Under the pieces are notes generated by a model. It was given only the letters and a program-made list of their open reading frames with translations, searched no databases and was not told where the DNA came from. A stretch of 64,000 nt of DNA, taken from contig CANQDK010000002.1 in NCBI GenBank assembly GCA_947591785.1, forward strand, positions 79,069 to 143,068. The letters are read 5' to 3'. The DNA is from an uncultured Clostridia bacterium. Its GTDB lineage: Bacteria > Bacillota > Clostridia > Christensenellales > UBA1242. This document shows positions 1-64,000 of the stretch, piece after piece; positions within the stretch are counted from its first letter, which is position 1; each line of letters begins with the position of its first letter. The translations under genes were made by a program, and so were the position numbers.

Positions 1-1500
1 ATAAACAATCGCTTTTCCTTCTTCATGAGCAATAAGAGAACCATAATCTCTGCGATTAATTTCTCCTCTGTAAGGCATATAATCATAGAAAATTGAATTG
101 ATAATTCCTTCTCCTCGTGTGTCTGTCAAAAATTCACTCTTAAATCCAAAAAGCCCCCTTGAAGGAATCAAAAATTCCATTCTCATTCTGTTTCCATGTG
201 GTGTCATTCCTTGAAGGTCACCCTTCCTGACACCCATTTTGTTCATTACAACTCCAACACAATCTTCTGGAACATCAAGATAAAGTCTGTCAATAGGTTC
301 GCATTTCACACCATCAATGGTTTTGATAAGAACTTTTGGTTGGCTTACCTGGAATTCATATCCATCTCTACGCATATTTTCAATCAAAATTGAAAGATGC
401 ATTTCGCCACGCCCTCGAACTTTAAATTTCTCAGCAGTGTCGCCATCTTCAACTCTCAAAGACAAATCTTTAACTGCTTCTTTATATAATCTGTCACGAA
501 GATGTCTAGATGTGACAAATTTTCCTTCTCTTCCCGCGAAAGGACTGTCATTAACCATAAATGTCATCTCAACACTTGGCTCTGCAATTTTCACAAATTC
601 AACTGGCTCAACAGCTGATTCATCACAAATAGTGTCACCAATAGTGACATCTTCAAGCCCTGCAACACAAACTATTTCTCCAACTTTTGCACTTTCCACA
701 GGAACTCTCTTTAAGCCTTCATACACAAACAGACTCACAATCTTTGAGCGAACTTTCTTGCTTTCATCATGATAGTTGCAAACAACAACATTTTGTCCAA
801 TATTAATGACGCCTCTTTCCACTTTGCCGACTGCAAGTTTTCCAACATAATCATTGTGTTCAGCGGCAGAAACAAGCATTTTAAGAGGCCCATTTTCATC
901 ACCCTTTGGTGCTGGAATATGCTCCAAAATTGTATCAAAAAGCGGTTTCATATCTGTGCCTTGTTTATTCATATCAACAGAAGCAACTCCAAGTCTTGCT
1001 GAAGCAAACACAAAAGGTGAGTTAAGTTGTTCTTCATTTGCATCAAGTTCAAGGAACAATTCCAAAACTTCATCAACAACTTCCTTAACACGAGCATCGG
1101 AACGGTCTATTTTATTGACAACAACAATAACTTTAAGTCCAAGAGACAATGCCTTTTCAAGCACAAATCTTGTTTGTGGCATAGGCCCTTCAAAAGCATC
1201 AACAACCAACAAAACGCCATCAACCATTTTGAGAACTCTTTCAACTTCGCCACCAAAATCAGCATGTCCTGGAGTGTCCACAACATTGATTTTAACACCA
1301 TTATAAAAGCAAGAAGTGTTTTTTGATAAAATTGTTATTCCTCTTTCTCTTTCAAGAGCATTACTGTCCATAACTCTATCTTCAACAACTTGATTATCGC
1401 GAAAAACATTCCCTTGTTTCAAAAGTTCGTTTACAAGCGAAGTCTTGCCGTGGTCAACGTGAGCAATAATAGCAATATTTCTTATTCCATTATTTTCCAT
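1..1500 (-). CDS. typA: Translational GTPase TypA/BipA (partial; C-terminus lies beyond the left window edge)
   Basis: Absent from the ORF track because no stop falls inside the window. My minus-strand translation from the ATG at 1500..1498 reads MENNGIRNIAIIAHVDHGKTSLV...VDTPGHADFGGEVERVL...VVVNKIDR... and stays open to position 1. It shows GTPase G1/G3/G4 motifs and BipA-like downstream domains. Confidence 0.9.
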   Translation of the reverse strand, partial: MENNGIRNIAIIAHVDHGKTSLVNELLKQGNVFRDNQVVEDRVMDSNALERERGITILSKNTSCFYNGVKINVVDTPGHADFGGEVERVLKMVDGVLLVVDAFEGPMPQTRFVLEKALSLGLKVIVVVNKIDRSDARVKEVVDEVLELFLELDANEEQLNSPFVFASARLGVASVDMNKQGTDMKPLFDTILEHIPAPKGDENGPLKMLVSAAEHNDYVGKLAVGKVERGVINIGQNVVVCNYHDESKKVRSKIVSLFVYEGLKRVPVESAKVGEIVCVAGLEDVTIGDTICDESAVEPVEFVKIAEPSVEMTFMVNDSPFAGREGKFVTSRHLRDRLYKEAVKDLSLRVEDGDTAEKFKVRGRGEMHLSILIENMRRDGYEFQVSQPKVLIKTIDGVKCEPIDRLYLDVPEDCVGVVMNKMGVRKGDLQGMTPHGNRMRMEFLIPSRGLFGFKSEFLTDTRGEGIINSIFYDYMPYRGEINRRDYGSLIAHEEGKAIVY

Positions 1501-1813
1501 AAAATTAAAGTCCTTTTTGTTATCTTCAGTTTTTTGTGAAAAATTCATATTTTCTAAACTTTTCATTATATGTTTAGGCATTTGAAACAGCATATTTACT
1601 GACTTCCAAATATAACTTCACAAAATGTTTATAACTTGTTTAGTATAGCACTAATTGGCAAAAAAAACAAGGGACAAAAGCCCTTTTTTATTAAAAATTT
1701 TAAAAATTAGATTATTTTTTGAATTAAAATTAGTTAAAAATGTTAAATTTTTAATTGTAAATTCTACAATATCCAATTTTAAATTAAAAACAATCAACTT
1801 TGAATTGTCAATT

Positions 1814-1935
1814 TTATAAAATATTCAACCCTAAATTAAAATCGTTCAATTTTTAAAGTTTATAAAATAATCAACATTAATTTAAAAAAGTTCAACATTA
1901 ATTTTATAAAATACTCAACTTTAAATTAACCATTT
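1814..1935. repeat. Degenerate ~45-bp AT-rich tandem repeat (three copies of TTATAAAATAnTCAAC...TAAATTAA)
   Basis: The 16-mer TTATAAAATA[T/A/C]TCAAC occurs at 1814, 1860 and 1904 (spacing 46 and 44 bp). Each copy is followed by a TAAATTAA-like word. The array lies in the 580-bp typA/lipoprotein intergenic region. Confidence 0.6.
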
Positions 1936-2081
1936 ATAACATTTGTCATCATTCTAAAAAATCAACAACTTTTTATTTGATTTTTAATTTTTTATATTTT
2001 TATATCTTATTTCTATTTTTTTGTTCCTGAATTTTTTATTTCTTTTTTTCTGTTTTTTCTGATTTTTGATTTTTCTTCCTT

Positions 2082-2948
2082 CTATTTTTCTTTTGTTTTT
2101 CGACTCTTCTTATTTTTTAAAATAAAATAAACTATAATCATTCCAATCAGGGTTATTCCAACTGCTAGAGCATACCAAATTGGAGTGTTTGGATAGACGG
2201 TAAAAAAACTTATTTTATTGTCATTTTCAATCTCTGCTTCAGATTTAATAAAGACATTATGATGAAAATTTGCATCATCATAACAAACATCAGATTTCAA
2301 TGCTGTTTGCTTGGTTGCATAATCATAAATAAAAACACTTTCATCAAACATACCTGAGAAAACAGATATATCGCTCAAATTTAAAAACTTTGCCCATGAT
2401 GTCAAAGCAAGCATATTTATTTGTTTTAAATTTTTTGCACTGCTAACAGATGAAATTGGAAATTTTGTTTGTATTTCAGTTTTTTTTATAAAAAATCCGC
2501 TTTGAACTGGCTTTTGAGTTTCTTGATTTTTATCTTCCTCCTGATTTGGCTCATTACCAAAAAAATTTTGTTGAGCTTCAATATTATCAAACAAAATAGA
2601 AAAACCAATTCCGTCAACATCAGAAAAATATGCAACTTTTTCAACACTCACGCCTTCGACAGCTTTTTCTTTGTTTTGTTCAGCAAGTGCATTGACATAG
2701 GTTGAAAGAAAAAGTCGATATGTTTTTATTTGCTCTTCACTGACACCTTTTTCAGATAAAATTGCCGAATTCACAGGAAAGATATAAGAAACAACAATTT
2801 TGCCCGAATTGTCCGCTTGTCTTATTATGCGAAAAGCGTTTTTTTCATAGATTTTTGAATAATCCACAACATCTGCTCCACAGCCACAAAGCATTAGACA
2901 ACTTACACATAAAACAAACAAAAAAAGAGTATAAAAGGCTTTTTTCAT
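2082..2948 (-). CDS. Hypothetical lipoprotein with a C-terminal transmembrane anchor
   Basis: 288-aa ORF. The N-terminus MKKAFYTLFLFVLCVSCLMLCGC is a signal peptide plus lipobox. The C-terminal hydrophobic helix IWYALAVGITLIGMIIVYFIL is followed by a KNKKSRKTKEK tail. It lies 77 nt downstream of the giant ORF on the same strand. Confidence 0.6.
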   Translation of the reverse strand: MKKAFYTLFLFVLCVSCLMLCGCGADVVDYSKIYEKNAFRIIRQADNSGKIVVSYIFPVNSAILSEKGVSEEQIKTYRLFLSTYVNALAEQNKEKAVEGVSVEKVAYFSDVDGIGFSILFDNIEAQQNFFGNEPNQEEDKNQETQKPVQSGFFIKKTEIQTKFPISSVSSAKNLKQINMLALTSWAKFLNLSDISVFSGMFDESVFIYDYATKQTALKSDVCYDDANFHHNVFIKSEAEIENDNKISFFTVYPNTPIWYALAVGITLIGMIIVYFILKNKKSRKTKEK

Positions 2949-3025
2949 ATCCTATTTATACTCTTTTTCGATTTTGATTATTCATAACAAAGTTTTTAAA
3001 TCTTTGTTTTAATAAATTTTCTCTA

Positions 3026-6000
3026 TCAGCCACCTGCCCTTCTTGTTGCATAAATCTTATCAACAGTTGCATTGTAAATTCCTGTGACAGTTGGTGTTGT
3101 TGTGCTGTCAGTGCTTAAGTCTAAGTTTCCTTTTTGAAGGACAACAACGCCACCAGCATAACATGTTATGGAATTGCTTGAAGAATCTGCCAGAACACTT
3201 ATGGAAGCATTGTTGCGTGCATTTATTTTTCCGTTTGAATTTGTGATTGCAATTCCCGCAATTTGAATTCCACCGCTTCCAGCACGAGTGATATGAATAC
3301 TCAAACTTGAACTGATTGATGTATTACAATTTTCGCCACCTTCAATTGTAGAGTAGTTTGTGTAAACAAGCCCTGCAATGAAAATGTTTTGAGCCCTTTC
3401 TTCAACAATTTCTGTTTGTGCAGTAAACACACAATTTCTTAAAGTTCCGCGATTGATAGAAGCAATTCCGCTGTAAGACATTGTTATCAAAGTGTTTGAT
3501 GCAATATATCCAACAAAATTTGTGCTGAATTCATCAATAACAACACTGTCAATTGTTCCATTGTTTATAATTGCAAGTCCTGAAACAAGCGAATGATTAT
3601 CAACATACTGTTCCTTTTCAAAATGTGCTTTTATATGCAAATTTCTTACTTCTGCATCTTGTTTTATTTCTCTAAACAATGCTGTCACATTTCTAAACTT
3701 AAATGGCCCTCCGCTTCCATTTGAAATTGCACTGTTTGAAGCCTCAATTGAAATTGTGTCCTCTTCTTTCAATTCAACAACATCTGTTGAAGTGTAGGTT
3801 ATCGTTGTGCCATTTCCACGCAAAACCCCATCAAAAACTCCATCAATAAGCACTCCTGAAAAACTCCCAAGTTCAAGTTCTTCTCCATCAACAACTTGAA
3901 TTGAGAAATAATATTTAGAGGAATCTCTATGTTGTATCCCATTTTCAGAATATTCAGTCAATTCTTTGCTTAATCGATATTTTATGTTCTTAAATTGCGT
4001 TGAATTTGTGATTATATATGGATTTTCATCAGTTCCTTGCCCACTTTCAAACAAATTGAATTCAATGCTGTCTGGCGAACCATTTCCATCTTCGTCATTT
4101 TCATCAAAATATTCTTTCTCGTCACTTTGTATGCTTGTTTGATTGAGTTTGACACGGACTTTGAGTTTCACGGTTGAAATTATTGTTGGTTTAAAACTGC
4201 TTTCTTTTGAGTTGTATGTTCTCACAGTTTGAGCATCACCAATAATATAGGTTGCTTCAATAACAAAGGTTGGTTTTTCAATTCGAGTTGTAGCAACTCT
4301 GTATGGCACATTTTCTATTTCAACAATAGAATAATCTCCCTGCGTTTCGAGAATTTTTACAAGAACACTTCCATCAAAATCTTGTGTTTTTATCACACCA
4401 TTTTCAATGTCGTCTTCAATTGTTCTTGTGACATCTGAGCGTTTAACAAAGAAGTATTCATCATCTTTGACAATCTTCAAATAATCTTTATCCCTGTCAT
4501 CTTCTGCAATTTCAAAGACTTCTCCTTTTGTCACAGTTTTATCTGAAGGATTTTCAAAATCTCCATCAATCCCATAAAGCAAGCACCCTTCATTTGCAGA
4601 ATAAACATATTTCAACTTTTCTGCTTTTACCTTTGAATTGAATGAATTAAATTGATAGTTCCATGAGAATTCTTGTTTAACACTGTCCCAAACAATATTC
4701 ACATCTTCAACGTCTGTCCTGTGAAGCATAAACGATTCGCTTGCATTACTGTTAAGTTTGCCTTCACATCGAACTTCAAACCAAACTTTTGAAATGTCGT
4801 TTTTGGTTATTATGACATAATCTTGAACATAACCTTCTGGCCATGAAACATCTCCCAAATTGACATTGTTTTTGAAAATATAGAGTTTGTTTTCATTGTT
4901 TGTAAATGTGACGTCTTTTGTGACTGCTCCGTTCATCATGTTTAGATCTTCAAAATGAGCAATAATTGTGTTGGTTTTATTACTAAAATCAGAGAAATAT
5001 CTCTCAAATGACAAATACTCAACCCCTGAAACAGACATAACTTCAAAATTGGTTGCATAAACGCCTTCAAGTTTTGTAAATTCCTTTGTTCTTGCAACAG
5101 AATTTACAAGAAGCGAATTTGGATTAAATTCTCCAACAGTCACATAAACTTGCAGGTTGTTTGTGCCAACAGGTATATCTCCAGATTCCTCAAAAGTTAT
5201 GGTGTAAACCCCATCTTCCATTGTGATTGTTTTTATGCCCGAATATTCATTTCCATTCACGTCTGCAACAACAAATCTATAGTAATATTCAATATTATCT
5301 GGGCTAAGTGTTTCTCCTGCAACAGATGTTTCACTTGGCCTGTAAGTCCATGTCAACAAACCATTTTCATTAACTTTCAAACTGTTTTCATCAATCGGTT
5401 TAATTCTCTTGATTCCCTTCAACACAACAGGTTCGCTCATCAAAATGCCATAGTTGTAATTATAGTATTTTGCACTTCCCCCAGCATAACCGCCTTCAAC
5501 AAGTGGAACTGAACTCAAACCCTTTTGAAGTGCTGTTGCTTGAACATACACTTTGTATAAAACATCTTCAGTGTCAAGTTCTGGATTTTCCTTCAAATTA
5601 AGGAAATCAAAAACAACATTTCCATTTGATTTTGCAGAAGTATAGAAAGTTTCAATATCTTTTTCTGTGCCAACTCTAGTGTCTGCTCCTTCAACATCGC
5701 TCGTCTTATATCTCTCAATCCTGATTCTATAAACATCAAGAGCATCAGTTGGAATTGTGTAAGAGGTTTCGTCCATCTTGCGTTCACTCACAGGCTTGAA
5801 ATTGATTAAACCATTTTCAATTTTCAAAGATTCTTCATCAATCTTATCAAGCATAATTGCTGGCAAAGAACCAACATCACTCTTGACAATAATATTCCCT
5901 GATGTTTCTTCACCTGTTTTAGAGTCCACACATTTGAGATTTTTGATATAATACGAACTTGTTGTTTCGGCTTCGCCTTTTACAAAACTTGCAGACGAAC

Positions 6001-9000
6001 CAAGACTTTCTGCATAGAACATCTTTGCAGAAAATTCTGTTGCCTTGAAGATGCCTTCTGGACTGTTTGGTTCAAGTCCAGGAACAACACCAACCTCATA
6101 TTCAAAGCCAAAATATTCTTTCTCATCACAAATTTGCAGATATGTCAACCCAGAAGTTGAACTGTCATTATAGAGGTTATAAACATATTTGTCTGTGTCA
6201 GAATAGCTGTTTGCAAGTGCATTTCGGTTTTCTTCATTGCCTCTTATGTAGAGTTTTCCGAGATTGTTTTCCAAATTTGGAGAATAGAGTTTAAAGACAT
6301 TTTTCACTTGAAGCATATCACTGTCAACATAAACTGTGTTTCCAGTAACACCACCAATCAAAAGGAAACGTATGTATTCATAAGAACCAGCACCTGCTCC
6401 ATCAGAGCCAATTCCACTGAGTGAGAACACTGGGTTTGCCAAATCTCCAGAAACTTTTCTTGAATCTTCAACAGCACCAGTTTGTTTGTAAATCACATAA
6501 GTATCGCGATTTTGTTGTGTTTGCCATGTGAACTGTCCATCTCTAATTTGGAATTGTTTAAGTTCCAACAAAGTCATTAAAAACATTTCCGACTTGCTGG
6601 ATAATGAATATTTTGTTCCAATCGCACATATTTGGAATTCTTTTGGAGCGGATCTTTCAATTTCATTTTCAAATTTCCCAAGCAAAGATTCTCCACTGTT
6701 GTAATTTATATAAAATTCCAAACTATCTCCATTTTCAGTCACACTCAATGTCGAGAAACTGGAAGAATTTGATAAACATTGTATTCTCCAACCGCTTGAT
6801 TGAATCAAACTGAAATATGCTTCTCCAATTTTAATGTAATAGCCTTCGGCATCTTTTTGGACATAACCTGATGAAATCTCATCATAAGTCCAAACCTTGC
6901 TCTTTTTCACAGTAACTTTCAAGACTGTTGTGTATTCTTGAGATTTTGTTCTGTCAATCTGTATGGTAACATCTGGCTCTTCATTAATGAAAATCTCATT
7001 TGTCCCTTTTGCGTTCTCATAACTATACATATAAGAATTAAGCGAAAATGCATTTCCAAGCAAACAATATTCCAACTTATATTTCCCTGCTTGTAAAGTG
7101 TTGAGACAGTCATCAATAAACAGTGCTGGCCCACCCAAACCTCTTGATGCTTTTTCAATTCTTTCATAAAAATTCATAAGAGTCGCCTTGCTTGAACCCA
7201 AAGTTGTGGCCTCAACCAATTCTTCAATTCTATCTCTCAAATTTCCTTTTGCGTTCTGTGAATAGAAATCAATAAGGCTCGACATCAGTTCAACAATTGG
7301 AATATCATAAGAGCGAGAATATCCTTTCACATCGGAATCTTCTCCTATTGGAGTGAATCTAAGTCTAAGATAGAGCATATTTTCTTCAAGCAAATCTTTC
7401 AAAGTAAATGTGAATGGCTCTTCAAAAATTGTGTTCTCACTTGCAAGTTCTTCTGCTATCATTGACAGACTTGTTGTTCCATCTGGCTGTTTTGTCAATA
7501 AATTGAAGAATTTTCCATCTTTATCCCAATCAATATAAAGCCTTCCTTTATCATCAAGATTGACAACTGATTCCTTAACTTGATTTCGTCTAACCATGAT
7601 AGGTTCACCATCAACTCCACCATAATAAGTGCGTGCAGAGGAAACAACTGACAAATTGTTTGTATCTTCACAAACTGCCTGCACTGCAACAAAAATACGA
7701 GTTTCATCACATGGCATTTTTGAAGTGTCAACTGTTGTCGATTTTGTCTTTATATATGCCCACGATGTTGGACTTTCGTCTAAAATGTTGGAAACAAAGA
7801 ATACATAATATTGCTCAGCATCAACACCAGCCCAACTCAAATTTCCTCCACGAATTATGATTGAAGAAACGTTTCTATAACGACTAAATTGGAATTTTTT
7901 GCCATTCTTGTCGGTTGAAATCCATTCCGAAACGCAATACAAATCTCCCTTTGTGGCAACTTTTGCAAACTCTACCTCAAACATTCCGGACTGCCCTTCA
8001 AGTTTTTTATTGTTAAAAACATGCTCAACAAGATTAATTGCAAAGGTGTCTGTTCCAAAATATGGATTTGCAAGAAGTTCTTCTTTTGAAACAAAAACAG
8101 AATCAATAAACTCGCCTTGCTTTAACTTGACATAGAATCCTGAAGTGATAAATCCGCTTTTATCAGCATCATCTTTATTATCAAACAAAACATAAGTGTT
8201 GACAAAATCTTCTTGAACTGTTCCGTCACCTTTTGATGCTGCATCTTTTCCAAGTTTAACAACTTCTTTAAAATATATATCTTCAATATATGAAAATTTA
8301 TATTCCTTTGGCTTTGACGCAAGATAAAGAGCTTCTTCCGTGCTTTCTTTGTATGCCCAGAATGTCAAACTCATGTTTGCGGACAATTCAATATTCCCCA
8401 CTTTTTCATTTAAGGCTGTCAATATATCCAAAAGCGAATACCTGAAATCAACTCCCAATCCAGAAGAAGACATCTCTCCATTTGTCAATTTGATTGAAAC
8501 AACTTCATTTCTGTCCAAACTGTTTCCGTTCTGCCCAACATAAAGGAAATTTGTATCGTCAAGAGTGTCCAAAGTGAATGTTATTCCATCTGGATTGTTT
8601 GGATTATATTGAATATCTAAAATATCATTGACTTTATAGAAACCAAACTCTCCATAAGAAGAATATGGCATTGAATCCAACACAAAATTTGCATGTGATG
8701 CAGGCCCTTCACCAATTATAACAATCTCAATATTGAAAGCCTGATAAATTTCTTCTTTCAAATCGATTTCAAGAACAACAGAAGTTGAATTAAGAACAGT
8801 CGTTGTTCTCCAAGCCTGAATTGGCCTTATTTGAGTTCCTTCAACAACAATATAACGATACATCAATTTTTGTCCTTCTTTAAGGTTGGAAAGATAGATT
8901 CTTCCCATTGAAATTGACACATCTTCTTTTTCAATTGGATTTCCAACTATGGTAGCACTGAATGTGCAATCGTGTGAATTGTTGTAATTTTCCCCATCAC

Positions 9001-12000
9001 CAACTGTGACGAGTTCAAACCAAACATCACAATCACCACTTTGCAATTCTAATTCAGAGAATTTTCCAGCACCAATCAAGTTTTCATAAGATTCGCCAAA
9101 AATGTCAAATAATTTGCGTTTGACATAATTTCCGCCTCTGCCACTATCATTAACATAAGAGCTGTCGGTTTCATAAGTGTATAAAAGTTCACCCTTTTCT
9201 CCATTTGAAAGTTTGTAGATTCTCAAAACATAACCTTCCGCATTATCCACAGCCTTCCAAATGAGAGACATTTCATCATCAAGACGCTCAATTTGAACAG
9301 TTTCCGAATCAACACGTTCAATTCTTCTCATCGTGAATGAAACTTCTTTTTCAACTGAAGAAACGTAGTATTTTGTTTGTGTTGAAATCACTTCTGTTTC
9401 ATGCGTTGCCATAACCTTCAAATTGAATTGCCCATTTTCCCAGTTGTCAGGAGCATCAAAGACAAATTCTCCATCAGCATTTGCTTTGACAATATTTATT
9501 TCAGCATTGTTCTTTACAAAATACGCAACTTTATTGTCTTTCCCACCAGTGATTTTAAAGCCATTTGATGCTCGAACAATATTTTCATCGCCAACACTTG
9601 CAAGCACTTCATAAGGTTCGCTTTCCTTCATTCCAGAAGGATTTGTTTGTGGGCCACCCACAGAAGCAAGAAAATATCTTGAATTTTCCGCACTGTTATT
9701 GACAAAGGCACTGACTTTGATTATTCCACCAGAAGAGAGATTTTCATTAAACCAAGAAGCCTGATTTTCGCCTAAATCATATTCAAATTGCCCCTCACTT
9801 CCAAGTTCTTCACCAGAGAAAGGCACAAAGAACGCTTTTGTAACTTTCACACTTGACAACGCATCATTATTGAAAATGTCAACCTTTAAAATAACGCCTT
9901 TTGCAAGTTCTTGAGCATATTCCGTATTATATGAAAACTTCACAACTTTGCTGTAACCTATTTGTTCTTCTTTAAATTCAACCGCTTCCAAATCATGAGC
10001 ACGTTTTAGTGTCAAAACCAAAGCTGAAGAAGGAATAAAGGCTTGAGCATTATCTCCTTCACTTACGGCAAAAATTTCAAATATTAAATCATGTTCAACA
10101 GAGAGATAGTTTGCAATTTCACTGCTTTCCAATGTAAAACTGTAAGTTTCGATTTCTTTTGAAACACTCTCCTTACGCAAAAATTCTCTTCCTGTTGATG
10201 CAACACGATAAATTTCAAACGTTCCAGTCTGATTGTAATCTCCCTTTAAAGAAATCTTAACATTAGGATATTGTGCATTAAGCGGATTTGAATCATCATA
10301 AACATATTCCAACCCACCAATTTCTGGTATGGCAAGCTTTTGAGTTTTTGCAGATGCATTGTATATGTAATGATTACATTCACCCACACCTTCATCTTCG
10401 GTGTTCAAAAGTTTTTGTGCTTTTGCAAAATAAATATCCCCTGCAACAGCAGAATATGGTTTTAAATGTGCGGACAAACTTACTGTGATTTCTCCAGCAT
10501 TTAACACTTTCAAATCTTCAAGGAGTTTTTGAGCATTTTTATCTTCTGCATCTGTCAAGTTGACACTTGTATTTTCAGTCCTATATGTTACTATTTTGTT
10601 TAAACTATCTTTAAAGATTAAAACATATTCCAAAGATGGCAGATTCTTTTCAACTCCATAAGGATTCCAAGAAACTATGTTCCCTGCAAAATTGATTTCA
10701 TCATTTGAAGGTTTAACATCTTCTCCATTCATTTCTTTCACAGTCCAAGATGCAACCTCACTGTCAATGTAATAGGTTGTGCAGAGAAGTTTTCCTTGCT
10801 CTTCTTGTTCAGGATTTTCTCTTTGCTCAAGTTTTTTACCAAGAATAGTGAAATCGTATTTTGTTCCAGTTTCGTCAATTTCCACACTGCCTGAAAGTTT
10901 ATCTTCACTTATTGTTCTTCCAGAACTTTCAACCTTAACCGCCTTTGTATAATCCGCCTCTGGAGCGTTATACAAAAGTTGAGCAGAGTCTGTCAAAGTC
11001 ACTTTATCAAGCGATTTGAGTTTGTAAATCTTGACGTAAGATGATTCATTTGATGTTAAGAATTGTGGGTGCGAAACTTTAATATAGAATGTGAAAAATT
11101 TCTCCGCTTCCTTATATTCGCTTGTAAAATTGGTGAATGTGTTTGCAGAAACTTTACCAATCAAGGTGTCGTCACCTTTTTCATTAAGCAAATAAATCTC
11201 ATATTCAACATTTGTAAGTTGTTGACTGTTTAATGCCTCTCCGCCAACCGTGGCAGAATTCCAAGAAAGAGTGTATGTTTGTCCTTCAGCACTGAATGTT
11301 GGAACAACTTCGTCAAATTTCTTAACTTCTATTGTTGTTTCAGAACTTGCACTCTTTGCAAACAAAGAGGAAATCTGAACAAATTTTGAATCATCATTAT
11401 CTCTTTCAATGTTTTGATAAGCAAAAGCACGAAATTTGATTGAATCGGCTTGTGCAAATTCTGCACTTAAATCTTCAACTTGGTTAAGTTTGTCTATGAA
11501 ACTTTGAATGTTGATTGAAATTTTATTATCTTCACTTTCTTCAACATAATCCACTTTAGGCCCAAAATCATGAGAATATCCATCAACAGACACGCTTTGA
11601 GTGTCAAATCGAACAGTGTAGGATTTTGAATCCCCATTCACTCCCACACAAACAATATCAACAACATAATATTTTGTCGCACTTGATTGTTCATGATTGA
11701 AAACAAGTTTTCCATTATTATATTCAAAATTTGTTGGAGTTGACAAGCGTTGAAAATCAATAGTTGATTCACCGCTTTCCAAGAATGTTGTCAAAACTTC
11801 TTGCGAATCTTGATTTTCCTGTCCAATATCAAAGTAATTTCCATCTATGTTTGAACCTTTCAAATTTATATTGAGTGAGAATTTAACATAATTTCCTTCT
11901 TCGTCAATAATTTTGATAGTTGTGTCTTCACTTGTGTTTGAAAGAAGTCTACCATTTTGAGAAACAACAATTTCGCTGACACCATCTTTTTTTCTGATAG

Positions 12001-14554
12001 TAACATTCTCCGTGCGATTGTCAAGTTCGATGTCTGCATAATGAACCTTTGCCAAACGAGTGACTTGCAAAACAATTTCGCTTGTCAAATAAAGTCTTGA
12101 ATCTGTATTTTTTGCTTGAACTTTCAGTTTAACAGCTCCTTCGTTGTCAAAGCCTTCTGTCAACACAAGTTTTAAACTTTCAGAACCTTCCACAATAGCA
12201 GTTTCTGCACATTTTGTTGAAATATCATCTGAAACAACAGAATAAGCATCAACAGATGTCACTTTGTCGTTAAGGTTTTTAAGTTCGACAAAATATCCTG
12301 TTGCTTTTGTCATGCCCTGTTCTTTCAAACTTTCATCATATCCAAACTTAAAGTTTTCTGCATCATATTCAAATTCAATCTTTTTCGCAATGCAAATTTT
12401 TTGTTTAAGTCCTCCAGAAGACAAGGTGACATTTTCGTTATTGCTGATTGCAAAAACTTCGACATAGAAATATCCTTCATGCGAAAAAGTAAAATTGTTT
12501 GTCGAACAAGTTTCAATTGTCATTTTTTTATCAGGAAGCCCATTTTCAACAACACATTCTTCAAAAGAATTCTTATCTGGCTTGCCATCATCTGTCAAAA
12601 ATTCATAATATTCCAGACGATATTCATTTGCTCCTTCAACTTGCCCCCATGTGTATAACATTTGTGTTTCATCACTTCGCGAAACTGATGTTGGAGTTTT
12701 CAAAATTTGTAAGGATTTTTCTGTTGATGACTTAATAACAAAATTTTCTTCTCCAGCAATCGCAACCACACGCAATCTGTATGCTTCTTCAACAGGCAAT
12801 ATTGCAACTTCAATTCGGGAAGAAAGTTCGATTTCAACCTGCCCCTCTTCTAAAAGTTTCACTGTATAAAGGGAGTCATCAACCTTTTCAAAAGTTTCTC
12901 CATTCCATCTTTGCAACTCATAATTGGTTGCATTTTCCACAGCCTTGAAAGAGAAAACAGATTTCTCATCTTTGTATTTGTGCAAAATGCCTTCTTTAAT
13001 TTGTGCAAGTTTAATAAAAGTCAATTCTTCACTTAGTGCAGAGTTTAAAACAAAAACAGAATTCTCACCAATATTGTTGTCCTGTTGCACAGGAATTTGT
13101 TTCAATTTTACAAGCTTTTTCCCAACTTCACTGAAGTTCAAACTTGTTTCAACAGTTTGTGCACCTTGAGAGAATCCCTCTCCAACAATTCCAAGTCCGT
13201 CGATTCCAATTTTTGTTGAAACAAGAGGAGCATTTGATGTGAATGTTAAATTAATCAAATTTCCATCAATATCATTTTCCCTTGCTGTCACAGTTTCAAT
13301 TTTTGGCAATTTATAGATTTTTTCAAATTCGACAGAATCGCTGTGATAGAAAAACTCTCCTGCTGAGCCTTTGTTAGAATTAACAGCAACAACAGACAAT
13401 TTCCATTCACCAGATGCAAGGTTTGGTAAATCAGTGTAAATTTCTGTCTGTTCCTTTTTCTCAAAAACATAGGCGGAAGAGTTCACATCAGTGGAAGCAG
13501 TGAAAACATATTTATCCGCATTTTCATCAGTAACAACTTTAAAAAGTCCGCCTTCAACAGCAGAAAAATTATATGAAACGTTTGGAGTGTTAAGTTTTTT
13601 GATTTTGAGAATTTCACTCTCTCTTGCCCATTTTTCTCCAGTTGAATCATAAACAACAACTGAAACTTCTGCCGATTGTCCCTGTTCAATTTCATCAAAA
13701 TAGTTTGACAAATCCATAGTGGTTTCTGTTTGATAGTCACCAAGTTCAATTCCGTTCATGCGAACTTTATATTTTGCATTTTCGCCAGCAACAACACTGC
13801 TCCACGACAATTCTCCTGTCTCTCCATTCCAATTAAGTCCACCATTTTCAATCGTAAGTTGAGGCATAAATCCAAAAAAGAAAGTTGACGGAGTCACCAC
13901 TTCGCTATCATCAAAATGTCCAAACTTTTTCGCTTTAAAAGAAAGATGATATTCTCCAATCTCTGTTAAAACGAGTTTGTTTGGAGTTTCATCGTTTTCT
14001 GCAGAAACTTCTTTATAAAAATCGGAAGTTCCTTCAGTTTCGTCTGGATTTTCCGCATTATGTAAAATTTTTTGCCCTTCAATTATATATGTTTTAGCAA
14101 AAGTAGGTTTGTCCTCAACGGAATCAGTTTCAAACATTGCAAAACTTTCATCCCACGTAATAACCGCAATTTCATTCTCCTGTTCATCTTTTTCAATGCT
14201 CATTTTAAAGTTTGATGGAGCTTCAAAAGGTTTGCCAACAACAACATTCATAGATGCAAGGGAATTTTTGTTGTATGTTGCAAAAACTTTTGTTGTTCCA
14301 TATTTCTTTGCCTTAAAACCGTTTTCAACCTTGTCAAAAATTGTCCCATCTGAAAATTGAAAATCAATCTGCCCTATATCAGCATTTTTCACATTTAGAT
14401 AACTTCCAAAATCCACAGTTTTGTCATCAGAAAGATAAACAACCAATTCATCTTGTGTGAACTTTGCTTCGACTCCTTTAAATGAACACGCCATAAGCAT
14501 ACCTGACAATGCAAGCGTGAATACTGACATTAAAACAGCACAAAACTTTTTCAT
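3026..14554 (-). CDS. Giant (3,842 aa) surface lipoprotein, adhesin-like, with a C-terminal GLUG-motif-like beta-helix
   Basis: Uninterrupted 11.5-kb ORF. The N-terminus MKKFCAVLMSVFTLALSGMLMAC is a signal peptide plus lipobox, with an SD-like GTGAGG 5 nt upstream. The body is beta-rich and Ig/FN3-like in composition. The last ~400 aa start with GTDENPYIITNSTQFKNI and carry repeated xxG(L/I)(A/V)xxNxGxI segments (VSGLAIINNGTI, IAGLVYTNYSTI, IAGIAITNSNGKI). Confidence 0.8.
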   Translation of the reverse strand: MKKFCAVLMSVFTLALSGMLMACSFKGVEAKFTQDELVVYLSDDKTVDFGSYLNVKNADIGQIDFQFSDGTIFDKVENGFKAKKYGTTKVFATYNKNSLASMNVVVGKPFEAPSNFKMSIEKDEQENEIAVITWDESFAMFETDSVEDKPTFAKTYIIEGQKILHNAENPDETEGTSDFYKEVSAENDETPNKLVLTEIGEYHLSFKAKKFGHFDDSEVVTPSTFFFGFMPQLTIENGGLNWNGETGELSWSSVVAGENAKYKVRMNGIELGDYQTETTMDLSNYFDEIEQGQSAEVSVVVYDSTGEKWARESEILKIKKLNTPNVSYNFSAVEGGLFKVVTDENADKYVFTASTDVNSSAYVFEKKEQTEIYTDLPNLASGEWKLSVVAVNSNKGSAGEFFYHSDSVEFEKIYKLPKIETVTARENDIDGNLINLTFTSNAPLVSTKIGIDGLGIVGEGFSQGAQTVETSLNFSEVGKKLVKLKQIPVQQDNNIGENSVFVLNSALSEELTFIKLAQIKEGILHKYKDEKSVFSFKAVENATNYELQRWNGETFEKVDDSLYTVKLLEEGQVEIELSSRIEVAILPVEEAYRLRVVAIAGEENFVIKSSTEKSLQILKTPTSVSRSDETQMLYTWGQVEGANEYRLEYYEFLTDDGKPDKNSFEECVVENGLPDKKMTIETCSTNNFTFSHEGYFYVEVFAISNNENVTLSSGGLKQKICIAKKIEFEYDAENFKFGYDESLKEQGMTKATGYFVELKNLNDKVTSVDAYSVVSDDISTKCAETAIVEGSESLKLVLTEGFDNEGAVKLKVQAKNTDSRLYLTSEIVLQVTRLAKVHYADIELDNRTENVTIRKKDGVSEIVVSQNGRLLSNTSEDTTIKIIDEEGNYVKFSLNINLKGSNIDGNYFDIGQENQDSQEVLTTFLESGESTIDFQRLSTPTNFEYNNGKLVFNHEQSSATKYYVVDIVCVGVNGDSKSYTVRFDTQSVSVDGYSHDFGPKVDYVEESEDNKISINIQSFIDKLNQVEDLSAEFAQADSIKFRAFAYQNIERDNDDSKFVQISSLFAKSASSETTIEVKKFDEVVPTFSAEGQTYTLSWNSATVGGEALNSQQLTNVEYEIYLLNEKGDDTLIGKVSANTFTNFTSEYKEAEKFFTFYIKVSHPQFLTSNESSYVKIYKLKSLDKVTLTDSAQLLYNAPEADYTKAVKVESSGRTISEDKLSGSVEIDETGTKYDFTILGKKLEQRENPEQEEQGKLLCTTYYIDSEVASWTVKEMNGEDVKPSNDEINFAGNIVSWNPYGVEKNLPSLEYVLIFKDSLNKIVTYRTENTSVNLTDAEDKNAQKLLEDLKVLNAGEITVSLSAHLKPYSAVAGDIYFAKAQKLLNTEDEGVGECNHYIYNASAKTQKLAIPEIGGLEYVYDDSNPLNAQYPNVKISLKGDYNQTGTFEIYRVASTGREFLRKESVSKEIETYSFTLESSEIANYLSVEHDLIFEIFAVSEGDNAQAFIPSSALVLTLKRAHDLEAVEFKEEQIGYSKVVKFSYNTEYAQELAKGVILKVDIFNNDALSSVKVTKAFFVPFSGEELGSEGQFEYDLGENQASWFNENLSSGGIIKVSAFVNNSAENSRYFLASVGGPQTNPSGMKESEPYEVLASVGDENIVRASNGFKITGGKDNKVAYFVKNNAEINIVKANADGEFVFDAPDNWENGQFNLKVMATHETEVISTQTKYYVSSVEKEVSFTMRRIERVDSETVQIERLDDEMSLIWKAVDNAEGYVLRIYKLSNGEKGELLYTYETDSSYVNDSGRGGNYVKRKLFDIFGESYENLIGAGKFSELELQSGDCDVWFELVTVGDGENYNNSHDCTFSATIVGNPIEKEDVSISMGRIYLSNLKEGQKLMYRYIVVEGTQIRPIQAWRTTTVLNSTSVVLEIDLKEEIYQAFNIEIVIIGEGPASHANFVLDSMPYSSYGEFGFYKVNDILDIQYNPNNPDGITFTLDTLDDTNFLYVGQNGNSLDRNEVVSIKLTNGEMSSSGLGVDFRYSLLDILTALNEKVGNIELSANMSLTFWAYKESTEEALYLASKPKEYKFSYIEDIYFKEVVKLGKDAASKGDGTVQEDFVNTYVLFDNKDDADKSGFITSGFYVKLKQGEFIDSVFVSKEELLANPYFGTDTFAINLVEHVFNNKKLEGQSGMFEVEFAKVATKGDLYCVSEWISTDKNGKKFQFSRYRNVSSIIIRGGNLSWAGVDAEQYYVFFVSNILDESPTSWAYIKTKSTTVDTSKMPCDETRIFVAVQAVCEDTNNLSVVSSARTYYGGVDGEPIMVRRNQVKESVVNLDDKGRLYIDWDKDGKFFNLLTKQPDGTTSLSMIAEELASENTIFEEPFTFTLKDLLEENMLYLRLRFTPIGEDSDVKGYSRSYDIPIVELMSSLIDFYSQNAKGNLRDRIEELVEATTLGSSKATLMNFYERIEKASRGLGGPALFIDDCLNTLQAGKYKLEYCLLGNAFSLNSYMYSYENAKGTNEIFINEEPDVTIQIDRTKSQEYTTVLKVTVKKSKVWTYDEISSGYVQKDAEGYYIKIGEAYFSLIQSSGWRIQCLSNSSSFSTLSVTENGDSLEFYINYNSGESLLGKFENEIERSAPKEFQICAIGTKYSLSSKSEMFLMTLLELKQFQIRDGQFTWQTQQNRDTYVIYKQTGAVEDSRKVSGDLANPVFSLSGIGSDGAGAGSYEYIRFLLIGGVTGNTVYVDSDMLQVKNVFKLYSPNLENNLGKLYIRGNEENRNALANSYSDTDKYVYNLYNDSSTSGLTYLQICDEKEYFGFEYEVGVVPGLEPNSPEGIFKATEFSAKMFYAESLGSSASFVKGEAETTSSYYIKNLKCVDSKTGEETSGNIIVKSDVGSLPAIMLDKIDEESLKIENGLINFKPVSERKMDETSYTIPTDALDVYRIRIERYKTSDVEGADTRVGTEKDIETFYTSAKSNGNVVFDFLNLKENPELDTEDVLYKVYVQATALQKGLSSVPLVEGGYAGGSAKYYNYNYGILMSEPVVLKGIKRIKPIDENSLKVNENGLLTWTYRPSETSVAGETLSPDNIEYYYRFVVADVNGNEYSGIKTITMEDGVYTITFEESGDIPVGTNNLQVYVTVGEFNPNSLLVNSVARTKEFTKLEGVYATNFEVMSVSGVEYLSFERYFSDFSNKTNTIIAHFEDLNMMNGAVTKDVTFTNNENKLYIFKNNVNLGDVSWPEGYVQDYVIITKNDISKVWFEVRCEGKLNSNASESFMLHRTDVEDVNIVWDSVKQEFSWNYQFNSFNSKVKAEKLKYVYSANEGCLLYGIDGDFENPSDKTVTKGEVFEIAEDDRDKDYLKIVKDDEYFFVKRSDVTRTIEDDIENGVIKTQDFDGSVLVKILETQGDYSIVEIENVPYRVATTRIEKPTFVIEATYIIGDAQTVRTYNSKESSFKPTIISTVKLKVRVKLNQTSIQSDEKEYFDENDEDGNGSPDSIEFNLFESGQGTDENPYIITNSTQFKNIKYRLSKELTEYSENGIQHRDSSKYYFSIQVVDGEELELGSFSGVLIDGVFDGVLRGNGTTITYTSTDVVELKEEDTISIEASNSAISNGSGGPFKFRNVTALFREIKQDAEVRNLHIKAHFEKEQYVDNHSLVSGLAIINNGTIDSVVIDEFSTNFVGYIASNTLITMSYSGIASINRGTLRNCVFTAQTEIVEERAQNIFIAGLVYTNYSTIEGGENCNTSISSSLSIHITRAGSGGIQIAGIAITNSNGKINARNNASISVLADSSSNSITCYAGGVVVLQKGNLDLSTDSTTTPTVTGIYNATVDKIYATRRAGG

Positions 14555-14617
14555 AAAAACCTCACTGATTCATTTGAGAATTTTTTTGCAAGTGTTAGCC
14601 TTTAAATCTATATTTTT

Positions 14618-14647
14618 ATTTTAACACTTTTGAATTGAATTTATCAA
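14618..14647 (-). promoter_or_regulatory. Candidate sigma-A promoter of the giant lipoprotein gene
   Basis: The minus strand reads TTGATA-N18-TGtTAAAAT (extended -10), about 60 nt upstream of the ATG at 14554. Confidence 0.4.
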
Positions 14648-14959
14648 ATAAAAATACAAAATAAATTATATAAAATATAAAGGAATTTTCGCAAATAACA
14701 AATCCATAAAATTTTTATTTTTTAAAGAAAAATTCGCAGAACATAAAAAGTATTTTTGTTTAGGATTTCTAACACGAAAAAATGGTTTAAAAATTTTTAT
14801 TTTTTACAATATTTTTAAAAAAAATAAATTAATAAAAAAATCAAAAAATTAATATTTTTCTTGATTTTTTCATCATTTTTTTGTAAAAAAATTGATTTTT
14901 TATTTATTTTTCATTTTTTCATATATTTTTTCACATTATAAAAACTGTCGAAAAAATAT

Positions 14960-15772
14960 CTAAAAAACATACCAATTTGGATATTTTTCAATTTTTTTAT
15001 TATTTAGGTTTTCAAGTCCAATAAAATCAAATTTTAAGCAAAAACAGCACAGTTTTTGGTGATTTAATTTGAATTTTTTGTTATTTTCATTTTTTCCATA
15101 CTTACCATCTCCAACAATAGGAAATCCGAGAAAAGCAAGATGAGCCCTTATTTGATGAGTTCTCCCTGTTAAAAGTTCAATTTGTAATAAGCTTGTTTCG
15201 TTTCCAACTTTCAAAGTTTTAATTTTTGTGCTGATTGGCAATGCGTTTTTGGTAGGTTTATCAAAAATTTTAACAAGCGATTTTTCTTCGTCTTTCAAAA
15301 GGTAGGCATTAAATGTTTTATCCACATCAAACTCACCAACCACTTCTGTGATATAAAATTTGTGAATTTTATGATTTTTAATTGCATTTTTTAAGATTTT
15401 TTCACTTTTTTCATTTTTTGAAAAGATGACAAGTCCTTCTGTGTTCCTGTCAAGACGATGCACAGCTCTTGCTTGAAGAATTTTTTCCAAACCATTATCT
15501 CCATCGGTTTCTATGCCCGCATGCTTGAAAACGATAATACAATCATCATCATCAAAAACCTTTTCATATTTTTTTTCTAGCATATTTGAAGTATAATAAC
15601 AAATAACCTTTTGCCCAACAGATAAAGATATGTCATCTTTAACAACAACATCGTCAACGCGTATATCCTTATTTCTCAACATTTTTCTTACATCAGCAAA
15701 AGTAAACCCACAATCTTGCAAAGTGGAAATAAGTTTTTTACTTTTTTTTACTAAAATCTCTTTTCTGTTCAT
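14960..15772 (-). CDS. RluA-family 23S rRNA/tRNA pseudouridine synthase with an N-terminal S4-like domain
   Basis: Motifs HRLDRNTEGLVIF (catalytic Asp) and GRTHQIRAHLAFLGFPIVGDGKYG. I chose the start at MNRKEILV (ATG 15772); the longer track ORF starts at 15796. Neither start has a clear SD. Confidence 0.8.
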   Translation of the reverse strand: MNRKEILVKKSKKLISTLQDCGFTFADVRKMLRNKDIRVDDVVVKDDISLSVGQKVICYYTSNMLEKKYEKVFDDDDCIIVFKHAGIETDGDNGLEKILQARAVHRLDRNTEGLVIFSKNEKSEKILKNAIKNHKIHKFYITEVVGEFDVDKTFNAYLLKDEEKSLVKIFDKPTKNALPISTKIKTLKVGNETSLLQIELLTGRTHQIRAHLAFLGFPIVGDGKYGKNENNKKFKLNHQKLCCFCLKFDFIGLENLNNKKIEKYPNWYVF

Positions 15773-15851
15773 ATAGTATAAGTAAAGAAAATACATTTCT
15801 TTGAATAAAATTTACCATATTTTTTGCAATTTTGCAAGCAAAAGGAGAAAA

Positions 15852-16100
15852 ATGGAAACGATTTTAATTGAAGACAGAAAAAATATAATTATAAAAGGTG
15901 CAACAAAAGTAATTTCTTCCACCAACACTCAGGCAGTAGTGGAACTTGGAGGAACAAACATAGTTATTTCTGGAAACAATATGGAAGTTACAAAACTTGA
16001 TCTTGAAAATAAAGATGTCAGTTTTTCTGGGAATATAATATCTGTGAAATACACACAAAAACCTGAAAAAACAAATCTAATGAAAAGGTTGTTTAAATAA
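15852..16100 (+). CDS. yabP: Sporulation protein YabP
   Basis: METILIEDRKNIIIKGATKVISSTNTQAVVELGGTNIVISGNNMEVTKLDLENKDVSFSGNIISVKY matches the YabP pattern. An AAAGGAGAAA SD lies just upstream of ATG 15852; the track ORF starts earlier at 15801. Confidence 0.75.
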   Translation: METILIEDRKNIIIKGATKVISSTNTQAVVELGGTNIVISGNNMEVTKLDLENKDVSFSGNIISVKYTQKPEKTNLMKRLFK

Positions 16101-16484
16101 ATGCTTTACGAAGCATTAAATCAACCCCAAATTTTTCTTTATATGTGTCTGGGAGGATTTTTCACGGCATTCATTTTTGATATAAAATCAATTTTGATGT
16201 ATTTTTTTAAGAAAAATCATTTTTTTTCGCATTTTTTTGATTTTTTTGCGTGTTTTTTTGTATTTTTTTCATTTTTTTATATAAATTTATTAACAAATTA
16301 TGGAGAGTTAAGATTGTTTACGGTAACCACTTTTTTCCTTTCCTTTTTTATTCAACGTTTTTTTGTCAAAAATTTTGTTGCAAATCCTACGCTCAAATGT
16401 TACAATATTCTCAAAGGGAAACTATATGAAAGAAGAATTGTCAAATCAAAACGAAAAGAAGAAAATAAAAATCAAAATTGTTGA
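16101..16484 (+). CDS. yabQ: Spore cortex biosynthesis protein YabQ-like membrane protein
   Basis: The start codon abuts the yabP stop. The protein is multi-pass and Phe-rich, in the conserved yabP-yabQ position. The call rests mainly on synteny. Confidence 0.55.
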   Translation: MLYEALNQPQIFLYMCLGGFFTAFIFDIKSILMYFFKKNHFFSHFFDFFACFFVFFSFFYINLLTNYGELRLFTVTTFFLSFFIQRFFVKNFVANPTLKCYNILKGKLYERRIVKSKRKEENKNQNC

Positions 16485-16797
16485 AGACACTGAAACTAAA
16501 AAAAACAACATTCCACAAGAAAACAGCGATGAAAAATCACAAAAAAACATAAAAATTCTTCTTTCTAATAAATCTAATCAAGAAAAAAGCACTGAAGAGT
16601 TGTCCTTGAAACAAAACACTAAGAAAATGTCTGCTTTCAAAATTACAGCGATAATTTTAATTGTCCTTCTTATAACTGCAATCGTTGTTGAAATTATTGT
16701 TATGGTTTGGCTTAGAATTTCAACCGACAATTTAAAAAACAAAAATGACAAAATTCCACCTGTTGAAGAATCTTCTTATTGCTTATTTATTGATTAA
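16426..16797 (+). CDS. Bitopic membrane protein (occupies the DivIC/FtsB slot after yabPQ; function not established)
   Basis: ATG 16426 follows AGGGAA. A Lys/Glu/Asn-rich N-terminal region precedes a single TM (AFKITAIILIVLLITAIVVEIIVMVWL) and a short tail. It overlaps the yabQ 3' end by 59 nt. Confidence 0.45.
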   Translation: MKEELSNQNEKKKIKIKIVEDTETKKNNIPQENSDEKSQKNIKILLSNKSNQEKSTEELSLKQNTKKMSAFKITAIILIVLLITAIVVEIIVMVWLRISTDNLKNKNDKIPPVEESSYCLFID

Positions 16798-16873
16798 TTA
16801 TAGAAATCTTATTGCTTATTAATAGTAAAATCCTAAAGTAAAAAACATATCTTAAAAAAAATACATACTTAAA

Positions 16874-17539
16874 CTAATAAAAAATTGGAATTATTTTTGA
16901 AAGCAAGCTTTCATAAAGAAAATTTGAAATTTCTCCACTTTTAATAAACTGCAACAATCCTTCACTCATAATCAAATTTGAAATCATAGATAAAACAAAA
17001 AAGAGAACTCCAAAAACAAAAATTCCTTTAATTAAGCCGACAACACCCCCTAAAACACGATTTCCAATTGAAAGCCCACATTTTTTTACTATTTTAGTTA
17101 TAAAACATTTTAAAAATTTTAAAATTAACTCGATTAAAATAAATATAACAATAAATAAAGCAATCTTTATCAATACTTTTGAGATTGAAGGAGCTAATAT
17201 TTGTCCTGCTGTTAATGTGCCATCAAAAGTGATATTTCCAAGTAATTTTGCAATTAAAAGTCCAAACAATTCTCCAAATTTTGACGCTGTTAAAACTTCT
17301 CCAAATTTTTCAATACTAGTAAATTGTCCAGGGAATAACCCATTAAAAAGAACTGATATTGTTTCTTCAACATAATTCCCAACATAATTTTGTGCAAAAG
17401 GTAGAAAAACTTGCATAAGCTTCCAAGAAATTATTGCAACAAAAAAAACTCCAATGAGTGAAAATATCATTGATATAAAACCTTTAAAAAAACCTCGAGC
17501 AAAATAAAAAGACAAAAGTCCAAACAGAACAAAGTCCAT
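16874..17539 (-). CDS. CvpA-family membrane protein
   Basis: The N-terminus MDFVLFGLLSFYFARGFFKGFISMIFSLIGVFFVAIISW plus 4-5 TM helices fits the colicin V production (CvpA) family pattern. Confidence 0.65.
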   Translation of the reverse strand: MDFVLFGLLSFYFARGFFKGFISMIFSLIGVFFVAIISWKLMQVFLPFAQNYVGNYVEETISVLFNGLFPGQFTSIEKFGEVLTASKFGELFGLLIAKLLGNITFDGTLTAGQILAPSISKVLIKIALFIVIFILIELILKFLKCFITKIVKKCGLSIGNRVLGGVVGLIKGIFVFGVLFFVLSMISNLIMSEGLLQFIKSGEISNFLYESLLSKIIPIFY

Positions 17540-17624
17540 AATTAGAGTTTTGCCTTTTTATTTTTTTACAAACTTTACAAAACTAAATTTATTAAATTTC
17601 TTTTATTTAAAATGTTTCTATTTT

Positions 17625-18155
17625 TTAGATTGTTTCATCTTGCATATTTTTGTCAATTAAATCTGTCTTTACTTCAATATTTTCCTTTTTAGAAACATCT
17701 TCAGTTTGATTTCTTAATGTTTGAATATAATCATAAAGAGGTTGCATGTTTTTATCTATCAAATCAATATAAATACATCTGCCTTGATATATGCCATTAT
17801 TCCCTCTGTAAAGGTTAAAACCTTGATAATCTGGAATAACCTCAAAAACAAGTTCGTCAAAGAGTAAATCATTAATACAGTATTGCCTATCAAATTTCAA
17901 ATAGACAAAAGTCCCTTCCTTTGTTTTTTCTTGAAAATCATTTTCAAACATTACAGCAAGAGAAGGCAACGTATGTGAACCTTCAAAAAGGCTTTCTATT
18001 TGTGAACCTAACTCCACTTTCTGCTCTTCTGTGAGAATTATCTCTTGCCCATCAATACAAACATTTGTATCTTGAACAAATGGTAAAGCATCAATTGCTT
18101 GAAAGAAAGACATAATCATCATTGGCACTCCAAACACAAAAAATAAGAATCTCAT
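17625..18155 (-). CDS. Hypothetical secreted protein
   Basis: Signal-peptide-like MRFLFFVFGVPMMIMSFFQAIDA. GGAGGTG lies 4-5 nt upstream of ATG 18155; the track start at 18167 is a GTG overlapping the SD. Confidence 0.55.
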   Translation of the reverse strand: MRFLFFVFGVPMMIMSFFQAIDALPFVQDTNVCIDGQEIILTEEQKVELGSQIESLFEGSHTLPSLAVMFENDFQEKTKEGTFVYLKFDRQYCINDLLFDELVFEVIPDYQGFNLYRGNNGIYQGRCIYIDLIDKNMQPLYDYIQTLRNQTEDVSKKENIEVKTDLIDKNMQDETI

Positions 18156-18264
18156 TTTCACCTCCACTTTTCGATATTTTGTGAAAATTATCTTATTTTA
18201 ATCATTATTTTTGCTTTTTTTACGTTTTTTTTATTAATTTTTTATTATTTTTTGATTCCTTTAA

Positions 18265-20052
18265 TTAAACCTCTTCAAACTGACTATTATACAAATCTGC
18301 ATAAAAACCACCAGCTTTTAACAATTCTTCATGATTTCCACTTTCAATTATGTCGCCATCTTTTAGCACCAATATTAAATCTGCATTCTTAATTGTTGAC
18401 AAACGATGTGCAATAATAAACGATGTTCGCCCTTCCATTACCTTATCCATTGCTTTTTGCAAAAGGACTTCCGTTCTTGTGTCAACCGAACTTGTTGCTT
18501 CATCAAGAATCATCATAGGCTTATTTTCAATCATAGTTCTTGCAATTGTTAGAAGTTGCTTCTGTCCAGCAGACAAATTTACCGCATCGTCAATAACCGT
18601 ATCATACCCATTGGAAAGAGTTTGTATAAAGTGGTCAATTCCAACCTTTTTACAAGCATCAACTATTTGCTCATCGGTTACGTTTTCTGTGTTATAACGC
18701 AAATTTTCCTTTATTGTTCCTTCAAACAGCCATGTGTCTTGCAAAACCATTCCAAAAAGCTTATGCACATTATCACGAGTCAAATCCTTTGTTGAAACAC
18801 CATCAATTTTTATATCTCCACTGTTAACCTCATAAAATCTCATAAGCAGATTGACAAGCGTTGTCTTTCCTGCTCCTGTTGGGCCAACTATTGCAACTTT
18901 CTCTCCCGCCTTAATATTCGCTGAGAAGTCCTTTATTATGATTTTGTTTTCATTATAGCCAAAAACAACATTGTCAAATTCAACATCTCCTCTCACATCA
19001 TTAAGAACAAGAGTTTTTCCAGATTCATCTGAAAGTTCCTTCTCTTCAAGAAAATCAAAAACTCTGTTTGCAGCAGCAGATGTAGCCTGCAAGTTTGTTA
19101 AAGATTGTGCTATTTGAGAAAGAGGATTTGAAAACAGTCTAACATAAATCATAAATGCGGAAATTATGCCAATATATTCAATTCCTCCACGTTGCAAAGC
19201 CAATATTGCACCAACAATACAAACTGCAACATAGCCAAAATTTCCAACAAACCCCATAATTGGCCCCATCACACCTGAAATAAATTGTGATTTCCAACCA
19301 CTTGTGAAAAGACGCTTGTTTATTTTATCAAACTCTTCTCCTGTTTGCTCCTTTGCGTTAAAGAGTTGCACAACGTTATGTCCAGAATAAACTTCTTCAA
19401 TATGAGAGTTTAAATCCCCAAGATTCTTCTGGTTTTGATTAAAATATTTTTGTGCTCGAGTCATAAAAATCAGTGAGAAAGCGAAACCAATTATTGTCGC
19501 ACCTATAACAGTCAATGCAAGAATCCAGTCTGTTACAAACATCATTATAAAAACACCAACAAACAGCAAGCCACTATGGAAGAGAGTTCCTATACTTTCA
19601 TTTAGACTTTGCCCAACCCTGTCAACATCATTTGTTACACGGCTTAAAACATCGCCAAACATATTTGTGTCAAAATAGTTAAGAGGAAGTTTGTTGATTT
19701 TATGAGAGATATCATGCCTAAATTTCTTTGATAATTTTTGCGTCACTGTTGTAAGGATAAACTGCTGAAAATATGAAAGTATTGCCCCTGCAACATATAT
19801 ACAAACAAGGAAAATTCCAATTTTTCCAACAGCAGCCAAATCGACTCCAGATGAATTTAGCCCAGTGGCAATCAATGTTATAAGATCTTGAATCTTGTTT
19901 GGGCCAATAATTTGAAAAGTCACCCCAACTGCACCAAATATCATTGATAGTGCAATCCACCACCAAAATTTTTTGCAATATAAAAGCAGTTTTTTCATTG
20001 ATTTTTTGAAAGAACCTTTTTCTGTTTTTTCAGAAAGCATCATTCTTGGCAT
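18265..20052 (-). CDS. ABC exporter, fused permease/ATPase subunit (heterodimer partner B)
   Basis: Six-TM N-terminal domain. Walker A GPTGAGKTT, signature LSAGQKQLL, Walker B MMILDEATSSVD. The start lies 1 nt after the upstream stop. Confidence 0.9.
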   Translation of the reverse strand: MPRMMLSEKTEKGSFKKSMKKLLLYCKKFWWWIALSMIFGAVGVTFQIIGPNKIQDLITLIATGLNSSGVDLAAVGKIGIFLVCIYVAGAILSYFQQFILTTVTQKLSKKFRHDISHKINKLPLNYFDTNMFGDVLSRVTNDVDRVGQSLNESIGTLFHSGLLFVGVFIMMFVTDWILALTVIGATIIGFAFSLIFMTRAQKYFNQNQKNLGDLNSHIEEVYSGHNVVQLFNAKEQTGEEFDKINKRLFTSGWKSQFISGVMGPIMGFVGNFGYVAVCIVGAILALQRGGIEYIGIISAFMIYVRLFSNPLSQIAQSLTNLQATSAAANRVFDFLEEKELSDESGKTLVLNDVRGDVEFDNVVFGYNENKIIIKDFSANIKAGEKVAIVGPTGAGKTTLVNLLMRFYEVNSGDIKIDGVSTKDLTRDNVHKLFGMVLQDTWLFEGTIKENLRYNTENVTDEQIVDACKKVGIDHFIQTLSNGYDTVIDDAVNLSAGQKQLLTIARTMIENKPMMILDEATSSVDTRTEVLLQKAMDKVMEGRTSFIIAHRLSTIKNADLILVLKDGDIIESGNHEELLKAGGFYADLYNSQFEEV

Positions 20053-20053
20053 A

Positions 20054-21778
20054 TTACAGTTCCTCCTTTGAAAGTTGCGAAAGGGCGATTTCTTGATAAA
20101 CAGGGCAATTTCTTAACAGCTCGTCATGAGTGCCAATACCAACCATATTCCCATTATCAAGAACAATAATTTTGTCCGCATCTTTTATTGTTCCAATCCT
20201 TTGTGCAACAATCAGTTTTGTGACTTTTTCAGTATGTTTTTTCAAAGCAGAACGAAGTTTTCTGTCAGTCTTATAGTCAAGAGCAGAAAAACTATCATCA
20301 AAAATGAATATTTCAGGGCGTCTTGCAACCGCACGTGCGATTGAAAGTCGTTGTTTTTGTCCACCAGAAACATTAGTTCCTCCCTGAGAAATGGAACTAT
20401 CAACTCCCTTTTCCATTCGGGAAACAAAATTTGACGCCTGAGAAATGGAGAGAGCATTTGCAACAGTGTCGTCAGTCGCATTATTGTCCCCAAAATTTAC
20501 ATTGCTTTTGACAGTTCCTCGAAAGAGGACACCTCGTTGTGGAACGTATCCAATTTTTTTGTTAAGCGAATTTGGTTCGTAGTCCCTAACATCAACACCG
20601 TCAATCAAAACTCTGCCTTCCGTGGCATCATAGAGCCTTGGAATAAGGTTTATTAAAGTGCTTTTACCACTTCCCGTGCTACCAATAAAGGCAACAGTTT
20701 CTCCCTCATTTGCAGTGAATGAAATGTCGTGCAAAACATATTCGTCAGCATCTGGATATTTAAAGGACACATTATCAAAAACCACGCACGCTTTTCCATC
20801 TGGATTATCATCGACAAACTTACCAGGCAAGATACTGTTTGGAGTGTCAAGGACTTCGTTAATTCTCTTAGCAGAAACAAGGGCACGAGGCATAAGGATA
20901 AAAATCATAATCAAGAGCATAAAAGCCATGATAACTTGCATTGAGAAAGACATATATTTTGTGATTGAGCCGATTTCGAGCGGAGATTTGATGATATACG
21001 CACCAATCCAGTTTATAGCAAGGCCAAGTCCACTCATCAAGAGATTCATACCAGGGTTCATAATTCCCATAACTCTGTTTGCGAAGAGTGTGGTTTTAGT
21101 GATTTCGTCGTTACTTTTTTCAAATTTTGCATTTTGGTATTCTTCAGCATTTGAAGCTCTAATAACCCTAATTCCAGTCAAATTTTCTCTAGTGACACGG
21201 TTGATATTATCCATCATAATTTGGATTTTTTTAAATTTAGGCACAGCGAAGCAAACGATAATCAAAACCATAAGCACAAGGACACAAATAACAATTGCAG
21301 TTGCGGTAGTCCATTGCCAGCTGACATTGACAATTTTAGTGATAGTCCAAATCGCCATGATAGGAGCTTTAATGAGAGCTTGCAGTCCCATAGCGATGAA
21401 GAATTGAATATTCATAATATCATTTGTTGTTCGAGTTATAAGGCTTGCGGTTGAGAATTTATTAATTTCTCCGAGAGAAAAATTTTGAATTTTGTCATAG
21501 ACTTTTCTTCTCAAATTGTAAGTCAAACGTGAGGCAATATTAGCGACAAGGAAACCAACCAAGATAGCACTTGCAAGGCTGCCAAAAGCACAAGCAAGCA
21601 TAAGCCCACCATTGACAAGAATGGTGTTCATATTGATTTTTCCCATAATACCGTTGACTAATTTTTCACTATAGGTAGGCAAAGTCAAATCAAGCCAAAC
21701 TTGAAAGACAACCAATCCCAAAATAAGTAGCATAAAAATATAGTCAATTTTTTTTAAATTTTTAAGTAATTTAAACAT
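20054..21778 (-). CDS. ABC exporter, fused permease/ATPase subunit (heterodimer partner A)
   Basis: Walker A GSTGSGKST, signature VSGGQKQRLSIARA, Walker B IFIFDDSFSALD. ATG 21778 lies 5 nt after AGGAG; the track start at 21784 is a GTG. Confidence 0.9.
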   Translation of the reverse strand: MFKLLKNLKKIDYIFMLLILGLVVFQVWLDLTLPTYSEKLVNGIMGKINMNTILVNGGLMLACAFGSLASAILVGFLVANIASRLTYNLRRKVYDKIQNFSLGEINKFSTASLITRTTNDIMNIQFFIAMGLQALIKAPIMAIWTITKIVNVSWQWTTATAIVICVLVLMVLIIVCFAVPKFKKIQIMMDNINRVTRENLTGIRVIRASNAEEYQNAKFEKSNDEITKTTLFANRVMGIMNPGMNLLMSGLGLAINWIGAYIIKSPLEIGSITKYMSFSMQVIMAFMLLIMIFILMPRALVSAKRINEVLDTPNSILPGKFVDDNPDGKACVVFDNVSFKYPDADEYVLHDISFTANEGETVAFIGSTGSGKSTLINLIPRLYDATEGRVLIDGVDVRDYEPNSLNKKIGYVPQRGVLFRGTVKSNVNFGDNNATDDTVANALSISQASNFVSRMEKGVDSSISQGGTNVSGGQKQRLSIARAVARRPEIFIFDDSFSALDYKTDRKLRSALKKHTEKVTKLIVAQRIGTIKDADKIIVLDNGNMVGIGTHDELLRNCPVYQEIALSQLSKEEL

Positions 21779-21944
21779 AAGCACTCCTAAAGCAGACGAA
21801 TTAATATATTATATCTCAAATAATTTTTAATGGCAACAAAAAACGTATTGTTGCAACAAGTTAAAGAGTTAAACTTACCACCAAAGCCAAAATCAAAAAG
21901 AAAGACAACAAGATATAAATATGAAATAAAAAAGCAAAAGTTAC

Positions 21945-21972
21945 ATAAAAAAGAGGAATTTTACACTCCTCT
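21945..21972 (-). terminator. Rho-independent terminator after the 435-aa lipoprotein gene
   Basis: AGAGGA (21952-57) pairs with TCCTCT (21967-72). On the minus strand the hairpin is followed by a T-run (A-run 21947-51 on plus). Confidence 0.5.
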
Positions 21973-21998
21973 TTTAAATTTACAACTTATTCTTCAAT

Positions 21999-23306
21999 TT
22001 ATTCTTCAACTTTGTCAAAACCAGCAGTATTCATTAAAGTTGGAACACGCCCTGTCAAAGGACTAATTGAAAGGAGAAGAACGTTTTCTCTATTATAGGA
22101 TTCAAATTTGGCGAGTTCATCATTAACAAAAGTTATGACATTTTTTAATACCTGTCCATTTTCAGTGAATGTAAGAGTGAAAACTTTTGTGTTGTCAGTT
22201 CTTTCTCTCTGGATTTTCAATTCAGCGTAAGGGTGAGCAATTGAATAAATATTGATGTATTCTGCAATATCAAAATTTTCAAAATCAACATTCAGCGAGC
22301 CTAATTTATAACATAATGCTTTTTCAAGAGCCTGTTTTGCTCTTTGAATTGGAGAGTTGTTTCCAGAAGCAATACTTTCATATTCATTAAAGATTTTATG
22401 AGTCAATTGCGATTCGTCATATTGATAATACAAGAATCCGTTTTCAAACCAAATTTCTTCGTTGCTCACACCTGCGGTTGTGCTGTCTGAAACTGTGAGA
22501 TAGGCAACTTTTGAAACCCCTTCAATAGCAACTTGAGCATTAAATTCAAAGTTACCTTTTGAATAAATCGAATAGCCTGTTGAAGTGAAATTGTTTTCCT
22601 TTCCTGAAATATAGTTTAGAAAATCATCTTTAGTTATGATTGAACCATCTTCATAGTCTGCAAAACTTGGAAAATTTATTTCAGAAGAATAGGTTGAAAT
22701 TGTGATTTTACGGTTGCCAACACTGTATTCTTCAATATTGTTTGTGATAGAAGCAATTTTTTTGTTGATAAACTTAACATTGATAGTTTTCTTTTTAGTC
22801 AAGTCTTTAAGTGAAATTTCAAAATTAACTTCATCATCTTCAACAACTTTTTTTAAGGAGTTTTCATTTCCAATCTTTTCCATTTCTTTAATTTCTGAAT
22901 TAACATAAGGAAAAGCATCACGATGAATATCAAACAAGAAATTGATGTCCTGCCATTCGTCCTCATAAAAAGCCATTTGTTTCTTTTGATTTGTTTGAGA
23001 ATTACTATAATAAATAATGTCGTTTTTTAAATACCATTGTCTTACAACGGTTTGTGAGCCAACCGCTTTGTCTTGTCTAACTGAAAATTGTTGACTGTTG
23101 TCGTTTTTATCAAATGTGAAATAAGCAATCAATCTTTCATTGTCAGAAATGCTTTCATATTTCATAGTGTTAAAAATTGTTGAAACACCTTTACTTTTTG
23201 CATAGTCCCTGAAAGATTCAGAAACGCCACCGCCACAGGCAGTAAGCATCAAACCAAGTCCAATTGTAAAAAATAAGGTTGCACAAATTGTAAAGAATTT
23301 TTTCAT
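21999..23306 (-). CDS. Hypothetical lipoprotein (435 aa)
   Basis: MKKFFTICATLFFTIGLGLMLTACGGG is a signal peptide plus lipobox. A GAGAGGGG SD lies upstream. I recognise no other motif. Confidence 0.7.
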   Translation of the reverse strand: MKKFFTICATLFFTIGLGLMLTACGGGVSESFRDYAKSKGVSTIFNTMKYESISDNERLIAYFTFDKNDNSQQFSVRQDKAVGSQTVVRQWYLKNDIIYYSNSQTNQKKQMAFYEDEWQDINFLFDIHRDAFPYVNSEIKEMEKIGNENSLKKVVEDDEVNFEISLKDLTKKKTINVKFINKKIASITNNIEEYSVGNRKITISTYSSEINFPSFADYEDGSIITKDDFLNYISGKENNFTSTGYSIYSKGNFEFNAQVAIEGVSKVAYLTVSDSTTAGVSNEEIWFENGFLYYQYDESQLTHKIFNEYESIASGNNSPIQRAKQALEKALCYKLGSLNVDFENFDIAEYINIYSIAHPYAELKIQRERTDNTKVFTLTFTENGQVLKNVITFVNDELAKFESYNRENVLLLSISPLTGRVPTLMNTAGFDKVEE

Positions 23307-23424
23307 AGAACCCCTCTCAATTTATTTTAATACATTATATCACAAATTATAAAAAAGTCAATAAAATGTGAGCATAAAAAAATCCTTGCTTTAAGCAAAG
23401 ATTTTTTTTATTTAGAAAGTTTTA

Positions 23425-25029
23425 TTATTCTTCTTCAGCAACAACTTCGTAAACGTTGCCTTCGCCACCTTTTTGTTGTGCCTTATAACCTTGTTTCACA
23501 TAAGTTGATTTGTCATTTGTATTTGGAGTTTCTGGATTAAATTCTGTGAATTCCCCACCAGTAACTTCAATTTTTGTCCTATCAATAGCTTTTGCATTGT
23601 CATATATATTCAAAGCCCAATGATTACTATTTGTTGAATTGAATTTTCCGCCTTTGATTTCGGCAGTTCCATTGCTAACCAAAACAACTTCTGCAACACT
23701 TTCAAATTCTCCACTTTCAATCACAAGATGTCCTGCTCTATCTTCATCTTCAAAGAAAGGTTGAGCACCGACAAGAAAGAGAGCAACAGTTTGGTTTGTA
23801 GAAACAATTTTTCCTGTTTGTTGTGTGTCTTTGATAGTCAATGTTGCACCTGAGCAAATAACAATTTTAGAGTCTGTGCTTAATGTGTGTCCGTTAAGAT
23901 CAAGAGTTATGTTGCTATTTACACTATCAAGTTGAATCATAGAAGTGTTAAAACTTATATTTTTGTCAAGAACAACAGTTTGAGTTTTAGGAGCAGTAAG
24001 AGCCTCTCTAAGGCCAGCTTCTGTTCTTACATGTGCTTTTTCATCTTCATATTTCTTTACAGTATAAGTTGATTGACTGTCTTCAACATAGTAACCATCA
24101 GCAAGATAATCAATTCCACCATTCACGCTTTCTGCTTTGTTGTTTTCTGGGTTAAATCCTTTGAATGTTCCGCCTTTAACAATAATCTTTGCAGTTTTGT
24201 TTTGATAATTTGCATCAAGGCAGTTCAAAACAAAAGTCTTATCTTCTGTTTGAATGTCAAATTCTCCGCCATTGATTGTGCAAATTCCTTTGAAAACATA
24301 AATTGTATGTCCATTTCCACTATATTTTCCACCATCGATTGTCAATTCTCCGCCATCAACATCAACAGCAAAGCAATCATTTTCCTTTGCCACAACTTCA
24401 CCTGTTGTGCCTTTCAATGTCAATTTCCCGCCTTCTTTGACAGAAATAAGAGACCATTTGTCTTGTGAGTGATCTTCAACATCAGTATAAATATCTTTTT
24501 CATTTTTAATTGTATGAGTGTCCAAATCAAGAGTAAATTCTTTATTTACAGCAAAGGTATCTGACAAAACAACATCTCCTGTCAATTTTGCAGATTCGTA
24601 GTGTTCAAGTGCTATTTTAAGCTCTTCCTCGCTTGAAACAAGGGCAACACCACCTTCTTGTTTCAAGTTGACGGTAACTACATATTCTTTTGTGAATGTT
24701 GTGTTTTTGTCAAATTCATAACTTACTGTGACTGTGTAATCTCCAGCTTCTGGAAATTCTTGGCCAAGAGTAACAGTTGTTTGATCTTTAACTGCACTTG
24801 CAGTCACTTTGTCATATTCTTTTTCTTCCAAAGCCTTCTTAGATTTGTTGTCATAAACTCCATTGATTTTCAAACTCTCTTTTGTGAATGTATTTCCTTC
24901 AACAAAAGTTGTGTGAGTGCTTTCGTCAATTTCAATTCCTGTAAGTTTTGGTTCACCACACGCAGTAAGAACAATCCCTCCCACTAAAAGAAAACAAAAG
25001 CAAGCCAAAATTGATAAAATCTTTTTCAT
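23425..25029 (-). CDS. Surface lipoprotein (534 aa) with an Ig-like N-terminal domain and beta-helix-like repeats
   Basis: MKKILSILACFCFLLVGGIVLTACGEP lipobox and an AGGAGG SD. It has repeated G-G-x-(L/F)-T-I/x-G-G segments (GGKLTLKG, GGELTIDGG, INGGEFD, VKGGTFKGF, IKGGKFNS, VTGGEFTEF). Confidence 0.75.
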   Translation of the reverse strand: MKKILSILACFCFLLVGGIVLTACGEPKLTGIEIDESTHTTFVEGNTFTKESLKINGVYDNKSKKALEEKEYDKVTASAVKDQTTVTLGQEFPEAGDYTVTVSYEFDKNTTFTKEYVVTVNLKQEGGVALVSSEEELKIALEHYESAKLTGDVVLSDTFAVNKEFTLDLDTHTIKNEKDIYTDVEDHSQDKWSLISVKEGGKLTLKGTTGEVVAKENDCFAVDVDGGELTIDGGKYSGNGHTIYVFKGICTINGGEFDIQTEDKTFVLNCLDANYQNKTAKIIVKGGTFKGFNPENNKAESVNGGIDYLADGYYVEDSQSTYTVKKYEDEKAHVRTEAGLREALTAPKTQTVVLDKNISFNTSMIQLDSVNSNITLDLNGHTLSTDSKIVICSGATLTIKDTQQTGKIVSTNQTVALFLVGAQPFFEDEDRAGHLVIESGEFESVAEVVLVSNGTAEIKGGKFNSTNSNHWALNIYDNAKAIDRTKIEVTGGEFTEFNPETPNTNDKSTYVKQGYKAQQKGGEGNVYEVVAEEE

Positions 25030-25106
25030 AAAACCTCCTAAATTTTTCTTATGCAGTGATTTTCAATTTATTTCTTTTTTCTTGTTACTCCTGCACTTTC
25101 AAAGTG

Positions 25107-25137
25107 ATTCTAGCATAATGGGGGGGGGTATTGTCAA
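25107..25137 (-). promoter_or_regulatory. Near-consensus promoter with a C9 homopolymer in the spacer (candidate phase-variable promoter of the 534-aa lipoprotein)
   Basis: The minus strand reads TTGACA-ATACCCCCCCCCATTATGC-TAGAAT, with TGC giving an extended -10. The spacer is 19 nt. The G9 run on plus (25120-25128) is the longest G/C run in the window. Confidence 0.55.
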
Positions 25138-25357
25138 ACATTTTATCTAAAAAACAAAACTTTTTTCAATTATTTTTTTACAAGTAAAAATTTTGCAGAA
25201 ACACTCCCCTCCAAATTCAAGCAATCACTGAAAAACTAAACATATTATATGTGAAAACAAACAATTTATACCGCCACTCCCTCCACTTCTTCTCTCATTC
25301 TATATTTTGTTTCTCGCTCTATATTATTGTAAAATTATTATATTTATATATTACTTC

Positions 25358-25387
25358 CCATTTATAAACCAACCATTTATAAACCAA
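25358..25387. repeat. Perfect 15-bp tandem duplication CCATTTATAAACCAA x2
   Basis: Units at 25358-25372 and 25373-25387 are identical. They lie ~115 nt upstream of the Cys/Gly-rich peptide gene. Confidence 0.8.
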
Positions 25388-25501
25388 TTATAAAAACCAC
25401 ACTGAAAATTTTGTCACACTTTTCTTAACTTTAAAATAAATTGATAATGTGCAAACGATTGCACGAAAAGTCGTACATAAGAAATTTTTTAGGAGGCACA
25501 A

Positions 25502-25729
25502 ATGAACTTTTTTGGAGGCTCAAATTGTAGCGAAGTTGGAAATGGTTGCTCTGGCAATGGCGGTTGCGATTGCTGTTCTCTTATCTTCCTTCTTTTGCTC
25601 TTACAAAACTGCGGTTGCGGTGGTGGATTCGGCGGTTTCAAAGGCGGGCAAATCTGCATTGACTGTGAAACACTGCTCCTTTTGATTTTATTGTCTGGCT
25701 TCGGCAATGGCTGTGGTTGTGGCAAATAA
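25502..25729 (+). CDS. Small Cys/Gly-rich hydrophobic peptide (75 aa), resembling tiny-TM YjcZ-type sporulation peptides
   Basis: TTAGGAGGCACAA precedes the ATG and a clean terminator follows. The sequence has 11 Cys and 20 Gly in 75 aa, arranged as G/C-rich, LIFLLLLL, G/C-rich, LLLLILL, GCGCGK. Confidence 0.6.
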   Translation: MNFFGGSNCSEVGNGCSGNGGCDCCSLIFLLLLLQNCGCGGGFGGFKGGQICIDCETLLLLILLSGFGNGCGCGK

Positions 25730-25747
25730 TTTGCAGTTTTGAAAAAC

Positions 25748-25770
25748 TCCCCTGTTTTAGGGGATTTTTT
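25748..25770 (+). terminator. Rho-independent terminator of the Cys/Gly-rich peptide gene
   Basis: TCCCCT (25748-53), a 5-nt loop, AGGGGA (25759-64), then TTTTTT. Confidence 0.7.
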
Positions 25771-26014
25771 CTTTTTGCTTAAACCTAATCCGATTTGAAA
25801 ACATTTTGAAAAAGAACCTATTTTTTTGAATTTTTCGCTAAAAATTTCATTTTTTTTATAATTTTTTGACATTTTTAATCATTTTTTTCTTGATTTTATA
25901 TTATTTTTGTTGTATCATAATATTGTGTTAGGGAATTGTGATTTTTTTACCATGCTCTTCAAATTATATCAAACAAAAATTCAACCATTCCAAAATTCGT
26001 TCAGGAGGAAATTT

Positions 26015-26407
26015 ATGAGTATTCAATCAAAATATGGTTCAGATGCAGAACTTTTATGGAAGGATAGAAAAAGATTCTTCGGCTTGCCTTTGTCTTTCAC
26101 AAGATATAGCCTTGTAAAGAAACCTGGTGCATGGGTTAAACTATTCCTTAATGTTGGATTCCTTTCAAACATGGTTGACGAAATCAACGCATACCGCATC
26201 TGCGACATAAACCTTCGCCAAACTCTCTTAGGAAAAATGTTTAACTACGGAACTGTCACCGTTTTTAGTAGTGATGAAAGCAAACCAACACTCCACCTTC
26301 AAAATATCAAAAATCCATATCAAGTCAGAGATTTGATTTCAAGTGTTGCAGAAGAACAACGCAAACTCAACAATATCCGCATGACAGAATTCCACGCTCA
26401 CGAATAA
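26015..26407 (+). CDS. Bacterial PH-domain (bPH_2/DUF304-like) protein
   Basis: CAGGAGGAAATTT precedes ATG 26015. The stretch ...INAYRICDINLRQTLLGKMFNYGTVTVFSSDESKPTLHLQNIKNPYQVRDLI fits the YdbS/YdbT-type PH-domain pattern. The track ORF starts earlier at 25907. Confidence 0.55.
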   Translation: MSIQSKYGSDAELLWKDRKRFFGLPLSFTRYSLVKKPGAWVKLFLNVGFLSNMVDEINAYRICDINLRQTLLGKMFNYGTVTVFSSDESKPTLHLQNIKNPYQVRDLISSVAEEQRKLNNIRMTEFHAHE

Positions 26408-26567
26408 TAAATTTATAAATTGTTTTCTAATCTAATATTTTTGAATTTAAAGCAAATCAAATCTAAAATCGAACAAAAATTTTGAATCTAAAAATTGAAT
26501 TAAAAATATTTGTATTTAAAAATATGAACAAAAAAACAACTTGAACTCAAAAACAATTTGAATTATA

Positions 26568-26592
26568 AACAGCAAATTTTTGCTGTTTTTTA
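26568..26592 (+). terminator. Rho-independent terminator
   Basis: AACAGCA (26568-74), loop, TGCTGTT (26581-87), followed by a T-run. Confidence 0.55.
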
Positions 26593-26793
26593 TTTTTTTT
26601 ATAATTTGATGCACATTACAAATAGCATTTTATTTAGATTAAATTTACTTCATTGCTTAAAACAATGGCGAATTTATACCCCAATTTTGACGATAATTTT
26701 GACGATAATTTCTTCACAAAATGAGTCACAAACCCATTTTTTGACAAAAAAAGAACACAACATATTGTGTATGTTGCGTTCTTAAACCACTAT

Positions 26794-26869
26794 TGGTGGA
26801 GATGAGCGGATTCGAACCGCTGACCCTCTGCTTGCAAGGCAGATGCTCTACCAACTGAGCCACACCCCC
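26794..26869 (-). tRNA. tRNA-Ala: tRNA-Ala (anticodon UGC), CCA encoded
   Basis: The reverse complement is GGGGGTGTGGCTCAGTTGGTAGAGCATCTGCCTTGCAAGCAGAGGGTCAGCGGTTCGAATCCGCTCATCTCCACCA. It folds as a cloverleaf with anticodon stem TCTGC/GCAGA and loop CTTGCAA. It has the G3:U70 alanine identity pair and a GGTTCGAATCC T-arm. Confidence 0.9.
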
Positions 26870-26961
26870 ATAAATTTGATGCTCTTGCATTTTATCATAA
26901 ATATTCCAAATTGTCAACAAATTTTATAAAAATTATTTATTTTTTATTAATACGTCTTAAA

Positions 26962-26998
26962 AAATAAAAAAAGTGGATTTCTCCACTTTATTTTTTTT
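26962..26998. terminator. Bidirectional hairpin terminator (serves mscL on the minus strand)
   Basis: GTGGA (26973-77) pairs with TCCAC (26982-86), flanked by an A-run upstream and a T-run downstream. Confidence 0.5.
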
Positions 26999-27004
26999 GT
27001 TTGT

Positions 27005-27583
27005 TTATTTTGCTGATTTTGTTTCATTCTGCTTTTTAAGTTCTTCCAAAATTCCAGTCAAAAGTTCTTCTTGTGTTGGCTTTGGTGGTGGTGGAACTTC
27101 TTTTGTTTTTTCACGAAGTTCAAGTGTGGCTTTCTTCACTGCTTCACGGTCATGCATATTCACACCTTGTTCTTTTAAAGTTTTCTTTTCTTCTTTTGTT
27201 GGTTGCCCTTCTGCCGTCTTTTTTGCAAAATTGCGAGCATTCATAACAACTTTCAAAATGATGAAAAGCACAAGTGCAATGAGAAGGAAATCCAAAATTG
27301 CTGTGATAAATGCACCCCAATCAATATAGATTGTATGCGACCAGTCAATCACCTGTTTAGCTTCATCAAGATATGCTGGTTCGCCCAATATTGTGTAAGC
27401 ACTTTCAAGTCCACCTGCACCTGCAAGTGCCCAATTGATTAATGGCATCAAAATTTTGTTTGTGAGAGCTGTGACAATTGCACTGAAAGCTCCGCCGATG
27501 ATAACACCAACAGCAAGGTCAAGAACATTTCCTCTTGAAATAAAAGCTTTAAAATCAGCAAAGAATTTTTTTATTCTGCTCAT
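27005..27583 (-). CDS. mscL: Large-conductance mechanosensitive channel MscL (long form with extended loop and C-terminal tail)
   Basis: [49 protein letters not shown] is the canonical MscL N-terminus/TM1. AGGAG lies upstream of ATG 27583; the track start is 27616. Confidence 0.85.
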
Positions 27584-27758
27584 ATATTTTCTCCTACTTT
27601 CAATATGATAAAACAATTTAAATTAAAAAGCAAATAATTTTTATTATTTTTTAATTAAAATTTTAAAAAATGACTTTATTTTTCAAACAACCTTAAAAAG
27701 AAAATTAAAAATGTTTCTGTTTTTACTATTCTTTTAATCTTCATAAAATTCTCACTCT

Positions 27759-27782
27759 AAAAAAGATGGATTTTCTCCATCT
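27759..27782 (-). terminator. Rho-independent terminator after the 668-aa lipoprotein gene
   Basis: AGATGGA (27764-70) pairs with TCCATCT (27776-82). A minus-strand T-run follows (A-run 27759-63 on plus), 10 nt after the stop. Confidence 0.6.
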
Positions 27783-27791
27783 TTTCTAATA

Positions 27792-29798
27792 TCAATCTTC
27801 CATTCCTAAGTATTTAAACACCAACTCTTCTGCATTTGACTTCGATTCCCCACATTGATAATTGCTCACTATAAACATGAAGCACTCTTCCTTATTACCA
27901 TTGGAAAGGACGTTTTCTTCCATGTTCACGACATATCCAGCTCTTGAATTAATAAGTTGGAAATCTCCGCCATATCTACTTGCAAGAATTGAAAATCTTA
28001 AATAGATTATTTGCCCATCTACGACAGATAATGTCACTTTTTCATCATTTTTTAATTCTTTATAAATCGGTTCCGCTTCCGCATCATCTGTTTCAAAATT
28101 TTTAGTTGCATAAAAAACTTTTGTGTAAGGAACTAAAATATTACTATTAACAGTGTTGGTCAATGTGATATATTTTTTAAATCTAACAAAGTTATCAAAT
28201 ATAAAGTCTGTATCTTTAGATGTCACAAATTTAATATAAAAATTGTCATATTTCCCAGTCGATTTATTAAATATTGCATTAAAAACATATCCATTTCCCA
28301 ATTCATACGAAACATTTTCTTTGGTTGTGAAATTAGCGGTTTGTTCATTGAGAACTTCTTTCACATTAAGAAGTTTCTTTATCGGCTCTTGTGCAACTTG
28401 AATTGAAATATCATAGTCATATAAATCGTAACCAAACATATATGCACTGTTATAACTGTCATATTCAAAATTCCAGACTATTGCATTTGTCAGTTCTTCA
28501 TTTGTGAAAATTGTTCCATCTGAGTCCTTGGATAAATATGGTTTTAATTCATTTTCACCATTTATCGTTTTAAAAGTTGGATTAAAAGATTCCTTTAATT
28601 TTTCTTCATCCTCTCTTCCAACTGAATATGTCAATTTGTGAGTGTTTTCAAGAGTGACTCCAACAACATTAATCTTAAATTCATCATAAATTTCACCTTG
28701 GATATCATCACACCAGCTTTGTGGAGTTCTCGCCTTGAAGTTATAAATCAAGGAATCTTCCTTTTCTTCTGTTGGTAAAACTTGTCTTTGATTGATATAA
28801 ACTGCCAATTTGTCATAGTTTGCAAAAGCAGTATTCACTTTCTTAACAGTAAAATTGAAATTTTCAGAATATGTTATTTCATCTGGCAGTCCAGTGATTT
28901 CACAAACCAAATTTTCGTCAGGCTTATGAACCACAAATTTTCTATATTCAATTTTACTAAAATCAACAGAAATTATCCATTCGTCTTTTTGGGAAATCTT
29001 TTCTCCCATATCAACAACATAGTAAACATATTGTCCATTAGCCCCTATTTGATGAACCCCTGAAACAGACATCTTAATTTCTCCATCTTTAGACTGAAGA
29101 ACAAATGGAGAATTCTCCACACTAAGATTGTTTTGTGGAATTGTAAAAATGTCACCATCTTTAAATCTTAATCTGAAACAACGATATTTGTTTAATGCGG
29201 CGTCAGTTTCAACACCATCATAGTCATGCGTAAAACTCTTCCCCGTTGAACCAGAAAGAAGAGTTCCAAAATTGCTATAACTCCCATCTTCTTCATTTTC
29301 AAAATTAATTTCTGTTAATTTTAATTTTTTATCTGTTTCAGAATCGGTTTCTTCATTATAAAGTTTTTGAAATGTAAAAGTTGTCGAAATTCTTTTAACA
29401 CCACTCACAATAATATCATAGTTGTCTGCAACACGTCCAAACAGGAAATTGGCGTAAAGTGTTTTCCCACTTTTTAAATCATAATTCTTATAGTTGAGAT
29501 TTTGCTGTTTGCCATTTACTAAAACTGAAATTCTAGATAAATCATAACCATCTTCTTCACATCTCAATTCCACAGTTATATTTGAAAATTTATCAACAGT
29601 GTAAACTTTTTTTGAATCAACAATATTTCCGTCCAAAACTCTATCAATTTTTTCATTTAAAAGGACGTTAACAAAAACAGGGCTAGCGCTGTTATCAACG
29701 GTTATCTTAAACGTTGATTGTCCAAAACAACCTGTCAAAGTCAGCCCTGACACAAAAAACATAAAACTAATCGCAAGAACAAAAATCAACTTTTTCAT
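27792..29798 (-). CDS. Hypothetical lipoprotein (668 aa)
   Basis: MKKLIFVLAISFMFFVSGLTLTGCFGQ lipobox with a GGGAGA SD. I recognise no enzymatic motif. Confidence 0.7.
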   Translation of the reverse strand: MKKLIFVLAISFMFFVSGLTLTGCFGQSTFKITVDNSASPVFVNVLLNEKIDRVLDGNIVDSKKVYTVDKFSNITVELRCEEDGYDLSRISVLVNGKQQNLNYKNYDLKSGKTLYANFLFGRVADNYDIIVSGVKRISTTFTFQKLYNEETDSETDKKLKLTEINFENEEDGSYSNFGTLLSGSTGKSFTHDYDGVETDAALNKYRCFRLRFKDGDIFTIPQNNLSVENSPFVLQSKDGEIKMSVSGVHQIGANGQYVYYVVDMGEKISQKDEWIISVDFSKIEYRKFVVHKPDENLVCEITGLPDEITYSENFNFTVKKVNTAFANYDKLAVYINQRQVLPTEEKEDSLIYNFKARTPQSWCDDIQGEIYDEFKINVVGVTLENTHKLTYSVGREDEEKLKESFNPTFKTINGENELKPYLSKDSDGTIFTNEELTNAIVWNFEYDSYNSAYMFGYDLYDYDISIQVAQEPIKKLLNVKEVLNEQTANFTTKENVSYELGNGYVFNAIFNKSTGKYDNFYIKFVTSKDTDFIFDNFVRFKKYITLTNTVNSNILVPYTKVFYATKNFETDDAEAEPIYKELKNDEKVTLSVVDGQIIYLRFSILASRYGGDFQLINSRAGYVVNMEENVLSNGNKEECFMFIVSNYQCGESKSNAEELVFKYLGMED

Positions 29799-29906
29799 TT
29801 TTTTCTCCCAAAGAAGTTTTCGTGCAAGTTAAAATGTTATTTGATAAATTTATTTTATCACAAAAAATAAAACTTACAAAATAAACGAGCAAAATTTTTA
29901 CAATAC

Positions 29907-29936
29907 TTGACAAATTTTATAGAGATTTTTTATAAT
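29907..29936 (+). promoter_or_regulatory. Consensus-like sigma-A promoter of the NMNAT-fusion gene
   Basis: TTGACA (29907-12), an 18-nt spacer, TATAAT (29931-36), then AAAAGGAGAA and ATG 29958. Confidence 0.5.
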
Positions 29937-29957
29937 TTCTAAAAGGAGAAGTCACTT

Positions 29958-31034
29958 ATGACAACTGCACTCTTTATAGGCAGGTTTGCCCCATCTCATA
30001 AAGGGCATATTGATGTTGTTATGCAATTACTCGATTCTTATGACAGAGTTGTGATTGGAATAGGAAGTTGCTATGAAATAGGCTCAAGCAGATATCCTCT
30101 TCTGGCAATTTTTCGTGAAAAAATGCTTTTGTTAAGCATTGCTGAACGTGGTGGAGACCTTTCGAGAATAAAAGTTGTTTATCTTGAAGACTATCCAAAT
30201 TTTGATGAATGGCTCAAAGATGTTCTTGAGATATGCAAAAAATATAATGTCACTCACTTTATCACAGGTAATAGAGAAGAAATTTTAGATGTCCTACTTG
30301 AAAGGAAAATTCATTTACCATTTCAGTTTATTAATCCCGAACTTACAAGCAATTTTTCACATCATGCAACAGAACTGAGAAACGCAATAAAAAACGGAGA
30401 TTTTCAAAAAGTAAAACATATTGCCTCTTATGGAACATTAATGCTTATGGGAAATGTCGATGGATTAAATGGAATAAGAATGGCTGTCGAAAATTCAGGT
30501 AGAGTTTTTAATGTTGGAAGACAAACTGTTGACCTTATCTTCACAATTCAAGAAAAAGAAGTTTCACCATCAAATGAAGCATATTACAAAACCTATGTGC
30601 TTTGTGGGTATCGACCAAAAGACAAGGAAGATTATCCAAACTATTTGGGACTTGTTGGAGATATGATAAACAAATTTGAATCGCCAATAGATGCTGTGCT
30701 TCGTGCTTTAAAACAAAGAACTGGAATTGAAGCAAAAGTTGAAATGAACACAACCGAACCCACAATCATAACTTTAAAATCTGACAACGGCCCAATTCTT
30801 GCCGATTTAAAGTTTTTGGAATTTTACACAGACAAAGAACAGTCTGGAAAACATGGCGGTTCAAGTCAAGCCTTCCATATAAATATAAATGGTGATAGAA
30901 AAATGTTTGACAACATATTGAAAAATGGAAGACTTGGTTTTATGCCTGCCTATGAAGCCCTTAAAATTGGACTTGCATATCAACAAACAGAAATGTTACA
31001 AGATGCTCTTAACAAATTAAAACACTATGCCTAA
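29958..31034 (+). CDS. NadM-type nicotinamide-nucleotide adenylyltransferase fused to a degenerate Nudix-like domain
   Basis: The N-terminus has ALFIGRFAPSHKGHIDVV, a (H/T)xGH nucleotidyltransferase motif in GRFxPxHxGH form, and later SHHATELRNAI (ISxTxxR-like). The C-terminal half has the Nudix-box position GDMINKFESPIDAVLRALKQRTGIE, which lacks the REx2EE glutamates. Confidence 0.65.
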   Translation: MTTALFIGRFAPSHKGHIDVVMQLLDSYDRVVIGIGSCYEIGSSRYPLLAIFREKMLLLSIAERGGDLSRIKVVYLEDYPNFDEWLKDVLEICKKYNVTHFITGNREEILDVLLERKIHLPFQFINPELTSNFSHHATELRNAIKNGDFQKVKHIASYGTLMLMGNVDGLNGIRMAVENSGRVFNVGRQTVDLIFTIQEKEVSPSNEAYYKTYVLCGYRPKDKEDYPNYLGLVGDMINKFESPIDAVLRALKQRTGIEAKVEMNTTEPTIITLKSDNGPILADLKFLEFYTDKEQSGKHGGSSQAFHININGDRKMFDNILKNGRLGFMPAYEALKIGLAYQQTEMLQDALNKLKHYA

Positions 31035-31116
31035 ACACAAAGAATTTCTTTAATAAAAAATTTAAAATTGGATTAAATCCTAAAAAAATCAAAAAAAATG
31101 CAAATTTTTCAAAAAA

Positions 31117-31139
31117 AAGATGATTTTTTCATCTTTTTT
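31117..31139. terminator. Bidirectional hairpin terminator between convergent genes
   Basis: AAGATGA (31117-23), T5 loop, TCATCTT (31129-35), flanked by A8 upstream and T4 downstream. Confidence 0.6.
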
Positions 31140-31141
31140 CA

Positions 31142-31975
31142 TTATTTTTTATCGCTTTGCCTATTTTGTTTTTTGTTAGAAGCAATTTTTGGAATTGGAA
31201 TTGTTGTTAATTTTGATTTATATTTTTCTAAAACTTCCTTTGTTGGCAAATTTAGAAAATTATAATAATCACCCACATTTGCATAAATTGGATAAGAAAT
31301 CATATTGTTGCCGTCTTCATTATTTGACGATAAAAGTTTATTTCCGCCCTTTGAAAGATTTTTTATATAGTCTTTCAAATAAACAGGGCCAAAATCGTTT
31401 GTTGGTTGTGATAAATCTTTTTCCTTACAATGAATCATTGATGAAATGTCAATTATAATTGGTTCACCAGTGAAAGTTATTGCATTGACAGCGTGTCCAA
31501 CTTTTTTTCCATTCATTTCGATTCGACAGCCAACATAATGCGAAAGCGGAGCATCTTTTGTGTGAACATAGTCAATCAAAGTTAAAAGTGCAAACGCTTG
31601 TGCAAATTGCTGACAAACACCTTTTTTCTCTTGAAAAAGTCTTGCAAGATTGAACTCTTTTTCTTTAAAACTTTCAGCATTGAATGGTTTGATTTCTTTT
31701 TGTTTTCCAAGTGCAAATTGCTCAACAAAATAATCCATATATTTTGATTTTTTAGACAAAATATCATCTCTTAATTTTTTATCATAAGAAAAATTGTCCA
31801 CAAAAAATTTTATATATGCTGTCAATCTGTCTGTCGGTTCAAGTTGTTTATATTCATTAAAAACTTCTGTAAGATAATTTATCACAAGACTTTTGCAATT
31901 TTCTTCAATAATTTTTCTTCCATTCACTTCGCCAACAAATTTAACATTTGCTTTAATCGATTTATTTTCTACCAT
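31142..31975 (-). CDS. Hypothetical protein, possibly a transglutaminase-like Cys-peptidase fold
   Basis: KKGVCQQFAQAFALLTLIDYV...GHAVNAITFTGEPIIIDIS has the Cys...His...Asp spacing typical of transglutaminase-like cores. The functional call is weak and no SD is visible. Confidence 0.4.
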   Translation of the reverse strand: MVENKSIKANVKFVGEVNGRKIIEENCKSLVINYLTEVFNEYKQLEPTDRLTAYIKFFVDNFSYDKKLRDDILSKKSKYMDYFVEQFALGKQKEIKPFNAESFKEKEFNLARLFQEKKGVCQQFAQAFALLTLIDYVHTKDAPLSHYVGCRIEMNGKKVGHAVNAITFTGEPIIIDISSMIHCKEKDLSQPTNDFGPVYLKDYIKNLSKGGNKLLSSNNEDGNNMISYPIYANVGDYYNFLNLPTKEVLEKYKSKLTTIPIPKIASNKKQNRQSDKK

Positions 31976-32183
31976 ATAAAAAGAATATCATAAATTAAAA
32001 AAAAACACAATAAAAATCAAAATTTTATAATTTTAATCGTGTTTTTTTGCGTTTTTTTGTAATTTTGAAATATTTTTATCAATTTTTATTTTATTTAAAA
32101 ATTATTTTTTTTAAATATTTTTTAAATTTTTTTAATTATTTTTTTTGATTGTCTTTTTGATTATTCATTTGATATATTTTTAA

Positions 32184-32669
32184 TTATTTATTTTGGTTTT
32201 TATCAAATTTTTGAATTATTCCACATGCAATTTTTTGTCCCGAATTTCCTGCTGGCTGAGTTGTGAAATCGTCAGGCATTTCATGAATTACAACACTTTT
32301 TCCTATAATTTCTTTTATCAAAAATCTTTCAGTATAAAACATAAAAAATGCTTCTCCATTATTGGAAAAGATTGGTGGCATATCTCCTGCATGTTTTGGA
32401 TGTGGTTGTTCTGTTGGATTATAATGGCCACCAGTTTTTGAAAAATTATCCTGACAATCTCCATTTTCATGAATATGCATTGCAAAAATATCTGTGTTTG
32501 TTTTTGGAAGGTTCTCAATTTCTCCAACAACGCACACTCCTTGCTTTAAACCATAAAATTCAACAATTCCCTGAATGTCGGAATATTTTTCTCCTCCTTG
32601 AATTTCAGCAATTGCACTTGGTTTTGTTTTATCAATATAACTAAAAATTTGTTTATCAACACCTTTCAT
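32184..32669 (-). CDS. sodC: Cu/Zn superoxide dismutase family protein (no signal peptide)
   Basis: Motifs MHIHENGDC, GGHYNP, HPKHAGDMPP, VVIHEMPDDF and GNSGQKIACGII. A GAGAGGG SD lies upstream. Confidence 0.8.
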   Translation of the reverse strand: MKGVDKQIFSYIDKTKPSAIAEIQGGEKYSDIQGIVEFYGLKQGVCVVGEIENLPKTNTDIFAMHIHENGDCQDNFSKTGGHYNPTEQPHPKHAGDMPPIFSNNGEAFFMFYTERFLIKEIIGKSVVIHEMPDDFTTQPAGNSGQKIACGIIQKFDKNQNK

Positions 32670-32849
32670 ATAAGCCCTCTCTTTTTATTTATGCCTAAAA
32701 AGAAAACTATGTGAAAAATTCGATAAATAAAATTTTTGATTTAAAAACTTTAAAAATTAAAATTGTCTTAAATTTATATAAAAAATCACTTTTTGTTTGT
32801 CAAATTTTTAATTTTTATGTCCTAAATATTTACGATAGTGCATTTGTAG

Positions 32850-32879
32850 TTGATTTTTTAAGAAAGCAAATGTTATAAT
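32850..32879 (+). promoter_or_regulatory. Candidate promoter of the ADH-ALDH-YhhN operon
   Basis: TTGATT (32850-55), an 18-nt spacer, TGtTATAAT (TATAAT at 32874-79), ~90 nt upstream of ATG 32970. Confidence 0.4.
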
Positions 32880-32969
32880 TGTTTTGTTAAAATATATTTG
32901 CATACAATTTTTATATAAGATAATTTGTTACATCAAATTTATAAAATTTAAAAAAAGGAGTTGTTTTTT

Positions 32970-34175
32970 ATGAACATTTTAAAAAAATTTTATTGCAGAG
33001 CCTATCAAATCGCTCTAAGAATTGCTCTTCCAATTTTACCTTATAGAGAACCTGTTTTGTTAAAAGATTATGACGAACTTGTGACAACTCTAAAAAATTT
33101 GGGTAAAACAAGCGTTTTACTCGTCACAGATAAAAGTATAAGAAATCTTGGTTTGACAGCCGATTTGGAAAACATAGTTTCTCAAAATGAAATATCTCTC
33201 TTTGTTTATGATAACACTGTCGCAAATCCAACCATTAAAAATGTTGAAGAAGCTGTTGAGTTATACAAAGAGAATCAATGCGACTGCATCATTGCTTTTG
33301 GCGGTGGCTCTGCTATTGATTGTGCTAAAGCAACTGGTGCAAGAATTGTCAAACCAAAAAAATCTCTCTCAAAAATGAAAGGCATTTTGAAAATTAGAAA
33401 AAAACTTCCAACATTGATTGCTATTCCAACAACTGCAGGCACGGGAAGTGAAACAACCTTGGCAAGTGTGATAACAGATGACGAAACCAGACATAAATTT
33501 GCAATCAATGATTTCCCATTGATTCCAAAATACGCCCTTCTTGATGCAAAATTGACAATAGGACTTCCAAAACATATCACTTCAACAACTGGAATGGATG
33601 CACTCACACATGCAATTGAGGCCTATATTGGACGAAGCACCACAAAAACAACTCGCGACAATGCCGTTCAAGCAATAAAACTTATTTTTGAAAATCTTGA
33701 AGTTGCATACTTTAACGGAGAAAATCTTACTGCAAGAGAAAATATGTTAAAAGCATCTTACTTGGCTGGGCTTGCTTTCACAAAAAGTTATGTGGGATAT
33801 GTTCATGCAATAGCTCATTCACTCGGTGGAAAATACAACATTCCTCATGGTCTTGCAAACGCAATCATTCTTCCTTATGTATTGAAAAAATATGGAAAGA
33901 AAATATATAAGAAATTATGGAAACTTGGTGTTTTAAGTGGGCTTTTTGAAGAAAAAACCCCTTGCGAAATAGGTGCAAAAATTTTTATTCAAAAAATTGA
34001 AGATATGAACAATAAAATGGGAATCAGTCAAACAATTCAAGAAATTCAGGAAGAAGATATTCCCGCCCTTGCAAAGACAGCAGAAAAAGAAGGAAATCCT
34101 TTATATCCTGTGCCAAAACTTTTAACAGCGGAACAATTGGAAGAAATTTATCGTGAGGTAAAATATGGGAAATAA
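32970..34175 (+). CDS. Iron-containing (group III) alcohol dehydrogenase
   Basis: Motifs GGGSAIDCAKA, PTTAGTGSE, and the His cluster HAIAHSLGGKYNIPHG. AAGGAG lies 9 nt upstream of ATG 32970. Confidence 0.9.
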   Translation: MNILKKFYCRAYQIALRIALPILPYREPVLLKDYDELVTTLKNLGKTSVLLVTDKSIRNLGLTADLENIVSQNEISLFVYDNTVANPTIKNVEEAVELYKENQCDCIIAFGGGSAIDCAKATGARIVKPKKSLSKMKGILKIRKKLPTLIAIPTTAGTGSETTLASVITDDETRHKFAINDFPLIPKYALLDAKLTIGLPKHITSTTGMDALTHAIEAYIGRSTTKTTRDNAVQAIKLIFENLEVAYFNGENLTARENMLKASYLAGLAFTKSYVGYVHAIAHSLGGKYNIPHGLANAIILPYVLKKYGKKIYKKLWKLGVLSGLFEEKTPCEIGAKIFIQKIEDMNNKMGISQTIQEIQEEDIPALAKTAEKEGNPLYPVPKLLTAEQLEEIYREVKYGK

Positions 34176-35544
34176 TGAACTTATTGATAAACTTAATGCA
34201 CAAAGGAAATTTCTTGCTGACAATCCTGTTATCAGCTTAGAAATGAGAAAACTTGCTCTTAAAACACTTTACAAAAACATTAAAGAAATGATACCTGAAA
34301 TTGAAGAGGCTCTGAAAAAAGATTTAAACAAATGTAAAACTGAAAGTTATATGACGGAAATTGGACTTGTTTTAAGTGAAATTTCGTTTATGCTTCGTCA
34401 CCTTCGTCATCTTTCACGAAAGAAATATGCTTACAGCCCTATATCAAATTTTCCTTCAAAATCCTACCGAAAGGCAAGTGCTTATGGAGTTGTGCTTATC
34501 GTAAGCCCTTGGAATTATCCATTTTTGTTGGCTATTGAGCCCCTGGTTGATGCCATTTCTGCAGGAAACACAGTAATTTTAAAACCAAGTTCAAACTCTG
34601 TGAATGTAAGCAAAGTTATTGAAAAACTCATTGCTAAAAGTTTTGCTCCAACGCATGCAACAACAATTATTTTAAATTCAAAAGTTGACGGAGATTTCCT
34701 TCTTGAACAAAAATATGATTACATTTTTTACACAGGAAGCACGCGTGTTGGGCAAATTGTAATGAGAAAAGCCACAGAAAATTTCACTCCTGTAACTTTG
34801 GAAATGGGCGGTAAAAGTCCATGTATTGTTGATGAAACCGCAAACTTGGAACTTGCAGCAAAAAGAATTGTGTTTGGAAAATTTTTAAATGCTGGCCAAA
34901 CTTGTGTTGCTCCCGACTATATAATATGTCAGGAAAACATTAAGGATAAATTAATAGAAGCTTTGGAGGTGGAAATTATTAGACAATACAGTGTTGATCC
35001 AATTTTAAATAAAAATTATCCTAAAATGATAAATCAAAAACAATTTGACTTCGCAAAAAATCTGATAAGCGAAGAAAAACTTATTTTTGGCGGAAAAACA
35101 GATGAAACAATATTAAAAATCGAACCAACACTTGTTAATGCAACCTTGGAAGACGAATGCATGTCAAAAGAAATCTTTGCTCCAATTTTGCCAATTTTAA
35201 CTTTCAATACTATAAGCGATATTGATTCAATTGTCATGAAAAATCCAAATCCTCTTGCTTTTTATGTGTTCACTAAAAACAGAAAATTTCAAAAACAACT
35301 TTTGGAAAAATATCAATTTGGTGGTTGCTGTGTTAACGACACCATTATGCATATTGCCAACAATCACCTTGCTTTTGGCGGAGTGAGAGAAAGTGGAATA
35401 GGACAATATCATGGAAAATATGGGTTTGAAACCTTCTCACATTTTAAAAGTGTTGTCAAAAAAAGAAACTGGATTGACATTCCTCTTAGATATCAACCTT
35501 ACAATAAAATTAAGAGATTCTTTATAAAGATGTTTTTAAAATAA
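34165..35544 (+). CDS. Aldehyde dehydrogenase (ALDH3/fatty-aldehyde-type architecture, 459 aa)
   Basis: Motifs LEMGGKSP (catalytic Glu), GQTCVAPDY (catalytic Cys) and FGGVRESGIG. It overlaps the ADH stop by 11 nt. Confidence 0.9.
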   Translation: MGNNELIDKLNAQRKFLADNPVISLEMRKLALKTLYKNIKEMIPEIEEALKKDLNKCKTESYMTEIGLVLSEISFMLRHLRHLSRKKYAYSPISNFPSKSYRKASAYGVVLIVSPWNYPFLLAIEPLVDAISAGNTVILKPSSNSVNVSKVIEKLIAKSFAPTHATTIILNSKVDGDFLLEQKYDYIFYTGSTRVGQIVMRKATENFTPVTLEMGGKSPCIVDETANLELAAKRIVFGKFLNAGQTCVAPDYIICQENIKDKLIEALEVEIIRQYSVDPILNKNYPKMINQKQFDFAKNLISEEKLIFGGKTDETILKIEPTLVNATLEDECMSKEIFAPILPILTFNTISDIDSIVMKNPNPLAFYVFTKNRKFQKQLLEKYQFGGCCVNDTIMHIANNHLAFGGVRESGIGQYHGKYGFETFSHFKSVVKKRNWIDIPLRYQPYNKIKRFFIKMFLK

Positions 35545-35599
35545 AATAAAATAAAAAATAAAAAAATTGAAATAAAAGCCCATAAAAAAGGAAAATAAA

Positions 35600-36331
35600 A
35601 TGAAAAAAATTGCATTTTTCACAAATTTAGCACTAATTTTATTAATTTTAGTTGGTGATGCTCTTTACATTTATTATGGAATATACACCCCTGTTAATGC
35701 ACTTTGGATAAAATCTGTAACAAGTGCTTTGTTTGTTATCCTTGGTGCTGCAAATCTGTTCTTTGCTTTCAAATTTCATATTTTAAATTTAAAATTTGGA
35801 ATTCTCCTGTTATGTGGGCTTACTTTTGCAATGCTTGGTGATATTGTTTTAAACATTCATTTCATCGGTGGAGCAATCTTATTTGCAATAGGCCATATTT
35901 TCTTCTTCACTTCTTATTGTTTTCTATCTAAAATCAATTGGAAAGATTTTTGCTATGGACTTGCCATATTTGTTCCTTCACTTTTATTAATTACGCTTGC
36001 ACCAATTTTTGATTTTGGCAGTATTCTTATGGAAATTATTTGTATTGTTTATGCCCTTATAATTTCTCTTATGGTGGGAAAAGCTTTATCAAATTTAATT
36101 ACCCTTAAAAATATTGTGGCTTGGTTTATTCTTATTGGAAGTGTTCTGTTCTTTATTTCTGATTTAATGCTCCTGTTAAATGTTTTTGCACATTTACCTC
36201 CAATCGTTGATATTCTTTGTCTTGTAACCTATTACCCTGCAGAAATAATCCTTGCTCTATCTGTTTCGGCAAGTATTTTTAAATCAAATCCAATCGAAAC
36301 TCAACAAAATAATGCAAATATTAATCAATAA
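35600..36331 (+). CDS. YhhN-family (lysoplasmalogenase/TMEM86-like) membrane protein
   Basis: About 8 TM helices. It carries LVGDALYIY, FAMLGDIVLN and FFISDLMLLL, the conserved Asp-containing motifs of the YhhN family. Confidence 0.7.
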   Translation: MKKIAFFTNLALILLILVGDALYIYYGIYTPVNALWIKSVTSALFVILGAANLFFAFKFHILNLKFGILLLCGLTFAMLGDIVLNIHFIGGAILFAIGHIFFFTSYCFLSKINWKDFCYGLAIFVPSLLLITLAPIFDFGSILMEIICIVYALIISLMVGKALSNLITLKNIVAWFILIGSVLFFISDLMLLLNVFAHLPPIVDILCLVTYYPAEIILALSVSASIFKSNPIETQQNNANINQ

Positions 36332-36430
36332 TTTTATTCTAAATTAATCAAATCATAAATTCTATTTTCTATAATTTTTTCTAACATTTTTTGCAAAAAA
36401 TAAATAAAATTTTATAAAAATTTAAAAAAA

Positions 36431-36453
36431 ACACACAAAATTGTGTGTTTTTT
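36431..36453. terminator. Bidirectional hairpin terminator between yhhN-like and T4CP genes
   Basis: ACACACA (36431-37), AAAT loop, TGTGTGT (36442-48), flanked by A8 upstream and T5 downstream. Confidence 0.6.
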
Positions 36454-36474
36454 ATTAATATCAATATTAAATTA

Positions 36475-38469
36475 TTAGAAATCAAATGGATTGGTTGATT
36501 TAAGTATCTTCTTGTTTCTCATCTTTATATCATAATAAACTTTTTGAGTATCCAAGCTTTTCATTATTCCAATGGCTGGTTGGGCATTTTTAACATAGAA
36601 AAGCGGAACTTGGTCATTTCGAGTCGCTTGCAATTTCATTGGATTATATCTAAACAACTTAACAATAACTGTTCCAAATGGAATCTGCCCCAGTTCGTAT
36701 GGTGTGATAAGTGCACGGTTTGAACGTTGAACACTGGTTTGAGTTGTTTTTTCTTCATAATTTTTGTTATTTTTAGAAATTGTTGCCTCTTCATGAATAA
36801 GCTGAACTTCACCACATTGTTTTGAAAAACTCTCCAGTGTTGGCTGATCATCAGTTCCAAGGAAAATCTGTGCATTGCAGTTTCCAAGAATTGTTTTTGC
36901 TGTGTCCTGTCCATATTTTGTTTCCATTTGTGTATATGACTGAACAACCATTTCAAATAAAATGTTTCGTCCACGAGAAACTGTTATCATACTGTCAAAT
37001 TTTGGAATTGGTGGCAAGTTTCCAAATTCGTCAAGCAAGAAATAAACATGGTGTGGAAATTTTTTGCTTGGATATGATTGAGCTTTATCAACCAATCTCT
37101 TGTAAAGTTGCGATATTCCCAAAATCGCAAGATTATGTCTTTCTTCACGATCATCTGGAATAACAAGATAAAGCACTGTTGGTTTACTTGTGAAATCATC
37201 AAAATTTATATCGCTCTGTGAAGTCAAATAGGCAATTCCTATATCATTCATAAAAGAAATTTTTCCGTTCAAAACACCCATATATGATTTTGTTGTGTTT
37301 GGTGCGTTGTTGATGACTGCCGAAGTCAAATTTTGAACAATTGATGTTGCTTCATCTCGCCCTTCCAAAAGATATTTTCTCACAGTGTCAAATGGAGCGT
37401 CTGCATCAGGGTCACGAAAAGTTGCAATCTTATAGAGATTAAAGAAATTGAATTTTTCTTTTGTCATGCCAAGTTCTGGATTAAGACTGTCCTCAAGCAT
37501 TGCCAAAGCACAACCATACAAATAGTCTTGAGCACCTTCTTCCCATGTTGGATCGGTTGCATTTTTTGACTTTGGAGCAATTGTGTTGCAAATCTCTTTT
37601 AATTCATTTTGTGCTTGAGCACAATAAACTTGTTCTGCCGAGTTTACAGCAACCCTCAATTCGTCTTCAGTTGGATATGCAATGCCTTCAAAACCAAACC
37701 ATTCCTTACCATATTTCGCACCAGGAATTTCTTTAAAACCAAATTCTTTTGGCTTTGCACCATTTGTGCATTTTTTTATGTTATTTTTACAATTTTTGCC
37801 TTTGTGATACATGTCAAATGCATGTTCCATTGGATTCCAACGTGTTGACGAAAATGGATCACGCAAATCCAAAGTAATAACACGATATCCCTCATCTTGC
37901 ATAATTCTGCTTGTCTTTTGATAAAGCTCTCCCTTAGGATCGGATACCACCATACAAGGTTTCTCAGCTGTGTGTGCTAAAATTCTTATTGTTGGAATCA
38001 AACATATGGAAGTTTTACCTGAACCTGTTGTTCCTATGATAAGACAATGATACTCGTCCTTCATCGCAATTTGGTATTTTCCATTTTCCATAACATTTCT
38101 AAAAACAATTCCAGTGTTTTTCAACTGAGGGAGCTGATTCCATGTTGTTGCGATAAGCCCAAACTGTTTTGGAATATCCTCTGGTTTTAACCATTTTGCA
38201 TTAAAGGACAAATCCATTTCTTGCCCATCTGAAGTTTTACCAGTTGATTTTGCATTTGGCCTGCTGTCAACCTTCTTCGGATTAATAAGCCAAAAAATTC
38301 CTAATGCCAAAACAAAGCCAACAGCAATTCCAACAAAAGCATAATCTGCTAAGAAAGCATCAAGGAATGATGGTGGCTCTTTTGTGAAGTAAAAAATTGC
38401 CACACCACCAAAATAACCAATAATAACACCAATAATTATAAAAACAAAAATATTCTTCTTAATCTTCAT
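36475..38469 (-). CDS. Type IV secretion/conjugation coupling protein (VirD4/TraG/TraD family), orphan
   Basis: Two N-terminal TM helices. Walker A IIGTTGSGKTS, then VVSDPKGELY, then Walker B VYFLLDEFGNLP. AAGAGGA lies upstream of ATG 38469. No other conjugation genes are in the window. Confidence 0.85.
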   Translation of the reverse strand: MKIKKNIFVFIIIGVIIGYFGGVAIFYFTKEPPSFLDAFLADYAFVGIAVGFVLALGIFWLINPKKVDSRPNAKSTGKTSDGQEMDLSFNAKWLKPEDIPKQFGLIATTWNQLPQLKNTGIVFRNVMENGKYQIAMKDEYHCLIIGTTGSGKTSICLIPTIRILAHTAEKPCMVVSDPKGELYQKTSRIMQDEGYRVITLDLRDPFSSTRWNPMEHAFDMYHKGKNCKNNIKKCTNGAKPKEFGFKEIPGAKYGKEWFGFEGIAYPTEDELRVAVNSAEQVYCAQAQNELKEICNTIAPKSKNATDPTWEEGAQDYLYGCALAMLEDSLNPELGMTKEKFNFFNLYKIATFRDPDADAPFDTVRKYLLEGRDEATSIVQNLTSAVINNAPNTTKSYMGVLNGKISFMNDIGIAYLTSQSDINFDDFTSKPTVLYLVIPDDREERHNLAILGISQLYKRLVDKAQSYPSKKFPHHVYFLLDEFGNLPPIPKFDSMITVSRGRNILFEMVVQSYTQMETKYGQDTAKTILGNCNAQIFLGTDDQPTLESFSKQCGEVQLIHEEATISKNNKNYEEKTTQTSVQRSNRALITPYELGQIPFGTVIVKLFRYNPMKLQATRNDQVPLFYVKNAQPAIGIMKSLDTQKVYYDIKMRNKKILKSTNPFDF

Positions 38470-38554
38470 AAAATCCTCTTTCAATTCTATTCAATTTTTA
38501 TTTTATATCTAAAATTAAAAAAAAGCAAGAAAAGAGAGATATTTTCAAATAAAT

Positions 38555-38583
38555 TTGACTTTTTTTTGTAAATAAATTATAAT
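38555..38583 (+). promoter_or_regulatory. Consensus sigma-A promoter upstream of the tRNA-Arg locus
   Basis: TTGACT (38555-60), a 17-nt spacer, TATAAT (38578-83). No ORF follows. The next plus-strand features are the tRNA fragment and tRNA-Arg. Confidence 0.45.
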
Positions 38584-38743
38584 TCAAGTGTTTTTTTAGT
38601 TGTCACTCTTACTTAAAAATCTCTTGTTTAAAACTTTTACTGTCATTTAAAGCACATCTTCTTAATATAAAAAAATAAAATCTCCAGAAACAATTTCGTG
38701 GGTTGTTTAAAATATCGTGTGATGCACAAACAAAATAGATATT

Positions 38744-38783
38744 GCTCTCGTGGTGAAATGGATATCACATTCGTCTTCGGAAC
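38744..38783 (+). pseudogene. Truncated tRNA 5' half (acceptor arm, D-arm, and anticodon loop of a UCG-type tRNA)
   Basis: GCTCTCG-TG-GTGA-AATGGATA-TCAC-A-TTCGT-CTTCGGA-AC keeps a compensated D-stem (GTGA/TCAC). It shares an identical 11-nt block GTCTTCGGAAC with the intact tRNA-Arg 45 bp downstream. It then diverges, with no 3' anticodon stem or T-arm. Confidence 0.55.
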
Positions 38784-38786
38784 ACA

Positions 38787-38799
38787 TATTTAGGGTTTG
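38787..38799 (+). repeat. Direct repeat copy 1 (TATTTAGGGTTTG) heading a ~50-bp imperfect duplicated segment
   Basis: Exact 13-mer also present at 39015-39027. The following ~35 nt are similar in both copies (TCCTTCAAAAAATTGCCAATTTTGCC versus TCTTATCAAAAAATGGGCTATTTTTGGCC). Confidence 0.7.
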
Positions 38800-38829
38800 C
38801 AATTTTTCCTTCAAAAAATTGCCAATTTT

Positions 38830-38905
38830 GCCCGTGTAGCTCAATGGATAGAGCATCGGTCTTCGGAACCGAGTGTTGCGTGTTCGAGTCGCGTCACGGG
38901 CACCA
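38830..38905 (+). tRNA. tRNA-Arg: tRNA-Arg (anticodon UCG), CCA encoded
   Basis: GCCCGTGTAGCTCAATGGATAGAGCATCGGTCTTCGGAACCGAGTGTTGCGTGTTCGAGTCGCGTCACGGGCACCA. The acceptor pair is GCCCGTG/CACGGGC and the anticodon stem TCGGT/ACCGA with loop CTTCGGA. The T-arm has GTTCGAGTC. Confidence 0.9.
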
Positions 38906-38927
38906 TAAATCCCTTTATTTTAGGGAG

Positions 38928-38960
38928 ATGTAGCGATTTTGATGTCGCTACATTTTTTTA
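38928..38960 (+). terminator. Rho-independent terminator after tRNA-Arg
   Basis: ATGTAGCGA (38928-36), an 8-nt loop, TCGCTACAT (38945-53), then T7. Confidence 0.7.
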
Positions 38961-39014
38961 ATTTTTGCTACAAATTTTCTTGCAAAATAGACCTTCATTT
39001 TGCAAAAAAACTTT

Positions 39015-39027
39015 TATTTAGGGTTTG
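39015..39027 (+). repeat. Direct repeat copy 2 (TATTTAGGGTTTG)
   Basis: Identical to 38787-38799. A looser third copy, TATTTTAGGGAG, lies at ~38915. Confidence 0.7.
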
Positions 39028-39580
39028 ATTTCATCTTATCAAAAAATGGGCTATTTTTGGCCTTTTTTTGCCCAAATTGCAAATTTTTTGCAAATTTGTT
39101 GAAAATTTTTGCACGAAAAAGCCAAAAATGTCAGTAAATATCGGTCATTTACGGATAGTGTTGTATGCTATCATTTTTGCAGAAAAAATGTAAAGGCACC
39201 AATTTTGCTCGGTGCCTTTATCTTATTCATATTCGCTTATTGCGTGCAAATCAAGTTCTGGATATTGAGTTTTATATTCTTCTAACAAGTCGTCTGGCAC
39301 ATAAATCTTTGCACCAGTTTCTATGTCCCAAAAGGGGAATATTTGGAAGGCTCACAAGGATATTACATCAAAGTTTATAATGACAAAATTCTTGTTTTGG
39401 GCAAAGATTTTGTGGAAGGCAAATGGATTGCAAGCGCTTGCTATGAAGCAAAATAATAAAAAAACATGGGGCGCAGGAAAAACGCCTTAAAATTCAAAAA
39501 AACGCGATTTTTGCGGAAAAAATGCAAAATTTTTGAATTATTTAGGCAAAATCTTTGAAAAAAAACTCCGCAAAATTTGC

Positions 39581-39609
39581 AAAAAAAAGAGGGGCTCATT
39601 GAGCCCTTC
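39581..39609 (-). terminator. Rho-independent terminator overlapping the GT2 stop codon
   Basis: GAGGGGCTC (39589-97) pairs with GAGCCCTTC (39601-09): 9 bp with one G-U and a 3-nt loop. On the minus strand it is followed by T8 (A8 at 39581-88 on plus). Confidence 0.7.
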
Positions 39610-40900
39610 TTTTGGTTTTTGTCGAATCTGGAACTTCGTCGATGTTTGTGGAAACGTTGTGTTTGATTGACACCCATTCCACTTTTTTAAACAAAGCGAT
39701 GAAGCAAATTGGAATCAGTGTGATCATGAAAATTGGATAGGCGAACAAAGAAACAAATTTTTTCCAATTTGTCGCTTTGATTCTTTTCCAATCTCGAATC
39801 ACCGCCAAAGAGCCATAGAGGAACAGCCCAAAATATAGCAAGGCGAAAGTGGAAAGTGTTGAAATCAAAAGGTTCAACAAAATTGTGCCGGCAACTCCTC
39901 CAGCCGAGATCTGGATTATGCTTTGCACAACTGACACAAAAAAGTTTACAATTGCCCAACTTGCGGAAAAGACGGGCATAGGGAAAAAGAACACAAAAAA
40001 GTCGAAAAACGCGAAATTCAAGTTTTTAAAAAATTTCAGGAACAAATTCAAAAGGAAGGCAGAAGCACATTGATAGGACCCCTTTTGCCATCGCAAACGC
40101 TGTTTGTAGGTCTGCTTCCACGTCACAGGCTGTTCGTCATAAAAAATTGCGCTGTCACAATAGGCGACACTGTTTCCCTTAATCAGGTTGTCGCAAGAAA
40201 ATTCCAAATCCTCGGTCAATTTTCCATATTTCCAGCCAGTTTGCAAATTCAAAATTTCGCTTGAAACCAAAAATCCAGTTCCGGAAATGTGAGTGGAAAA
40301 GCCAAAAAAGTTTCGCGGGTTGTGAAGGAATCGGCATTCTCTTATGAAATGAACAGATGAACCCATGGTGAAAAGGCTGTCTCCAAAATTTTTGGAGTTT
40401 CGATATGACGTGATAATTTTTTTGCCAGAATCAAAAACCTTGTTCATTTCTTTGACATAATTTTTGTCAAGAAGGTTGTCGGCATCAAAAACAAACCAGC
40501 CGTCCGGCTTATAATCTGGAAAATCGGTCGCAATGTTTTTCAACAAAAAATCCAAAGCAAAGCTTTTGCTGACTTTTTCCAAATTGAATCTTTCATAGAC
40601 AACCGCACCCATTTTTTTTGAAATTTCCGCGGTTTTGTCACCTTTGCTACAGTTGTCGGCGACAACAAAAATTTTCAAATTTTCTGCTGGAAAGTCTTGC
40701 TTTTTGATGCTGTCAATAAGTTGTCCAATAACCTTCTCCTCGTTTCTGCCGGCAATCAAAATTCCATAGGTGTGGTTGACTTTTGCGGGAGGAGTTTTTT
40801 CTTTCACAAAAAAGCCAACAATGATGTAAAGAATTTGATACAGCCCCAAAATTGCGAAAAAACTGCCAAGCACCAAATTGATAATATCCCATGCGTTCAT
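39596..40900 (-). CDS. Membrane-embedded family-2 glycosyltransferase, processive synthase type (PgaC/IcaA/cellulose-synthase-like)
   Basis: N-terminal TM, then GILIAGRNEE...FVVADNCS, DxD-like FVFDADN, QRLRWQKG (QxxRW), and 4-5 C-terminal TMs. GGAGA lies upstream of ATG 40900; the track start is 40954. Confidence 0.8.
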   Translation of the reverse strand: MNAWDIINLVLGSFFAILGLYQILYIIVGFFVKEKTPPAKVNHTYGILIAGRNEEKVIGQLIDSIKKQDFPAENLKIFVVADNCSKGDKTAEISKKMGAVVYERFNLEKVSKSFALDFLLKNIATDFPDYKPDGWFVFDADNLLDKNYVKEMNKVFDSGKKIITSYRNSKNFGDSLFTMGSSVHFIRECRFLHNPRNFFGFSTHISGTGFLVSSEILNLQTGWKYGKLTEDLEFSCDNLIKGNSVAYCDSAIFYDEQPVTWKQTYKQRLRWQKGSYQCASAFLLNLFLKFFKNLNFAFFDFFVFFFPMPVFSASWAIVNFFVSVVQSIIQISAGGVAGTILLNLLISTLSTFALLYFGLFLYGSLAVIRDWKRIKATNWKKFVSLFAYPIFMITLIPICFIALFKKVEWVSIKHNVSTNIDEVPDSTKTKRRAQ

Positions 40901-41148
40901 TTTTTTTACATCTCCAAGTCTTCTTATTTTAATCCATTGAGAAAAACAAGTCAAGCAAAAAGGTGATTGACAGCAAAATTATTTAAGATTTTTTAAATAT
41001 TTTTGACAAAATATATTGTTTTTCAAAACTGAGCCCAAACAAAATCACAATTTGCGAAAAAACAAAAAGCCCCATGAAAGGGCTTTTGGTGAAAATTGAT
41101 TGTGGACTCTCAAACTGTTTTTATCCAAACTGTTTTTGTCTTGCAGTG

Positions 41149-41433
41149 TCACGCCTGTGGGGGACAACTGTTCAGCCGGCAGTTGAGCCTAAAATTATTC
41201 AGCAGTTTCGCCGTTCCAAGTGAGAGTTTCCACTTTCCCTTCTTTGCTTTTTCTATCCACTGTTTTGGAGAAAGAGTAAACGAGTGTGCGCCACTTTGTG
41301 ATAAAAACTGGTCGATTTCGACCACTTTTACATCTGGATTATAAAACCTTTCCCATAATCCCATATATTCTATTGCTGAATAAGTCCTAAACCAATTCTT
41401 AACAACATCTGCTGGTGCGATTGGATTTTTCAT
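41149..41433 (-). pseudogene. KilA-N-like DNA-binding domain fragment (truncated at both ends)
   Basis: APADVVKNWFRTYSAIEYMGLWERFYNPDVKVVEIDQF...HSFTLSPKQWIEKA matches the central conserved block of KilA-N proteins. The N-terminal part and the C-terminal GRYGGTxAHxDIA block are absent in all three frames I checked. Confidence 0.45.
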
Positions 41434-41590
41434 TTTTGCAATGTCTGTAAGAGAAATAAATTTTTTTTGTCAATGTTTTTGTAAGAAACATTTATGCATA
41501 TCCGCCTCCGCCGAAAAAATCATAACGGTTTTGACACAAAAAAACGACCTTCTCGGTCGTTTTTTTTGCTTTCGCTATATGTTAAAGTTT

Positions 41591-43651
41591 TTATTGCTCG
41601 CAATATGTTCTGTAAACAGCATCAAAGAAACATTGTGCAATTTTATCCATTCCCCATTCATTTGGATGAATCATGGCATCTTCTGAAGATACGAAATAGA
41701 AAGGTAAATTTGTAGAGTTTATTCCGCTGTCGTTATATAAATCAACAACATGACACATATATTGTCTTGCAAGGCGTGTTATTGCTTCGTTGTATGCAAT
41801 AAGGTCAGACTCTGGTCTTGAATGCTCTGCAAAATTTGGTAAAAGTGTAAACAAATACACATCTGCACCATCATACTTATGCCTAAGTTGTGAAAGCATA
41901 TCACTATAAGCCTTTTCAAAATCACTAACTGATATACTCCAATTATAATCATTTGCTCCCATATACACAGCAATTATATCTGGGTAAACATCTTTAGTTT
42001 GTTGCTCATCGTGGGTGTCATCGTGAAGTTGTAGGCATCTTGTTTGAGCCAATTCAGAAACTTTGTCTGCTGAATAGGAATTGTTTACACACAACTCCAT
42101 TCCCGTCGTTTCAAGCGCTTTATACCACCAGGTTTTCCAAACTCGATTAAGTTCGTAGCCGTCCCAATAAGTATAAGCATTGTTTTCTATAGTAGAGTTG
42201 TATTTTGTATTGTTTGAATAGCCATTGTATGCGCTGACGCTGTCACCTAAAATTGAAAATTGTTTTCCGCCCAATTTTGCTTTAAGTTCCGTTTCTTTTT
42301 GTTTTTGAACTAACTCGCCTTCAAGCGATTCCAAGTGTTCAACTTGAGTTTCAAAGTTCCTAAATTCTGTGTAATAAACATCCATGTATATTGAGCCGTC
42401 GCCAACGCCGCCCCAATTTTCGCCTTCTCCACAAAATTGCCATGAAAATGGAGAAACAATCCTAAGAGGCTCATCATCTTTTTTTCCATCCCATCCAAAA
42501 ATAACGCTGTCGCTAGGACCTCCAAAACCTAAAGTTTCGTCTTCTGCCAATTGAATATTACATTCAAAGGTTATCCACTTATCAACCCATCCCCCGCCGT
42601 TTTCATCGACATACCAATTAAGTTTGAGTTCGTGTTTTTCTATTGCTCGACTTCCCAACCCTTCTTTTGTGTTTTTAAAAACAGATACTGTAAACACACC
42701 ATCCGCTTTCTCGTTTTTCTTATCTGGCAACGTTATCGTCATAACTGGAACATCAATTCTTGTTATTCTCTTGCCAGCAAACAATCTTAAATCCTTGTAT
42801 GCAATCGGTTTACCTACGCCCCAAGATAGATAATTTTTGGATATATCTTCCTTATTTGGTTGCTTTTCTCTTATTTCAGCCATTGTTTTGAAAACAGGTC
42901 TTTCCCATTCAACAATATTAACTTTGACTTGAATAGCAAGGGTGTCTGCATATTCTCCACTTGCAATAACTTCGTCGTGAGCCTTGTTATCTAGCAAAGT
43001 AAAATTGCCAACTTCGTCATCAACAGGAACATCTTTTAAGCAATAAAGCGAAACTGAGTTATTTCCACCAAGCACAATTGTTTCGTCTTCATTAAGTTCC
43101 AAAGGCTCTTTAAAGTGGATTGTGGTTTTGCCTTTAACGACAAAATAGTTTTGTGCGTTATCAACCGTCAATGGTTCTCCCGTTTTGCGAGAGTTGACGA
43201 CATCACTTACCTTTGACGTGCCGACTGACAATTTTCCCGATGTTTTGGCATAAAATGTTAAATCTGTTATTTCCAAGCCAGAGTAAAGTGCGACATTGGC
43301 ATTTTCCTTGTAATAAGACATTAGGGCAATGTGATTTTGTGCCAAATCAACATATTCTCCGTCAAAGAAACTACTCATTTCACCTGTCACGCCAAGTGTG
43401 TCTTCAAACACCTCGTCTTCCTGCGCCTGTGGTGCTATATAAGCATCTGTCCTTTGAGTTCCATTCCAAACATAATTGTCATAGCCAACATAGAGATTTG
43501 TTTCTTCTGTCGGTGGTAAAGGTGGTAAAACAGGATCGTCTTTACCATTTATAAAAACAGCGGTTACTATTGATGTGATTATTGAAATTACAAGCGACAA
43601 GCTTGCAATAATATATAATATCGCCGTTTTCCAGTTAATTTTCTTTTCCAT
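41591..43651 (-). CDS. Membrane-anchored extracytoplasmic protein with a C-terminal SGNH/GDSL hydrolase domain
   Basis: AAGGAGGAG SD before ATG 43651. N-terminal TM TAILYIIASLSLVISIITSIVTAVFI. The SGNH blocks are FSILGDSVSAY (block I Ser), AVYMGANDY (block III) and MIHPNEWG (block V His). Confidence 0.75.
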   Translation of the reverse strand: MEKKINWKTAILYIIASLSLVISIITSIVTAVFINGKDDPVLPPLPPTEETNLYVGYDNYVWNGTQRTDAYIAPQAQEDEVFEDTLGVTGEMSSFFDGEYVDLAQNHIALMSYYKENANVALYSGLEITDLTFYAKTSGKLSVGTSKVSDVVNSRKTGEPLTVDNAQNYFVVKGKTTIHFKEPLELNEDETIVLGGNNSVSLYCLKDVPVDDEVGNFTLLDNKAHDEVIASGEYADTLAIQVKVNIVEWERPVFKTMAEIREKQPNKEDISKNYLSWGVGKPIAYKDLRLFAGKRITRIDVPVMTITLPDKKNEKADGVFTVSVFKNTKEGLGSRAIEKHELKLNWYVDENGGGWVDKWITFECNIQLAEDETLGFGGPSDSVIFGWDGKKDDEPLRIVSPFSWQFCGEGENWGGVGDGSIYMDVYYTEFRNFETQVEHLESLEGELVQKQKETELKAKLGGKQFSILGDSVSAYNGYSNNTKYNSTIENNAYTYWDGYELNRVWKTWWYKALETTGMELCVNNSYSADKVSELAQTRCLQLHDDTHDEQQTKDVYPDIIAVYMGANDYNWSISVSDFEKAYSDMLSQLRHKYDGADVYLFTLLPNFAEHSRPESDLIAYNEAITRLARQYMCHVVDLYNDSGINSTNLPFYFVSSEDAMIHPNEWGMDKIAQCFFDAVYRTYCEQ

Positions 43652-43784
43652 TAACTCCTCCTTGCGTATTTGCTTATTTAAATTATAACACATTTGTTTT
43701 TTTATCAAAATAAAACCGGCAAAATCTAATTATTATTTTTGCATTAATTTATTATTTTTAACAAAAAGCATATTTTATTCGCTT

Positions 43785-45869
43785 TTAATTAAGTTTAATT
43801 TTAATTTTTAACAAGTCGCCAAGATTTCCCATATTGTCCTCTGGTTGAATAACTATATAAAATTCTCCCTTACATTCTGGCGTAAAGTAAAAGGCAGGAC
43901 CTTCAGGTTGTCCAATTAGTTTGCAATAATTTATTTCTTCACCCTCTTTCACTTTATACACATTGTAATGCCAAATATTTTCACTTGGTGCATCCCACGA
44001 CAACTGCAACATTCCTTCTTTAAAGACAACTTTTGCATTTGTCGGTTTGCCTGGATTTACGGCAATATATTTTTGAAAGGTTGAGCCTATGTCACGGCTT
44101 AACCAATCTATAAACTTGTAACTTTTCGGGCATAGTGAAGCCCCATCCATGTAATTTATATCATATATTGATTGAGTAACATCTTCACAAATAAAAGAAG
44201 ACAAATTCCCTGAATAATATTTATTGTTTGCAAATTTTCCCCAACTTGCTTCTACTCCAGAGTCGGAGACGGTGTCCTCAATAAGGTTATAGAAAAAGTT
44301 TGTGCCAGAGCCGGTATATACAACATGATTATCGACAAAAGAATTGCCATGCCACTTTTTTACTCCATTTGTGTTTCTTGCAACAAACATTCCTCTTCTT
44401 ACATATTCGTTTGAAACATTGAGTCCATGCACCGGCGCGGCTTTTATGAGATTGTCAGAAACTTCTAGATTGCGAAGGGACAGCAAATCTTCCGAATTTT
44501 TTTCAAAATATTTCCAAGACTTATCCTCTCCACCCCAAGGGAGATAGTCACTGACGGAAATTTGTCCATATTGATTTGAGCAACAACGAATGTCCCAAAC
44601 ACGATTATGCGTTATCTTGCTGTTAGCACAAGCCATAGTAGAAATTCCAGCACCATCACAATGATAGCAGTTGTTGTAGGAAACATCAATGTTCATGCAG
44701 TTAAAATCGATATCAATTGCTGTGCCATCATAAGGTCCACCTTGTCTAAAACAATCAAACGCTTCATTGTATTTTATTTCGGCTTCATTCACGGACAAAA
44801 CCATTATGCCGCCTTGACCCTCCATAGGGGAGTCAGTCGAACTTTCAAGTAGAGTCCCAATTTGATATTTCCCGCCATTATAAACATAGTTACGGTTGAT
44901 GGTGCAACCAGTCGTTGACTCTACAACAATACACATACAACCCGCATCATGCACTAAATTGTTGTCTACATGAACATCATTAAATATTGTAAACTTCACT
45001 TGATTGCCATAGTATTCATTAATTGAGTCAGAAATCCATCCGCCTACAACAATTGCTGTTCTTCCTACATTATAAACATGATTATTTGTTATATATAGAC
45101 CTTTCAAAACAAAATCATCTGCCGACCCTTCGTATGATGTAGCCATTTGAGATACATTTATGCCGCTAAAGTTGGTGAAAAAACTATTAGAATAAACAAC
45201 ATTGTTTGCTATGTAAACATTTTTATATTTCTCCGTTTTCCCATCTTCGTAGTCATAATTAACATTGATGCCATAACCACATTCGTCTGTGTTTTTGCGG
45301 CTACCCCAAATTACGCTTATTTCCAAATCTCGAACAACAATGTTTGAACAACGAACAATATTAACGGCAGCACAACGCCCGCTTTGGTCAGTAAGATTTT
45401 CAGCATTTTGATTTATTTCAATAACAGGTCTCTTATCCGAGTCGCCATAAGAGGCAATAGTAATAGGGTTTCCCTCAACTCCATAACAGTCATATATTTC
45501 CAAGTTGGTTGTGAAGACATCTCCTCTTTTCAACAAGATTTGGTCACCTGGTCTGAAAAACGGAAGGTCTCCTCTCTCCTTACTGCCACGAGTAAGCCAC
45601 CTAATACAGTCAATGTTAACTGGGTCATCTTCCGACAAGCCTGTTTGGGAGTTAAATTCGGGATCCTCAAAAGTTTTCCCATCTGCCGCCACATAAAATG
45701 TTCGTCCATCGTGAGAGATTGGATAATTAGGCTTTTCTTCTGCAAGCCCCGTTTCAAAAAATTCAAATGATACAGTGCTCCCCTGAAAAAACAGCGCCAT
45801 ATTCAAAGATACCAAAAAAATTATAATGAGCATAAATATTGAAACTGCTTTAAGTATCTTTTTTTTCAT
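43785..45869 (-). CDS. Secreted/anchored right-handed parallel beta-helix (pectate-lyase-fold) protein with a C-terminal FN3-like domain
   Basis: N-terminal signal/anchor KAVSIFMLIIIFLVSLNMALFF. It has many N-x-V/I-x-x-N-x turns (IANNVVYSN, ITNNHVYNV, VDNNLVHDAG, INRNYVYNGG, VSYNNCYHCDG, ITHNRVWD). The C-terminus is PGKPTNAKVVFKEGMLQLSWDAPSENIWHYNVYKV. Confidence 0.7.
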   Translation of the reverse strand: MKKKILKAVSIFMLIIIFLVSLNMALFFQGSTVSFEFFETGLAEEKPNYPISHDGRTFYVAADGKTFEDPEFNSQTGLSEDDPVNIDCIRWLTRGSKERGDLPFFRPGDQILLKRGDVFTTNLEIYDCYGVEGNPITIASYGDSDKRPVIEINQNAENLTDQSGRCAAVNIVRCSNIVVRDLEISVIWGSRKNTDECGYGINVNYDYEDGKTEKYKNVYIANNVVYSNSFFTNFSGINVSQMATSYEGSADDFVLKGLYITNNHVYNVGRTAIVVGGWISDSINEYYGNQVKFTIFNDVHVDNNLVHDAGCMCIVVESTTGCTINRNYVYNGGKYQIGTLLESSTDSPMEGQGGIMVLSVNEAEIKYNEAFDCFRQGGPYDGTAIDIDFNCMNIDVSYNNCYHCDGAGISTMACANSKITHNRVWDIRCCSNQYGQISVSDYLPWGGEDKSWKYFEKNSEDLLSLRNLEVSDNLIKAAPVHGLNVSNEYVRRGMFVARNTNGVKKWHGNSFVDNHVVYTGSGTNFFYNLIEDTVSDSGVEASWGKFANNKYYSGNLSSFICEDVTQSIYDINYMDGASLCPKSYKFIDWLSRDIGSTFQKYIAVNPGKPTNAKVVFKEGMLQLSWDAPSENIWHYNVYKVKEGEEINYCKLIGQPEGPAFYFTPECKGEFYIVIQPEDNMGNLGDLLKIKIKLN

Positions 45870-46142
45870 TTTTTTGTTCCCTTAAAGGGAGTATAACACA
45901 TTTTTTCATGATTTAAAAACTTTATTGCAAAAATTCGTGAAAAATGTTAAAAAAGACAGTTTTTTGCTTCTATGCAAAGCGGTATTAAATATGTTCACAT
46001 TAAGGCTAAGAAAAATTCTTTAGAAAATTTTACAAATAGTAATATAATTATCCTATATTATATAGGTTAATATTTTGTAAAAAAAAGAACTTGCAAAAGC
46101 ATTGGTTAAAATTGCAAGTGAAAATGTCATTACAATTCGTTC

Positions 46143-46451
46143 TTGTTGGGAAGGCTCGCACTTAAAAAGTTTGGTGTTGACATTTCGGGCTGCCAAACAA
46201 AAGAAGTGATTGAAAAAGCCACAGGGCAACAACTAAATCCACCAAAAAGGAAAAATGCTCGCGCAATCTGTAATTGCCTTTTAGGACAAGATATTGGCAC
46301 ATACAACACTTGCGACCACTTATGCAAATATTGTTATGCAAACATGGATAAACAAATTGTGCTAAACAATATGAAAAAGCATAATCCAAATTCGCCATTA
46401 CTTATTGGAAATTTGCAAAAAGGCGACAAAATAATGGAAGCAAAACAATAA
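46143..46451 (+). pseudogene. C-terminal fragment of a DUF1848-type protein (5'-truncated)
   Basis: ...RAICNCLLGQDIGTYNTCDHLCKYCYANMD is the conserved C-terminal Cys-rich block of DUF1848. Only ~100-120 codons remain. No ATG/SD is present, the track start is a TTG, and the upstream reading frame is shifted. Confidence 0.5.
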
Positions 46452-46581
46452 AAAGTGCGTTAAGGGTATAAATCTGACAAAATTGGATGATGATACGACC
46501 ACAAAAGAAAAGTTTGCAAAATTTTGATACAAATTCACTGCGAGTATGTTATCATATAGATAATAGTAAAAAGGAGTTAAT

Positions 46582-47334
46582 ATGAAAAAGATAACACAAG
46601 ACGCAGGCAAAAAACAACTTGGGGATTTTGCCCCAGACTTTGCACATTTCAATGATGATGTGCTTTTTGGCGAGAATTGGAATAATCACGACATTGACCT
46701 TAAAACAAGATGCATTATCACTGTTGTTGGGCTTATGTCGTCTGGAATAACAGACAGTTCGTTAATTTATCACTTGCAAAATGCAAAAAACAATGGAGTT
46801 AGCAAAAAAGAAATTGCAGCCATAATCACACACTGCGCTTTTTATGTTGGCTGGCCAAAGGCGTGGGCAGTGTTCAGACTTGTAAAAGATGTTTGGAATG
46901 AAAAAGTTGACTCCAAAACAGAGAAAGAAATTTATCAAAACACAATTTTCTTTCCAATAGGCGAGCCAAATGACGCCTTTAAAGATTATTTTGTTGGACA
47001 AAGTTATCTTGCACCAATTTGCAAAGAACAAGGCATCTTTAATGTAACTTTCGAGCCAGGCTGCCGAAACAACTGGCATATTCATCGTGCAAAAAGTGGT
47101 GGCGGGCAAATTCTTATTTGTGTTGGCGGCAGGGGATATTATCAAGAATTTGGCAAAAAAGCCATTGAATTAAAGCCGGGCGATTGTGTGAATATCCCAG
47201 CAAATGTCAAACATTGGCATGGGGCGGCAAAAGACAGTTGGTTTTCTCATCTCGCAATCGAAGTGCCGGGAACAAAAACATCAAACGAGTGGTTAGAGCC
47301 TGTTGACGACAAACAATATAACAAATTGAAATAG
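46582..47334 (+). CDS. Carboxymuconolactone decarboxylase (AhpD-like) domain fused to a cupin domain
   Basis: The N-terminal half has ...DLKTRCIITVVGLMSSG...KKEIAAIITHCAFYVGWPKAW (CMD family). The C-terminal half has NNWHIHRAKSGGGQILICVGGRGYY...PANVKHWHGA (cupin_2). AAAAGGAG SD. Confidence 0.8.
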   Translation: MKKITQDAGKKQLGDFAPDFAHFNDDVLFGENWNNHDIDLKTRCIITVVGLMSSGITDSSLIYHLQNAKNNGVSKKEIAAIITHCAFYVGWPKAWAVFRLVKDVWNEKVDSKTEKEIYQNTIFFPIGEPNDAFKDYFVGQSYLAPICKEQGIFNVTFEPGCRNNWHIHRAKSGGGQILICVGGRGYYQEFGKKAIELKPGDCVNIPANVKHWHGAAKDSWFSHLAIEVPGTKTSNEWLEPVDDKQYNKLK

Positions 47335-47344
47335 GAGAAGAAAA

Positions 47345-47854
47345 ATGACAGATTTAAAAAACAAAAAAAGTATTGTGATTTATTTTTCAAGAGCAGATGA
47401 AAATTATGCGGTTGGCTATATTGACAAAGGCAACACCGAAGTGATTGCTGAATATATCAGGGATTTGACAGGTGCAGAACTTTTTAAAGTTGAAAGAAAA
47501 AAGCCTTATGCAAAGGATTATAACACTTGCATTAAAGAGGCACAAATTGAACAAGAAAGAAATGAACGCCCAGAAATTGTTAAAGTTTTGCCTTCTATTG
47601 ACGATTACGAGGTTGTTTATATTGGTGTGCCTGTTTATTGGGGAGATTTGCCACAGCCTATGCTTACACAACTTGAAAAATTGAATTGGAATGGCAAAAT
47701 TGTGCGACCTTTCACAACACACGAAGGCTCAGGACTTGGAAACATACCAAATCAATTAAAATCAATATGTAAAGGTGCAGAAGTTTTAAACGGTCTTGCA
47801 ATTCGCGGTGCTTCTGTCCGTTCTTCAAAAGACAAAGTTGCAGATTGGATTTGA
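47345..47854 (+). CDS. Flavodoxin-family protein
   Basis: KSIVIYFSRADENYAVGYIDKGNTEVIAEYI...YEVVYIGVPVYWGDLPQPM is the typical Firmicute flavodoxin-like pattern. AGGAGAAG SD. Confidence 0.7.
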   Translation: MTDLKNKKSIVIYFSRADENYAVGYIDKGNTEVIAEYIRDLTGAELFKVERKKPYAKDYNTCIKEAQIEQERNERPEIVKVLPSIDDYEVVYIGVPVYWGDLPQPMLTQLEKLNWNGKIVRPFTTHEGSGLGNIPNQLKSICKGAEVLNGLAIRGASVRSSKDKVADWI

Positions 47855-47874
47855 AGTATTTAAAGGAGAAACTA

Positions 47875-48837
47875 ATGGTTGTAGATTTTCACACACATGC
47901 TATTACAAAAGAATATTTAGACGGATTAAAAACTCTTGGCATTGACCCCTTAAAAGTAGATGGCTTTAAAGTGCCAGATTGGAGTGCAAAAGACCACCTT
48001 GCGTTTATGAAAGAAGCAGGAATAGATTTTTCTATTCTTTCTTCGCCAACTCCACACCTTTATAATGGAGATAATAAGCAGAGCGCAAAGGCCAATAGGC
48101 AAGTTAACAAATCTTTAAGTGAAGTTTGCAAAGAATATCCAAATAAGTTTGCTTTTGTTGCTTCTGTCCCACTTCCAGATGTCAAAGGTGCAATTAAAGA
48201 ATATAAATATGCGGTGGAAAAGTTGGGTGCGGCTGGTGTTAAACTAACTTCAAACGCGTTTGGCGTATATCTTGGCGACCCCACTTTTGATGATTTTATG
48301 GCAGAATTAAATAAGAACAATGCGCTTGTTATTATCCATCCACAAAGAGCCGCAGAATATCCTAAAACGCCTATTACGGGAACGGTTGCTGCCATATTTG
48401 AATATCCAACCGACACCACTCGTGCGGTATTAAACATGATAGCGAACAAAATTATGACAAGATATCCAAACATAAAATTTGTTGTTCCACACACGGGCTC
48501 GTTTTTGCCTTATATGTTGCAAAGATTTAAAGGCGTTTCAGGAATTCTCGCTTCGCTTGGTATGATGGAAGTTGTAGATTTGCAAGAGGAATTTAAAAAT
48601 TTGTATTTTGATATTGCCGGCGATCCAGAGCCTGTGGCTTTGGATATGCTTTTAATGGTGGCAGATAAAAATAAAATTGTTTATGGCAGTGATTATCCGC
48701 ACTCGCCAGCAAAAGTAATCGTTGCAAAGAAACAACATTTAGATAACAACGAAAAATATAAAACCTTAACAAAAAAGATTTATTCTACAAACGCTAAAAC
48801 ATTACTAAAAGAAGGTGGATATGAGCATAACAATTAA
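47875..48837 (+). CDS. Amidohydrolase-2 (ACMSD/TIM-barrel metal hydrolase) family protein
   Basis: MVVDFHTHAI (HxH metal motif), internal VIIHPQ and VVPHTG, and C-terminal YGSDYPH. AAGGAG lies upstream of ATG 47875. Confidence 0.75.
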   Translation: MVVDFHTHAITKEYLDGLKTLGIDPLKVDGFKVPDWSAKDHLAFMKEAGIDFSILSSPTPHLYNGDNKQSAKANRQVNKSLSEVCKEYPNKFAFVASVPLPDVKGAIKEYKYAVEKLGAAGVKLTSNAFGVYLGDPTFDDFMAELNKNNALVIIHPQRAAEYPKTPITGTVAAIFEYPTDTTRAVLNMIANKIMTRYPNIKFVVPHTGSFLPYMLQRFKGVSGILASLGMMEVVDLQEEFKNLYFDIAGDPEPVALDMLLMVADKNKIVYGSDYPHSPAKVIVAKKQHLDNNEKYKTLTKKIYSTNAKTLLKEGGYEHNN

Positions 48838-49147
48838 CATTTTATACACAGGCAAAAACAGGAACGCAAAAAAGTTTGCAGAAGAAATGACTAAAAGCGG
48901 AATTGCCCAAAAAATTCGCAAAACAAAAGGCAATTTAAGATATGAATATTTTTTGCCTTTGGAAAATAAAGAAAGCGTGCTGCTTATTGACAGTTGGGAA
49001 AGCCAAGCAGCGCTTGACAAACATCATGCTTCCGCTACAATGCAAGAAATTGCTGCCTTGCGTGATAAATATGATTTGCACATGAGTGTTAAACGATATG
49101 TTGAAGATAATCCAAACAGAAATGATGAAAAATTTATAAGGAAATAA
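48821..49147 (+). CDS. Antibiotic-biosynthesis-monooxygenase (ABM, ferredoxin-like) family protein
   Basis: ...LRYEYFLPLENKESVLLIDSWESQAALDKHHASATMQEI fits the ABM/quinol monooxygenase pattern. It overlaps the upstream gene end. Confidence 0.65.
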   Translation: MSITINILYTGKNRNAKKFAEEMTKSGIAQKIRKTKGNLRYEYFLPLENKESVLLIDSWESQAALDKHHASATMQEIAALRDKYDLHMSVKRYVEDNPNRNDEKFIRK

Positions 49148-49163
49148 GCTTTGCAAATTATAT

Positions 49164-49189
49164 AGGTTTACAATTCGTAAGCCTTTTTT
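49164..49189 (+). terminator. Rho-independent terminator ending the redox gene string
   Basis: AGGTTTAC (49164-71), a 5-nt loop, GTAAGCCT (49177-84, one G-U pair), then T5. Confidence 0.6.
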
Positions 49190-49245
49190 ATTTTATTTGC
49201 AATTTTAATTCTTCTTATAGTTAGAAAATCATGTATCTATAAATT

Positions 49246-49584
49246 TTAATCAATCTTTTTAGGTGCTTGCTTTTTATATTCATTTCCCCAATCGGCAAGG
49301 GCTTTGATTATAGGTCGCATTTGCTCGCCAAGGTCTGTGAGTGAATATTCAACTCGAAGTGGCACTTCTGCAAACACTTCTCGTTTAACAAGTCCGTCTT
49401 CTTCAAGTTGCTTTAAGTTTTCGGTCAAAACCTTTGCGCTTATTCCCTTTATGCCATATTGAAGATATTTATATCTTTGTTTGCCATTCAACAAATCGCG
49501 AATAATAAGCGGCTTCCACTTATTTCCTATAAGATTAACCGCTGTGGCAACAGGACAATCTGGCAATTCTTCTTTACTTAACAT
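49246..49584 (-). CDS. HxlR-family winged-helix transcriptional regulator
   Basis: CPVATAVNLIGNKWKPLIIRDLLNGKQRYKYLQ...ISAKVLTENLKQLEEDGLVKREVFAEVPLRVEYSLTDLG is a textbook HxlR signature. Confidence 0.85.
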   Translation of the reverse strand: MLSKEELPDCPVATAVNLIGNKWKPLIIRDLLNGKQRYKYLQYGIKGISAKVLTENLKQLEEDGLVKREVFAEVPLRVEYSLTDLGEQMRPIIKALADWGNEYKKQAPKKID

Positions 49585-49721
49585 ATATTACTCCTATTAC
49601 TTACAAAAAGTAATTTAGATTACAAAAAAGTGCGTAGAAACAATTTGTAAGTTATGGTGATATAATATCACTGACAAGCAAAAAAGTCAAGCCTGTCAGT
49701 TCAAAATAAAGGAGATTTTTT

Positions 49722-50525
49722 ATGAAAAAGACTGATTACACAAAAATCAAATTAAACAAAGGAGAAATGGCTGTTTATGATTTTGGCAAAGTAAAACTTC
49801 ACGCATACAAAACAAACGATTTCATTGATGACGAAGTGTTCTTGCTTGAAAAGAATGGAAATGTTGTTGTGATTGAAAGCCCTTGCTTCTTTGACAATAA
49901 CACAGAACTTGAAAAATATATTACTGACAACAAAATGAAAGTTGCAGGCGTTTTGATTTCTTATCACGCTGCCGGCGCAACATTTTTAAAGAATGCAAAG
50001 AAATATGCCACAAAGCACGCAGATGTTTATGGACATAGTGGTGGTGGCAAAGCACTTATTGACAATTTTACAACTGCTTTTGGAAAGATTTTTGATAATT
50101 CTATTCACACAACAACAAACTTTTTGAAAAATGGCAAAAATGTTATTGGTGGTATTGAATTTGACATTATTGATAAAGCGGAAGGCTTTGACATTGTTAT
50201 TCCAGAAATAAATGCAATTTACACACACATGCTTGGGCATGATTGTCATTCTATTGTTGCGGGAAGTGGACACGCAGACGCAATTATTGCCGAACTTAAA
50301 GATTATCTTGCAAAAGGTTATGATTTGGTTTTGACTTCTCACTACACACCAGAAGATCTAAAAGATGTTGAAACAAAAATTGCTTATATTGAACAATTAA
50401 AGAAAATTGCTTTGACTTGCAAAAACGCAAACGAATTCAAAGAAAAGGTTGCAAAAAAATATCCAAAATATTCTGGTCAAAACTATTTGGATATGACCGC
50501 AGGATTTTTCTTCCAAAATAAATAA
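49722..50525 (+). CDS. Hypothetical protein (possibly a degenerate metallo-beta-lactamase-like fold)
   Basis: Good SD (AAAGGAG). The layout resembles small MBL-fold proteins, but the HxHxDH motif position reads ISYHAAGA. Function is not supported. Confidence 0.35.
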   Translation: MKKTDYTKIKLNKGEMAVYDFGKVKLHAYKTNDFIDDEVFLLEKNGNVVVIESPCFFDNNTELEKYITDNKMKVAGVLISYHAAGATFLKNAKKYATKHADVYGHSGGGKALIDNFTTAFGKIFDNSIHTTTNFLKNGKNVIGGIEFDIIDKAEGFDIVIPEINAIYTHMLGHDCHSIVAGSGHADAIIAELKDYLAKGYDLVLTSHYTPEDLKDVETKIAYIEQLKKIALTCKNANEFKEKVAKKYPKYSGQNYLDMTAGFFFQNK

Positions 50526-50534
50526 GGAGTGCTT

Positions 50535-50973
50535 ATGCAAGAAGTTTTTGAATTTTTAGAGAACAATCCTGTGCAATATTGTGCTACAATAGGTTTGGAC
50601 GGAAAGCCAAAAGTTAGGCCTTTTCAAATGATGTATCACGAGCAAGGCAATTTGTTCTATTGCACAGGTGCAAAAAAAAGATGTGTATGCAGAGCTTACA
50701 AAAAATCCATATTTGGAAATAAGCGTTTCTACACTTGATAAATGGCTTCGCATTCGTGGAAAAGTGCATTGGGTTACAAACAACGAAACAAGAGAAAAGT
50801 GTTTGAATGCAAGCCCACTTGTAAAATCAATATACAAAACAGCGGACAATCCTATTTTGCAAGTTTTCTACATTGAGGACGCAGAAGCTGTGCTTGCCGA
50901 TTTTTCTGGCAATCCGCCAAAGAAGTTTAATCTTAATAAATGTGAGGAAAATGGAAAAACAAAAAGTAATTGA
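50535..50973 (+). pseudogene. Pyridoxamine-5'-phosphate-oxidase-like (FMN-binding split-barrel) gene disrupted by a +1 nt frameshift in an A8 run
   Basis: The track ORFs 50529-50738 and 50668-50973 are two halves of one protein: ...NLFYCTGAKK | DVYAELTKNPYLEISVS...RIRGKV. They join if the A8 run at 50672-50679 is read as A7. Confidence 0.7.
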
Positions 50974-51706
50974 CAAGCTTTTGAATATGCTTGCAAAAAA
51001 ACTTAATTTGAAAATTCAGCCGACGGGCGACTACCTACAAGATAGACGCCTGTTTCGTGGCGTTTGTAATCAGCTTCCGCCTATGGATTTGGGAGATGAT
51101 TTTTATAAATTGCAAGATGAACTTTTGAAAACTGAAAGCATAGAAAAAGGTGTTGTTGACATAAATTCTTTGAAATATAAAAACAATATTTCGCTTTTTA
51201 AGGGCGATATAACAACACTCAAAGCAGACGCCATTGTCAACGCAGCAAACGACCAATTTCTTGGTTGTTTTGTGCCATGCCATAATTGTATTGACAATGT
51301 GATTATGAGTGCAAGCGGCTTTCAAATGCGAAATGAACTTGCTCGGCTTAAAAAACAAAAAAATTATGATAACGAGTTTGTAAAAATAACAAGCGGATAC
51401 AACTTGCCATGCAAGTATGTTTTTCATGTTGCAGGGCCACAAATTTTTGGCGAAGTAACCGAAAAAGATAAGCAGGATTTGGCGAATTGTTATCTTTATT
51501 GCTTAAACAAAGCAAAAGAAATGGGATTAAAAAGTATAGTATTTTGTTGTATTTCAACAGGTGTTTACTCTTTTCCAAACGAACTTGCTTGTGAAATTGC
51601 AATTAAAACTGCTCGAGATTGGCAAAGCAAAACAAAAAGCAATCTAAAAATTGTTTTTAATGTTTTTAAGGATATTGATGAGGAACTTTATGAGCAAAGA
51701 TTATGA
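50951..51706 (+). CDS. Macro-domain protein (ADP-ribose binding / protein-ADP-ribose hydrolase type)
   Basis: Motifs ISLFKGDITTLKADAIVNAANDQFLG, VFHVAGP and CISTGVYSFP (GxY-type phosphate loop). GAGGAAA lies upstream of ATG 50951; the track start is 50873. Confidence 0.8.
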   Translation: MEKQKVIDKLLNMLAKKLNLKIQPTGDYLQDRRLFRGVCNQLPPMDLGDDFYKLQDELLKTESIEKGVVDINSLKYKNNISLFKGDITTLKADAIVNAANDQFLGCFVPCHNCIDNVIMSASGFQMRNELARLKKQKNYDNEFVKITSGYNLPCKYVFHVAGPQIFGEVTEKDKQDLANCYLYCLNKAKEMGLKSIVFCCISTGVYSFPNELACEIAIKTARDWQSKTKSNLKIVFNVFKDIDEELYEQRL

Positions 51707-51795
51707 GGAAAGAATTAAAAAAGCAAAAGAGCTAATCGCAAACGCCCAAAGAGAGGTTGAAAATTTTTAAATCTTTAAGAGTTTTTATTTTATCC

Positions 51796-51912
51796 TTACG
51801 GTTTTCCGCTATAACAGAAGAATTTGCAAATACAGTTGAGTATTTGCTTTCGGACAAAGCAAGCTTTAAAAACAGAGTAAATTATTGCAGTTGATGGTGG
51901 CTTTACTTTAAA
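51796..51912 (+). pseudogene. 3'-terminal remnant of a short-chain dehydrogenase/reductase gene (frameshifted)
   Basis: LRFSAITEEFANTVEYLLSDKASF, then in another frame KIIAVDGGFTL. This is the characteristic SDR C-terminus (...PEEIAxxVxFLxSDxAS...VDGG). No upstream SDR body is present. Confidence 0.45.
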
Positions 51913-52013
51913 ACGAATTGTTTTTACAACATTAAACATTTATATAAAATTAAAACTAAGAAATCAAAAAAAAACTTTGTGCTCAGTTGATACAAATTAT
52001 AATTATTAATTTC

Positions 52014-52043
52014 TTGACATGATAAACTGAAATATAGTAAAAT
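52014..52043 (+). promoter_or_regulatory. Promoter placed so that the downstream ATG sits at the predicted +1 (leaderless mRNA candidate)
   Basis: TTGACA (52014-19), an 18-nt spacer, TAAAAT (52038-43). ATG 52050 lies only 6 nt after the -10 and has no SD. Confidence 0.45.
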
Positions 52044-52049
52044 GTTTCT

Positions 52050-52286
52050 ATGAACGAAACAAATAATTCAAGAAAAAGAAGGTCAACAAGGTCAAAAATA
52101 GGCAATGCTCTTTTAACTGCAGGCGTGATTATGGGTGTGGCAGGCATTGCCAAATCAATTAAAAAGTCTAATGACGAGCAGCCAACAAGTAAGGTCAAGT
52201 ATTGCAGCGAGTGCGGAGTAAAAAACGAAATCACTGCAAATTTCTGTTGGCAATGTGGACATAAATTTGTTCAAATAGACAAATAA
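52050..52286 (+). CDS. Small bitopic membrane protein with a C-terminal zinc-ribbon
   Basis: TM segment IGNALLTAGVIMGVAGIA, then KYCSECGVKNEITANFCWQCGHKF (CxxC-x10-CxxC). Confidence 0.6.
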   Translation: MNETNNSRKRRSTRSKIGNALLTAGVIMGVAGIAKSIKKSNDEQPTSKVKYCSECGVKNEITANFCWQCGHKFVQIDK

Positions 52287-52297
52287 AGGAGAAAATT

Positions 52298-52861
52298 ATG
52301 GCAGAACTTAATGGAAATTACGTTAACGAAGAAAATCATCAAAAGGTAAAAACAAAACTTCAAAAAATTGGATATGTCCTGTTGGGTGTTGGTGCTGTTT
52401 TCAGTATTGTGGGCATTGTGTTGTTGATTTTTGGTTTCACATCAATGGGCAAAATAGTTGAAAAAACCGAGCCTGGAATTCCAACAGTAGGTCAAGGATT
52501 TTCTTCAAGTATCGGCTTATTTATAGGTGGAGGAATTTTGTTAACTATCGGCATAGGTATGTTTGCTTATGGTGTCTATGCATCATTTTTTGCTCATGCA
52601 CGTGAAATAGCCGCGTATGGTGCAAGCACGGTTGCTCCAGTTATTGGAGAGACAACAAACTATCTTGCAGATGAAACATCTCCTGCAATTCAGAAAGTTA
52701 CAAGTGCTATTTCAAATGGAATAAGAGGAAAACAACCAAACGAAAAAGCTGAAACACAAAGTGAACAACAAATAAATTCTGATATAAAATATTGCACTGA
52801 GTGCGGAGCAAAAAACACTCGTGAATCAAAATTCTGCACAAAATGCGGAAACAAATTTTAA
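52298..52861 (+). CDS. Membrane protein (2-3 TM) with a C-terminal zinc-ribbon
   Basis: AAAGGAGAAAATT SD. TM segments IGYVLLGVGAVFSIVGIVLLIFGF and IGLFIGGGILLTIGIGMFAYGVYASFF. The C-terminus is KYCTECGAKNTRESKFCTKCGNKF. Confidence 0.7.
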   Translation: MAELNGNYVNEENHQKVKTKLQKIGYVLLGVGAVFSIVGIVLLIFGFTSMGKIVEKTEPGIPTVGQGFSSSIGLFIGGGILLTIGIGMFAYGVYASFFAHAREIAAYGASTVAPVIGETTNYLADETSPAIQKVTSAISNGIRGKQPNEKAETQSEQQINSDIKYCTECGAKNTRESKFCTKCGNKF

Positions 52862-53036
52862 GTAATTGTAACAAATTTTTTCTTAATTTAAAACTTAACA
52901 ATCTCACTAAAGAAACAAATCGCTAAGTTCTATCCTTTTAGGCAAATATGTTATTATAAATAATTAAAAGTAAATGATTCAACCGAAATTTTATTCAAAA
53001 TATCTTTATCCTTTACAATAAACACAAATTTATTTT

Positions 53037-53480
53037 TTATAAATCTCTAAAGTTCTCTCGAGCAACCATTCCAAGAATGCCAGCACCTGCTATAGAAGTT
53101 ACGCTGGCTAAAACTAAACCTGCTCCAATGCTTGCGTCTTTTATAGCGGTTTTATATAATTTTTCACAACAATCTTTATGCCCTTCTTCGACCCAAATAT
53201 TGCGGAAAACACTTAAATCTTCTGTTCCATTGATATAAGACACCCTCACATCAAACTCCGAATTCGATATTTCCCCATTATCGAATTTTTCTTGAACCTT
53301 TTGAAGTTCTTCTAAACGATAGTTGTCATACGCTTTTGCTTCGTTTAAATGTCCCCGCCATGAAAAAATGCCTCCACCTATCATAAGTCCAACCGAGCCT
53401 GCACCAATTACGGCAGCACCTAAACTGCAAATAATTCCTGCTTTCAAACAAGATTTTCTCCAACTTTTATCTGAATACAT
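53037..53480 (-). CDS. Small two-TM protein with glycine-zipper-like helices
   Basis: AAAGGAGAAAAAAT SD. TM helices GIICSLGAAVIGAGSVGLMIGGGIF and ASIGAGLVLASVTSIAGAGILGMV flank an ~80-aa soluble loop. It lies directly downstream (same strand) of the AAA+ gene. Confidence 0.6.
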   Translation of the reverse strand: MYSDKSWRKSCLKAGIICSLGAAVIGAGSVGLMIGGGIFSWRGHLNEAKAYDNYRLEELQKVQEKFDNGEISNSEFDVRVSYINGTEDLSVFRNIWVEEGHKDCCEKLYKTAIKDASIGAGLVLASVTSIAGAGILGMVARENFRDL

Positions 53481-53510
53481 ATTTTTTCTCCTTTATTTTT
53501 CAGAAAGAAA

Positions 53511-53546
53511 AACAAGACTTTCTGAATTTCTTCAAAAAGTCTTGTT
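53511..53546 (-). other. Perfect 11-bp-stem hairpin between the AAA+ gene and the glycine-zipper gene
   Basis: AACAAGACTTT (53511-21) pairs with AAAGTCTTGTT (53536-46) across a 14-nt loop. On the minus strand it is followed by TTTCTTTCTG and then the SD/ATG of the 53480 gene. Confidence 0.5.
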
Positions 53547-53787
53547 AAAGCATTTGGATTGCTCTTGCAAAGCGGAACAAAAGTTCGAATTGACGCCTTA
53601 CAACCACTTTCGGCTGTGGAAACTACTCCCTTTTTATGTCCATATATTATCACAATCTTTTTTTATTGTCAATATATTTCAAATTTTTTTCTATTTTTTT
53701 TATTTCAACTTTGTCAACCCCTAACAAAAAGAAAAAACAAACTTTAAAAAATTTACAAACATTTACGCCCTTTTTCACATTATACAT

Positions 53788-55806
53788 TTATCCGTTTGCT
53801 TTTTTCCATTCTAGAATTTTTTCAATGTCCTCTTTTTGAACAGAAGGAGTGGTTTGAGAAAGTGCCTCAACAAAGTCATCGTTACAAATAAATTTTTCAT
53901 TTGTTTTTAAACCTCGTATAGCAGAAATTTCCTCAACTTTGTCAAGAAGGGAAGAAATATCTGCACCATTGAAGCCTTCTGTATTTTTGACAACATTTTC
54001 AATGTCAAAATCTCTTATCTCAACAACTTTTTTCTCTTTCAATTTTTCCATTCGTCTGTTTATCATGTATTGTCTCGCAGGAGCATCTGGCAATCCTATA
54101 TAAATTCTTGTTCCAAAACGCCCTGGCCTTAGAAATGCACTATCCACATCCCATGGTTTGTTTGTTGACGCAATGAGAAATAATATATTCTTATTTTCTT
54201 TGCCGTAATCTTCAATGCCTTGCAATTGTGACAACAACTCTGATCTCAATTGTTTTGCATATTGTGCCCTGGTCGATTTTGAGGAAATTGAATCCATCTC
54301 ATCAAAATATATAACTGCACACGGAAATTGTCGTGCCTGCAAGAACAATGATTTTACTGCTTTTTCAGTGTTTCCAATTCCTGTATTTAAAAGGTCGGAA
54401 GGTTTAATTGAACAAAACTTTGCACCAATTTCATTTGCTATCGCAGCTGCTATCATGGTTTTTCCTGTTCCAGGAGGTCCATACAGCAAAAGCCCGCCTC
54501 CGCTTTTTCGAACATACCCTTCAAAAGCATCAGGGCGTTGAAGAGGCAATAAAACTTTCACTTTGACAACTTCTTTCACATTTTCTAGTCCTGCGATGTC
54601 ATCAAAATTTATTGCTGGAAGGTTGTCCCAGTCAAATTTATATTCATTTTTTTCTTCTTCTTTTTCAAAAGAAAACTTCTCTTCAATTTTTTCATTTTTG
54701 TCTATTTTTTCATCATTAGACATGTTCACTTCAAGCGGAATATCTTCCATTGTTATCGTTTGTAATTGGCTGTCACTTGGCTCATCCATTTGAGCAATTC
54801 GCTTAGACTGTTTTGTAACAACATTTTCAAAAAAGTTTCTCACATCTCTTCCATTACCAAAATTTTTACCTCTGTTTTGATAAAGAGAATAAAAATATTT
54901 CTGTAAGAAATGCTTTACATCTTCTTCAATAACATACTGACTCTTTTGACAAAATTTGACGAAAATGTTGTATAATTCTTTTCCGTCATAGTCATCGAAA
55001 TGAATAAAGTTTTTGAAACGAGATTTAAGGCCAGGATTTGAATTTATAAATTTTTCCATAGGTCCGTCATAACCAGCCACGATTACCACAAGGTCATCAC
55101 GCTTATCTTCCATTTCCTTTAATATGGTTTCAATAGACTCCTGTCCAAAGTCGTTTGAGCCACCACCCACAAGCGAATAAGCTTCATCAATAAACAGAAC
55201 TCCGCCTAGAGCCTTTTTGATAACTTCTCTTGTCTTTTCAGCGGTCTGCCCAACATAACCAGCAACAAGTCCGCCTCTGTCAACTTCAACTAAACTCCCC
55301 TCACTCAAGATTCCAAGTGCACAATAAATTTGAGCCATCAGACGAGCAACAGTTGTTTTTCCTGTTCCAGGATTTCCAGTGAACACAAGATGATATGACA
55401 TATCAGGAACGGACAAGCCTCTTTCCTTTCGCTTTTGAAAAACTTTTATTTGGTCAACCCAGTCGCGAACCTTCGCTTTAACCTTTCCCAAGCCCTCAAG
55501 ATTTTCAAGACGACTTAATGCTTCTTCAAGGGAGATTTTTTCATTTTTCTGAGCTTCAACTTCTTTATTTACAGATTTTTCTTTCTTAGGTAAATCAATG
55601 CTTTCCGCCATTTCAATTAAACTTTTTGCTCTGCTAAACCTTGCTTTTTGAAGTTGATTATCGCTTGCCTTTGCCATTTTTAACATCTGTTCAGCAGCAA
55701 GAAAATAATATCGCTTTGCAAGAAGCATATCTTTTTTTTCGTGACACTCCTTTGCTTTGCGATAATAAAGTTCAAATGTTTCATTTAACAAACTTATGTC
55801 AGGCAT
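53788..55806 (-). CDS. MIT-domain protein with two AAA+ modules (SpoVK/CbbX-type followed by Vps4/katanin-type)
   Basis: aa 1-75, ELYYRKAKECHEKKDMLLAKRYYFLAAEQMLKMAKASD...RAKSLIEMAESI, follow the MIT three-helix pattern. AAA-1 has HLVFTGNPGTGKTTVARL...VLFIDEAY...VIVAGY. AAA-2 has LLLYGPPGTGKTMIAAAIA...VIYFDEMDS...ASTNKPWDVDSAFLRPGRF. The C-terminus ...TPSVQKEDIEKILEWKK resembles meiotic-clade AAA proteins. Confidence 0.85.
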   Translation of the reverse strand: MPDISLLNETFELYYRKAKECHEKKDMLLAKRYYFLAAEQMLKMAKASDNQLQKARFSRAKSLIEMAESIDLPKKEKSVNKEVEAQKNEKISLEEALSRLENLEGLGKVKAKVRDWVDQIKVFQKRKERGLSVPDMSYHLVFTGNPGTGKTTVARLMAQIYCALGILSEGSLVEVDRGGLVAGYVGQTAEKTREVIKKALGGVLFIDEAYSLVGGGSNDFGQESIETILKEMEDKRDDLVVIVAGYDGPMEKFINSNPGLKSRFKNFIHFDDYDGKELYNIFVKFCQKSQYVIEEDVKHFLQKYFYSLYQNRGKNFGNGRDVRNFFENVVTKQSKRIAQMDEPSDSQLQTITMEDIPLEVNMSNDEKIDKNEKIEEKFSFEKEEEKNEYKFDWDNLPAINFDDIAGLENVKEVVKVKVLLPLQRPDAFEGYVRKSGGGLLLYGPPGTGKTMIAAAIANEIGAKFCSIKPSDLLNTGIGNTEKAVKSLFLQARQFPCAVIYFDEMDSISSKSTRAQYAKQLRSELLSQLQGIEDYGKENKNILFLIASTNKPWDVDSAFLRPGRFGTRIYIGLPDAPARQYMINRRMEKLKEKKVVEIRDFDIENVVKNTEGFNGADISSLLDKVEEISAIRGLKTNEKFICNDDFVEALSQTTPSVQKEDIEKILEWKKANG

Positions 55807-55816
55807 ATTTCCCCTT

Positions 55817-56377
55817 TTAAGACATCTTTTTCTTTAACTGTTCAAGTTCCTTTTCAATCTCACTGTCAACCGCACCATCCATGCTTGCTTCATTGTTGAG
55901 AACAGCTTCAAGTTCTTTATGTTCTTCTTCACTAGTCATTGTGCGAGAAGAGAAAGTCGATTGAGTTTCTTCCAAAAATTCTTCCATCTGCTCGGCTTGA
56001 ACTTCGACACCCATCATTGCCTCATTAAACTGCTTCTCAACCTTCTTAAAGTCGGATTCTTTTGTAAGTTTCATCATATCCTTGCTTAAAACACTCATGC
56101 CTGCAAGAAAGTCAGAAGTCATTTTTGTCATATCTTTCATTTGAGAGGTGATTTCAAAATTTAACTTCATTTCATAAACACTTCTCTGCTGAGAAATTGT
56201 CATTTTTAAACCAGCTAAGGCAAGATTGTATTGAGCAGTAAGGCCTTTTTGTTTTGCCTCCTTTCCAGCATCAATATAGCCTTGCTTTTGTTTTTCAAGC
56301 TTCTGGATTTGTTTCTCCATTTCGTTTATTGTGCGTTTTATAAGCATACGCTTTTCAATTTCTTTTTTAGACGACAT
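55817..56377 (-). CDS. ESCRT-III/Snf7-like (PspA/Vipp1 superfamily) coiled-coil protein with a C-terminal MIM1-like motif
   Basis: 186 aa, all-helical heptad pattern. INEMEKQIQKLEKQKQGYIDAGKEAKQKG + LTAQYNLALAGLKMTISQQRSVYEMKLNFE reads as an alpha1/alpha2 hairpin. MTSDFLAGMSVLSKDMMKL...FKKVEKQFNEAMMGVEVQAEQMEEFLEE matches the Snf7 alpha3-alpha5 pattern. An acidic linker follows, then the terminal DSEIEKELEQLKKK. Confidence 0.6.
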   Translation of the reverse strand: MSSKKEIEKRMLIKRTINEMEKQIQKLEKQKQGYIDAGKEAKQKGLTAQYNLALAGLKMTISQQRSVYEMKLNFEITSQMKDMTKMTSDFLAGMSVLSKDMMKLTKESDFKKVEKQFNEAMMGVEVQAEQMEEFLEETQSTFSSRTMTSEEEHKELEAVLNNEASMDGAVDSEIEKELEQLKKKMS

Positions 56378-56388
56378 AAATTTCTCCT

Positions 56389-56985
56389 TTATTTATTTTC
56401 ATCACTACTCGTTTTGGTTTCGGCGGAAGTTGAAAACATTTCTTGTTCATTGTCAATTTGCTCTTCTGTTTCAAACATGGCAAGAAGTGCATCATCTTGG
56501 TCGCTCATTCCGTATATGCTTTCATTCTTGTCATAAGACTCTTCAACCTCTTTAAAAACTTCGTCAGCAGATGTCAAAATATCTTCGCTCTTTGTCTTTG
56601 TTCCAAGTGCTTTATTCAAAAACTTTGCAAGCCCTTTTTGGTCTGCAAGAAGTTTGTTAAGCGGAATTTTTGTTGTGTTTTTAAAAAATTGATTGTCATC
56701 TATTGCGGTTTTAAGTTTGTTTAAAAGTTGAGTGTTATACATGAGATACATTGCTCGCTGAACACTTTGTTCTCTTTCAAGTTTAAGTGAGTTGATTTTT
56801 TTTGCATAAAAAAGTTTGACATCTTTCTCTTTTTCAGCCTTTCCCTTTGCCATTAACTGATTGATTTGTTCTTGTTTTGCACTCAAACCTTCTTCAATTT
56901 CTTTTTCTTCTTGTTCAAGTTTGCAAATGGCGTCAACCACTTCTTCGCGTGACATTTTGTCATATTTATTTTTAAAAAACCACAT
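56389..56985 (-). CDS. Second ESCRT-III/Snf7-like coiled-coil protein
   Basis: 198 aa. It has an aromatic N-terminus (MWFFKNK). LEQEEKEIEEGLSAKQEQINQLMAKGKAEKEKDVKLFYAKKINSLKLEREQSVQRAMYLMYNTQLLNKLKTAI fits the Snf7 hairpin pattern (K..A...lk.kk..e.q). The C-terminal tail is acidic. Confidence 0.5.
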   Translation of the reverse strand: MWFFKNKYDKMSREEVVDAICKLEQEEKEIEEGLSAKQEQINQLMAKGKAEKEKDVKLFYAKKINSLKLEREQSVQRAMYLMYNTQLLNKLKTAIDDNQFFKNTTKIPLNKLLADQKGLAKFLNKALGTKTKSEDILTSADEVFKEVEESYDKNESIYGMSDQDDALLAMFETEEQIDNEQEMFSTSAETKTSSDENK

Positions 56986-56998
56986 ATTTTACTACCCC

Positions 56999-57325
56999 TT
57001 AAAGTTTTGCGTTTCTGTCAGCGATATTAAGACGAATATCTGCAAGAGCATTTTCAACTTTTTTGCTGGTTTCACCATCTGATTTGACAAGGGCAATTCT
57101 CATATCCTCAATATGTCTTTTGATTTTGACATCAAAATCATAAATCTTATCATCAGGAGAAGGAACAAGATATTTAATTTTTTCCTTTAATTCTTTAAGT
57201 TTTTCAACCAAATTTTCATCTTTTTCGGCAAGAATTAAAAGAGCATCAATAGCCTTTTCGTTTTGACTTATAAGTTCTCTGTCTTTTGTATTGTTTTGTG
57301 AATTTTTCTTTTTAAATAAGCCCAT
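56999..57325 (-). CDS. Small helical protein with a CHMP-like MGLFKKK N-terminus
   Basis: 108 aa with a TAGGAGG SD. It is predicted all-helical and its family is unassigned. Confidence 0.5.
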   Translation of the reverse strand: MGLFKKKNSQNNTKDRELISQNEKAIDALLILAEKDENLVEKLKELKEKIKYLVPSPDDKIYDFDVKIKRHIEDMRIALVKSDGETSKKVENALADIRLNIADRNAKL

Positions 57326-57335
57326 TTTAAACCTC

Positions 57336-58355
57336 CTATTTTAACTTTGTTCCGCAAGACGAACAGAACACTGCATCTTTATCATTTAACTTTCCGCATT
57401 TTGGACAAAGATTTGTGTCTTTTCCAACTTTCTTTCCACATTTTGCACAGAATTTGTCATTGCCACTGATTTCCGCTCCGCAGTTTGAACAGAACGAACC
57501 TGTTTTGTTATCTTTTGGATGGCCAATGATTTTCAAAACTTCATAATATGCATTTTTGTCTGCCAATTCAAGTTGGCGGAGATATTTTTCTCTTTCCCAT
57601 TGTTTGTCATCAAGTCTTTCAAGTTCGGCAAGATACTCTTTGACTTTCTCGTTTTTCTTCACTTCGGCAGCAGCTTCTTCGACAGCATTGCTATCTTCGT
57701 CACTTATGCCCAAATATTCAATGACAAAATTGCTAAGTCCAATTCCCCAACTGTTTTCAAAAATTTTGCTGAGGAGTTTTCCAGTGTTCTCTTGGATTTT
57801 TTTCTTGTTTGCATCAAATTTGTCATACGTCAACTTTAACTCATCAACAACTTTCAAGAAATTGTCAGTAAATTCACTTAAAACATTTGCACTAAATCTT
57901 TCTTGGAATTCATCAAGGCTGAACTCTTTTTTGACACCAACAACTTTTCTGAAAAATTGTTCAGGATTAACGATTACAACATCAAAGACACCATGTGCAG
58001 CAACACTGATAACTTTGTTGCTTGCCTCATCTCTATATTTGATTTTTTCCTTTGTCCCCCACTTTATAGGAACATTTGGGTCTTTTGGCATATAGATTAT
58101 GTCTACAGATGAGCCGATTTTCCAATTTTTAACTTCTGTCTTGTCGTCAAAAACAGGATAAGTTCCACTCTTATAAACTCTTCCATCTCCGCCACCTTTG
58201 ATGACATAGGCGATATGTGTAAGTGGAACTTCAAACATAGCCTTTTTGTTTTTAACCTGGTCGGTTACTCTCACAAACAAAATCTTATTGTCGTCAACAC
58301 TAGCTTTGCAAAGATTTTGTTCAAACTTAATCACTTGTGTTTCTTTTTTTAACAT
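57336..58355 (-). CDS. SPFH/Band-7-like protein with C-terminal tandem zinc-ribbons (COG4260/YdjI-type architecture)
   Basis: AAGGAGAG SD before ATG 58355; the track start is 58403. A beta-rich N-terminal ~230 aa is followed by the coiled-coil KVKEYLAELERLDDKQWEREKYLRQLELADK. The C-terminus is FCSNCGAEISGNDKFCAKCGKKV...LCPKCGKLNDKDAVFCSSCGTKL. Confidence 0.65.
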   Translation of the reverse strand: MLKKETQVIKFEQNLCKASVDDNKILFVRVTDQVKNKKAMFEVPLTHIAYVIKGGGDGRVYKSGTYPVFDDKTEVKNWKIGSSVDIIYMPKDPNVPIKWGTKEKIKYRDEASNKVISVAAHGVFDVVIVNPEQFFRKVVGVKKEFSLDEFQERFSANVLSEFTDNFLKVVDELKLTYDKFDANKKKIQENTGKLLSKIFENSWGIGLSNFVIEYLGISDEDSNAVEEAAAEVKKNEKVKEYLAELERLDDKQWEREKYLRQLELADKNAYYEVLKIIGHPKDNKTGSFCSNCGAEISGNDKFCAKCGKKVGKDTNLCPKCGKLNDKDAVFCSSCGTKLK

Positions 58356-58471
58356 AACTCTCTCCTTAAAAAATTTTTCTTTAGAAAAATAATATTCTGT
58401 CAATTCATTATATCACTAAACGATGTGGAAAAGTCAAGTGTTTTACATTCTGTAAACCTTTACATGCAAAA

Positions 58472-59221
58472 TTAGAACATAGGTATAGTCTTTCTCACAC
58501 TTGACAAAAATTGGATTATGATATCGCAAGGCACTGCAAAATTCATGCCTTCTGCACCAGTGACACCCGAAACTATTGCACCAATCACTTTTCCTTTTTC
58601 GTTGAACATAGGGCCACCCGAATTTCCACCATTTATTGCACAGTCTGTCATTAAAAGTCGTTTTCCTTTGACAATTCTTGACTTATCGCTGACAATTCCA
58701 CTTGTGATGCAAGTTCCAGCACCCAACGAATTCCCAACAACATAAACTTGTTCGCCGATACGAACTTTTTCAAAGTCTTCAAATTCAAGTGCAACAGCCC
58801 CTCTTGGTAGATATTGCAATTTGATAAGTGCCAAATCGACACCACTGCCATCTCCGTGTCTATCGTCACCCAATGCAACAACCACTGCAGGAACTTTTGT
58901 GTTGTTTATCTTCACCCAAACTTGTTCACAAGACTTGCCATCTGCAAATGTGACGACATGAGTATTTGTGATTGCATATCCCTGTTTGTTGATGAGAAAG
59001 CCCGAGCCTGAGTTTAGAATGTTTCCATTTTGCCAAGTGATTTCAAGAATGCCGCCAATGTTTTTTTCAAACACACTTGCACCACCGCTTATAGATTTTT
59101 CTTTCACGTGAACTGACTCTGTCATCACGTCATCTTCTGAAAAAACCGAACCGCAATACAAACATTTATATTTCCCGTTTTCTTGTTTTTTACATTCACC
59201 TTGACAGAATTTGCAATTCAT
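58472..59221 (-). CDS. Zinc-ribbon-fused trypsin-like (S1/HtrA-type) serine protease, no signal peptide
   Basis: N-terminal CKFCQGEC-x10-CLYCGSVF. The catalytic triad context is AITNTHVV (His), VDLALIKL (Asp) and NGGNSGGPMFN (Ser). AAGGAGG SD. Confidence 0.8.
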   Translation of the reverse strand: MNCKFCQGECKKQENGKYKCLYCGSVFSEDDVMTESVHVKEKSISGGASVFEKNIGGILEITWQNGNILNSGSGFLINKQGYAITNTHVVTFADGKSCEQVWVKINNTKVPAVVVALGDDRHGDGSGVDLALIKLQYLPRGAVALEFEDFEKVRIGEQVYVVGNSLGAGTCITSGIVSDKSRIVKGKRLLMTDCAINGGNSGGPMFNEKGKVIGAIVSGVTGAEGMNFAVPCDIIIQFLSSVRKTIPMF

Positions 59222-59275
59222 ATTTCCTCCTTGAATCTTTTATAGACTTGAATTTTTAGAATAATCTTATATTTT

Positions 59276-62200
59276 TTATACATCTTTTTTCCACGTCTCA
59301 GTCCTATAATCGGATTTAAGTAATTGTGCCATTTTAGTAGGATTTTTCAACTCATAATAAATTCCTTTTGAACCAGCATGCCAACCAGTTGACGTATCTT
59401 TAAATACTACTTCATTTAGATTTTTGAGACTTGAAAATGCATAACTGTTTATGGTGGTAAGTCCTGTAGAAATTGTCACCTTTGTAACCCTTTCCATCAT
59501 TTCACCTGGAATCCAGCCACCGTCTATTGTTATTACCACCTTTCCATTAAGTTCTTCTGGAATTTCAATTTCAACATCACCATCATCTCTGATATAACAA
59601 GTTCTAACTTCCCCCGATGTAATTCTCAAAAGGTAGCCCTCCCCCACAAACACTTGGCTTTGATAGAGAGGAATCATTCCCAAGCATACAGAAATCAAAA
59701 CTGGTGCTATGAATGGCAAGAAAAGCATTATTTTGTCTACTGTGACGCTATATGGCTCTCTATAATATGCCACCATACAGTAAATAGTCACTAATAATAA
59801 TATGCTGAACAAAATTAGCATTGGAATTAATATGTAATCATCACCCATAAATCCGACAGCATAGACAAGCCAGAAATCAAATTTTCCACAAAGCGTTAAA
59901 ATCAACGTAACAACTATGCCAGCACCCAAAATAAACGATGCAGGAAGAAGAATATAGCGTTGTGGCCTTGTTTCGTCCCACCCTTCGCGGCCAAAAAAAT
60001 ATACAAAAGCTTTCCAAAGCATTATTAAAGGAAAACCAATTATCATAAAGAATTTTTTGATTAAAGATGCATTAAGAAATTGCATTCTATATGTGCGATC
60101 TAGTTTGTTGTCGTATCTATGTGTCTCTATTAATTCTCTTTTCTTTTTAAAATTGTCTGAATAATAATCATTTTCACTTTCTTGCAATTCTTTTAAACAT
60201 TTTTCTATATCGTTGTGATTAAAAATGTTTGCAAGTGCTATAAGATTGTCAAATACATCAGTTTTCATTCTTGGAAGACGAGAACCATGATAAGTTTGAT
60301 TTAAAGCCAATTTTAATTCCCCTGTTGCACTCTTCAGCCCCTTACATATATTTGATGGAGTGGAAGTTTTCAAATTTAACCCATAATTGTTGTTAAATCT
60401 TTTAACTAAATCTTTTAAATAATTTTCACTAAAGGTTTCGTAGGCTTTTTTGTAAATCGGTAGCATGTCGTTTTTGTGAAGTTTTGAATCAAATCCAAAA
60501 CTTATGGTTGGAACCATATATTTGTTTACTTTTGCACAATCAGCCACAGCTTTATTTAATTCAAGATAATAGTTTTCAGCATTTGGAAACTTTTCTGTGT
60601 AGGTGTTTATTGCTGAAAGATAATCTTCATCGTCTAAAAGTTCATCAGAATACTTCATTAAATCTGCATCTTGAACAACTTTATGTCTAACCAAAAATCT
60701 GTTAAAATAAGCATTATGGTCAAACGGGTCAATTGAGAGGACAAGATTGATATATTCAGCGATTTTATCAAAATCCTTTTTTAAATAGTCTATATTTTCT
60801 GCCCCTTGCACTTCGCCCATTTTTTCAATTCGATAGTTCACTCTGTTTGAAAAGTCTTCAAAGTCATAGAGATAATCCAAAAACGAGTTTACCGTATTTT
60901 TAAACATTTCGTTTTCTTGCTTTGGTATCATGCTGAGCAAAAAGTCAAATATGCTGCAAGCACTATCAATATCTCTTTTGCCAGATTCATCTCTTTTATT
61001 GATTGTTATTTCTGTCAGTTTTTTAACCGCATAATTGTTATAGCCATAGGCAAAAACTTGTTCTTCAATCGTCTTTTGATTTTCGATATTACTGCAATAT
61101 TCGTAAATCAAATCATCGTTTAACAAATTATTCTCTACTAAGAAAGTTTCATAAAGAGCCTCTTGATTTGATGGATCAATGCTTAAAATGTTGTCATAAT
61201 ATGTTTTTCGGTTTTCGGCAGGAAGAATATGTAAAAACTCTGTGTTCATCTTTAAATAAAGGTCGGTATCCTTAATCGTTCTGATAATACTATTGAACAC
61301 TGTTTCATCTTTTGATTCCAATGCGGATTTAAACATAACACTTGTTAAGGTTGCAATTGATTCATCATCTGAATCAGGCAAAGCAATATATTCTTCATAA
61401 TCGGAAAGATTTTTATGTTTTTTAACTCTTTCCTCAAGCAAATCATACAACGAGTTGTCATCTTTATGGCGTGTTGCGATAGCCTTTTCAAAGACACTAT
61501 AATCGTCTATCTTTGGACATTCCACAAACTTCTCTTTGTCTGAAAATTTGTTTTCAGCAAGGAATGAAATAAAATACGCGTCACTAAGACTAGGATTTAT
61601 GCCCAAAATGCTATTGCAGAAAGACTGAGCATGAACATAGTCACCATTTTTCAAAAGATCTTCCGCATTTTTAAGCATTGTAAGTTCTGAAATTGTGGCT
61701 TTTTTACCCTTTAAATCTCCCAAATCCCTCTTTTTGATGGCTTGTTTATTTAATTGCTTTTTCTTTACTTGAATTTCGGCATAATCTTTTCTTTGAATTG
61801 TTGGAATATTTGAAGAAGAAAATTTATCTACAAAATCCAACACCTGTTGAAGTGCCTTATAGTTGTTAAAATCAATACCTTGAATTTTTCCCTTAACATT
61901 TGGCAATTTTTCAACAGGTTTACCTTTAAAAACAAAGGTTATACTCCCATCTTCCTTTTCACCCTCGGAAAGCATGTGATTATATCTTGAATATTCATTT
62001 CGAACCCAAGGAGTCTGCAAATATGCTTCATTTGTGCAAACAATAATCATGCTTTTTGCACAATAAAGAGCATAGAGAATCATTGCCTCATAGTCCGAAC
62101 CAACTTTGCCACTCATTTCCTCTTCCGAGTAGAAAGGTTTATAGTCAAGTTTTCTCAGTTCGTGATAAAGTTTTGAAGCGATTGTGCTGTCCTCTGTGTG

Positions 62201-62734
62201 ATTTCCCTCTTCAGTGGTAACTTTCACGCAGATAAAGGTGTCGTAGTCAAGTCCAGAATTTTTAAGTTCAAAAAACTTGTTTCTTATGTAGTCTATCTCT
62301 TCCGCCTTTGCCTTATAAATGGCTCTCTGCTCTGGCGAAGCAAGTTCCATCGCTTTGAGATAGTTTTTGTCTTCTACAAATTTATTACTGCTGACATCAT
62401 AACAAATAGGTTGAAAGCGATATTTCACTCCATCTTCCCCATTTGTGACATCTTTAAGATACTGAACCTTTGCTGTTGCAAGAGCCATTCCAAAGTAACC
62501 CTCAGGCCCATCTGGTTCAAGTTCTGTTGCCTTTTGGAACATTATGTAGGCATCATCAAAGTGAAAGGTTTCAAGATTTTGTTCACCTTCCACTAATTTA
62601 GACCTTGTTGAAGAAAATGACTTAGGTAAAATCATTTTGCTTCTGCAATATGGACATGTCAACACGCCATTCACAGAGGTTGTTATATCAAGTTTGCCTT
62701 CACAGTTTTTACATCTCAATTCATTAACATTCAT
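59276..62734 (-). CDS. Zn-ribbon / TPR-like / TIR-domain protein with a long helical region, 4-5 TM helices and a C-terminal BspA-type LRR-like segment
   Basis: N-terminal CKNCEGK-x15-CPYCRSK. The TIR-like block is DYDTFICVKV...EDSTIASKLYHELRKLDYKPFYSEEEMSGKVGSDYEAMILYALYCAKSMIIVCTNEAYLQTPWVRNEY. The TM cluster includes FFMIIGFPLIMLWKAFVYFF...IMLFLPFIAPVLISVCLGMIPLY. The C-terminus is VTKVTISTGLTTINSYAFSSLKNLNEVVF. GAGAGG lies 6 nt upstream of ATG 62734. Confidence 0.7.
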   Translation of the reverse strand: MNVNELRCKNCEGKLDITTSVNGVLTCPYCRSKMILPKSFSSTRSKLVEGEQNLETFHFDDAYIMFQKATELEPDGPEGYFGMALATAKVQYLKDVTNGEDGVKYRFQPICYDVSSNKFVEDKNYLKAMELASPEQRAIYKAKAEEIDYIRNKFFELKNSGLDYDTFICVKVTTEEGNHTEDSTIASKLYHELRKLDYKPFYSEEEMSGKVGSDYEAMILYALYCAKSMIIVCTNEAYLQTPWVRNEYSRYNHMLSEGEKEDGSITFVFKGKPVEKLPNVKGKIQGIDFNNYKALQQVLDFVDKFSSSNIPTIQRKDYAEIQVKKKQLNKQAIKKRDLGDLKGKKATISELTMLKNAEDLLKNGDYVHAQSFCNSILGINPSLSDAYFISFLAENKFSDKEKFVECPKIDDYSVFEKAIATRHKDDNSLYDLLEERVKKHKNLSDYEEYIALPDSDDESIATLTSVMFKSALESKDETVFNSIIRTIKDTDLYLKMNTEFLHILPAENRKTYYDNILSIDPSNQEALYETFLVENNLLNDDLIYEYCSNIENQKTIEEQVFAYGYNNYAVKKLTEITINKRDESGKRDIDSACSIFDFLLSMIPKQENEMFKNTVNSFLDYLYDFEDFSNRVNYRIEKMGEVQGAENIDYLKKDFDKIAEYINLVLSIDPFDHNAYFNRFLVRHKVVQDADLMKYSDELLDDEDYLSAINTYTEKFPNAENYYLELNKAVADCAKVNKYMVPTISFGFDSKLHKNDMLPIYKKAYETFSENYLKDLVKRFNNNYGLNLKTSTPSNICKGLKSATGELKLALNQTYHGSRLPRMKTDVFDNLIALANIFNHNDIEKCLKELQESENDYYSDNFKKKRELIETHRYDNKLDRTYRMQFLNASLIKKFFMIIGFPLIMLWKAFVYFFGREGWDETRPQRYILLPASFILGAGIVVTLILTLCGKFDFWLVYAVGFMGDDYILIPMLILFSILLLVTIYCMVAYYREPYSVTVDKIMLFLPFIAPVLISVCLGMIPLYQSQVFVGEGYLLRITSGEVRTCYIRDDGDVEIEIPEELNGKVVITIDGGWIPGEMMERVTKVTISTGLTTINSYAFSSLKNLNEVVFKDTSTGWHAGSKGIYYELKNPTKMAQLLKSDYRTETWKKDV

Positions 62735-62820
62735 CACAGACCTCTCATAAAATTAAAAAAACAACTTCAACATGACGGCTCAGTTTTGCTAAATAAACTA
62801 TGCATCAATAATACATATTA

Positions 62821-62850
62821 ATTCTACCATTTAAGTGTAAACTATGTCAA
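62821..62850 (-). promoter_or_regulatory. Near-consensus extended -10 promoter of the seven-gene TIR/ESCRT-III-like operon
   Basis: The minus strand reads TTGACA (62850-45), an 18-nt spacer, then TGgTAGAAT (TAGAAT at 62826-21), ~80 nt upstream of the start codon. Confidence 0.55.
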
Positions 62851-63186
62851 GTTTTTGCATAACTCAAATGCGTTATTTTACTATTTAAAGCGAAAGATTC
62901 CGTGCTTAACTTTATCGCAAGCAAATAATGTTGTTTTTAGATGAACACATATCTAAAAAAAGTGTGTTTTTATTCTCAAAATAAATTGTCAAATAGAATT
63001 TGGAAGTAAATTCAACACATATTTTTCTATTTTTGTTAAAAAATATAAATGTAATCAATTTATAAAATCTCGCAAAATTATTTTTATTTTTTTTGAAATT
63101 ATTTAAAAATTTGTTGACAGCGGGGGGATTTGAGCTATCCTAATTATAGCATTTAGATTGCAAAATTTATAAAAGGAGAAAAAAGG

Positions 63187-63765
63187 ATGAAAAAGAAATT
63201 GCTTACAAGTTTAGGATGTCTTGCTTTGGCTGTTGCAGGTGCATTTGGTTTGGTTGGCTGTGGGGCAAAACCAGACGTTAGCTTTGGTAAAGTTAAGGGA
63301 TTCTATAGAGAACATAATGTTTCAGTTCAAGAATCATCTTGGAAGAAAATTTCAAGCGATGCTGATGATACCAACTTTGATAAGTTGACAGCAGCTTATG
63401 AAATGACTGACGCCATTAAACTTTCAAAAGCTGATGACGACACTAAAGAAGCATTTGGCAGTGACTATGTTGTTTGCATTACTTTCGCAGGAAAAGGTCG
63501 TTCCGTCAACGACATTATTGTAAAGGTTTCTAAAGACACATACCCTGCAGATTGGAAAAGTGAAGAAGCCGGAACAAATGAAACGGCAAGAGATGGTGAA
63601 ACAGATTTCCACGCTTTCATGTCAGTTGATGTGTCAGAAAACAAGACAACAAAAAAAGTGGTTTATCTCTATCTCGACTGGGATGGTAACGAGGAAACAA
63701 CAGAAGACACAGAAATTTATAGATTTGTTATCCCTGCTGGACTCGCTTTGGCAGACGCAGAATAA
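63187..63765 (+). CDS. Hypothetical lipoprotein (192 aa), acidic
   Basis: MKKKLLTSLGCLALAVAGAFGLVGCGAKP lipobox with an AAAAGGAGAAAAAAGG SD. Confidence 0.7.
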   Translation: MKKKLLTSLGCLALAVAGAFGLVGCGAKPDVSFGKVKGFYREHNVSVQESSWKKISSDADDTNFDKLTAAYEMTDAIKLSKADDDTKEAFGSDYVVCITFAGKGRSVNDIIVKVSKDTYPADWKSEEAGTNETARDGETDFHAFMSVDVSENKTTKKVVYLYLDWDGNEETTEDTEIYRFVIPAGLALADAE

Positions 63766-63791
63766 GTCAGTAAAATAACTCAATTAAAAAA

Positions 63792-63822
63792 ACATATACA
63801 ACCCACAAGTATATGTTTTTTT
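63792..63822 (+). terminator. Rho-independent terminator
   Basis: ACATATAC (63792-99), a 9-nt loop, GTATATGT (63809-16), then T6. Confidence 0.65.
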
Positions 63823-64000
63823 ATTGTAAAGAATGCTGTTATTTGTATTATAAAGACCAATAAAGAAATCACTAAGAATTACATTTCAAATAAAAAGTTG
63901 TTCAATCACTTAACTTTTAAATAATCAAAACGACATCATAAAAATAAAAAATTTTTTAAACTTTTAACTTTCATTTTCAAATTGATAACAAACAAAGCAT

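Follow-up and report, generated by a model that had tools for sequence, protein, structure and literature searches.

A run of nine C residues separates the -35 and -10 hexamers of a promoter that precedes a lipoprotein gene in an uncultured gut Clostridia bacterium. We conclude that this simple sequence repeat (SSR) probably controls the promoter, so that slipped-strand mispairing sets how strongly a surface lipoprotein is expressed. A first-pass annotation of the 64 kb stretch of DNA analysed here (the window) had put forward such a slippage switch, and the proposal is supported by the finding of both C8 and C9 forms of the tract, by retention of the tract at the promoters of an orthologue and a paralogue, and by the nature of the target, a fast-evolving, adhesin-like lipoprotein.

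A poly-C tract in the promoter of a lipoprotein gene

The minus strand of the window from 25137 to 25107 reads TTGACA-ATA-CCCCCCCCC-ATTATGC-TAGAAT. The features of this region are listed below; L005 is the orthologous locus, L085 a paralogous locus, L089 an allelic locus, and L031 and L037 are more distant loci, all of which are described later.

25169-25140, minus strand: weaker promoter-like site, TTGAAA-18-TAAAAT, within the A/T-rich region; not conserved in L005
25138-25169, minus strand: A/T-rich, UP-element-like region upstream of the -35 hexamer; A-rich stretches also precede the -35 in L005, L085, L031 and L037
25132-25137, minus strand: -35 hexamer TTGACA, full consensus; TTTGACAA is kept in the L005 orthologue and the L085 paralogue
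25120-25128, minus strand: C9 homopolymer in the spacer (G9 on the plus strand), the proposed slippage site
25113-25115, minus strand: TGC, extended -10 (TGn); TGA at the equivalent position in L005, L085 and L089
25107-25112, minus strand: -10 hexamer TAGAAT, 5/6 consensus; TACAAT in L005, TAAACT in L085, TAGAAT in L089
25030-25100, minus strand: predicted 5' UTR of approximately 70 nt, from a putative transcription start, with a conserved block, TCACTGCATAAGAAAA, that is kept in L005
25039-25034, minus strand: Shine-Dalgarno sequence AGGAGG
25029-25027, minus strand: start codon ATG
25029-24958, minus strand: part encoding the signal peptide and the lipobox LTAC; an Ig-like N-domain and two beta-solenoid modules come after it
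23425-25029, minus strand: open reading frame of the target gene, encoding a 534 aa lipoprotein with the N-terminus MKKILSILACFCFLLVGGIVLTAC/GEPK

The TTGACA and TAGAAT hexamers, the 19 nt spacer between them and the TGC of the extended -10, all noted in the first-pass annotation, were confirmed in the window sequence. Nine of the 19 spacer nucleotides belong to the C tract, which lies wholly between the hexamers, the arrangement found in promoter-spacer phase variation of the fetA, porA and vlp type. The -10 hexamer is 77 nt from the ATG of the lipoprotein gene, and the predicted folding of the 5' UTR is modest (z = -2.1).

The window contains 24 hexamer pairs near consensus with gaps of 14-21 nt, of which several are intragenic, and intragenic chance pairs with a 19 nt gap also exist, e.g. 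at 9120 and 54946. As similar pairs arise by chance inside genes, the hexamers alone are not significant. It is the location upstream of a gene, together with the TGn and the conservation across species, that makes this a credible promoter. The comparison promoters with 17-18 nt spacers that had been offered as a contrast to the 19 nt spacer stood for three sites (29907-36, 38555-83 and 62821-50; at least 11/12 matches), while the fourth, at 14618-47, fell below 11/12.

Rarity of the tract

This G9/C9 is the sole G/C run longer than 6 nt in the 64 kb. The next longest is a single G6 at 63122, and the other C runs are no longer than 5 nt. The number of G or C runs of at least 9 nt expected in the window is approximately 0.015 under a base-frequency model (G 0.002, C 0.013) and approximately 0.02 under a first-order model (G 0.0014, C 0.018), which bears out the earlier statement that the tract is the longest G/C run present and is unexpected in DNA of low GC content. 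The tract is thus over-represented, and it is also retained at the orthologous position and in related copies (C8 in L005; C9 in L085 and L086; and L089).

The G6 at 63122-63127 (plus strand) directly follows a TTGACA, in the arrangement TTGACA-GC-G6-ATTTGAGC-TATCCT with a 16 nt spacer (region 63115-63186). This site precedes another lipoprotein gene (63187-63765, plus strand; N-terminus MKKKLLTSLGCLALAVAGAFGLVGC/G...). The G6 is unchanged in three other assemblies, as expected of a short run.

Tract length in assemblies of the same strain

Proteins identical to those of the window were found in the ENA assemblies ERZ27249451, ERZ27060145 and ERZ27249440 and in the Logan entries ERR10663690-93 and DRR855141. 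An alignment of the window with four assemblies over 7.6 kb has a single variable column, the C run. Over 21.3 kb (approximately 12.0-33.3 kb of the window), tract length is the sole difference from L219-L222, four public assemblies of this strain, and the 18 A/T runs of 8-9 nt in this segment are identical in all five sequences. Six of the seven sequences, the window included, have C9, and ERZ27249451 has C8, which reduces the spacer to 18 nt; ERR10663690 and ERR10663691 both have C9. The comparison of lengths across genomes suggested in the first-pass annotation thus did reveal variation between near-identical genomes, C8 in ERZ27249451 against C9 elsewhere, in the form of one variant among seven consensus assemblies. 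These lengths are the assembly consensus of short-read metagenomes at approximately 8x coverage, in which the C8 may be a homopolymer consensus error, and some of the ERZ assemblies and ERR runs possibly come from the same samples, so that their independence is uncertain.

Further alleles were sought via neighbouring proteins (P0125, bPH_2 and MscL). Most of the contigs returned end before the promoter, and ERZ27249440 and ERR10663692 were gained in this way. A search of JGI metagenomes for the exact flanks with a variable gap between them returned no match.

Two contigs with 2-3x coverage begin exactly at G/C runs, L089 in the poly-C tract (positions 1-3) and L232 at the G6 (positions 1-6). 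Coverage or assembly thus seems to fail at G/C homopolymers in this A/T-rich genome, a technical caveat for tract lengths taken from metagenome-assembled genomes (MAGs). The end of L089 at the tract was considered as a sign of length heterogeneity and rejected, because the low-coverage L232 likewise stops at a run, the G6, that is invariant; the contig ends at the tract therefore look technical.

Conservation in an orthologue and a paralogue

When all the ABC-anchored loci were searched by tblastn, a syntenic orthologue of the lipoprotein was found in one alone, L005, a rabbit-gut MAG (CANQNH01) whose ABC-transporter protein is 89% identical (aa) to that of the window. The gene order in L005 matches that of the window: a 668 aa lipoprotein, MscL, bPH_2, a small peptide, two lipoproteins and the ABC gene. 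Its promoter is TTGACA-AGAACT-CCCCCCCC-GTGA-TACAAT, with C8 and an 18 nt spacer. The approximately 360 nt between the small-peptide gene and the start of the lipoprotein gene are poorly conserved overall between the window and L005, and the conserved islands in them are TTTGACAA at the -35, the C run, the TGn and -10, and the leader beside the ribosome-binding site.

The tract is also found upstream of P0002, an 849 aa paralogue that is 45% identical and lies in a different genomic context in GCA_947588355.1 and ERZ27249433. Here the promoter (L085/L086) is TTGACA-AATT-CCCCCCCCC-ACATGA-TAAACT, with C9 and a 19 nt spacer. The contig that carries P0121, a 97% identical allele (L089), starts inside the tract and reads CCC-GTTATGA-TAGAAT. 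Two other family members, P0003 and P0004 (57% and 56% identical), are without the tract. A distant family member, P0010, is present on many contigs.

The main alternative, which we judge improbable, is that the promoter is real and static, that the C run is merely an unusual, G/C-rich spacer, that the C8/C9 difference is a sequencing or assembly error, and that expression is fixed or regulated in some other way. It would account for a single deviating sequence of seven, from an assembly of approximately 8x coverage, and the contigs that stop at G/C runs indicate that such runs are technically difficult. A static element would also give the observed pattern in related loci, where the tract is almost always 9 nt and varies narrowly between 8 and 9. 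However, a homopolymer is the least stable means of holding a spacing, and it is hard to see why a static consensus promoter would keep the poor spacing of 19 nt. The 18 A/T runs of similar length in the same 21 kb show no assembly errors, and the spacers of 16, 18 and 19 nt seen at promoters of this design are all one or two slips away from the optimum. The tract also persists in L005 and L085 while the neighbouring spacer bases have been replaced, which argues for selection on the run itself.

The lipoprotein

The target of the promoter had been assigned to the surface lipoproteins, and the assignment holds, as the protein has a signal peptide and a lipobox and its model is an adhesin-like beta-solenoid; exposure at the surface is presumed from these features. 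The lipoprotein has no family in Pfam or NCBIfam and no sequence match in the PDB, and no relative was found among the GTDB species genomes. Its C-terminal repeats recur in more than 1000 database relatives; most of these are unnamed and many have another type of signal peptide. In the AlphaFold2 model (mean pLDDT 82), the signal peptide is disordered, and the rest forms an Ig-like beta domain and two beta-solenoid modules. In a fold search, the best PDB match was 5nxk, the binding region of a serine-rich-repeat (SRRP) adhesin from Lactobacillus reuteri (E 4.6e-4), and the next matches were pectate-lyase, pectin-methylesterase and tailspike folds.

The lipoprotein is only 49% identical to its L005 orthologue, whereas MscL, bPH_2 and the ABC protein are 88-93% identical. 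Two neighbouring lipoproteins share 40% and 47% identity with their L005 orthologues. Low lipoprotein identity beside conserved neighbours is the pattern that would be expected under diversifying selection on surface proteins. Together, the lipobox, the SRRP-like fold and the contrast between 49% and 88-93% identity point to a product that is presumably exposed at the surface or takes part in interactions with host or phage.

A model for expression control

The promoter appears built to be strong, as it has a consensus -35, a TGn, a near-consensus -10 and an A/T-rich upstream region. In sigma-70/sigmaA promoters a spacer of 17 +/- 1 nt is optimal and one of 19 nt is poor, a penalty that a TGn softens. 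The poly-C run would set the hexamer spacing, with C9 giving 19 nt, C8 giving 18 nt and C7 the 17 nt optimum, and replication slippage would add or remove one C at a rate far above that of background mutation. Because of the optimum at 17 +/- 1 nt, C9 would be poor and expression low or OFF; C8 would be intermediate and C7 maximal. Slippage would therefore keep a clonal population always mixed in lipoprotein level, and mixed expression could serve as bet-hedging against antibody, phage or niche-specific selection on the adhesin-like protein. We infer the dependence of transcription on spacer length from general knowledge of sigma-70/sigmaA promoters, and the switching rate, its reversibility and the selective agent are presumptive. 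Since the weaker site at 25169-25140 might give basal transcription, the switch is likely to be graded, a 'volume control', rather than strictly ON/OFF.

G/C runs in related genomes

The best matches of the ABC gene are in MAGs of uncultured Clostridia, and the organism was placed through this gene, with Christensenellales-like Clostridia. When the ABC gene was used to recover related loci, matches in other gut MAGs were 73-77% identical (aa), including one of 74% in a Candidatus Caccovivens sp. Caccovivens is GTDB genus UBA11517, of the family UBA1242 and order Christensenellales (PMC8035907). Unrelated Bacillota (Bacillus, Lysinibacillus) were among the 80 loci recovered, and the low-GC subset amounts to 737 kb. 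In this subset, G/C runs of 4, 5, 6, 7, 8 and 9 nt number 894, 151, 12, 1, 1 and 3, respectively; the counts fall steeply with length and then show a second mode at 9. All four runs of at least 8 nt (L005, L031, L037 and L054) directly follow TTGAC(A/T). The expectation for runs of at least 8 nt in the related loci is 2.1 under a Markov-1 model, against four observed, which by itself shows no enrichment. As this figure is insufficient alone, the argument rests on the empirical length distribution and on the promoter context.

The promoters concerned, with one from a Christensenellaceae MAG, are as follows.

L031: TTGACA-AATA-C9-GAT-TAAAAT, spacer 16 nt
L037: TTGACA-ACT-C9-GCGA-TATACT, spacer 16 nt
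L054: TTGACT-TTTGC-G9-TATAAT, spacer 14 nt
L049 (Christensenellaceae MAG): TTGACG-C-G9-ACGTGG-TATAGT, spacer 16 nt, 45 nt upstream of a lipoprotein gene

L031, L037 and L049 thus have the same promoter design at other genes, in more distant relatives identified via the ABC gene. The spacers of the assembled promoters of this design are 14, 16, 16, 16, 18, 19 and 19 nt, and none is at the 17 nt optimum. A metagenome scan for TTGACA-N3-6-C(>=8)-N-TAnnnT returned at least 120 loci from many habitats. Among the loci listed, 18 of the 34 open reading frames that start no more than 120 nt downstream have a signal-peptide-like N-terminus, compared with 67 of 806 control open reading frames, where the signal-peptide call is a crude heuristic and the controls include spurious open reading frames.

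In higher-GC relatives, G9-G11 runs are found inside or at the ends of coding regions. A G9 lies at the 3' end of an open reading frame for a MarR-like protein upstream of an ABC exporter in the cultured Pumilibacter muris and P. intestinalis (L035:7929 and L043:1642), and at codon 35 of a MarR-like open reading frame in the Christensenellaceae MAG (L049:7597). A G11 is near the C-terminus of a histidine kinase (L052:3168). These coding-region runs are possible frameshift-type contingency loci.

A second alternative, which we regard as very unlikely, is that the C run is a recognition or structural element, either the site of a poly-C- or poly-G-binding regulator or a melting barrier, and that regulation is physiological. 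A hint of a longer motif is that G, GCG or GTGA follows the tract in L005, L031, L035, L037, L043, L049 and L054. Against this reading, both orientations of the run exist: with respect to transcription it is poly-C in the window, L005, L031, L037 and L085, and poly-G in L049 and L054. It is also found inside coding regions of relatives, which suits a mutational device better than an operator. An Rfam search found nothing that would correspond to such an element, and the C8/C9 polymorphism would be unexplained. We know of no regulator that binds poly-C or poly-G DNA of this kind.

A broader form of the slippage proposal, which we offer tentatively and hold to be less likely true than false, is that G/C runs of approximately 9 nt are contingency loci throughout a lineage of small-genome, mostly uncultured Christensenellales-like gut Clostridia (UBA1242/Caccovivens, Pumilibacter and Christensenellaceae relatives) and make up a 'phasome'. 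Promoter tracts directly after the -35 would then grade the expression of fast-evolving beta-solenoid lipoproteins, and tracts in coding regions would frameshift regulators such as the MarR-like gene and the histidine kinase.

Comparison with known phase-variable promoters

Meningococcal opc is reportedly subject to phase variation through a poly-C promoter spacer. Gonococcal fetA (frpB) has a poly-C run between the -10 and -35, and a promoter-spacing repeat is present at porA (PMC5320596, citing Carson 2000 and van der Ende 1995). The window promoter resembles those of Neisseria fetA and porA in having a G/C homopolymer between the hexamers, a surface-protein target and a length that varies between strains; in Neisseria, slippage by single bases alters the spacing and grades transcription, and by analogy it would do so here too. 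The Neisseria systems differ in that they belong to Gram-negative pathogens and control outer-membrane proteins unrelated to the window lipoprotein. The fetA tracts are usually longer (C10-C14), whereas only C8 and C9 are seen here, and the present case is known from sequence alone.

Among the mycoplasmas, the vlp lipoprotein promoters of M. hyorhinis have a poly-A tract and the promoter spacer of M. mycoides vmm has a TA repeat (PMC10502178). The likeness lies in the low-GC monoderm host, the lipoprotein targets and the repeat in the promoter, and switching in the window would follow by analogy. However, the tract is poly-C here rather than poly-A or TA, and the window lipoprotein is unrelated to Vlp or Vmm. 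While the vlp genes are a clustered family with near-identical 5' regions, the three related promoters found here share a design and not a sequence. We therefore do not place the locus among the Mycoplasma Vlp/Vmm systems, given its poly-C tract, its Christensenellales-like Clostridia host and a protein with no Pfam or NCBIfam family.

In Bordetella pertussis, the fim2 and fim3 promoters contain a poly-C tract of approximately 13-15 C, the length of which changes expression by spacing the site of an activator (BvgA) from the -10. The window shares with fim2 and fim3 a poly-C tract in the promoter of a surface-structure gene, and an effect of its length is proposed by analogy. As a consensus -35 is present, no dependence on an activator is evident here, unlike in Bordetella. 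Homopolymeric tracts in B. pertussis are covered by PMC1891110. In Campylobacter jejuni, which also has a low-GC genome, poly-G/C contingency loci of approximately 8-11 nt are hypermutable and are both intergenic and intragenic (PMC8355987). Rare G/C runs in a low-GC genome are common to both cases, and relatives of the window organism carry coding-region runs of G9-G11. The Campylobacter tracts are mostly intragenic frameshift switches, whereas the focal tract here would act on promoter spacing.

Promoter-spacer slippage switches are textbook examples of phase variation in pathogens of the genera Neisseria, Haemophilus, Bordetella and Mycoplasma, and work on phase variation in commensal Firmicutes of the gut has dealt mainly with DNA inversion. 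In a full-text literature search, nothing surfaced on promoter-spacer slippage switches in Christensenellales-like Clostridia. The mechanism is already known elsewhere, and the present locus would be a further case of it, in Christensenellales-like gut Clostridia. If the slippage proposal is correct, the adhesin-like lipoprotein family would count as a variable surface antigen in an uncultured gut lineage, metagenomes could be searched for more such genes with a simple signature (TTGACA, 3-6 nt, then C8-9 or G8-9), and single-base differences between MAGs at such tracts may be biology and not error. If the more tentative, lineage-wide proposal also holds, repeat slippage would, alongside DNA inversions, contribute in a major way to surface variation among commensal gut Firmicutes. 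Pumilibacter muris and P. intestinalis, which are cultured relatives with G9 tracts, would open the idea to experiment.

The surrounding genes

Three lipoprotein genes (21999-23306, 23425-25029 and 27792-29798, all on the minus strand) encode proteins that are 40-49% identical to their L005 orthologues. They look like a cluster of putatively surface-located, fast-evolving proteins, of which one alone has the poly-C promoter. The gene for the 435 aa lipoprotein downstream has a promoter-like site of its own at 23361-23334.

On the other side of the promoter, a small open reading frame (25502-25729, plus strand) encodes a 75 aa, Gly/Cys-rich peptide (MNFFGGSNCSEVGNGCSGNGGCDCC...LLLLILLSGFGNGCGCGK); AGGAGG precedes it, and there is a terminator-like hairpin at 25748-25764. 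In the comparison with L005, no other block between bPH_2 and the lipoprotein is as well conserved, and the L005 peptide, of 72 aa, is nearly identical. The peptide has no NCBIfam match; we take it to resemble the tiny YjcZ-like sporulation or membrane peptides. The 127 aa open reading frame on the opposite strand (25489-25872, minus strand), which is called in some assemblies, is probably a shadow of it.

The lipoprotein gene and the divergent small-peptide gene have a leader motif in common, ..CATAAGAAA(A/T)TTT(T)TAGGAGG, at 25040-25064 and 25465-25489. The motif adjoins the ribosome-binding sites, is kept in L005 and was returned by the repeat search as a 25 nt imperfect inverted repeat. 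It could be a translational or a sporulation-sigma element. These repeats (72% complementary) bracket the promoter, and each arm is immediately 5' of the ribosome-binding site of one of the divergent genes. That they delimit an invertible segment of approximately 400 bp that switches the promoter between the lipoprotein gene and the small Gly/Cys peptide gene is exceedingly unlikely. We rejected this reading because the repeats match poorly, their perfect core being just 9 nt, and such pairs arise by chance in A/T-rich DNA; because the orientation is the same in all seven sequences; because none of the adjacent genes encodes a recombinase; and because the shared leader motif is a simpler explanation.

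Also in the intergenic region, upstream of the lipoprotein promoter, is a perfect 15 nt tandem duplication (CCATTTATAAACCAA x2, 25358-25387) that is not conserved in L005. Rfam matches in the whole window were two tRNAs only, and neither the leader nor the intergenic region contains a known RNA element. Elsewhere, the window contains a giant open reading frame of 3842 aa (3026-14554, minus strand), a gene for a type IV secretion coupling protein (TraG/VirD4-like; 36475-38484, minus strand) and one for a 1153 aa TIR-domain protein (59276-62737, minus strand), which may be surface, mobile-element or defence genes.

What the first reader, a model, noticed from the sequence alone, without database searches (positions are those of the whole stretch)
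53788..62850. Seven-gene operon coupling a TIR membrane protein and a cytoplasmic trypsin-like protease to an SPFH / double ESCRT-III-like / MIT-AAA+ (Vps4-like) module
One near-consensus promoter (62821-50) is followed by seven co-oriented genes. Intergenic gaps are only 54, 116, 10, 13, 11 and 10 nt, and each gene has a strong SD. The order is: (1) Zn-ribbon-TPR-TIR multi-pass membrane protein, 1,152 aa. (2) Zn-ribbon trypsin-like serine protease lacking a signal peptide. (3) SPFH/Band-7 protein with two Zn-ribbons. (4) 108-aa helical protein starting MGLFKKK. (5) and (6) two coiled-coil proteins whose helix pattern matches Snf7/ESCRT-III. (7) a protein with an N-terminal MIT-like three-helix domain followed by a SpoVK-type and a Vps4/katanin-type AAA+ module. 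ESCRT-III polymer plus an MIT-AAA+ disassemblase is the core archaeal/eukaryotic membrane-scission machine. Bacterial ESCRT-III relatives (PspA/Vipp1) are not normally paired with a Vps4-like ATPase. Linking such a module to a TIR domain (an NAD-consuming immune signalling or effector domain in bacteria) and a protease suggests one of two roles. It could be an abortive-infection/defence system whose output or self-protection is membrane remodelling. Alternatively it could be a damage-sensing membrane-repair system. I do not recognise this combination as any named defence system or stress operon, but I cannot search databases.
Basis: partly seen in the sequence, partly recalled or inferred. Interest (0 to 1): 0.95.

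Follow-up and report, generated by a model that had tools for sequence, protein, structure and literature searches.

The report
Bacterial ESCRT-III/Vps4-like operon with TIR

Summary
Seven co-oriented minus-strand genes (62734..53788) follow a near-consensus promoter, with the stated gaps and Shine-Dalgarno sites.

Confirmed domain calls:
- TIR_2, with the WxxNE glutamate conserved.
- Trypsin_2, with an intact H/D/S triad.
- YdjI-type SPFH plus two Zn-ribbons.
- g6 belongs to the Snf7/ESCRT-III family and ends in a MIM1-like helix.
- The g7 N-terminus is a high-confidence MIT fold whose best structural matches are CdvC and VPS4 MIT domains. It is followed by a SpoVK-type and a classical AAA module.

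Weaker calls: g5 is only weakly ESCRT-III-like, and g4 is unassigned.

The order SPFH, small anchor, E1, E2, MIT-AAA recurs in about 79 species of Christensenellales-like gut MAGs. Many of these have a canonical 370-aa MIT plus single-AAA (Vps4/CdvC) architecture.

TIR-membrane proteins and trypsin-like proteases accompany the core in most loci, at shifting positions. More distant versions add Snf7-RuvB-NERD, Snf7-FtsK and BrxL-like ATPases.

No PADLOC system and no paper I could find describes it.

Best reading: an ATP-recycled ESCRT-III-type membrane machine that works in a defence or conflict role, or possibly in membrane repair. This is a new variant of a known kind. The function is inferred, not shown.

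The parts
62821..62850 (-). Sigma-70-type promoter TTGACA-18-TGnTAGAAT, about 80 nt upstream of g1
   Evidence: 11 of 12 matches, TG extension; sequence read
59276..62734 (-). g1 (T): Zn-ribbon, TPR, TIR, long helical region, 4 TM helices and a small extracytoplasmic C-terminal domain (1152 aa)
   Evidence: TIR_2 at 37.3 bits against a cutoff of 28, weak TPR and LRR_5 hits; TM segments at aa 890-1021; homologues in 58 of 79 loci
61856..62197 (-). TIR domain of g1 (aa 181-294) with the W244-x-x-N247-E248 motif
   Evidence: W, N and E are each at least 80% conserved among 67 homologues
59675..60070 (-). Membrane-spanning region of g1 (four hydrophobic segments)
   Evidence: Kyte-Doolittle, 19-residue windows scoring 1.7-2.75
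58472..59221 (-). g2 (P): N-terminal Zn-ribbon plus trypsin/HtrA-like serine protease; no PDZ domain, no hydrophobic segment
   Evidence: Trypsin_2 at E 1.3e-27; triad H88, D129, S201; no hydrophobic (TM-like) segment
57336..58355 (-). g3 (S): YdjI-type SPFH (Band_7_1) plus coiled coil plus two C-terminal Zn-ribbons; no TM helix
   Evidence: Band_7_1 at 1.1e-15, Zn_Ribbon_1 x2 and DZR; start codon; no TM
56999..57325 (-). g4 (a): 108-aa helical protein with an N-terminal MGLFKKK motif. Many orthologues carry an N-terminal TM helix instead. Probable membrane anchor or adaptor; family unassigned.
   Evidence: no Pfam or PDB hit; hhalign to the Snf7-like family 5%
56389..56985 (-). g5 (E1): 198-aa helical protein with an N-terminal MWFFKNK motif and a conserved IYG..DDxLLAMFE motif. 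Possible diverged ESCRT-III paralogue.
   Evidence: collinear hhalign to the g6 family, probability 42%, E 2.7e-4; no PDB hit
55817..56377 (-). g6 (E2): Snf7/ESCRT-III-family protein
55823..55867 (-). C-terminal MIM1-like helix of g6: D171-x-x-I174-x-x-E177-L178-x-x-L181-K182
   Evidence: invariant I174, E177, L178, L181; pattern kept in all 59 paired loci; consensus DxxIxxxLxxL in the broad family
53788..55806 (-). g7 (V): MIT domain plus SpoVK/CbbX-type AAA plus classical (CdvC/CDC48-D2-type) AAA plus Vps4_C helix
55597..55806 (-). MIT three-helix domain of g7 (aa 1-70)
   Evidence: AF2 pLDDT 91.6; Foldseek hits 2w2u, 1yxr, 2v6x, 4a5x at TM 0.65-0.75
54739..55512 (-). g7 AAA module 1 (SpoVK type): Walker A GNPGTGKT, Walker B VLFIDE, pore loop AGYVGQT
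53797..54624 (-). g7 AAA module 2 (classical): Walker A GPPGTGKT, Walker B VIYFDE, pore loop NTGIGNTEK without an aromatic residue, Vps4_C helix
53511..53546 (-). Terminator-like hairpin with a T-run, about 240 nt after the g7 stop codon; likely end of the transcription unit

Best explanation
The operon encodes a bacterial ESCRT-III/Vps4-type membrane-remodelling machine with immune-type accessory proteins.

Core mechanism (inferred from homology):
- The soluble YdjI-like SPFH/Zn-ribbon protein (g3) and the small membrane-tethered protein (g4) mark a site on the cytoplasmic face of the membrane.
- They nucleate a copolymer of two helical subunits. g5 has a hydrophobic-basic N-terminus. g6 is a Snf7-family protein.
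- The C-terminal MIM1-like helix of g6 recruits the MIT domain of the AAA+ ATPase (g7).
- The ATPase extracts subunits, and so drives remodelling or recycles the polymer.

Accessory layer:
- The membrane protein g1 has a cytoplasmic Zn-ribbon-TPR-TIR head with the catalytic glutamate kept. Its membrane and outside part is hypervariable between species.
- g2 is a cytoplasmic Zn-ribbon trypsin-like protease.
- I take these two as the sensing and effector components. Envelope or infection-linked perturbation would gather TIR proteins on or next to the polymer. TIR NADases are activated by clustering, and the protease would process a component or target. The ATPase keeps the system off or resets it.

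I think the biological role is most likely anti-phage or anti-mobile-element defence, or another conflict function, carried out at the membrane.

Shown here: domain identities, the MIT fold, the MIM-like motif, intact catalytic motifs and gene co-conservation.
Inferred: polymerisation, MIT-MIM binding, the order of events and the role.

My probabilities are about 0.85 that this is a true ESCRT-III-plus-MIT-AAA functional module, and about 0.55 that its role is defence or conflict.
For: Core identity:
- g6 is a Snf7-family protein, and its fold hits are ESCRT-III proteins.
- g7 has a MIT fold.
- Both AAA modules have intact Walker motifs, and Vps4_C scores above the Pfam cutoff.
- Relatives have a 370-aa MIT plus single AAA with pore loop SKWVGESEK. 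The CdvC model aligns to them end to end.
- The MIM1-like motif is invariant.
- There is one charge swap between MIM position 177 and MIT positions 58/59, seen in L082.

SPFH link: g3 has the YdjI architecture. YdjI recruits PspA to the membrane in B. subtilis (PMC8581546). Archaeal Meth_adaptin ESCRT loci also encode an SPFH, coiled-coil and Zn-ribbon protein (PMC10936438).

Co-conservation: the order S-a-E1-E2-V occurs in most of 79 loci.

Defence reading:
- The TIR WxxNE motif is conserved in 67 homologues from 58 loci.
- T proteins range from 441 to 1590 aa with 0-13 TM helices, and are often duplicated and repositioned.
- Relatives carry Snf7-RuvB-NERD, Snf7-FtsK (SspH-like, E 1e-47) and a full-length short BrxL (E 2e-201) inside the cluster.
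- Flanking genes are not syntenic.
- There is a precedent for an ESCRT-III-superfamily protein in bacterial immunity: a CBASS cyclase is conjugated to PspA (PMC11153139).
Against: - There are no experimental data.
- The window's g6 alone scores only E 0.033 on Pfam Snf7, and its AF2 model is mediocre (pLDDT 63, Foldseek E > 0.1).
- g5 is not securely ESCRT-III.
- The window's second AAA module lacks a pore-loop aromatic residue. The AAA core is as close to CDC48-D2 as to CdvC/Vps4.
- No PADLOC model hits the SPFH, g4, g5 or g6 proteins.
- g6 has no homologue in the phage or plasmid collections.
- The core proteins are highly conserved (45-79% identity across genera), and some loci have the core without TIR or protease. 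That pattern fits a housekeeping machine.
- The operon's neighbours in this genome are ordinary metabolic and transport genes.
Confidence: 0.55

Rival explanations
1. This is a Psp-like envelope-stress and membrane-repair system. The SPFH protein and anchor recruit the ESCRT-III-like polymer to damaged membrane, as YdjI, YdjG and YdjH recruit PspA. The MIT-AAA ATPase recycles the polymer. The TIR-membrane protein acts as a damage sensor or scaffold, and the protease removes damaged membrane proteins, as HtrA does. No immune function is involved.
For: - g3 has the YdjI-type SPFH architecture, and YdjI has a published role with PspA.
- The core proteins are strongly conserved, and some loci have only the core.
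- The best NCBIfam matches for the protease are HtrA and DegP.
- Small Zn-ribbon membrane proteins and a SHOCT-like membrane protein lie next to the operon. SHOCT is listed as a PSP partner domain.
- The operon sits in an ordinary chromosomal setting.
Against: - The TIR catalytic glutamate motif is conserved, which argues for enzymatic rather than scaffolding use.
- The membrane and outside parts of T are hypervariable and T is often duplicated.
- NERD nuclease, RuvB-like, FtsK/SspH-like and BrxL-like partners in related clusters have no obvious role in membrane repair.
- g5 and g6 do not hit PspA_IM30.
- The protease has no signal peptide or TM helix, so it cannot reach the extracytoplasmic misfolded proteins that HtrA acts on.
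Confidence: 0.25
2. This is a housekeeping reverse-topology scission machine for extracellular vesicle formation, protein sorting, or a division or sporulation step. It would be analogous to the role proposed for non-TACK archaeal ESCRT systems. The TIR-TPR membrane proteins would serve as cargo or site adaptors.
For: - The component set (ESCRT-III, MIT-AAA, SPFH with Zn-ribbon, Zn-ribbon adaptors) parallels archaeal Meth_adaptin systems, which are predicted to sort proteins.
- Conservation across many genera is high.
- The first AAA module is SpoVK-like.
- Snf7-FtsK fusions recall SpoIIIE and FtsK acting at septal membranes.
Against: - The locus position is not conserved, and the strict pattern scan found it in only 79 species.
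- The accessory repertoire (TIR, NERD, BrxL, trypsin) is typical of conflict systems.
- No cargo-type domains (adaptin, GOLD, wH ESCRT-II) were found.
Confidence: 0.13
3. The genes are merely neighbours. A generic AAA ATPase and coiled-coil proteins happen to resemble ESCRT components, and there is no functional ESCRT-like module.
For: - Helical proteins give weak profile and fold scores.
- Three-helix bundles are common folds.
Against: - Gene order is conserved in about 60 or more species with unrelated flanks.
- The same set recurs in distant versions, L082 and L087.
- The MIM-like motif is invariant and sits next to a MIT-domain ATPase.
- Snf7 is the only Pfam family hit repeatedly across the g6 family.
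Confidence: 0.02

Closest known systems
Archaeal ESCRT/Cdv systems (CdvB/ESCRT-III plus CdvC/Vps4), especially the 'Meth_adaptin' type described by Makarova et al. 2024 (PMC10936438)
   Same: - One or more Snf7-family subunits are encoded directly upstream of a MIT-AAA ATPase.
- There is a C-terminal MIM-like helix.
- An SPFH protein with coiled coil and Zn-ribbon lies in the same locus.
- Zn-ribbon-bearing accessory proteins are present.
- In many relatives of the window, the ATPase has the exact CdvC length and layout.
   Different: - The host is a bacterium (Christensenellales-like Clostridia).
- There are no CdvA, ESCRT-II winged-helix, adaptin or GOLD components.
- In the window the ATPase has an inserted SpoVK-type AAA module and a degenerate pore loop in the second module.
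- TIR, trypsin, NERD and BrxL-type partners are not reported for the archaeal systems.
- NCBIfam CdvC scores are far below the equivalog cutoff (196-221 against 650).
Bacillus subtilis PspA-YdjGHI system (Scholz et al. 2021, PMC8581546)
   Same: - The SPFH protein is of the Band_7_1/YdjI type: soluble, with a C-terminal zinc finger.
- It is encoded together with small membrane proteins and an ESCRT-III-superfamily polymer former.
   Different: - The polymer subunits here are Snf7-like, not PspA_IM30.
- A dedicated MIT-AAA ATPase is present.
- TIR and protease genes are present.
- The promoter is sigma-A-like, whereas pspA-ydjGHI is described as a sigma-W-controlled operon.
Bacterial PspA plus tandem-AAA dyad, and Vps4-like plus TPR-6TM pairs, noted by Ravi, Aravind and co-workers (PMC11237479)
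   Same: - An ESCRT-III-superfamily gene lies next to a two-AAA-domain ATPase in Firmicutes.
- Elsewhere, a Vps4-like ATPase is paired with a TPR plus multi-TM protein, an architecture that resembles the non-TIR part of g1.
   Different: - In the published dyad, the partner is PspA and the N-terminal AAA module is inactive. Here the partner is Snf7-like, both AAA modules have intact Walker motifs, and the ATPase starts with a MIT domain.
- In the published Vps4-like transfers, snf7 is absent.
- No SPFH, TIR or protease link was described.
TIR-based and AAA-plus-protease anti-phage systems (Thoeris, IetAS, BREX BrxL)
   Same: - A TIR domain with the catalytic glutamate is present.
- A classical AAA ATPase that hits IetA models is encoded with a serine protease.
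- A short BrxL homologue lies inside some related clusters.
   Different: - There is no ThsA-type sensor, no IetS, and no PglX or PglZ.
- PADLOC finds no system.
- The ESCRT-III-like, SPFH and MIT components have no counterpart in those systems.

Membership tests
ESCRT-III / Snf7 family (g6) | Profile similarity to Snf7 (PF03357) or to solved ESCRT-III proteins | tested here: met
   - The window protein alone scores E 0.033 (below gathering).
- Twelve of 25 close relatives hit Snf7 (best 2.1e-5), as do 12 of 83 broad relatives (best 1.4e-9).
- The family profile hits CHMP2A at E 2.1e-4 over positions 9-149, followed by CHMP1B and CHMP3.
- No PspA_IM30 hit.

ESCRT-III / Snf7 family (g6) | Helical hairpin plus alpha3-alpha5 architecture | tested here: inconclusive
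   - The AF2 model has pLDDT 63, with helices at 2-43, 47-101, 107-145, 150-163 and 170-185.
- Top Foldseek hits are CHMP1B, CHMP2A/3, CdvB and Asgard ESCRT-IIIB (probability 0.87-0.90), but E is 0.1-0.6 and BAR domains are interleaved.

ESCRT-III / Snf7 family (g6) | C-terminal MIT-interacting motif. The MIM1 consensus (D/E)xxLxxRLxxL(K/R) is recalled from memory. | tested here: met
   - The window has D171xxI174xxE177L178xxL181K182. The spacing is identical, with E in place of R.
- The pattern is conserved in all 59 paired loci.
- L082 has the canonical R.

ESCRT-III / Snf7 family (g6) | Polymerises on membranes and remodels them | not testable with these tools
   Needs biochemistry or EM.
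ESCRT-III / Snf7 family (g5) | Profile or fold similarity to ESCRT-III | tested here: inconclusive
   - hhalign of the g5 family against the g6 family gives probability 42% and E 2.7e-4, collinear over 163 columns.
- No Pfam or PDB hit.

Vps4 / CdvC ATPase (g7) | N-terminal MIT three-helix domain | tested here: met
   - AF2 pLDDT is 91.6.
- Foldseek top hits are the CdvC MIT (2w2u) and the VPS4A MIT (1yxr, TM 0.73, rmsd 1.3), followed by Vps4, MITD1 and katanin.
- Sequence-level Pfam MIT hits are weak (E 0.014-0.17 in relatives).

Vps4 / CdvC ATPase (g7) | A single classical AAA module with an aromatic pore loop 1 | tested here: not met
   - The window protein has two AAA modules, SpoVK type plus classical. 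The classical module's pore loop is NTGIGNTEK, with no aromatic residue.
- The feature is met in relatives such as L059, L063, L076 and L081 (370-385 aa, SKWVGESEK).

Vps4 / CdvC ATPase (g7) | C-terminal Vps4_C helix | tested here: met
   PF09336 scores 24.6 bits against a cutoff of 21.3 in the window protein, and up to 33.7 bits in relatives. From memory, this helix is also found in other classical AAA proteins, so it is weakly discriminating.
Vps4 / CdvC ATPase (g7) | Curated equivalog score (NCBIfam NF041006 CdvC) or orthology by phylogeny | tested here: not met
   - Scores are 196 bits (window) and 208-221 bits (single-AAA relatives, aligned end to end over model positions 4-366 of 370), against a cutoff of 650.
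- CDC48-D2 scores are equal or slightly higher.
- No tree with reference sequences could be built.

Vps4 / CdvC ATPase (g7) | Encoded next to ESCRT-III genes | tested here: met
   g6 lies immediately upstream of g7 (10-nt gap). The adjacency or close linkage is kept across the loci.
Psp system (PspA/Vipp1) | PspA_IM30 domain protein | tested here: not met
   PF04012 was not hit by g5, g6 or their family members.
Psp system (PspA/Vipp1) | YdjI-type SPFH partner | tested here: met
   Band_7_1 at E 1.1e-15, no TM helix, C-terminal Zn-ribbons. The comparison with YdjI is from PMC8581546.
TIR NADase | TIR domain with the catalytic glutamate | tested here: met
   TIR_2 scores 37.3 bits against a cutoff of 28. 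W244, N247 and E248 are each at least 80% conserved in 67 homologues. Identifying this E as the catalytic glutamate rests on recalled alignments of SARM1 and plant TIR domains.
TIR NADase | NAD+ cleavage or signal production | not testable with these tools
   Needs an enzymatic assay.
Named anti-phage systems (PADLOC v2: Thoeris, IetAS, BREX and others) | The full component set of any one system | tested here: not met
   - Only generic hits were found: IetA and TRIP13 for the AAA, and RT-protease or LmuA for the trypsin domain.
- Nothing hit g1, g3, g4, g5 or g6.
- A BrxL-like gene appears only in some relatives, without PglX or PglZ-sized genes nearby.

S1/HtrA-type serine protease (g2) | Trypsin fold with a His-Asp-Ser triad | tested here: met
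   Trypsin_2 scores 97.7 bits; the triad is H88, D129, S201. There is no PDZ domain and no hydrophobic (TM-like) N-terminal segment, so the protein does not reach the HtrA or DegP equivalog cutoffs.

The most novel reading that the evidence does not exclude
A lineage of Bacteria has a complete, dedicated ESCRT-III/Vps4 machine. It has Snf7-type subunits with a MIM helix, a MIT-AAA disassemblase and an SPFH nucleator, and it uses the machine as the chassis of an immune system. Interchangeable effectors or sensors plug into the chassis: TIR NADase membrane proteins, a trypsin-like protease, and NERD, RuvB, FtsK or BrxL-type DNA enzymes. This would be the first ESCRT system (ESCRT-III plus Vps4-like) in Bacteria. 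It would also be a prokaryotic counterpart of the eukaryotic link between ESCRT membrane repair and immune cell death. It arose either by transfer from gut archaea or as an old bacterial branch of the family.
Probability: 0.45. Interest if true: 0.92.

Novelty: new variant of a known kind. Interest (0 to 1): 0.85.

Why it matters
[quoted passage not shown] They also state that a Vps4-like ATPase appears absent in bacteria (PMC7619361).

This locus family is widespread in Christensenellales-like gut bacteria, with more distant versions elsewhere. It contradicts those statements at the level of architecture, and it gives a bacterial model for ATP-driven ESCRT-III dynamics.

Its consistent association with TIR, protease and DNA-enzyme partners makes a long-standing idea directly testable: that ESCRT-III-type membrane machinery and innate immunity were linked before eukaryotes. 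If protective, it would add a mechanistically new class of membrane-centred defence system.

It also bears on ESCRT evolution. The questions are whether it arose by horizontal transfer between gut archaea and Clostridia or by ancient bacterial descent, and how the AAA modules were swapped on a constant MIT domain.

Tried and rejected
- **Sequence-only search for MIT.** Pfam on the g7 N-terminus gave nothing. On relatives it gave only E 0.014-0.17. A profile against PDB sequences gave a weak chitin-synthase MIT hit at E 0.021. Structure prediction settled the question instead.
- **Profile of close g6 relatives against PDB.** No hits. A broader alignment from the representatives search was needed.
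- **N-terminal fragment as a homology query.** It returned only 8 fragments.
- **g4 as an ESCRT-III fragment.** Rejected: hhalign probability 5%, no PDB or Pfam hit.
- **Calling the ATPase an orthologue of Vps4.** Not sustained. CDC48-D2 models score as well or better, and, from memory, the KWVGESEK pore loop also occurs in archaeal CDC48 D2.
- **Mobile-element carriage.** No g6 homologue in the plasmid or phage collections. The ICE-like genes in the window lie at least 15 kb away, beyond a tRNA.
- **Synteny of flanks.** None with the window's neighbours, and little among the loci.
- **Riboswitch or leader RNA.** Rfam found only two tRNAs in the window.
- **Sporulation role from the SpoVK-like module.** Considered and not favoured. 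The module belongs to the broad SpoVK/CbbX/EccA family and scores below the equivalog cutoff.

Full report
**1. Observation**

The region 53788-62850 carries seven co-oriented ORFs on the minus strand. The best promoter-like site on that strand is TTGACA-18-TGnTAGAAT at 62850-62821, with 11 of 12 matches and an extended -10.

Each gene has a GGAGG-like Shine-Dalgarno site. That start has a Shine-Dalgarno site, and the TTG at 58403 does not. Independent gene calls on identical metagenome contigs also give 339 aa.

A terminator-like hairpin lies at 53546-53511. The same operon occurs on several metagenome contigs.

**2. What each gene is**

- **g1 (1152 aa).** It has an N-terminal CxxC...CxxC ribbon and weak TPR hits. 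Its TIR_2 domain (aa 181-294) scores 37.3 bits against a cutoff of 28. A long helical region follows, then four hydrophobic segments (aa 890-1021) and a C-terminal domain of about 130 aa with a weak BspA-LRR hit. The motif W244-V-R-N247-E248 is at least 80% conserved at W, N and E in 67 homologues from 58 loci. From memory, this corresponds to the catalytic-glutamate helix of TIR NADases.
- **g2.** A Zn-ribbon plus Trypsin_2 protein (E 1.3e-27) with triad H88/D129/S201. It has no PDZ domain and no hydrophobic segment.
- **g3.** Band_7_1 (E 1.1e-15) plus two Zn-ribbons, without a TM helix. This is the architecture described for B. subtilis YdjI: soluble, with a C-terminal zinc finger.
- **g4.** No detectable family. 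Its orthologues start either with M(G/C/F)(L/F)F(K/R)KK or with a true TM helix. It is therefore a membrane-tethered small helical protein.
- **g5.** No Pfam or PDB hit. It aligns collinearly with the g6 family by hhalign (probability 42%, E 2.7e-4). It has a hydrophobic-basic N-terminus and a conserved IYG..DDxLLAMFE motif.
- **g6.** A Snf7-family protein.
  - The window protein alone scores E 0.033 on PF03357.
  - Twelve of 25 close relatives hit Snf7 (best 2.1e-5).
  - Twelve of 83 broader relatives hit Snf7 (best 1.4e-9).
  - The 83-sequence profile hits CHMP2A at E 2.1e-4 across nearly the whole protein, followed by CHMP1B and CHMP3.
  - The AF2 model is mediocre (pLDDT 63) but has the expected helix pattern. 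Its top Foldseek hits are CHMP1B, CHMP2A/3, CdvB and Asgard ESCRT-IIIB.
  - No PspA_IM30 hit appears anywhere.
  - The C-terminus is D171xxI174xxE177L178xxL181K182, with I, E, L and L invariant. This is the spacing of the MIM1 motif, recalled from memory as (D/E)xxLxxRLxxL(K/R), with E replacing R.
- **g7.**
  - aa 1-70 fold with pLDDT 91.6 into three helices.
  - The best structural matches are the Sulfolobus CdvC MIT bound to CdvB (2w2u), VPS4A MIT (1yxr, TM 0.73, rmsd 1.3 Å), yeast Vps4 MIT, MITD1, katanin and calpain-7 MIT domains.
  - aa 99-356 form a SpoVK/CbbX/EccA-type AAA module.
  - aa 395-670 form a classical AAA module. Its best single-domain NCBIfam match is CdvC. A Vps4_C helix scores above the Pfam cutoff.
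  - Both modules have intact Walker A and B motifs. The second has pore loop NTGIGNTEK, without an aromatic residue. The first has AGYVGQT.

**3. Co-conservation**

A pattern scan of one genome per species found 79 loci. All are MAGs labelled Christensenellaceae, Christensenella, Clostridia, Clostridiales, Ca. Coproplasma, Ca. Stercoripulliclostridium and similar. They come from rabbit, mouse, chicken, ruminant and human gut (taxonomy).

tblastn and ORF labelling show the order SPFH - g4 - g5 - g6 - ATPase in nearly every locus that has enough sequence. Identity for g6 and g5 is 45-79%.

TIR proteins of the g1 type occur in 58 loci. They sit upstream, between g6 and the ATPase, or downstream, and there are often two copies. 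The trypsin gene occurs in roughly half of the loci. A few loci have only the five-gene core: L006, L011, L021, L025, L039, L081.

T proteins range from 441 to 1590 aa with 0-13 TM segments after a conserved cytoplasmic head. Flanking genes are essentially unshared between loci and with the window.

**4. The ATPase varies around a constant MIT domain**

| Type | Architecture | Examples |
|---|---|---|
| a | MIT + SpoVK-AAA + classical AAA | the window |
| b | MIT + single classical AAA, 370-400 aa, pore loop SKWVGESEK, Vps4_C | L059, L063, L076, L081 |
| c | as b, with a C-terminal extension of about 130 aa | L052, L079 |
| d | MIT + SpoVK-AAA only | L003, L009, L013, L020 |
| e | MIT + two classical AAA modules | L062 |

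On type b, the NCBIfam CdvC model aligns end to end (residues 6-370 against model positions 4-366 of 370).

The AAA core scores as well or slightly better with CDC48-D2 models and with p97 D2 structures. Membership of the Vps4 orthologous group is therefore not established. The architecture and gene context are Vps4/CdvC-like.

**5. Wider family**

A profile search of 1.84 billion representatives found 389 clusters at 50% identity related to g6, of which 206 have E ≤ 1e-10. Some are N-terminal Snf7-like domains fused to other modules:
- RuvB-like AAA+, with or without a NERD or TnsA-like nuclease.
- FtsK_alpha plus FtsK/SpoIIIE. The latter matches the SspH defence protein at E 1e-47.

Locus L082 encodes, in a row:
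- a Zn-ribbon membrane protein;
- Snf7-RuvB-NERD;
- Zn-ribbon-Sel1-trypsin;
- Band_7_1;
- a 344-aa helical protein;
- a 199-aa g6 homologue ending in ISERLEKLK, which is MIM1 with the canonical R;
- a 388-aa MIT-AAA;
- a Zn-TPR-TIR-DUF6273 protein.

L087 pairs a Snf7-like gene with a 388-aa AAA and a weak Band_7 protein. L084 and L089 pair Snf7-like genes with Sel1-trypsin.

In about ten type-c loci, a full-length short BrxL homologue sits inside the cluster. It has BrxL_N plus BrxL_ATPase and hits the PADLOC BrxL model at E 2e-201. No other BREX-sized genes are nearby.

**6. MIT-MIM pairing**

In 57 of 59 loci, MIM position 177 is acidic and MIT position 59 is basic. In L082 the MIM has R and the MIT has E58-Q59. 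This is one independent charge swap. It is suggestive of contact but is not statistical evidence.

**7. Mechanism**

The best-supported reading is an ESCRT-III/Vps4-type machine:
- The SPFH protein and anchor nucleate the polymer.
- g5 and g6 polymerise on the membrane.
- The MIM recruits the MIT-AAA ATPase.
- The ATPase provides ATP-driven turnover.

All of these steps are inferred from homology.

The accessory genes point to a conflict role. They comprise a TIR domain with a conserved catalytic motif on hypervariable membrane proteins, a protease, and, in relatives, NERD, RuvB, FtsK/SspH and BrxL-type enzymes. A link between an ESCRT-III-superfamily protein and bacterial immunity has a precedent in the conjugation of a CBASS cyclase to PspA.

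The main rival is a Psp-like repair system. It is supported by the YdjI parallel, the high conservation and the core-only loci. A vesicle or sorting role, by analogy with archaeal systems, is a third possibility.

**8. Comparison with the literature**

- Makarova et al. [quoted passage not shown] They describe an SPFH, coiled-coil and Zn-ribbon component in Meth_adaptin loci.
- A 2025 review says a Vps4-like ATPase appears absent in bacteria.
- Ravi, Aravind and co-workers noted two related cases: bacterial PspA next to a tandem AAA with an inactive first module, and Vps4-like transfers in which snf7 is replaced by a TPR-6TM protein. Neither equals the present system.
- Full-text searches for ESCRT/Vps4/Snf7 together with bacterial defence, TIR or Christensenellales found no description.
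- PADLOC v2 finds no system.

**9. Verdict**

This is a new variant of a known kind: a bacterial ESCRT-III plus MIT-AAA system with immune-type partners. Its function is untested.

Noticed in passing
P0161, P0168, P0174, P0177, P0198, P0214, P0237, P0249; L082:8001-10403; L084:245-2089: Distant relatives of g6 are N-terminal Snf7-like domains fused to other modules. One set carries RuvB-like AAA+ with or without a NERD or TnsA-like nuclease. Another carries FtsK_alpha plus FtsK/SpoIIIE, which is SspH-like. These are membrane-polymer domains joined to DNA motors or nucleases.
   Followed up: partly
L052:12036-13472, and equivalents in L053, L055, L058, L070, L078, L079: A short BrxL homologue of about 478 aa is embedded in the ESCRT-like cluster of about ten species. 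It has BrxL_N plus BrxL_ATPase and no Lon protease domain, and hits the PADLOC BrxL model at E 2e-201. No other BREX-sized genes are nearby.
   Followed up: partly
L003, L009, L013, L020, L052, L059, L062, L063, L079 (ATPase genes downstream of the g6 homologue): The MIT domain is constant, but the AAA part is swapped between species. Variants are SpoVK type only, single CdvC-like, single plus a C-terminal domain of about 130 aa, SpoVK plus classical, and two classical modules.
   Followed up: partly
window 50873-51706 (+): A Macro-domain protein (ADP-ribose binding or hydrolysing fold, E 6.5e-30) lies about 2 kb from the TIR operon. It is not found near the other loci, so the link may be coincidental.
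   Followed up: partly
window 52050-52286 (+), 52298-52861 (+), 53037-53480 (-): Two small membrane proteins with C-terminal Zn-ribbons lie here. A 147-aa two-TM protein with a weak SHOCT-like hit sits directly downstream of the operon. It has its own promoter-like site (53672-53644) and follows the hairpin at 53546-53511. These genes are not conserved in other loci.
   Followed up: partly
window 36475-38484 (-), 38830-38905 (+), 3026-14554 (-): A TraG/VirD4-type type IV coupling protein lies next to a tRNA-Arg gene, and a 3842-aa ORF lies further upstream. The lower half of the window may therefore be an integrative conjugative element. The ESCRT-like operon lies at least 15 kb beyond the tRNA.
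   Followed up: no
L082:13386-13985 and 13988-15154, compared with window 55823-55867 and 55597-55806: There is an apparent charge swap between the MIM-like helix and MIT helix 3. The window has E177 with R59, and L082 has R with E58/Q59. This is a single event, so it is only a lead for a contact.
   Followed up: partly
g4 orthologues in L010, L047, L060, L066, L067, L074, L076 and others: The small protein g4 alternates between an N-terminal TM helix and a short M(G/C/F)(L/F)F(K/R)KK motif. From memory, that motif resembles the N-terminal membrane-insertion motif of CHMP proteins. g5 has a similar MWPFKSK start.
   Followed up: partly
L085:1085-1925, L086:462-1302: A 199-aa distant g6 relative sits directly after a small HTH_17 (excisionase-like) gene on short soil or metagenome contigs. 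This hints that some Snf7-like genes travel on mobile elements.
   Followed up: no

Follow-up and report, generated by a model that had tools for sequence, protein, structure and literature searches.

Locus and gene order

The window (the whole 64,000-nucleotide stretch of DNA that was analysed) carries on its minus strand a gene for a 186-aa protein, here called E3, and 10 nt further on a gene for a 672-aa AAA+ ATPase. Both peptides quoted in the original prediction were found letter-for-letter with the minus strand as coding strand: the 186-aa reading frame ends in ...DSEIEKELEQLKKKMS and the ATPase frame begins MPDISLLNETFELYYRKAKECHEKKDMLLAKRYYFLAAEQMLKMAKASDNQLQKARFSRAKSLIEMAESI. The two genes form a module within an apparent seven-gene operon that includes SPFH, TIR and protease genes. 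In coding order, the features are:

62821..62850, minus strand: strongest sigma-70-like promoter match, ahead of the TIR gene (TTGACA-18-TAGAAT with TG, 11/12; consensus match only)
59276..62737, minus strand: 1153-aa TIR protein (TIR_2, E 4.6e-9)
58472..59221, minus strand: zinc-ribbon and trypsin-like (HtrA/DegP-type) serine protease (Trypsin_2, E 1.3e-27; NCBIfam DegP/HtrA subfamily)
57336..58403, minus strand: SPFH (Band_7_1) protein with two C-terminal zinc ribbons (Band_7_1, E 1.1e-15; Zn_Ribbon_1, DZR)
56999..57325, minus strand: p108, a 108-aa conserved helical protein that starts MGLFKKK, at a conserved position in the loci
56389..56985, minus strand: p198, a 198-aa conserved helical protein, directly upstream of E3 in nearly all loci
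55817..56377, minus strand: E3, the 186-aa ESCRT-III (Snf7-family) protein (open reading frame)
55807..55816, minus strand: 10-nt spacer between E3 and the ATPase gene, AAGGGGAAAT on the coding strand (read directly), with a Shine-Dalgarno-like AAGGGG ahead of the ATPase start codon
53788..55806, minus strand: 672-aa AAA+ ATPase with MIT-like head, linker, D1, D2 and C-terminal helix (Pfam and NCBIfam)
53511..53546, minus strand: terminator-like hairpin downstream of the ATPase gene (16-bp stem, then a T run; consensus match only)

How constant is this arrangement? In a collection of species-representative genomes, 161 stretches were confirmed by tblastn and the best 80 of these 161 loci were retained. 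The pair of E3 and MIT-ATPase occurs in the best 80 of 161 loci, as well as in distant metagenome loci, and the order SPFH / p108 / p198 / E3 / [TIR] / MIT-ATPase is almost universal among the former. The SPFH gene is the first of this conserved block and is also found in L088, L089 and L091-L093; elsewhere it is called as 339 aa, which in window coordinates puts the start at 58355. E3 and the MIT-ATPase are the only genes of the best 80 of 161 loci that always adjoin, the TIR and protease genes being shifted or absent. The TIR protein is encoded in most loci at variable position, including the distant L088-L090, and the trypsin-like protease gene likewise recurs at variable positions. Adjacency of E3 and ATPase persists through several classes of ATPase and down to about 30% identity (range about 30-100%). 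Distant E3 members (31-42% identity) also have an ATPase with a MIT-like head directly downstream. The body of this ATPase varies (D1+D2, D2 only at about 380 aa, D1 only, or RuvB-like) while the MIT-like head is constant, as expected of an adaptor domain for E3.

The p198 protein aligns with the E3 family in hhalign, collinearly over 146 columns and weakly (E 0.0098, probability 4%); no Pfam or PDB support was found for it, and it is a possible, unproven candidate for a divergent ESCRT-III paralogue. No family match was found for p108. Besides a Zn ribbon, TPR and TIR_2, the 1153-aa protein has an extended helical part, some hydrophobic stretches and, as its tail, a BspA-type LRR, and in the window it retains the W..xE motif (WVRNEY; read from sequence). 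BrxL-like, kinase/phosphatase/FHA and Macro genes also recur around the module; one locus adjoins an integrase, and flanking genes vary between genomes. Against PADLOC-DB v2 the operon matches no described defence system, with only generic AAA (IetA, TRIP13) and protease (RT-Protease, LmuA) likeness, and E3, p198, p108, the SPFH protein and the TIR protein have no match there.

The ESCRT-III protein and the MIT-headed ATPase

Comparisons at family level place E3 among the genuine ESCRT-III (Snf7-family) homologues. Taken singly, the window protein reaches 14.3 bits against Pfam Snf7 (PF03357; E 0.033), under the gathering score of 27.3, and the same model matches 21 of 68 members of the E3 family, the best at E 9.6e-7. 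No other Pfam family recurs in these 68 members, PspA_IM30 included. The family profile (A4) finds CHMP2A (7zcg_B) at E 5.6e-4 over 133 positions as its sole significant PDB match. The AlphaFold2 (AF2) model has helices at 2-44, 47-102, 108-141 and 152-185 (mean pLDDT 81), with a low-confidence linker at 142-151 and with residues 152-185 predicted as one continuous helix at moderate confidence only. This is the ESCRT-III layout, in which the alpha1-alpha2 hairpin precedes shorter helices and the C-terminal region is flexible, and the top Foldseek matches are CHMP1B, CHMP2A/CHMP3, CdvB, Asgard ESCRT-IIIB and Vipp1 (E 0.1-1). The N-terminus is basic, MSSKKEIEKRMLIKR in the window and MGLFKSK in distant members. 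The original description of this protein as ESCRT-III-like is borne out by the CHMP2A match, the Snf7 hits among relatives and the ESCRT-III structures retrieved by Foldseek.

The ATPase can be divided into four parts:

55597..55806, minus strand: MIT-like three-helix bundle, residues 1-70 (AF2, Foldseek, profile matches)
54739..55509, minus strand: D1 AAA+ domain of SpoVK/EccA/CbbX type, about residues 100-356 (PDB and NCBIfam matches)
53932..54609, minus strand: D2 classical AAA domain, about residues 400-625 (PDB and NCBIfam matches)
53797..53898, minus strand: C-terminal helix matching Pfam Vps4_C (PF09336), residues 637-670

The N-terminus is modelled as a MIT-like three-helix bundle. Its 70 residues, near-invariant among 120 homologues, form helices at 4-23, 27-47 and 50-69 in the AF2 model (pLDDT >=94 over residues 11-70), which is the MIT architecture of an asymmetric bundle of about 70 residues N-terminal to an AAA ATPase. 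In Foldseek against the PDB, MIT domains make up more than half of the top 50 matches (2w2u, 1yxr, 4a5x, 2v6y, katanin, spartin, calpain-7) at E values of only 0.07-1; such weak values are usual for small helical domains. The rmsd to the MIT domains of VPS4A and MITD1 is 1.3 A, with 66 columns superposed in the case of 1yxr (1.3 A). Pfam MIT (PF04212) does not match residues 1-105 of the window ATPase even at E<=10; it is the best match of the N-termini of L060 and L058 (E 8e-4 and 1.3e-3), although with 19.9 and 19.2 bits both stay under the cut-off of 30. The profile of the head (A6) reaches the MIT domain of a chitin synthase (2mpk) at E 0.0095 and that of VPS4A at E 0.3-0.5, and other weak matches of the head are to TPR/Sel1-like and designed helical proteins. 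The MIT helix pattern that the original prediction had read at the start of the ATPase is supported, as a MIT-like bundle, by the confident AF2 bundle, the MIT-dominated Foldseek list and an hhalign alignment to the VPS4A MIT (E 3.8e-4, probability 36%).

This alignment places window I64, E65, A67, E68 and E39 opposite VPS4A L64, D65, A67, E68 and E37, so that the residues of a MIM1-binding helix-2/helix-3 (H2/H3) groove (Vps4 L64, A67, E68 and an acidic residue of helix 2) have equivalents in the window head. In the family as a whole, E/D occupies column 68 in 70/77 and E occupies column 39 in 69/77, while column 67 is A/S/T and column 64 hydrophobic. In Vps4, the MIT mutation L64D abolishes MIM1 binding (PMC11218997), and the MIM1 Arg forms a salt bridge with the E68-equivalent MIT residue (PMC5141497).

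The motor tells a different story from Vps4. Pfam finds AAA twice, AAA_lid_6, AAA_lid_3 and Vps4_C, and the two AAA cassettes depart from the canonical Vps4 architecture of MIT, linker, single AAA and C-terminal helix. D1 (Walker A GNPGTGKT, Walker B LFIDEAY and pore loop GYVGQT in the translation) matches CbbX (3syl) at E 3e-55 and scores 295 bits for SpoVK, 268 for EccA and 242 for CbbX. D2 (Walker A GPPGTGKT, Walker B IYFDEMDS) has as pore loop 1 NTGIGNTEK, without an aromatic residue. Its best PDB relatives are the D2 domains of p97/Cdc48/VAT, and Vps4 is absent from the top 60. By NCBIfam models D2 is about equally near Cdc48-D2, PAN and CdvC, scoring 195.6 bits for CdvC (cut-off 650) and 192.9 bits for CDC48. 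The Vps4_C match is marginal, at 24.6-26.9 bits against a cut-off of 21.3. Relatives of about 380 aa, such as L052, L086, L089 and L090, fill this place in the operon with the canonical single-AAA architecture. Aligned to the NCBIfam CdvC model, they run collinearly from 16 to 366 of its 370 positions at 186-208 bits (cut-off 650), and the CDC48 and PAN models score about alike. The aromatic pore loop 1 of Vps4 is KW[MV]GES; the single-AAA relatives carry a Vps4-like KWVG[DE]SEK, unlike the window D2. Vps4 orthology of the window ATPase was rejected on its tandem AAA+ domains, its SpoVK/EccA/CbbX-type D1 and a CdvC score far below the cut-off.

The E3 tail and its covariation with the MIT-like head

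Two motifs lie in the C-terminal region of E3:

55886..55915, minus strand: second C-terminal motif, ELEAVLNNEA at residues 155-164, which alignments A1 and A4 show to be conserved
55820..55867, minus strand: C-terminal MIM-like helix, residues 171-186 (DSEIEKELEQLKKKMS; conservation, and covariation with MIT column 61)

The tail helix has hydrophobic residues at I174, L178, L181 and M185 and charged ones at E177 and K182-K184. Over 120 homologues (67-79% identity) the motif IEKELEELKKKM is near-invariant while the linker before it varies, in line with the expectation that the C-terminal motif would be conserved. In 78 unique locus pairs, I174 is kept in 74/77, E177 in 71/77, K183 in 72/77 and K/R184 in 72/77. 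Like a MIM1, the motif is helical, sits at the very end of the protein behind a flexible linker and is shared by the homologues. The second motif (family consensus sDxEIDxLIxxE) is a possible alpha5 equivalent; it is retained in distant E3 members and in natural fusions of E3 to RuvB-like and FtsK-like ATPases. In these fusions both tail motifs are kept with no MIT in between, and a profile of the tail (A7) finds weak matches at the very C-terminal ends of Vipp1 and of Heimdallarchaeota ESCRT-IIIB, the likeness to Vipp1 covering the last 12-16 residues only (E 0.07-0.2). The tail motif may therefore have other or additional roles, since it is kept in MIT-less fusions and resembled in Vipp1, which lacks a MIT partner.

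How well does the tail fit MIM1? As originally aligned, 5/6 consensus positions agree, but the strict consensus (D/E)xxLxxRLxxL(K/R) is not matched in the window, the Arg position being Glu in 71/77 unique sequences. With L181 at position 4, K184 at 7 and M185 at 8, the LxxRL core fits; the protein then stops before MIM1 positions 11-12, leaving the motif short after position 8. Some distant members match MIM1 almost fully, for example DDEIDRRLSQLE in L084. For a chance estimate the pattern was relaxed to [DE]xx[LIVM]xxx[LIVM]xx[LIVM][KR], which occurs 7 times per 17,686 residues of window ORFs and within the last 20 residues of 0.4% of 20,000 composition-shuffled copies of E3. Because of this chance frequency the MIM1 match by itself is modest evidence; conservation and covariation raise the MIT/tail observation above chance.

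For covariation, all 67 x 16 = 1,072 column pairs between head and tail were scanned without bias in a set of 78 unique MIT/tail pairs. Column 61 of the MIT-like head and column 177 of the tail (K61 and E177 in the window) are oppositely charged in 68 pairs as +/- and in five as -/+, with 0 like-charged; the five reversed pairs all come from distant lineages, and the swap may reflect just one or a few evolutionary events. No other column pair of the 1,072 shows both charge orientations and no like-charged case. The tail register of L084, L086 and L090 was first set by eye and later recovered by a hydrophobic-pattern rule. Taken from the alignments, the two proteins appear to co-evolve at a charged contact. 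In the register originally proposed E177 would face acidic residues, so a register one heptad further fits better, with L181-K-K-K184-M185 as the LxxRL core and E177 as an extra contact to K61; the first register was probably one heptad off. The idea of a functional pair, as opposed to generic coiled coils, gains from the covariation as far as recruitment is concerned, whereas its description as Vps4-type does not stand, the ATPase not being a Vps4 orthologue.

Proposed mechanism, rival explanations and related systems

Recruitment of the ATPase by the E3 tail through a MIT-MIM-type contact is, on these comparisons, likely real. As a bacterial Snf7-type subunit, E3 probably forms with its core a membrane-associated polymer, from which the last 12-16 residues would extend as an amphipathic helix on a variable acidic linker. 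This helix would most likely dock in the groove between helices 2 and 3 of the MIT-like bundle, running in the same direction as helix 3, in the manner of type-1 MIT-MIM contacts. The groove would be occupied by I174, L178, L181 and M185. The canonical acidic residues E65/E68 would have K184, together with K183, as their counterpart, and K61, which lies one heptad closer to the loop, would have E177. Docking would bring the hexameric ATPase to the E3 polymer, where it would extract or remodel subunits by pore-loop translocation, an ATP-driven disassembly. The neighbouring SPFH, TIR and protease genes may have some role as well. The translocating ring of the tandem enzyme is probably D1 (GYVGQT), because D2 has no aromatic pore loop.

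Alternatively, the conserved C-terminal helices may be an element of the polymer itself, for alpha5/alpha6-type packing or auto-inhibition, or may bind the SPFH protein or p198, while the MIT-like head recognises something else. Such a role would accommodate the motifs kept in the MIT-less fusions, the resemblance to the Vipp1 C-terminus and the prediction, at moderate confidence only, of residues 152-185 as a single helix. We consider it unlikely, given that the unique clean charge swap between MIT 61 and tail 177 would be difficult to account for if the two did not touch. A separate MIT-AAA can, moreover, be encoded at loci with E3 fusions (L092). The RuvB-like partners in L091 and L093 have MIT-like N-termini (L091 by eye; L093 by a weak HMM match, E 0.0015).

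It is also conceivable, if quite unlikely, that the pair is real and that the clients of the ATPase are mainly the TIR protein, an SPFH cage or protease substrates, E3 being chiefly the scaffold or adaptor of a system for stress or anti-phage responses. The remodeller type of D1, the pore loop of D2 and the company of TIR, protease, BrxL-like, kinase/phosphatase/FHA and Macro genes, with one integrase neighbour and variable flanks, would suit this. However, PADLOC finds no known defence system in the operon, only E3 and the MIT-ATPase always adjoin while TIR and protease genes shift or are absent, and the single-AAA relatives have the Vps4-type KWVG[DE]SEK loop. Coincidence is highly improbable: a head that is a generic TPR-like bundle, a tail that is a K/E-rich coiled-coil end, and adjacency for unrelated reasons would agree with the lack of significant E values for a MIT fold or Pfam MIT on the window protein, the weak TPR/Sel1-like and designed-protein matches and the looseness of the MIM1 consensus, but not with the dominance of MIT domains in Foldseek, full-length profile matches to two bona fide MIT domains, adjacency over about 30-100% identity and across ATPase classes, and the covariation.

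The source bacterium, a gut Clostridia member, has a protein that family-level comparison identifies as a true ESCRT-III (Snf7-type), adjoining an AAA+ ATPase with a Vps4-style MIT-like head, in contrast to recent reviews, which restrict ESCRT-III/Vps4 pairs to archaea and eukaryotes. With the eukaryotic A-type subunits (Vps2/CHMP2, Did2/CHMP1, IST1), which recruit Vps4 through a type-1 MIT-MIM1 contact, it shares a Snf7-family protein that has CHMP2A as its closest solved relative, an amphipathic helix that ends this protein behind a flexible acidic linker, equivalents of L64, D65, A67 and E68 in the head, and a tail that ends basic then hydrophobic (K184-M185) like the RL of MIM1. It differs in the bacterial host, in the tandem AAA with a D2 closest (PDB) to Cdc48/VAT D2, and in a tail that departs from the strict MIM1 consensus, the helix seeming one heptad longer towards the H2/H3 loop with E177-K61 as an additional pair. 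Genes for ESCRT-0/I/II or Vta1 were not encountered.

Archaeal CdvB/CdvC and other archaeal ESCRT systems (Makarova et al. 2024, PMC10936438) likewise have an ESCRT-III gene directly upstream of a MIT-AAA gene. Archaeal Meth_adaptin loci include an SPFH, coiled-coil and zinc-ribbon protein (PMC10936438), and an SPFH protein with zinc ribbons is also encoded at the window locus. The original prediction had extended its MIT-MIM contact to archaea; archaeal CdvB, however, binds CdvC via a proline-rich MIM2 and not via MIM1 (PMC5840170), whereas the motif here is helical and MIM1-like. Relatives of the window ATPase also differ from CdvC in scoring 186-208 bits against the cut-off of 650. Winged-helix (ESCRT-II-like), CdvA and adaptin-appendage genes were not detected at the locus, which has TIR and trypsin-like protease genes instead.

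PspA/Vipp1 systems, including B. subtilis pspA-ydjGHI with its SPFH protein YdjI, have Band_7_1 SPFH and zinc-ribbon modules in common with the window, and the E3 tail motif resembles the extreme Vipp1 C-terminus. Differently to these, the E3 family matches Snf7 and not PspA_IM30, and a dedicated MIT-ATPase always adjoins E3, while PspA/Vipp1 systems are reported without a Vps4-like ATPase (PMC7619361). Bacterial MIT+Vps4-like ATPases (e.g. ACB74714.1), and a Clostridium PspA beside a protein with two AAA+ domains (AEY64320/AEY64321), were described by Ravi et al. 2024, who propose ATP-dependent remodelling (PMC11237479). Their account does not include a MIM-like tail or MIT/tail covariation (PMC11237479). 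In their MIT+Vps4-like case snf7 is said to be displaced by a TPR-6TM protein, and in the Clostridium case the ATPase precedes PspA, has an inactive N-terminal AAA and is listed without a MIT (PMC11237479). At the window locus, by contrast, the Snf7-type gene precedes the MIT-headed ATPase, and D1 keeps both Walker A and Walker B.

Gene arrangement in the window

The ESCRT-III-like gene (E3) and the AAA+ gene behind it lie on the minus strand together with all other relevant genes, five of which are co-directional and located upstream of E3. Re-reading of the window sequence showed that the peptides, lengths and gene spacing quoted in the original prediction were all correct. The features are:

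53788..55806 (-), ATPase, 672-aa AAA+ protein, N-terminus MPDISLLNETFELYYRKAKECHEKKDMLLAKRYYFLAAEQMLKMAKASDNQLQKARFSRAKSLIEMAESI
10 nt between E3 stop and ATPase ATG (-), spacer AAGGGGAAAT, Shine-Dalgarno-like
55817..56377 (-), E3, 186 aa, C-terminal end ...DSEIEKELEQLKKKMS, TAA stop
56389..56985 (-), p198, helical protein of 198 aa, upstream of E3
56999..57325 (-), p108, helical protein of 108 aa, upstream of E3
upstream of E3 (-), SPFH (Band_7_1) protein with two zinc ribbons
upstream of E3 (-), protease with a zinc ribbon and a trypsin-like domain
59276..62737 (-), TIR_2-domain protein of 1153 aa, upstream of E3

The TIR gene is preceded by the best promoter-like match, and the ATPase gene is followed by a terminator-like hairpin. 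Both are consensus matches only, and their positions at the two ends are compatible with a seven-gene operon, which the seven genes appear to form between 53.5 and 62.9 kb.

The 1153-aa protein has a zinc ribbon at its N-terminus, TPR, a TIR_2 domain in which a W..xE motif is preserved (WVRNEY), an extended helical part, several hydrophobic stretches and BspA-type LRRs at its end. Directly downstream of the operon are three small membrane-type proteins (52050..52286 (+), 52298..52861 (+) and 53037..53480 (-)), two of which carry C-terminal zinc ribbons resembling those that the operon's SPFH, protease and TIR products bear; the neighborhood is unusually rich in zinc ribbons. A 3842-aa ORF at 3026..14554 (-) has no Pfam match at E<=1e-4. 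About 2 kb past the ATPase gene, 50873..51706 (+) codes for a protein with a Macro domain (Pfam Macro, E 6.5e-30). Such domains act on derivatives of ADP-ribose, the type of product released by TIR NADases. The proximity of Macro and TIR genes may be a coincidence; a Macro gene also adjoins the TIR gene of L090, a distant related locus.

The ESCRT-III-family protein and the adjacent ATPase

Is the 186-aa protein a genuine member of the ESCRT-III family? Alone, it scores 14.3 bits against Pfam Snf7, for a threshold of 27.3; the family as a whole gives much stronger evidence. Searching 1.84 billion cluster representatives with a profile (E<=1e-3) gathered a family of 386 clusters at 50% identity. 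Pfam Snf7 is matched by 21 of 68 diverse members (best E 9.6e-7); no other Pfam family recurs among the 68, and PspA_IM30 is absent from the recurrent families. Against the PDB, the only significant match of the family profile is CHMP2A (7zcg_B, E 5.6e-4, 133 positions). These matches to Snf7 and CHMP2A bear out the prediction that the protein upstream of the ATPase is ESCRT-III-like: the family-level evidence places it among ESCRT-III (Snf7-family) proteins. In its AF2 model (mean pLDDT 81), a long hairpin is followed by a third helix, also long, and then by a disordered linker that leads to the C-terminal helix. The best PDB structure matches of the model are CHMP1B, CHMP2A/CHMP3, CdvB, Asgard ESCRT-IIIB and Vipp1 (E 0.1-1), with the large rmsd expected between open and closed conformations. 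Distant members of the family start with MGLFKSK, which resembles eukaryotic CHMP N-termini.

The small proteins p198 and p108, always encoded between the SPFH gene and E3, have MGLF/MWPF-type starts like ESCRT-III proteins. p198, which has a conserved DDxLLAMFE motif at its C-terminal end, aligns collinearly and weakly with the E3 family (hhalign) and might represent a second, B-type-like ESCRT-III subunit. As ESCRT-III paralogues, p198 and p108 have weak hhalign scores and no support from Pfam or the PDB, and a homologue search retrieved close relatives only.

In the ATPase, about 70 N-terminal residues without a model match are followed by two AAA cassettes (Pfam, NCBIfam):

D1, ~residues 100-356, SpoVK/EccA/CbbX type, Walker A and B motifs intact
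D2, ~residues 400-625, classical AAA domain
C-terminal helix, just above the Pfam Vps4_C threshold

Against NCBIfam models, D2 scores nearly the same with CdvC (195.6 bits, cut-off 650) as with CDC48 (192.9 bits), and the solved structures nearest to it are those of VAT and p97 D2, not Vps4. The first pore loop of D2 (NTGIGNTEK) contains no aromatic residue, and that of D1 reads GYVGQT. The D2 scores, the VAT and p97 D2 relatives and the non-aromatic D2 pore loop indicate that the ATPase is not a Vps4 orthologue. The enzyme had been proposed to be of Vps4 type; membership of that family does not hold, given the CdvC score and the two AAA cassettes. We infer that the ATPase works in the manner of Vps4, though outside the Vps4 family.

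The MIT-like head and the C-terminal tail

The first 70 residues of the ATPase are MIT-like in their modeled fold. The AF2 model places helices at residues 4-23, 27-47 and 50-69 (pLDDT >=94), and most of the PDB structures that Foldseek matches to it are MIT domains (E 0.07-1), including those of S. solfataricus Vps4/CdvC (2w2u, 2v6y), MITD1, spartin, katanin, calpain-7 and chitin synthase. The superposition on VPS4A MIT (1yxr) has an rmsd of 1.3 A over 66 columns. Neither Pfam on the window protein nor the close-homologue profile A3 matched an MIT family. For the N-termini of more distant orthologues, Pfam MIT is the best match, below threshold (E 8e-4 and 1.3e-3), and the broader profile A6 matches chitin synthase MIT (2mpk) over its full length (E 0.0095) and VPS4A MIT at E 0.3-0.5. 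The proposed MIT domain is accordingly upheld by the three-helix model and the MIT-dominated Foldseek list, but not by Pfam on the window protein itself. Aligned directly with VPS4A MIT (hhalign, E 3.8e-4, one 2-residue gap), E39, I64, E65, A67 and E68 of the window protein correspond to VPS4A E37, L64, D65, A67 and E68 and are the equivalents of residues that serve MIM1 binding there. The mutation L64D abolishes this binding (PMC11218997), the MIM1 arginine bridges to the E68 equivalent, and the terminal K/R to an acidic residue of helix 2 (PMC5141497).

The tail of E3 (residues 171-186) is conserved in homologues. Its 12 C-terminal residues, I-[DE]-K-E-[LM]-E-x-L-[KR]-K-[KR]-[MI], are nearly invariant across 120 homologues and the 15-20 residues before them vary freely; a near-invariant end behind a variable linker is the hallmark of short linear binding motifs. 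In shuffled sequences, a relaxed MIM1 pattern falls within the last 20 residues in only 0.4% of cases. The tail profile also shows weak similarity to the very ends of Vipp1 and Heimdallarchaeota ESCRT-IIIB at the C-terminal side (E 0.07-0.5).

Do head and tail vary together? Pairing them by locus gave 78 unique pairs, and all 67 x 16 column pairs were scanned for charge swaps. Only five column pairs show both charge orientations at least 3 times, and only one of them, MIT column 61 (K61) with tail column 177 (E177), does so without any like-charged case. Here, 68 of the 78 pairs combine a basic MIT residue with an acidic tail residue. The reverse is found in five loci, L084, L086, L088, L089 and L090, with E, E, E, D and E in the MIT column and R, K, K, R and R in the tail, all from distant lineages; the remaining 5 pairs lack a charge on one side or on both. 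For L084, L086 and L090, whose tails hmmalign misplaced, the register was initially set by eye; a hydrophobic-pattern rule then recovered it. A further locus, L092, fits by eye (MIT K, tail E). The charge swap may reflect few independent events.

The covariation bears on the register in which the tail would bind. Equating SRAKSL with Vps4 DRAEKL, which makes K61 the equivalent of E68, was rejected, as both hhalign and the near-gapless Foldseek superposition place IEMAESI on LDRAEKL. With that equivalence the covariation itself stands and is read as a contact one heptad upstream. In helix 3, K61 precedes E68 by exactly one heptad, and in the tail E177 precedes K184 by one heptad. Columns 68 and 184 are nearly constant, with E/D in 70 of 77 and K/R in 72 of 77, respectively. 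Given these matching spacings, a tail running parallel to helix 3 would set K184 on E65/E68 and E177 on K61. In the proposed mode, the tail helix would pack parallel to helix 3 of the MIT-like head, with K184 and its neighbor K183 facing the canonical acidic residues E65 and E68, E177 facing K61, and L181-K-K-K184-M185 as the MIM1 core LxxRL. The bacterial helix would extend one heptad further toward the H2/H3 loop, recalling the “type 4” variant (PMC9477494).

The original prediction had placed E177 at the MIM1 Arg position, and some distant members, such as L084 with the tail DDEIDRRLSQLE, do fit the classical consensus in that register. In the shifted register the anomaly of a Glu at the Arg position would disappear. 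The MIM1-like tail stands as a conserved C-terminal helix motif, whose register is probably one heptad away from that first assigned. The proposal of a functional recruitment pair is supported in substance, with ATPase family and register corrected: judging from sequence, E3 and the MIT-headed ATPase would form such a pair through binding that we infer from motif conservation and covariation.

Distribution, motors and possible role

A scan of species-representative genomes gave 161 tblastn-confirmed stretches. The best 80 of the 161 loci come almost entirely from uncultured Clostridia or Christensenellales of animal guts, and in them the order SPFH / p108 / p198 / E3 / [TIR] / ATPase / [protease] / [TIR] is nearly universal, every ATPase with enough sequence has the MIT-like head, and the genes flanking the module vary from genome to genome. 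The ATPase body takes three forms: tandem D1+D2 (~700 aa), D1 only (~400 aa) and D2 only (~380 aa). D2-only proteins have the exact Vps4/CdvC architecture, align end to end with the CdvC model (16-366/370; 186-208 bits, cut-off 650; CDC48 205-221 bits) and carry the pore loop KWVG[DE]SEK. In the close relatives L010, L014, L021 and L004, the ATPase ORFs (372-440 aa) combine the head with a SpoVK/CbbX-type cassette only and are followed at once by a TIR gene in the first three and by a trypsin-like protease gene in L004; they may be natural truncations or assembly frameshifts.

On contigs encoding distant E3 members (31-42% identity), the E3-then-ATPase arrangement recurs in other gene settings, with integrase, BrxL-like and TPR-TIR genes (L088), TIR-FHA, PP2C and kinase genes (L089), or proteasome-like, TIR and Macro genes (L090). 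TIR proteins adjoin the pair even in these three loci. In L088 (2637..9332), an SPFH/E3/MIT-ATPase block directly follows a phage-type integrase and precedes a BrxL-like (BrxL_N + BrxL_ATPase) and a TPR-TIR gene, a setting typical of mobile defence islands.

Some loci encode several E3 paralogues, each preceding ATPases whose N-termini look MIT-like. RuvB-like ATPases with such N-termini are found in L091 (by eye) and L093 (weak HMM match, E 0.0015). These large loci (L091, 1..11000; L093, 1188..11919) contain an SPFH gene, three to four E3-like paralogues, separate D1-type and D2-type AAA genes, each with an N-terminus MIT-like by eye, and a RuvB-like ATPase of 724-836 aa each; L093 also encodes an SNF2-like helicase.

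Natural fusions join the E3 domain to RuvB-like/NERD or FtsK-like ATPases, so that motors of at least three unrelated classes are combined with the ESCRT-III-like module. In the fusions, an N-terminal ESCRT-III-like domain retaining both C-terminal motifs is followed by a linker and a P-loop ATPase, either RuvB-like, some with C-terminal NERD-like regions (P0285, P0292, P0316, P0321, P0339, P0352, P0355, P0356, P0369), or FtsK/SpoIIIE-like (P0290, P0293, P0301, P0302, P0304, P0315, P0317, P0318, P0322, P0327). At the level of sequence, the MIT-like head is the constant part of the pair and the motors (SpoVK/CbbX-type, Cdc48/CdvC-type, RuvB-like) are interchangeable.

A 2025 review states that a Vps4-like ATPase appears absent in bacteria. 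Bacterial MIT+Vps4-like ATPases with snf7 “displaced” by a TPR-6TM gene, and a Clostridium PspA encoded after an inactive-AAA+AAA protein, have been described (Ravi et al., 2024, PMC11237479); identity with either system was rejected, as the arrangement differs. A single protein with SPFH, coiled-coil and zinc-ribbon parts has been described in archaeal Meth_adaptin loci (Makarova et al., 2024, PMC10936438). The literature searched contained no description of a bacterial Snf7/Vps4 pair of this kind, and prior publication beyond it is possible. PADLOC recognized no known defence system in the operon.

What could the system do? A place at the membrane is suggested by the SPFH partner, which recurs, and a part in stress or immunity by the TIR, protease, kinase and Macro genes, which are mobile and vary between loci. 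Tentatively, gut Clostridia (Christensenellales and relatives) may possess a complete, undescribed ESCRT-like machine, in which a Snf7-type polymer, possibly with p198 as a second, divergent subunit, an SPFH/zinc-ribbon membrane scaffold and a MIT-MIM-recruited ATPase family, coupled to TIR, protease and other effector genes, would drive ATP-dependent membrane remodeling in envelope repair or anti-phage immunity. If so, the recruitment logic of ESCRT-III and Vps4 would extend beyond archaea and eukaryotes, through a common ancestor, transfer or independent assembly from a Cdc48-like AAA domain, and the association with SPFH, TIR, protease, kinase and Macro genes suggests a possible immune or stress function of bacterial ESCRT-III. 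Being small and operon-encoded, the system could be reconstituted. The swappable motors behind a constant MIT-like head constitute a natural experiment on the evolution of MIT-MIM recruitment, and the proposed charge-swapped K61-E177 contact provides a ready prediction for mutagenesis.
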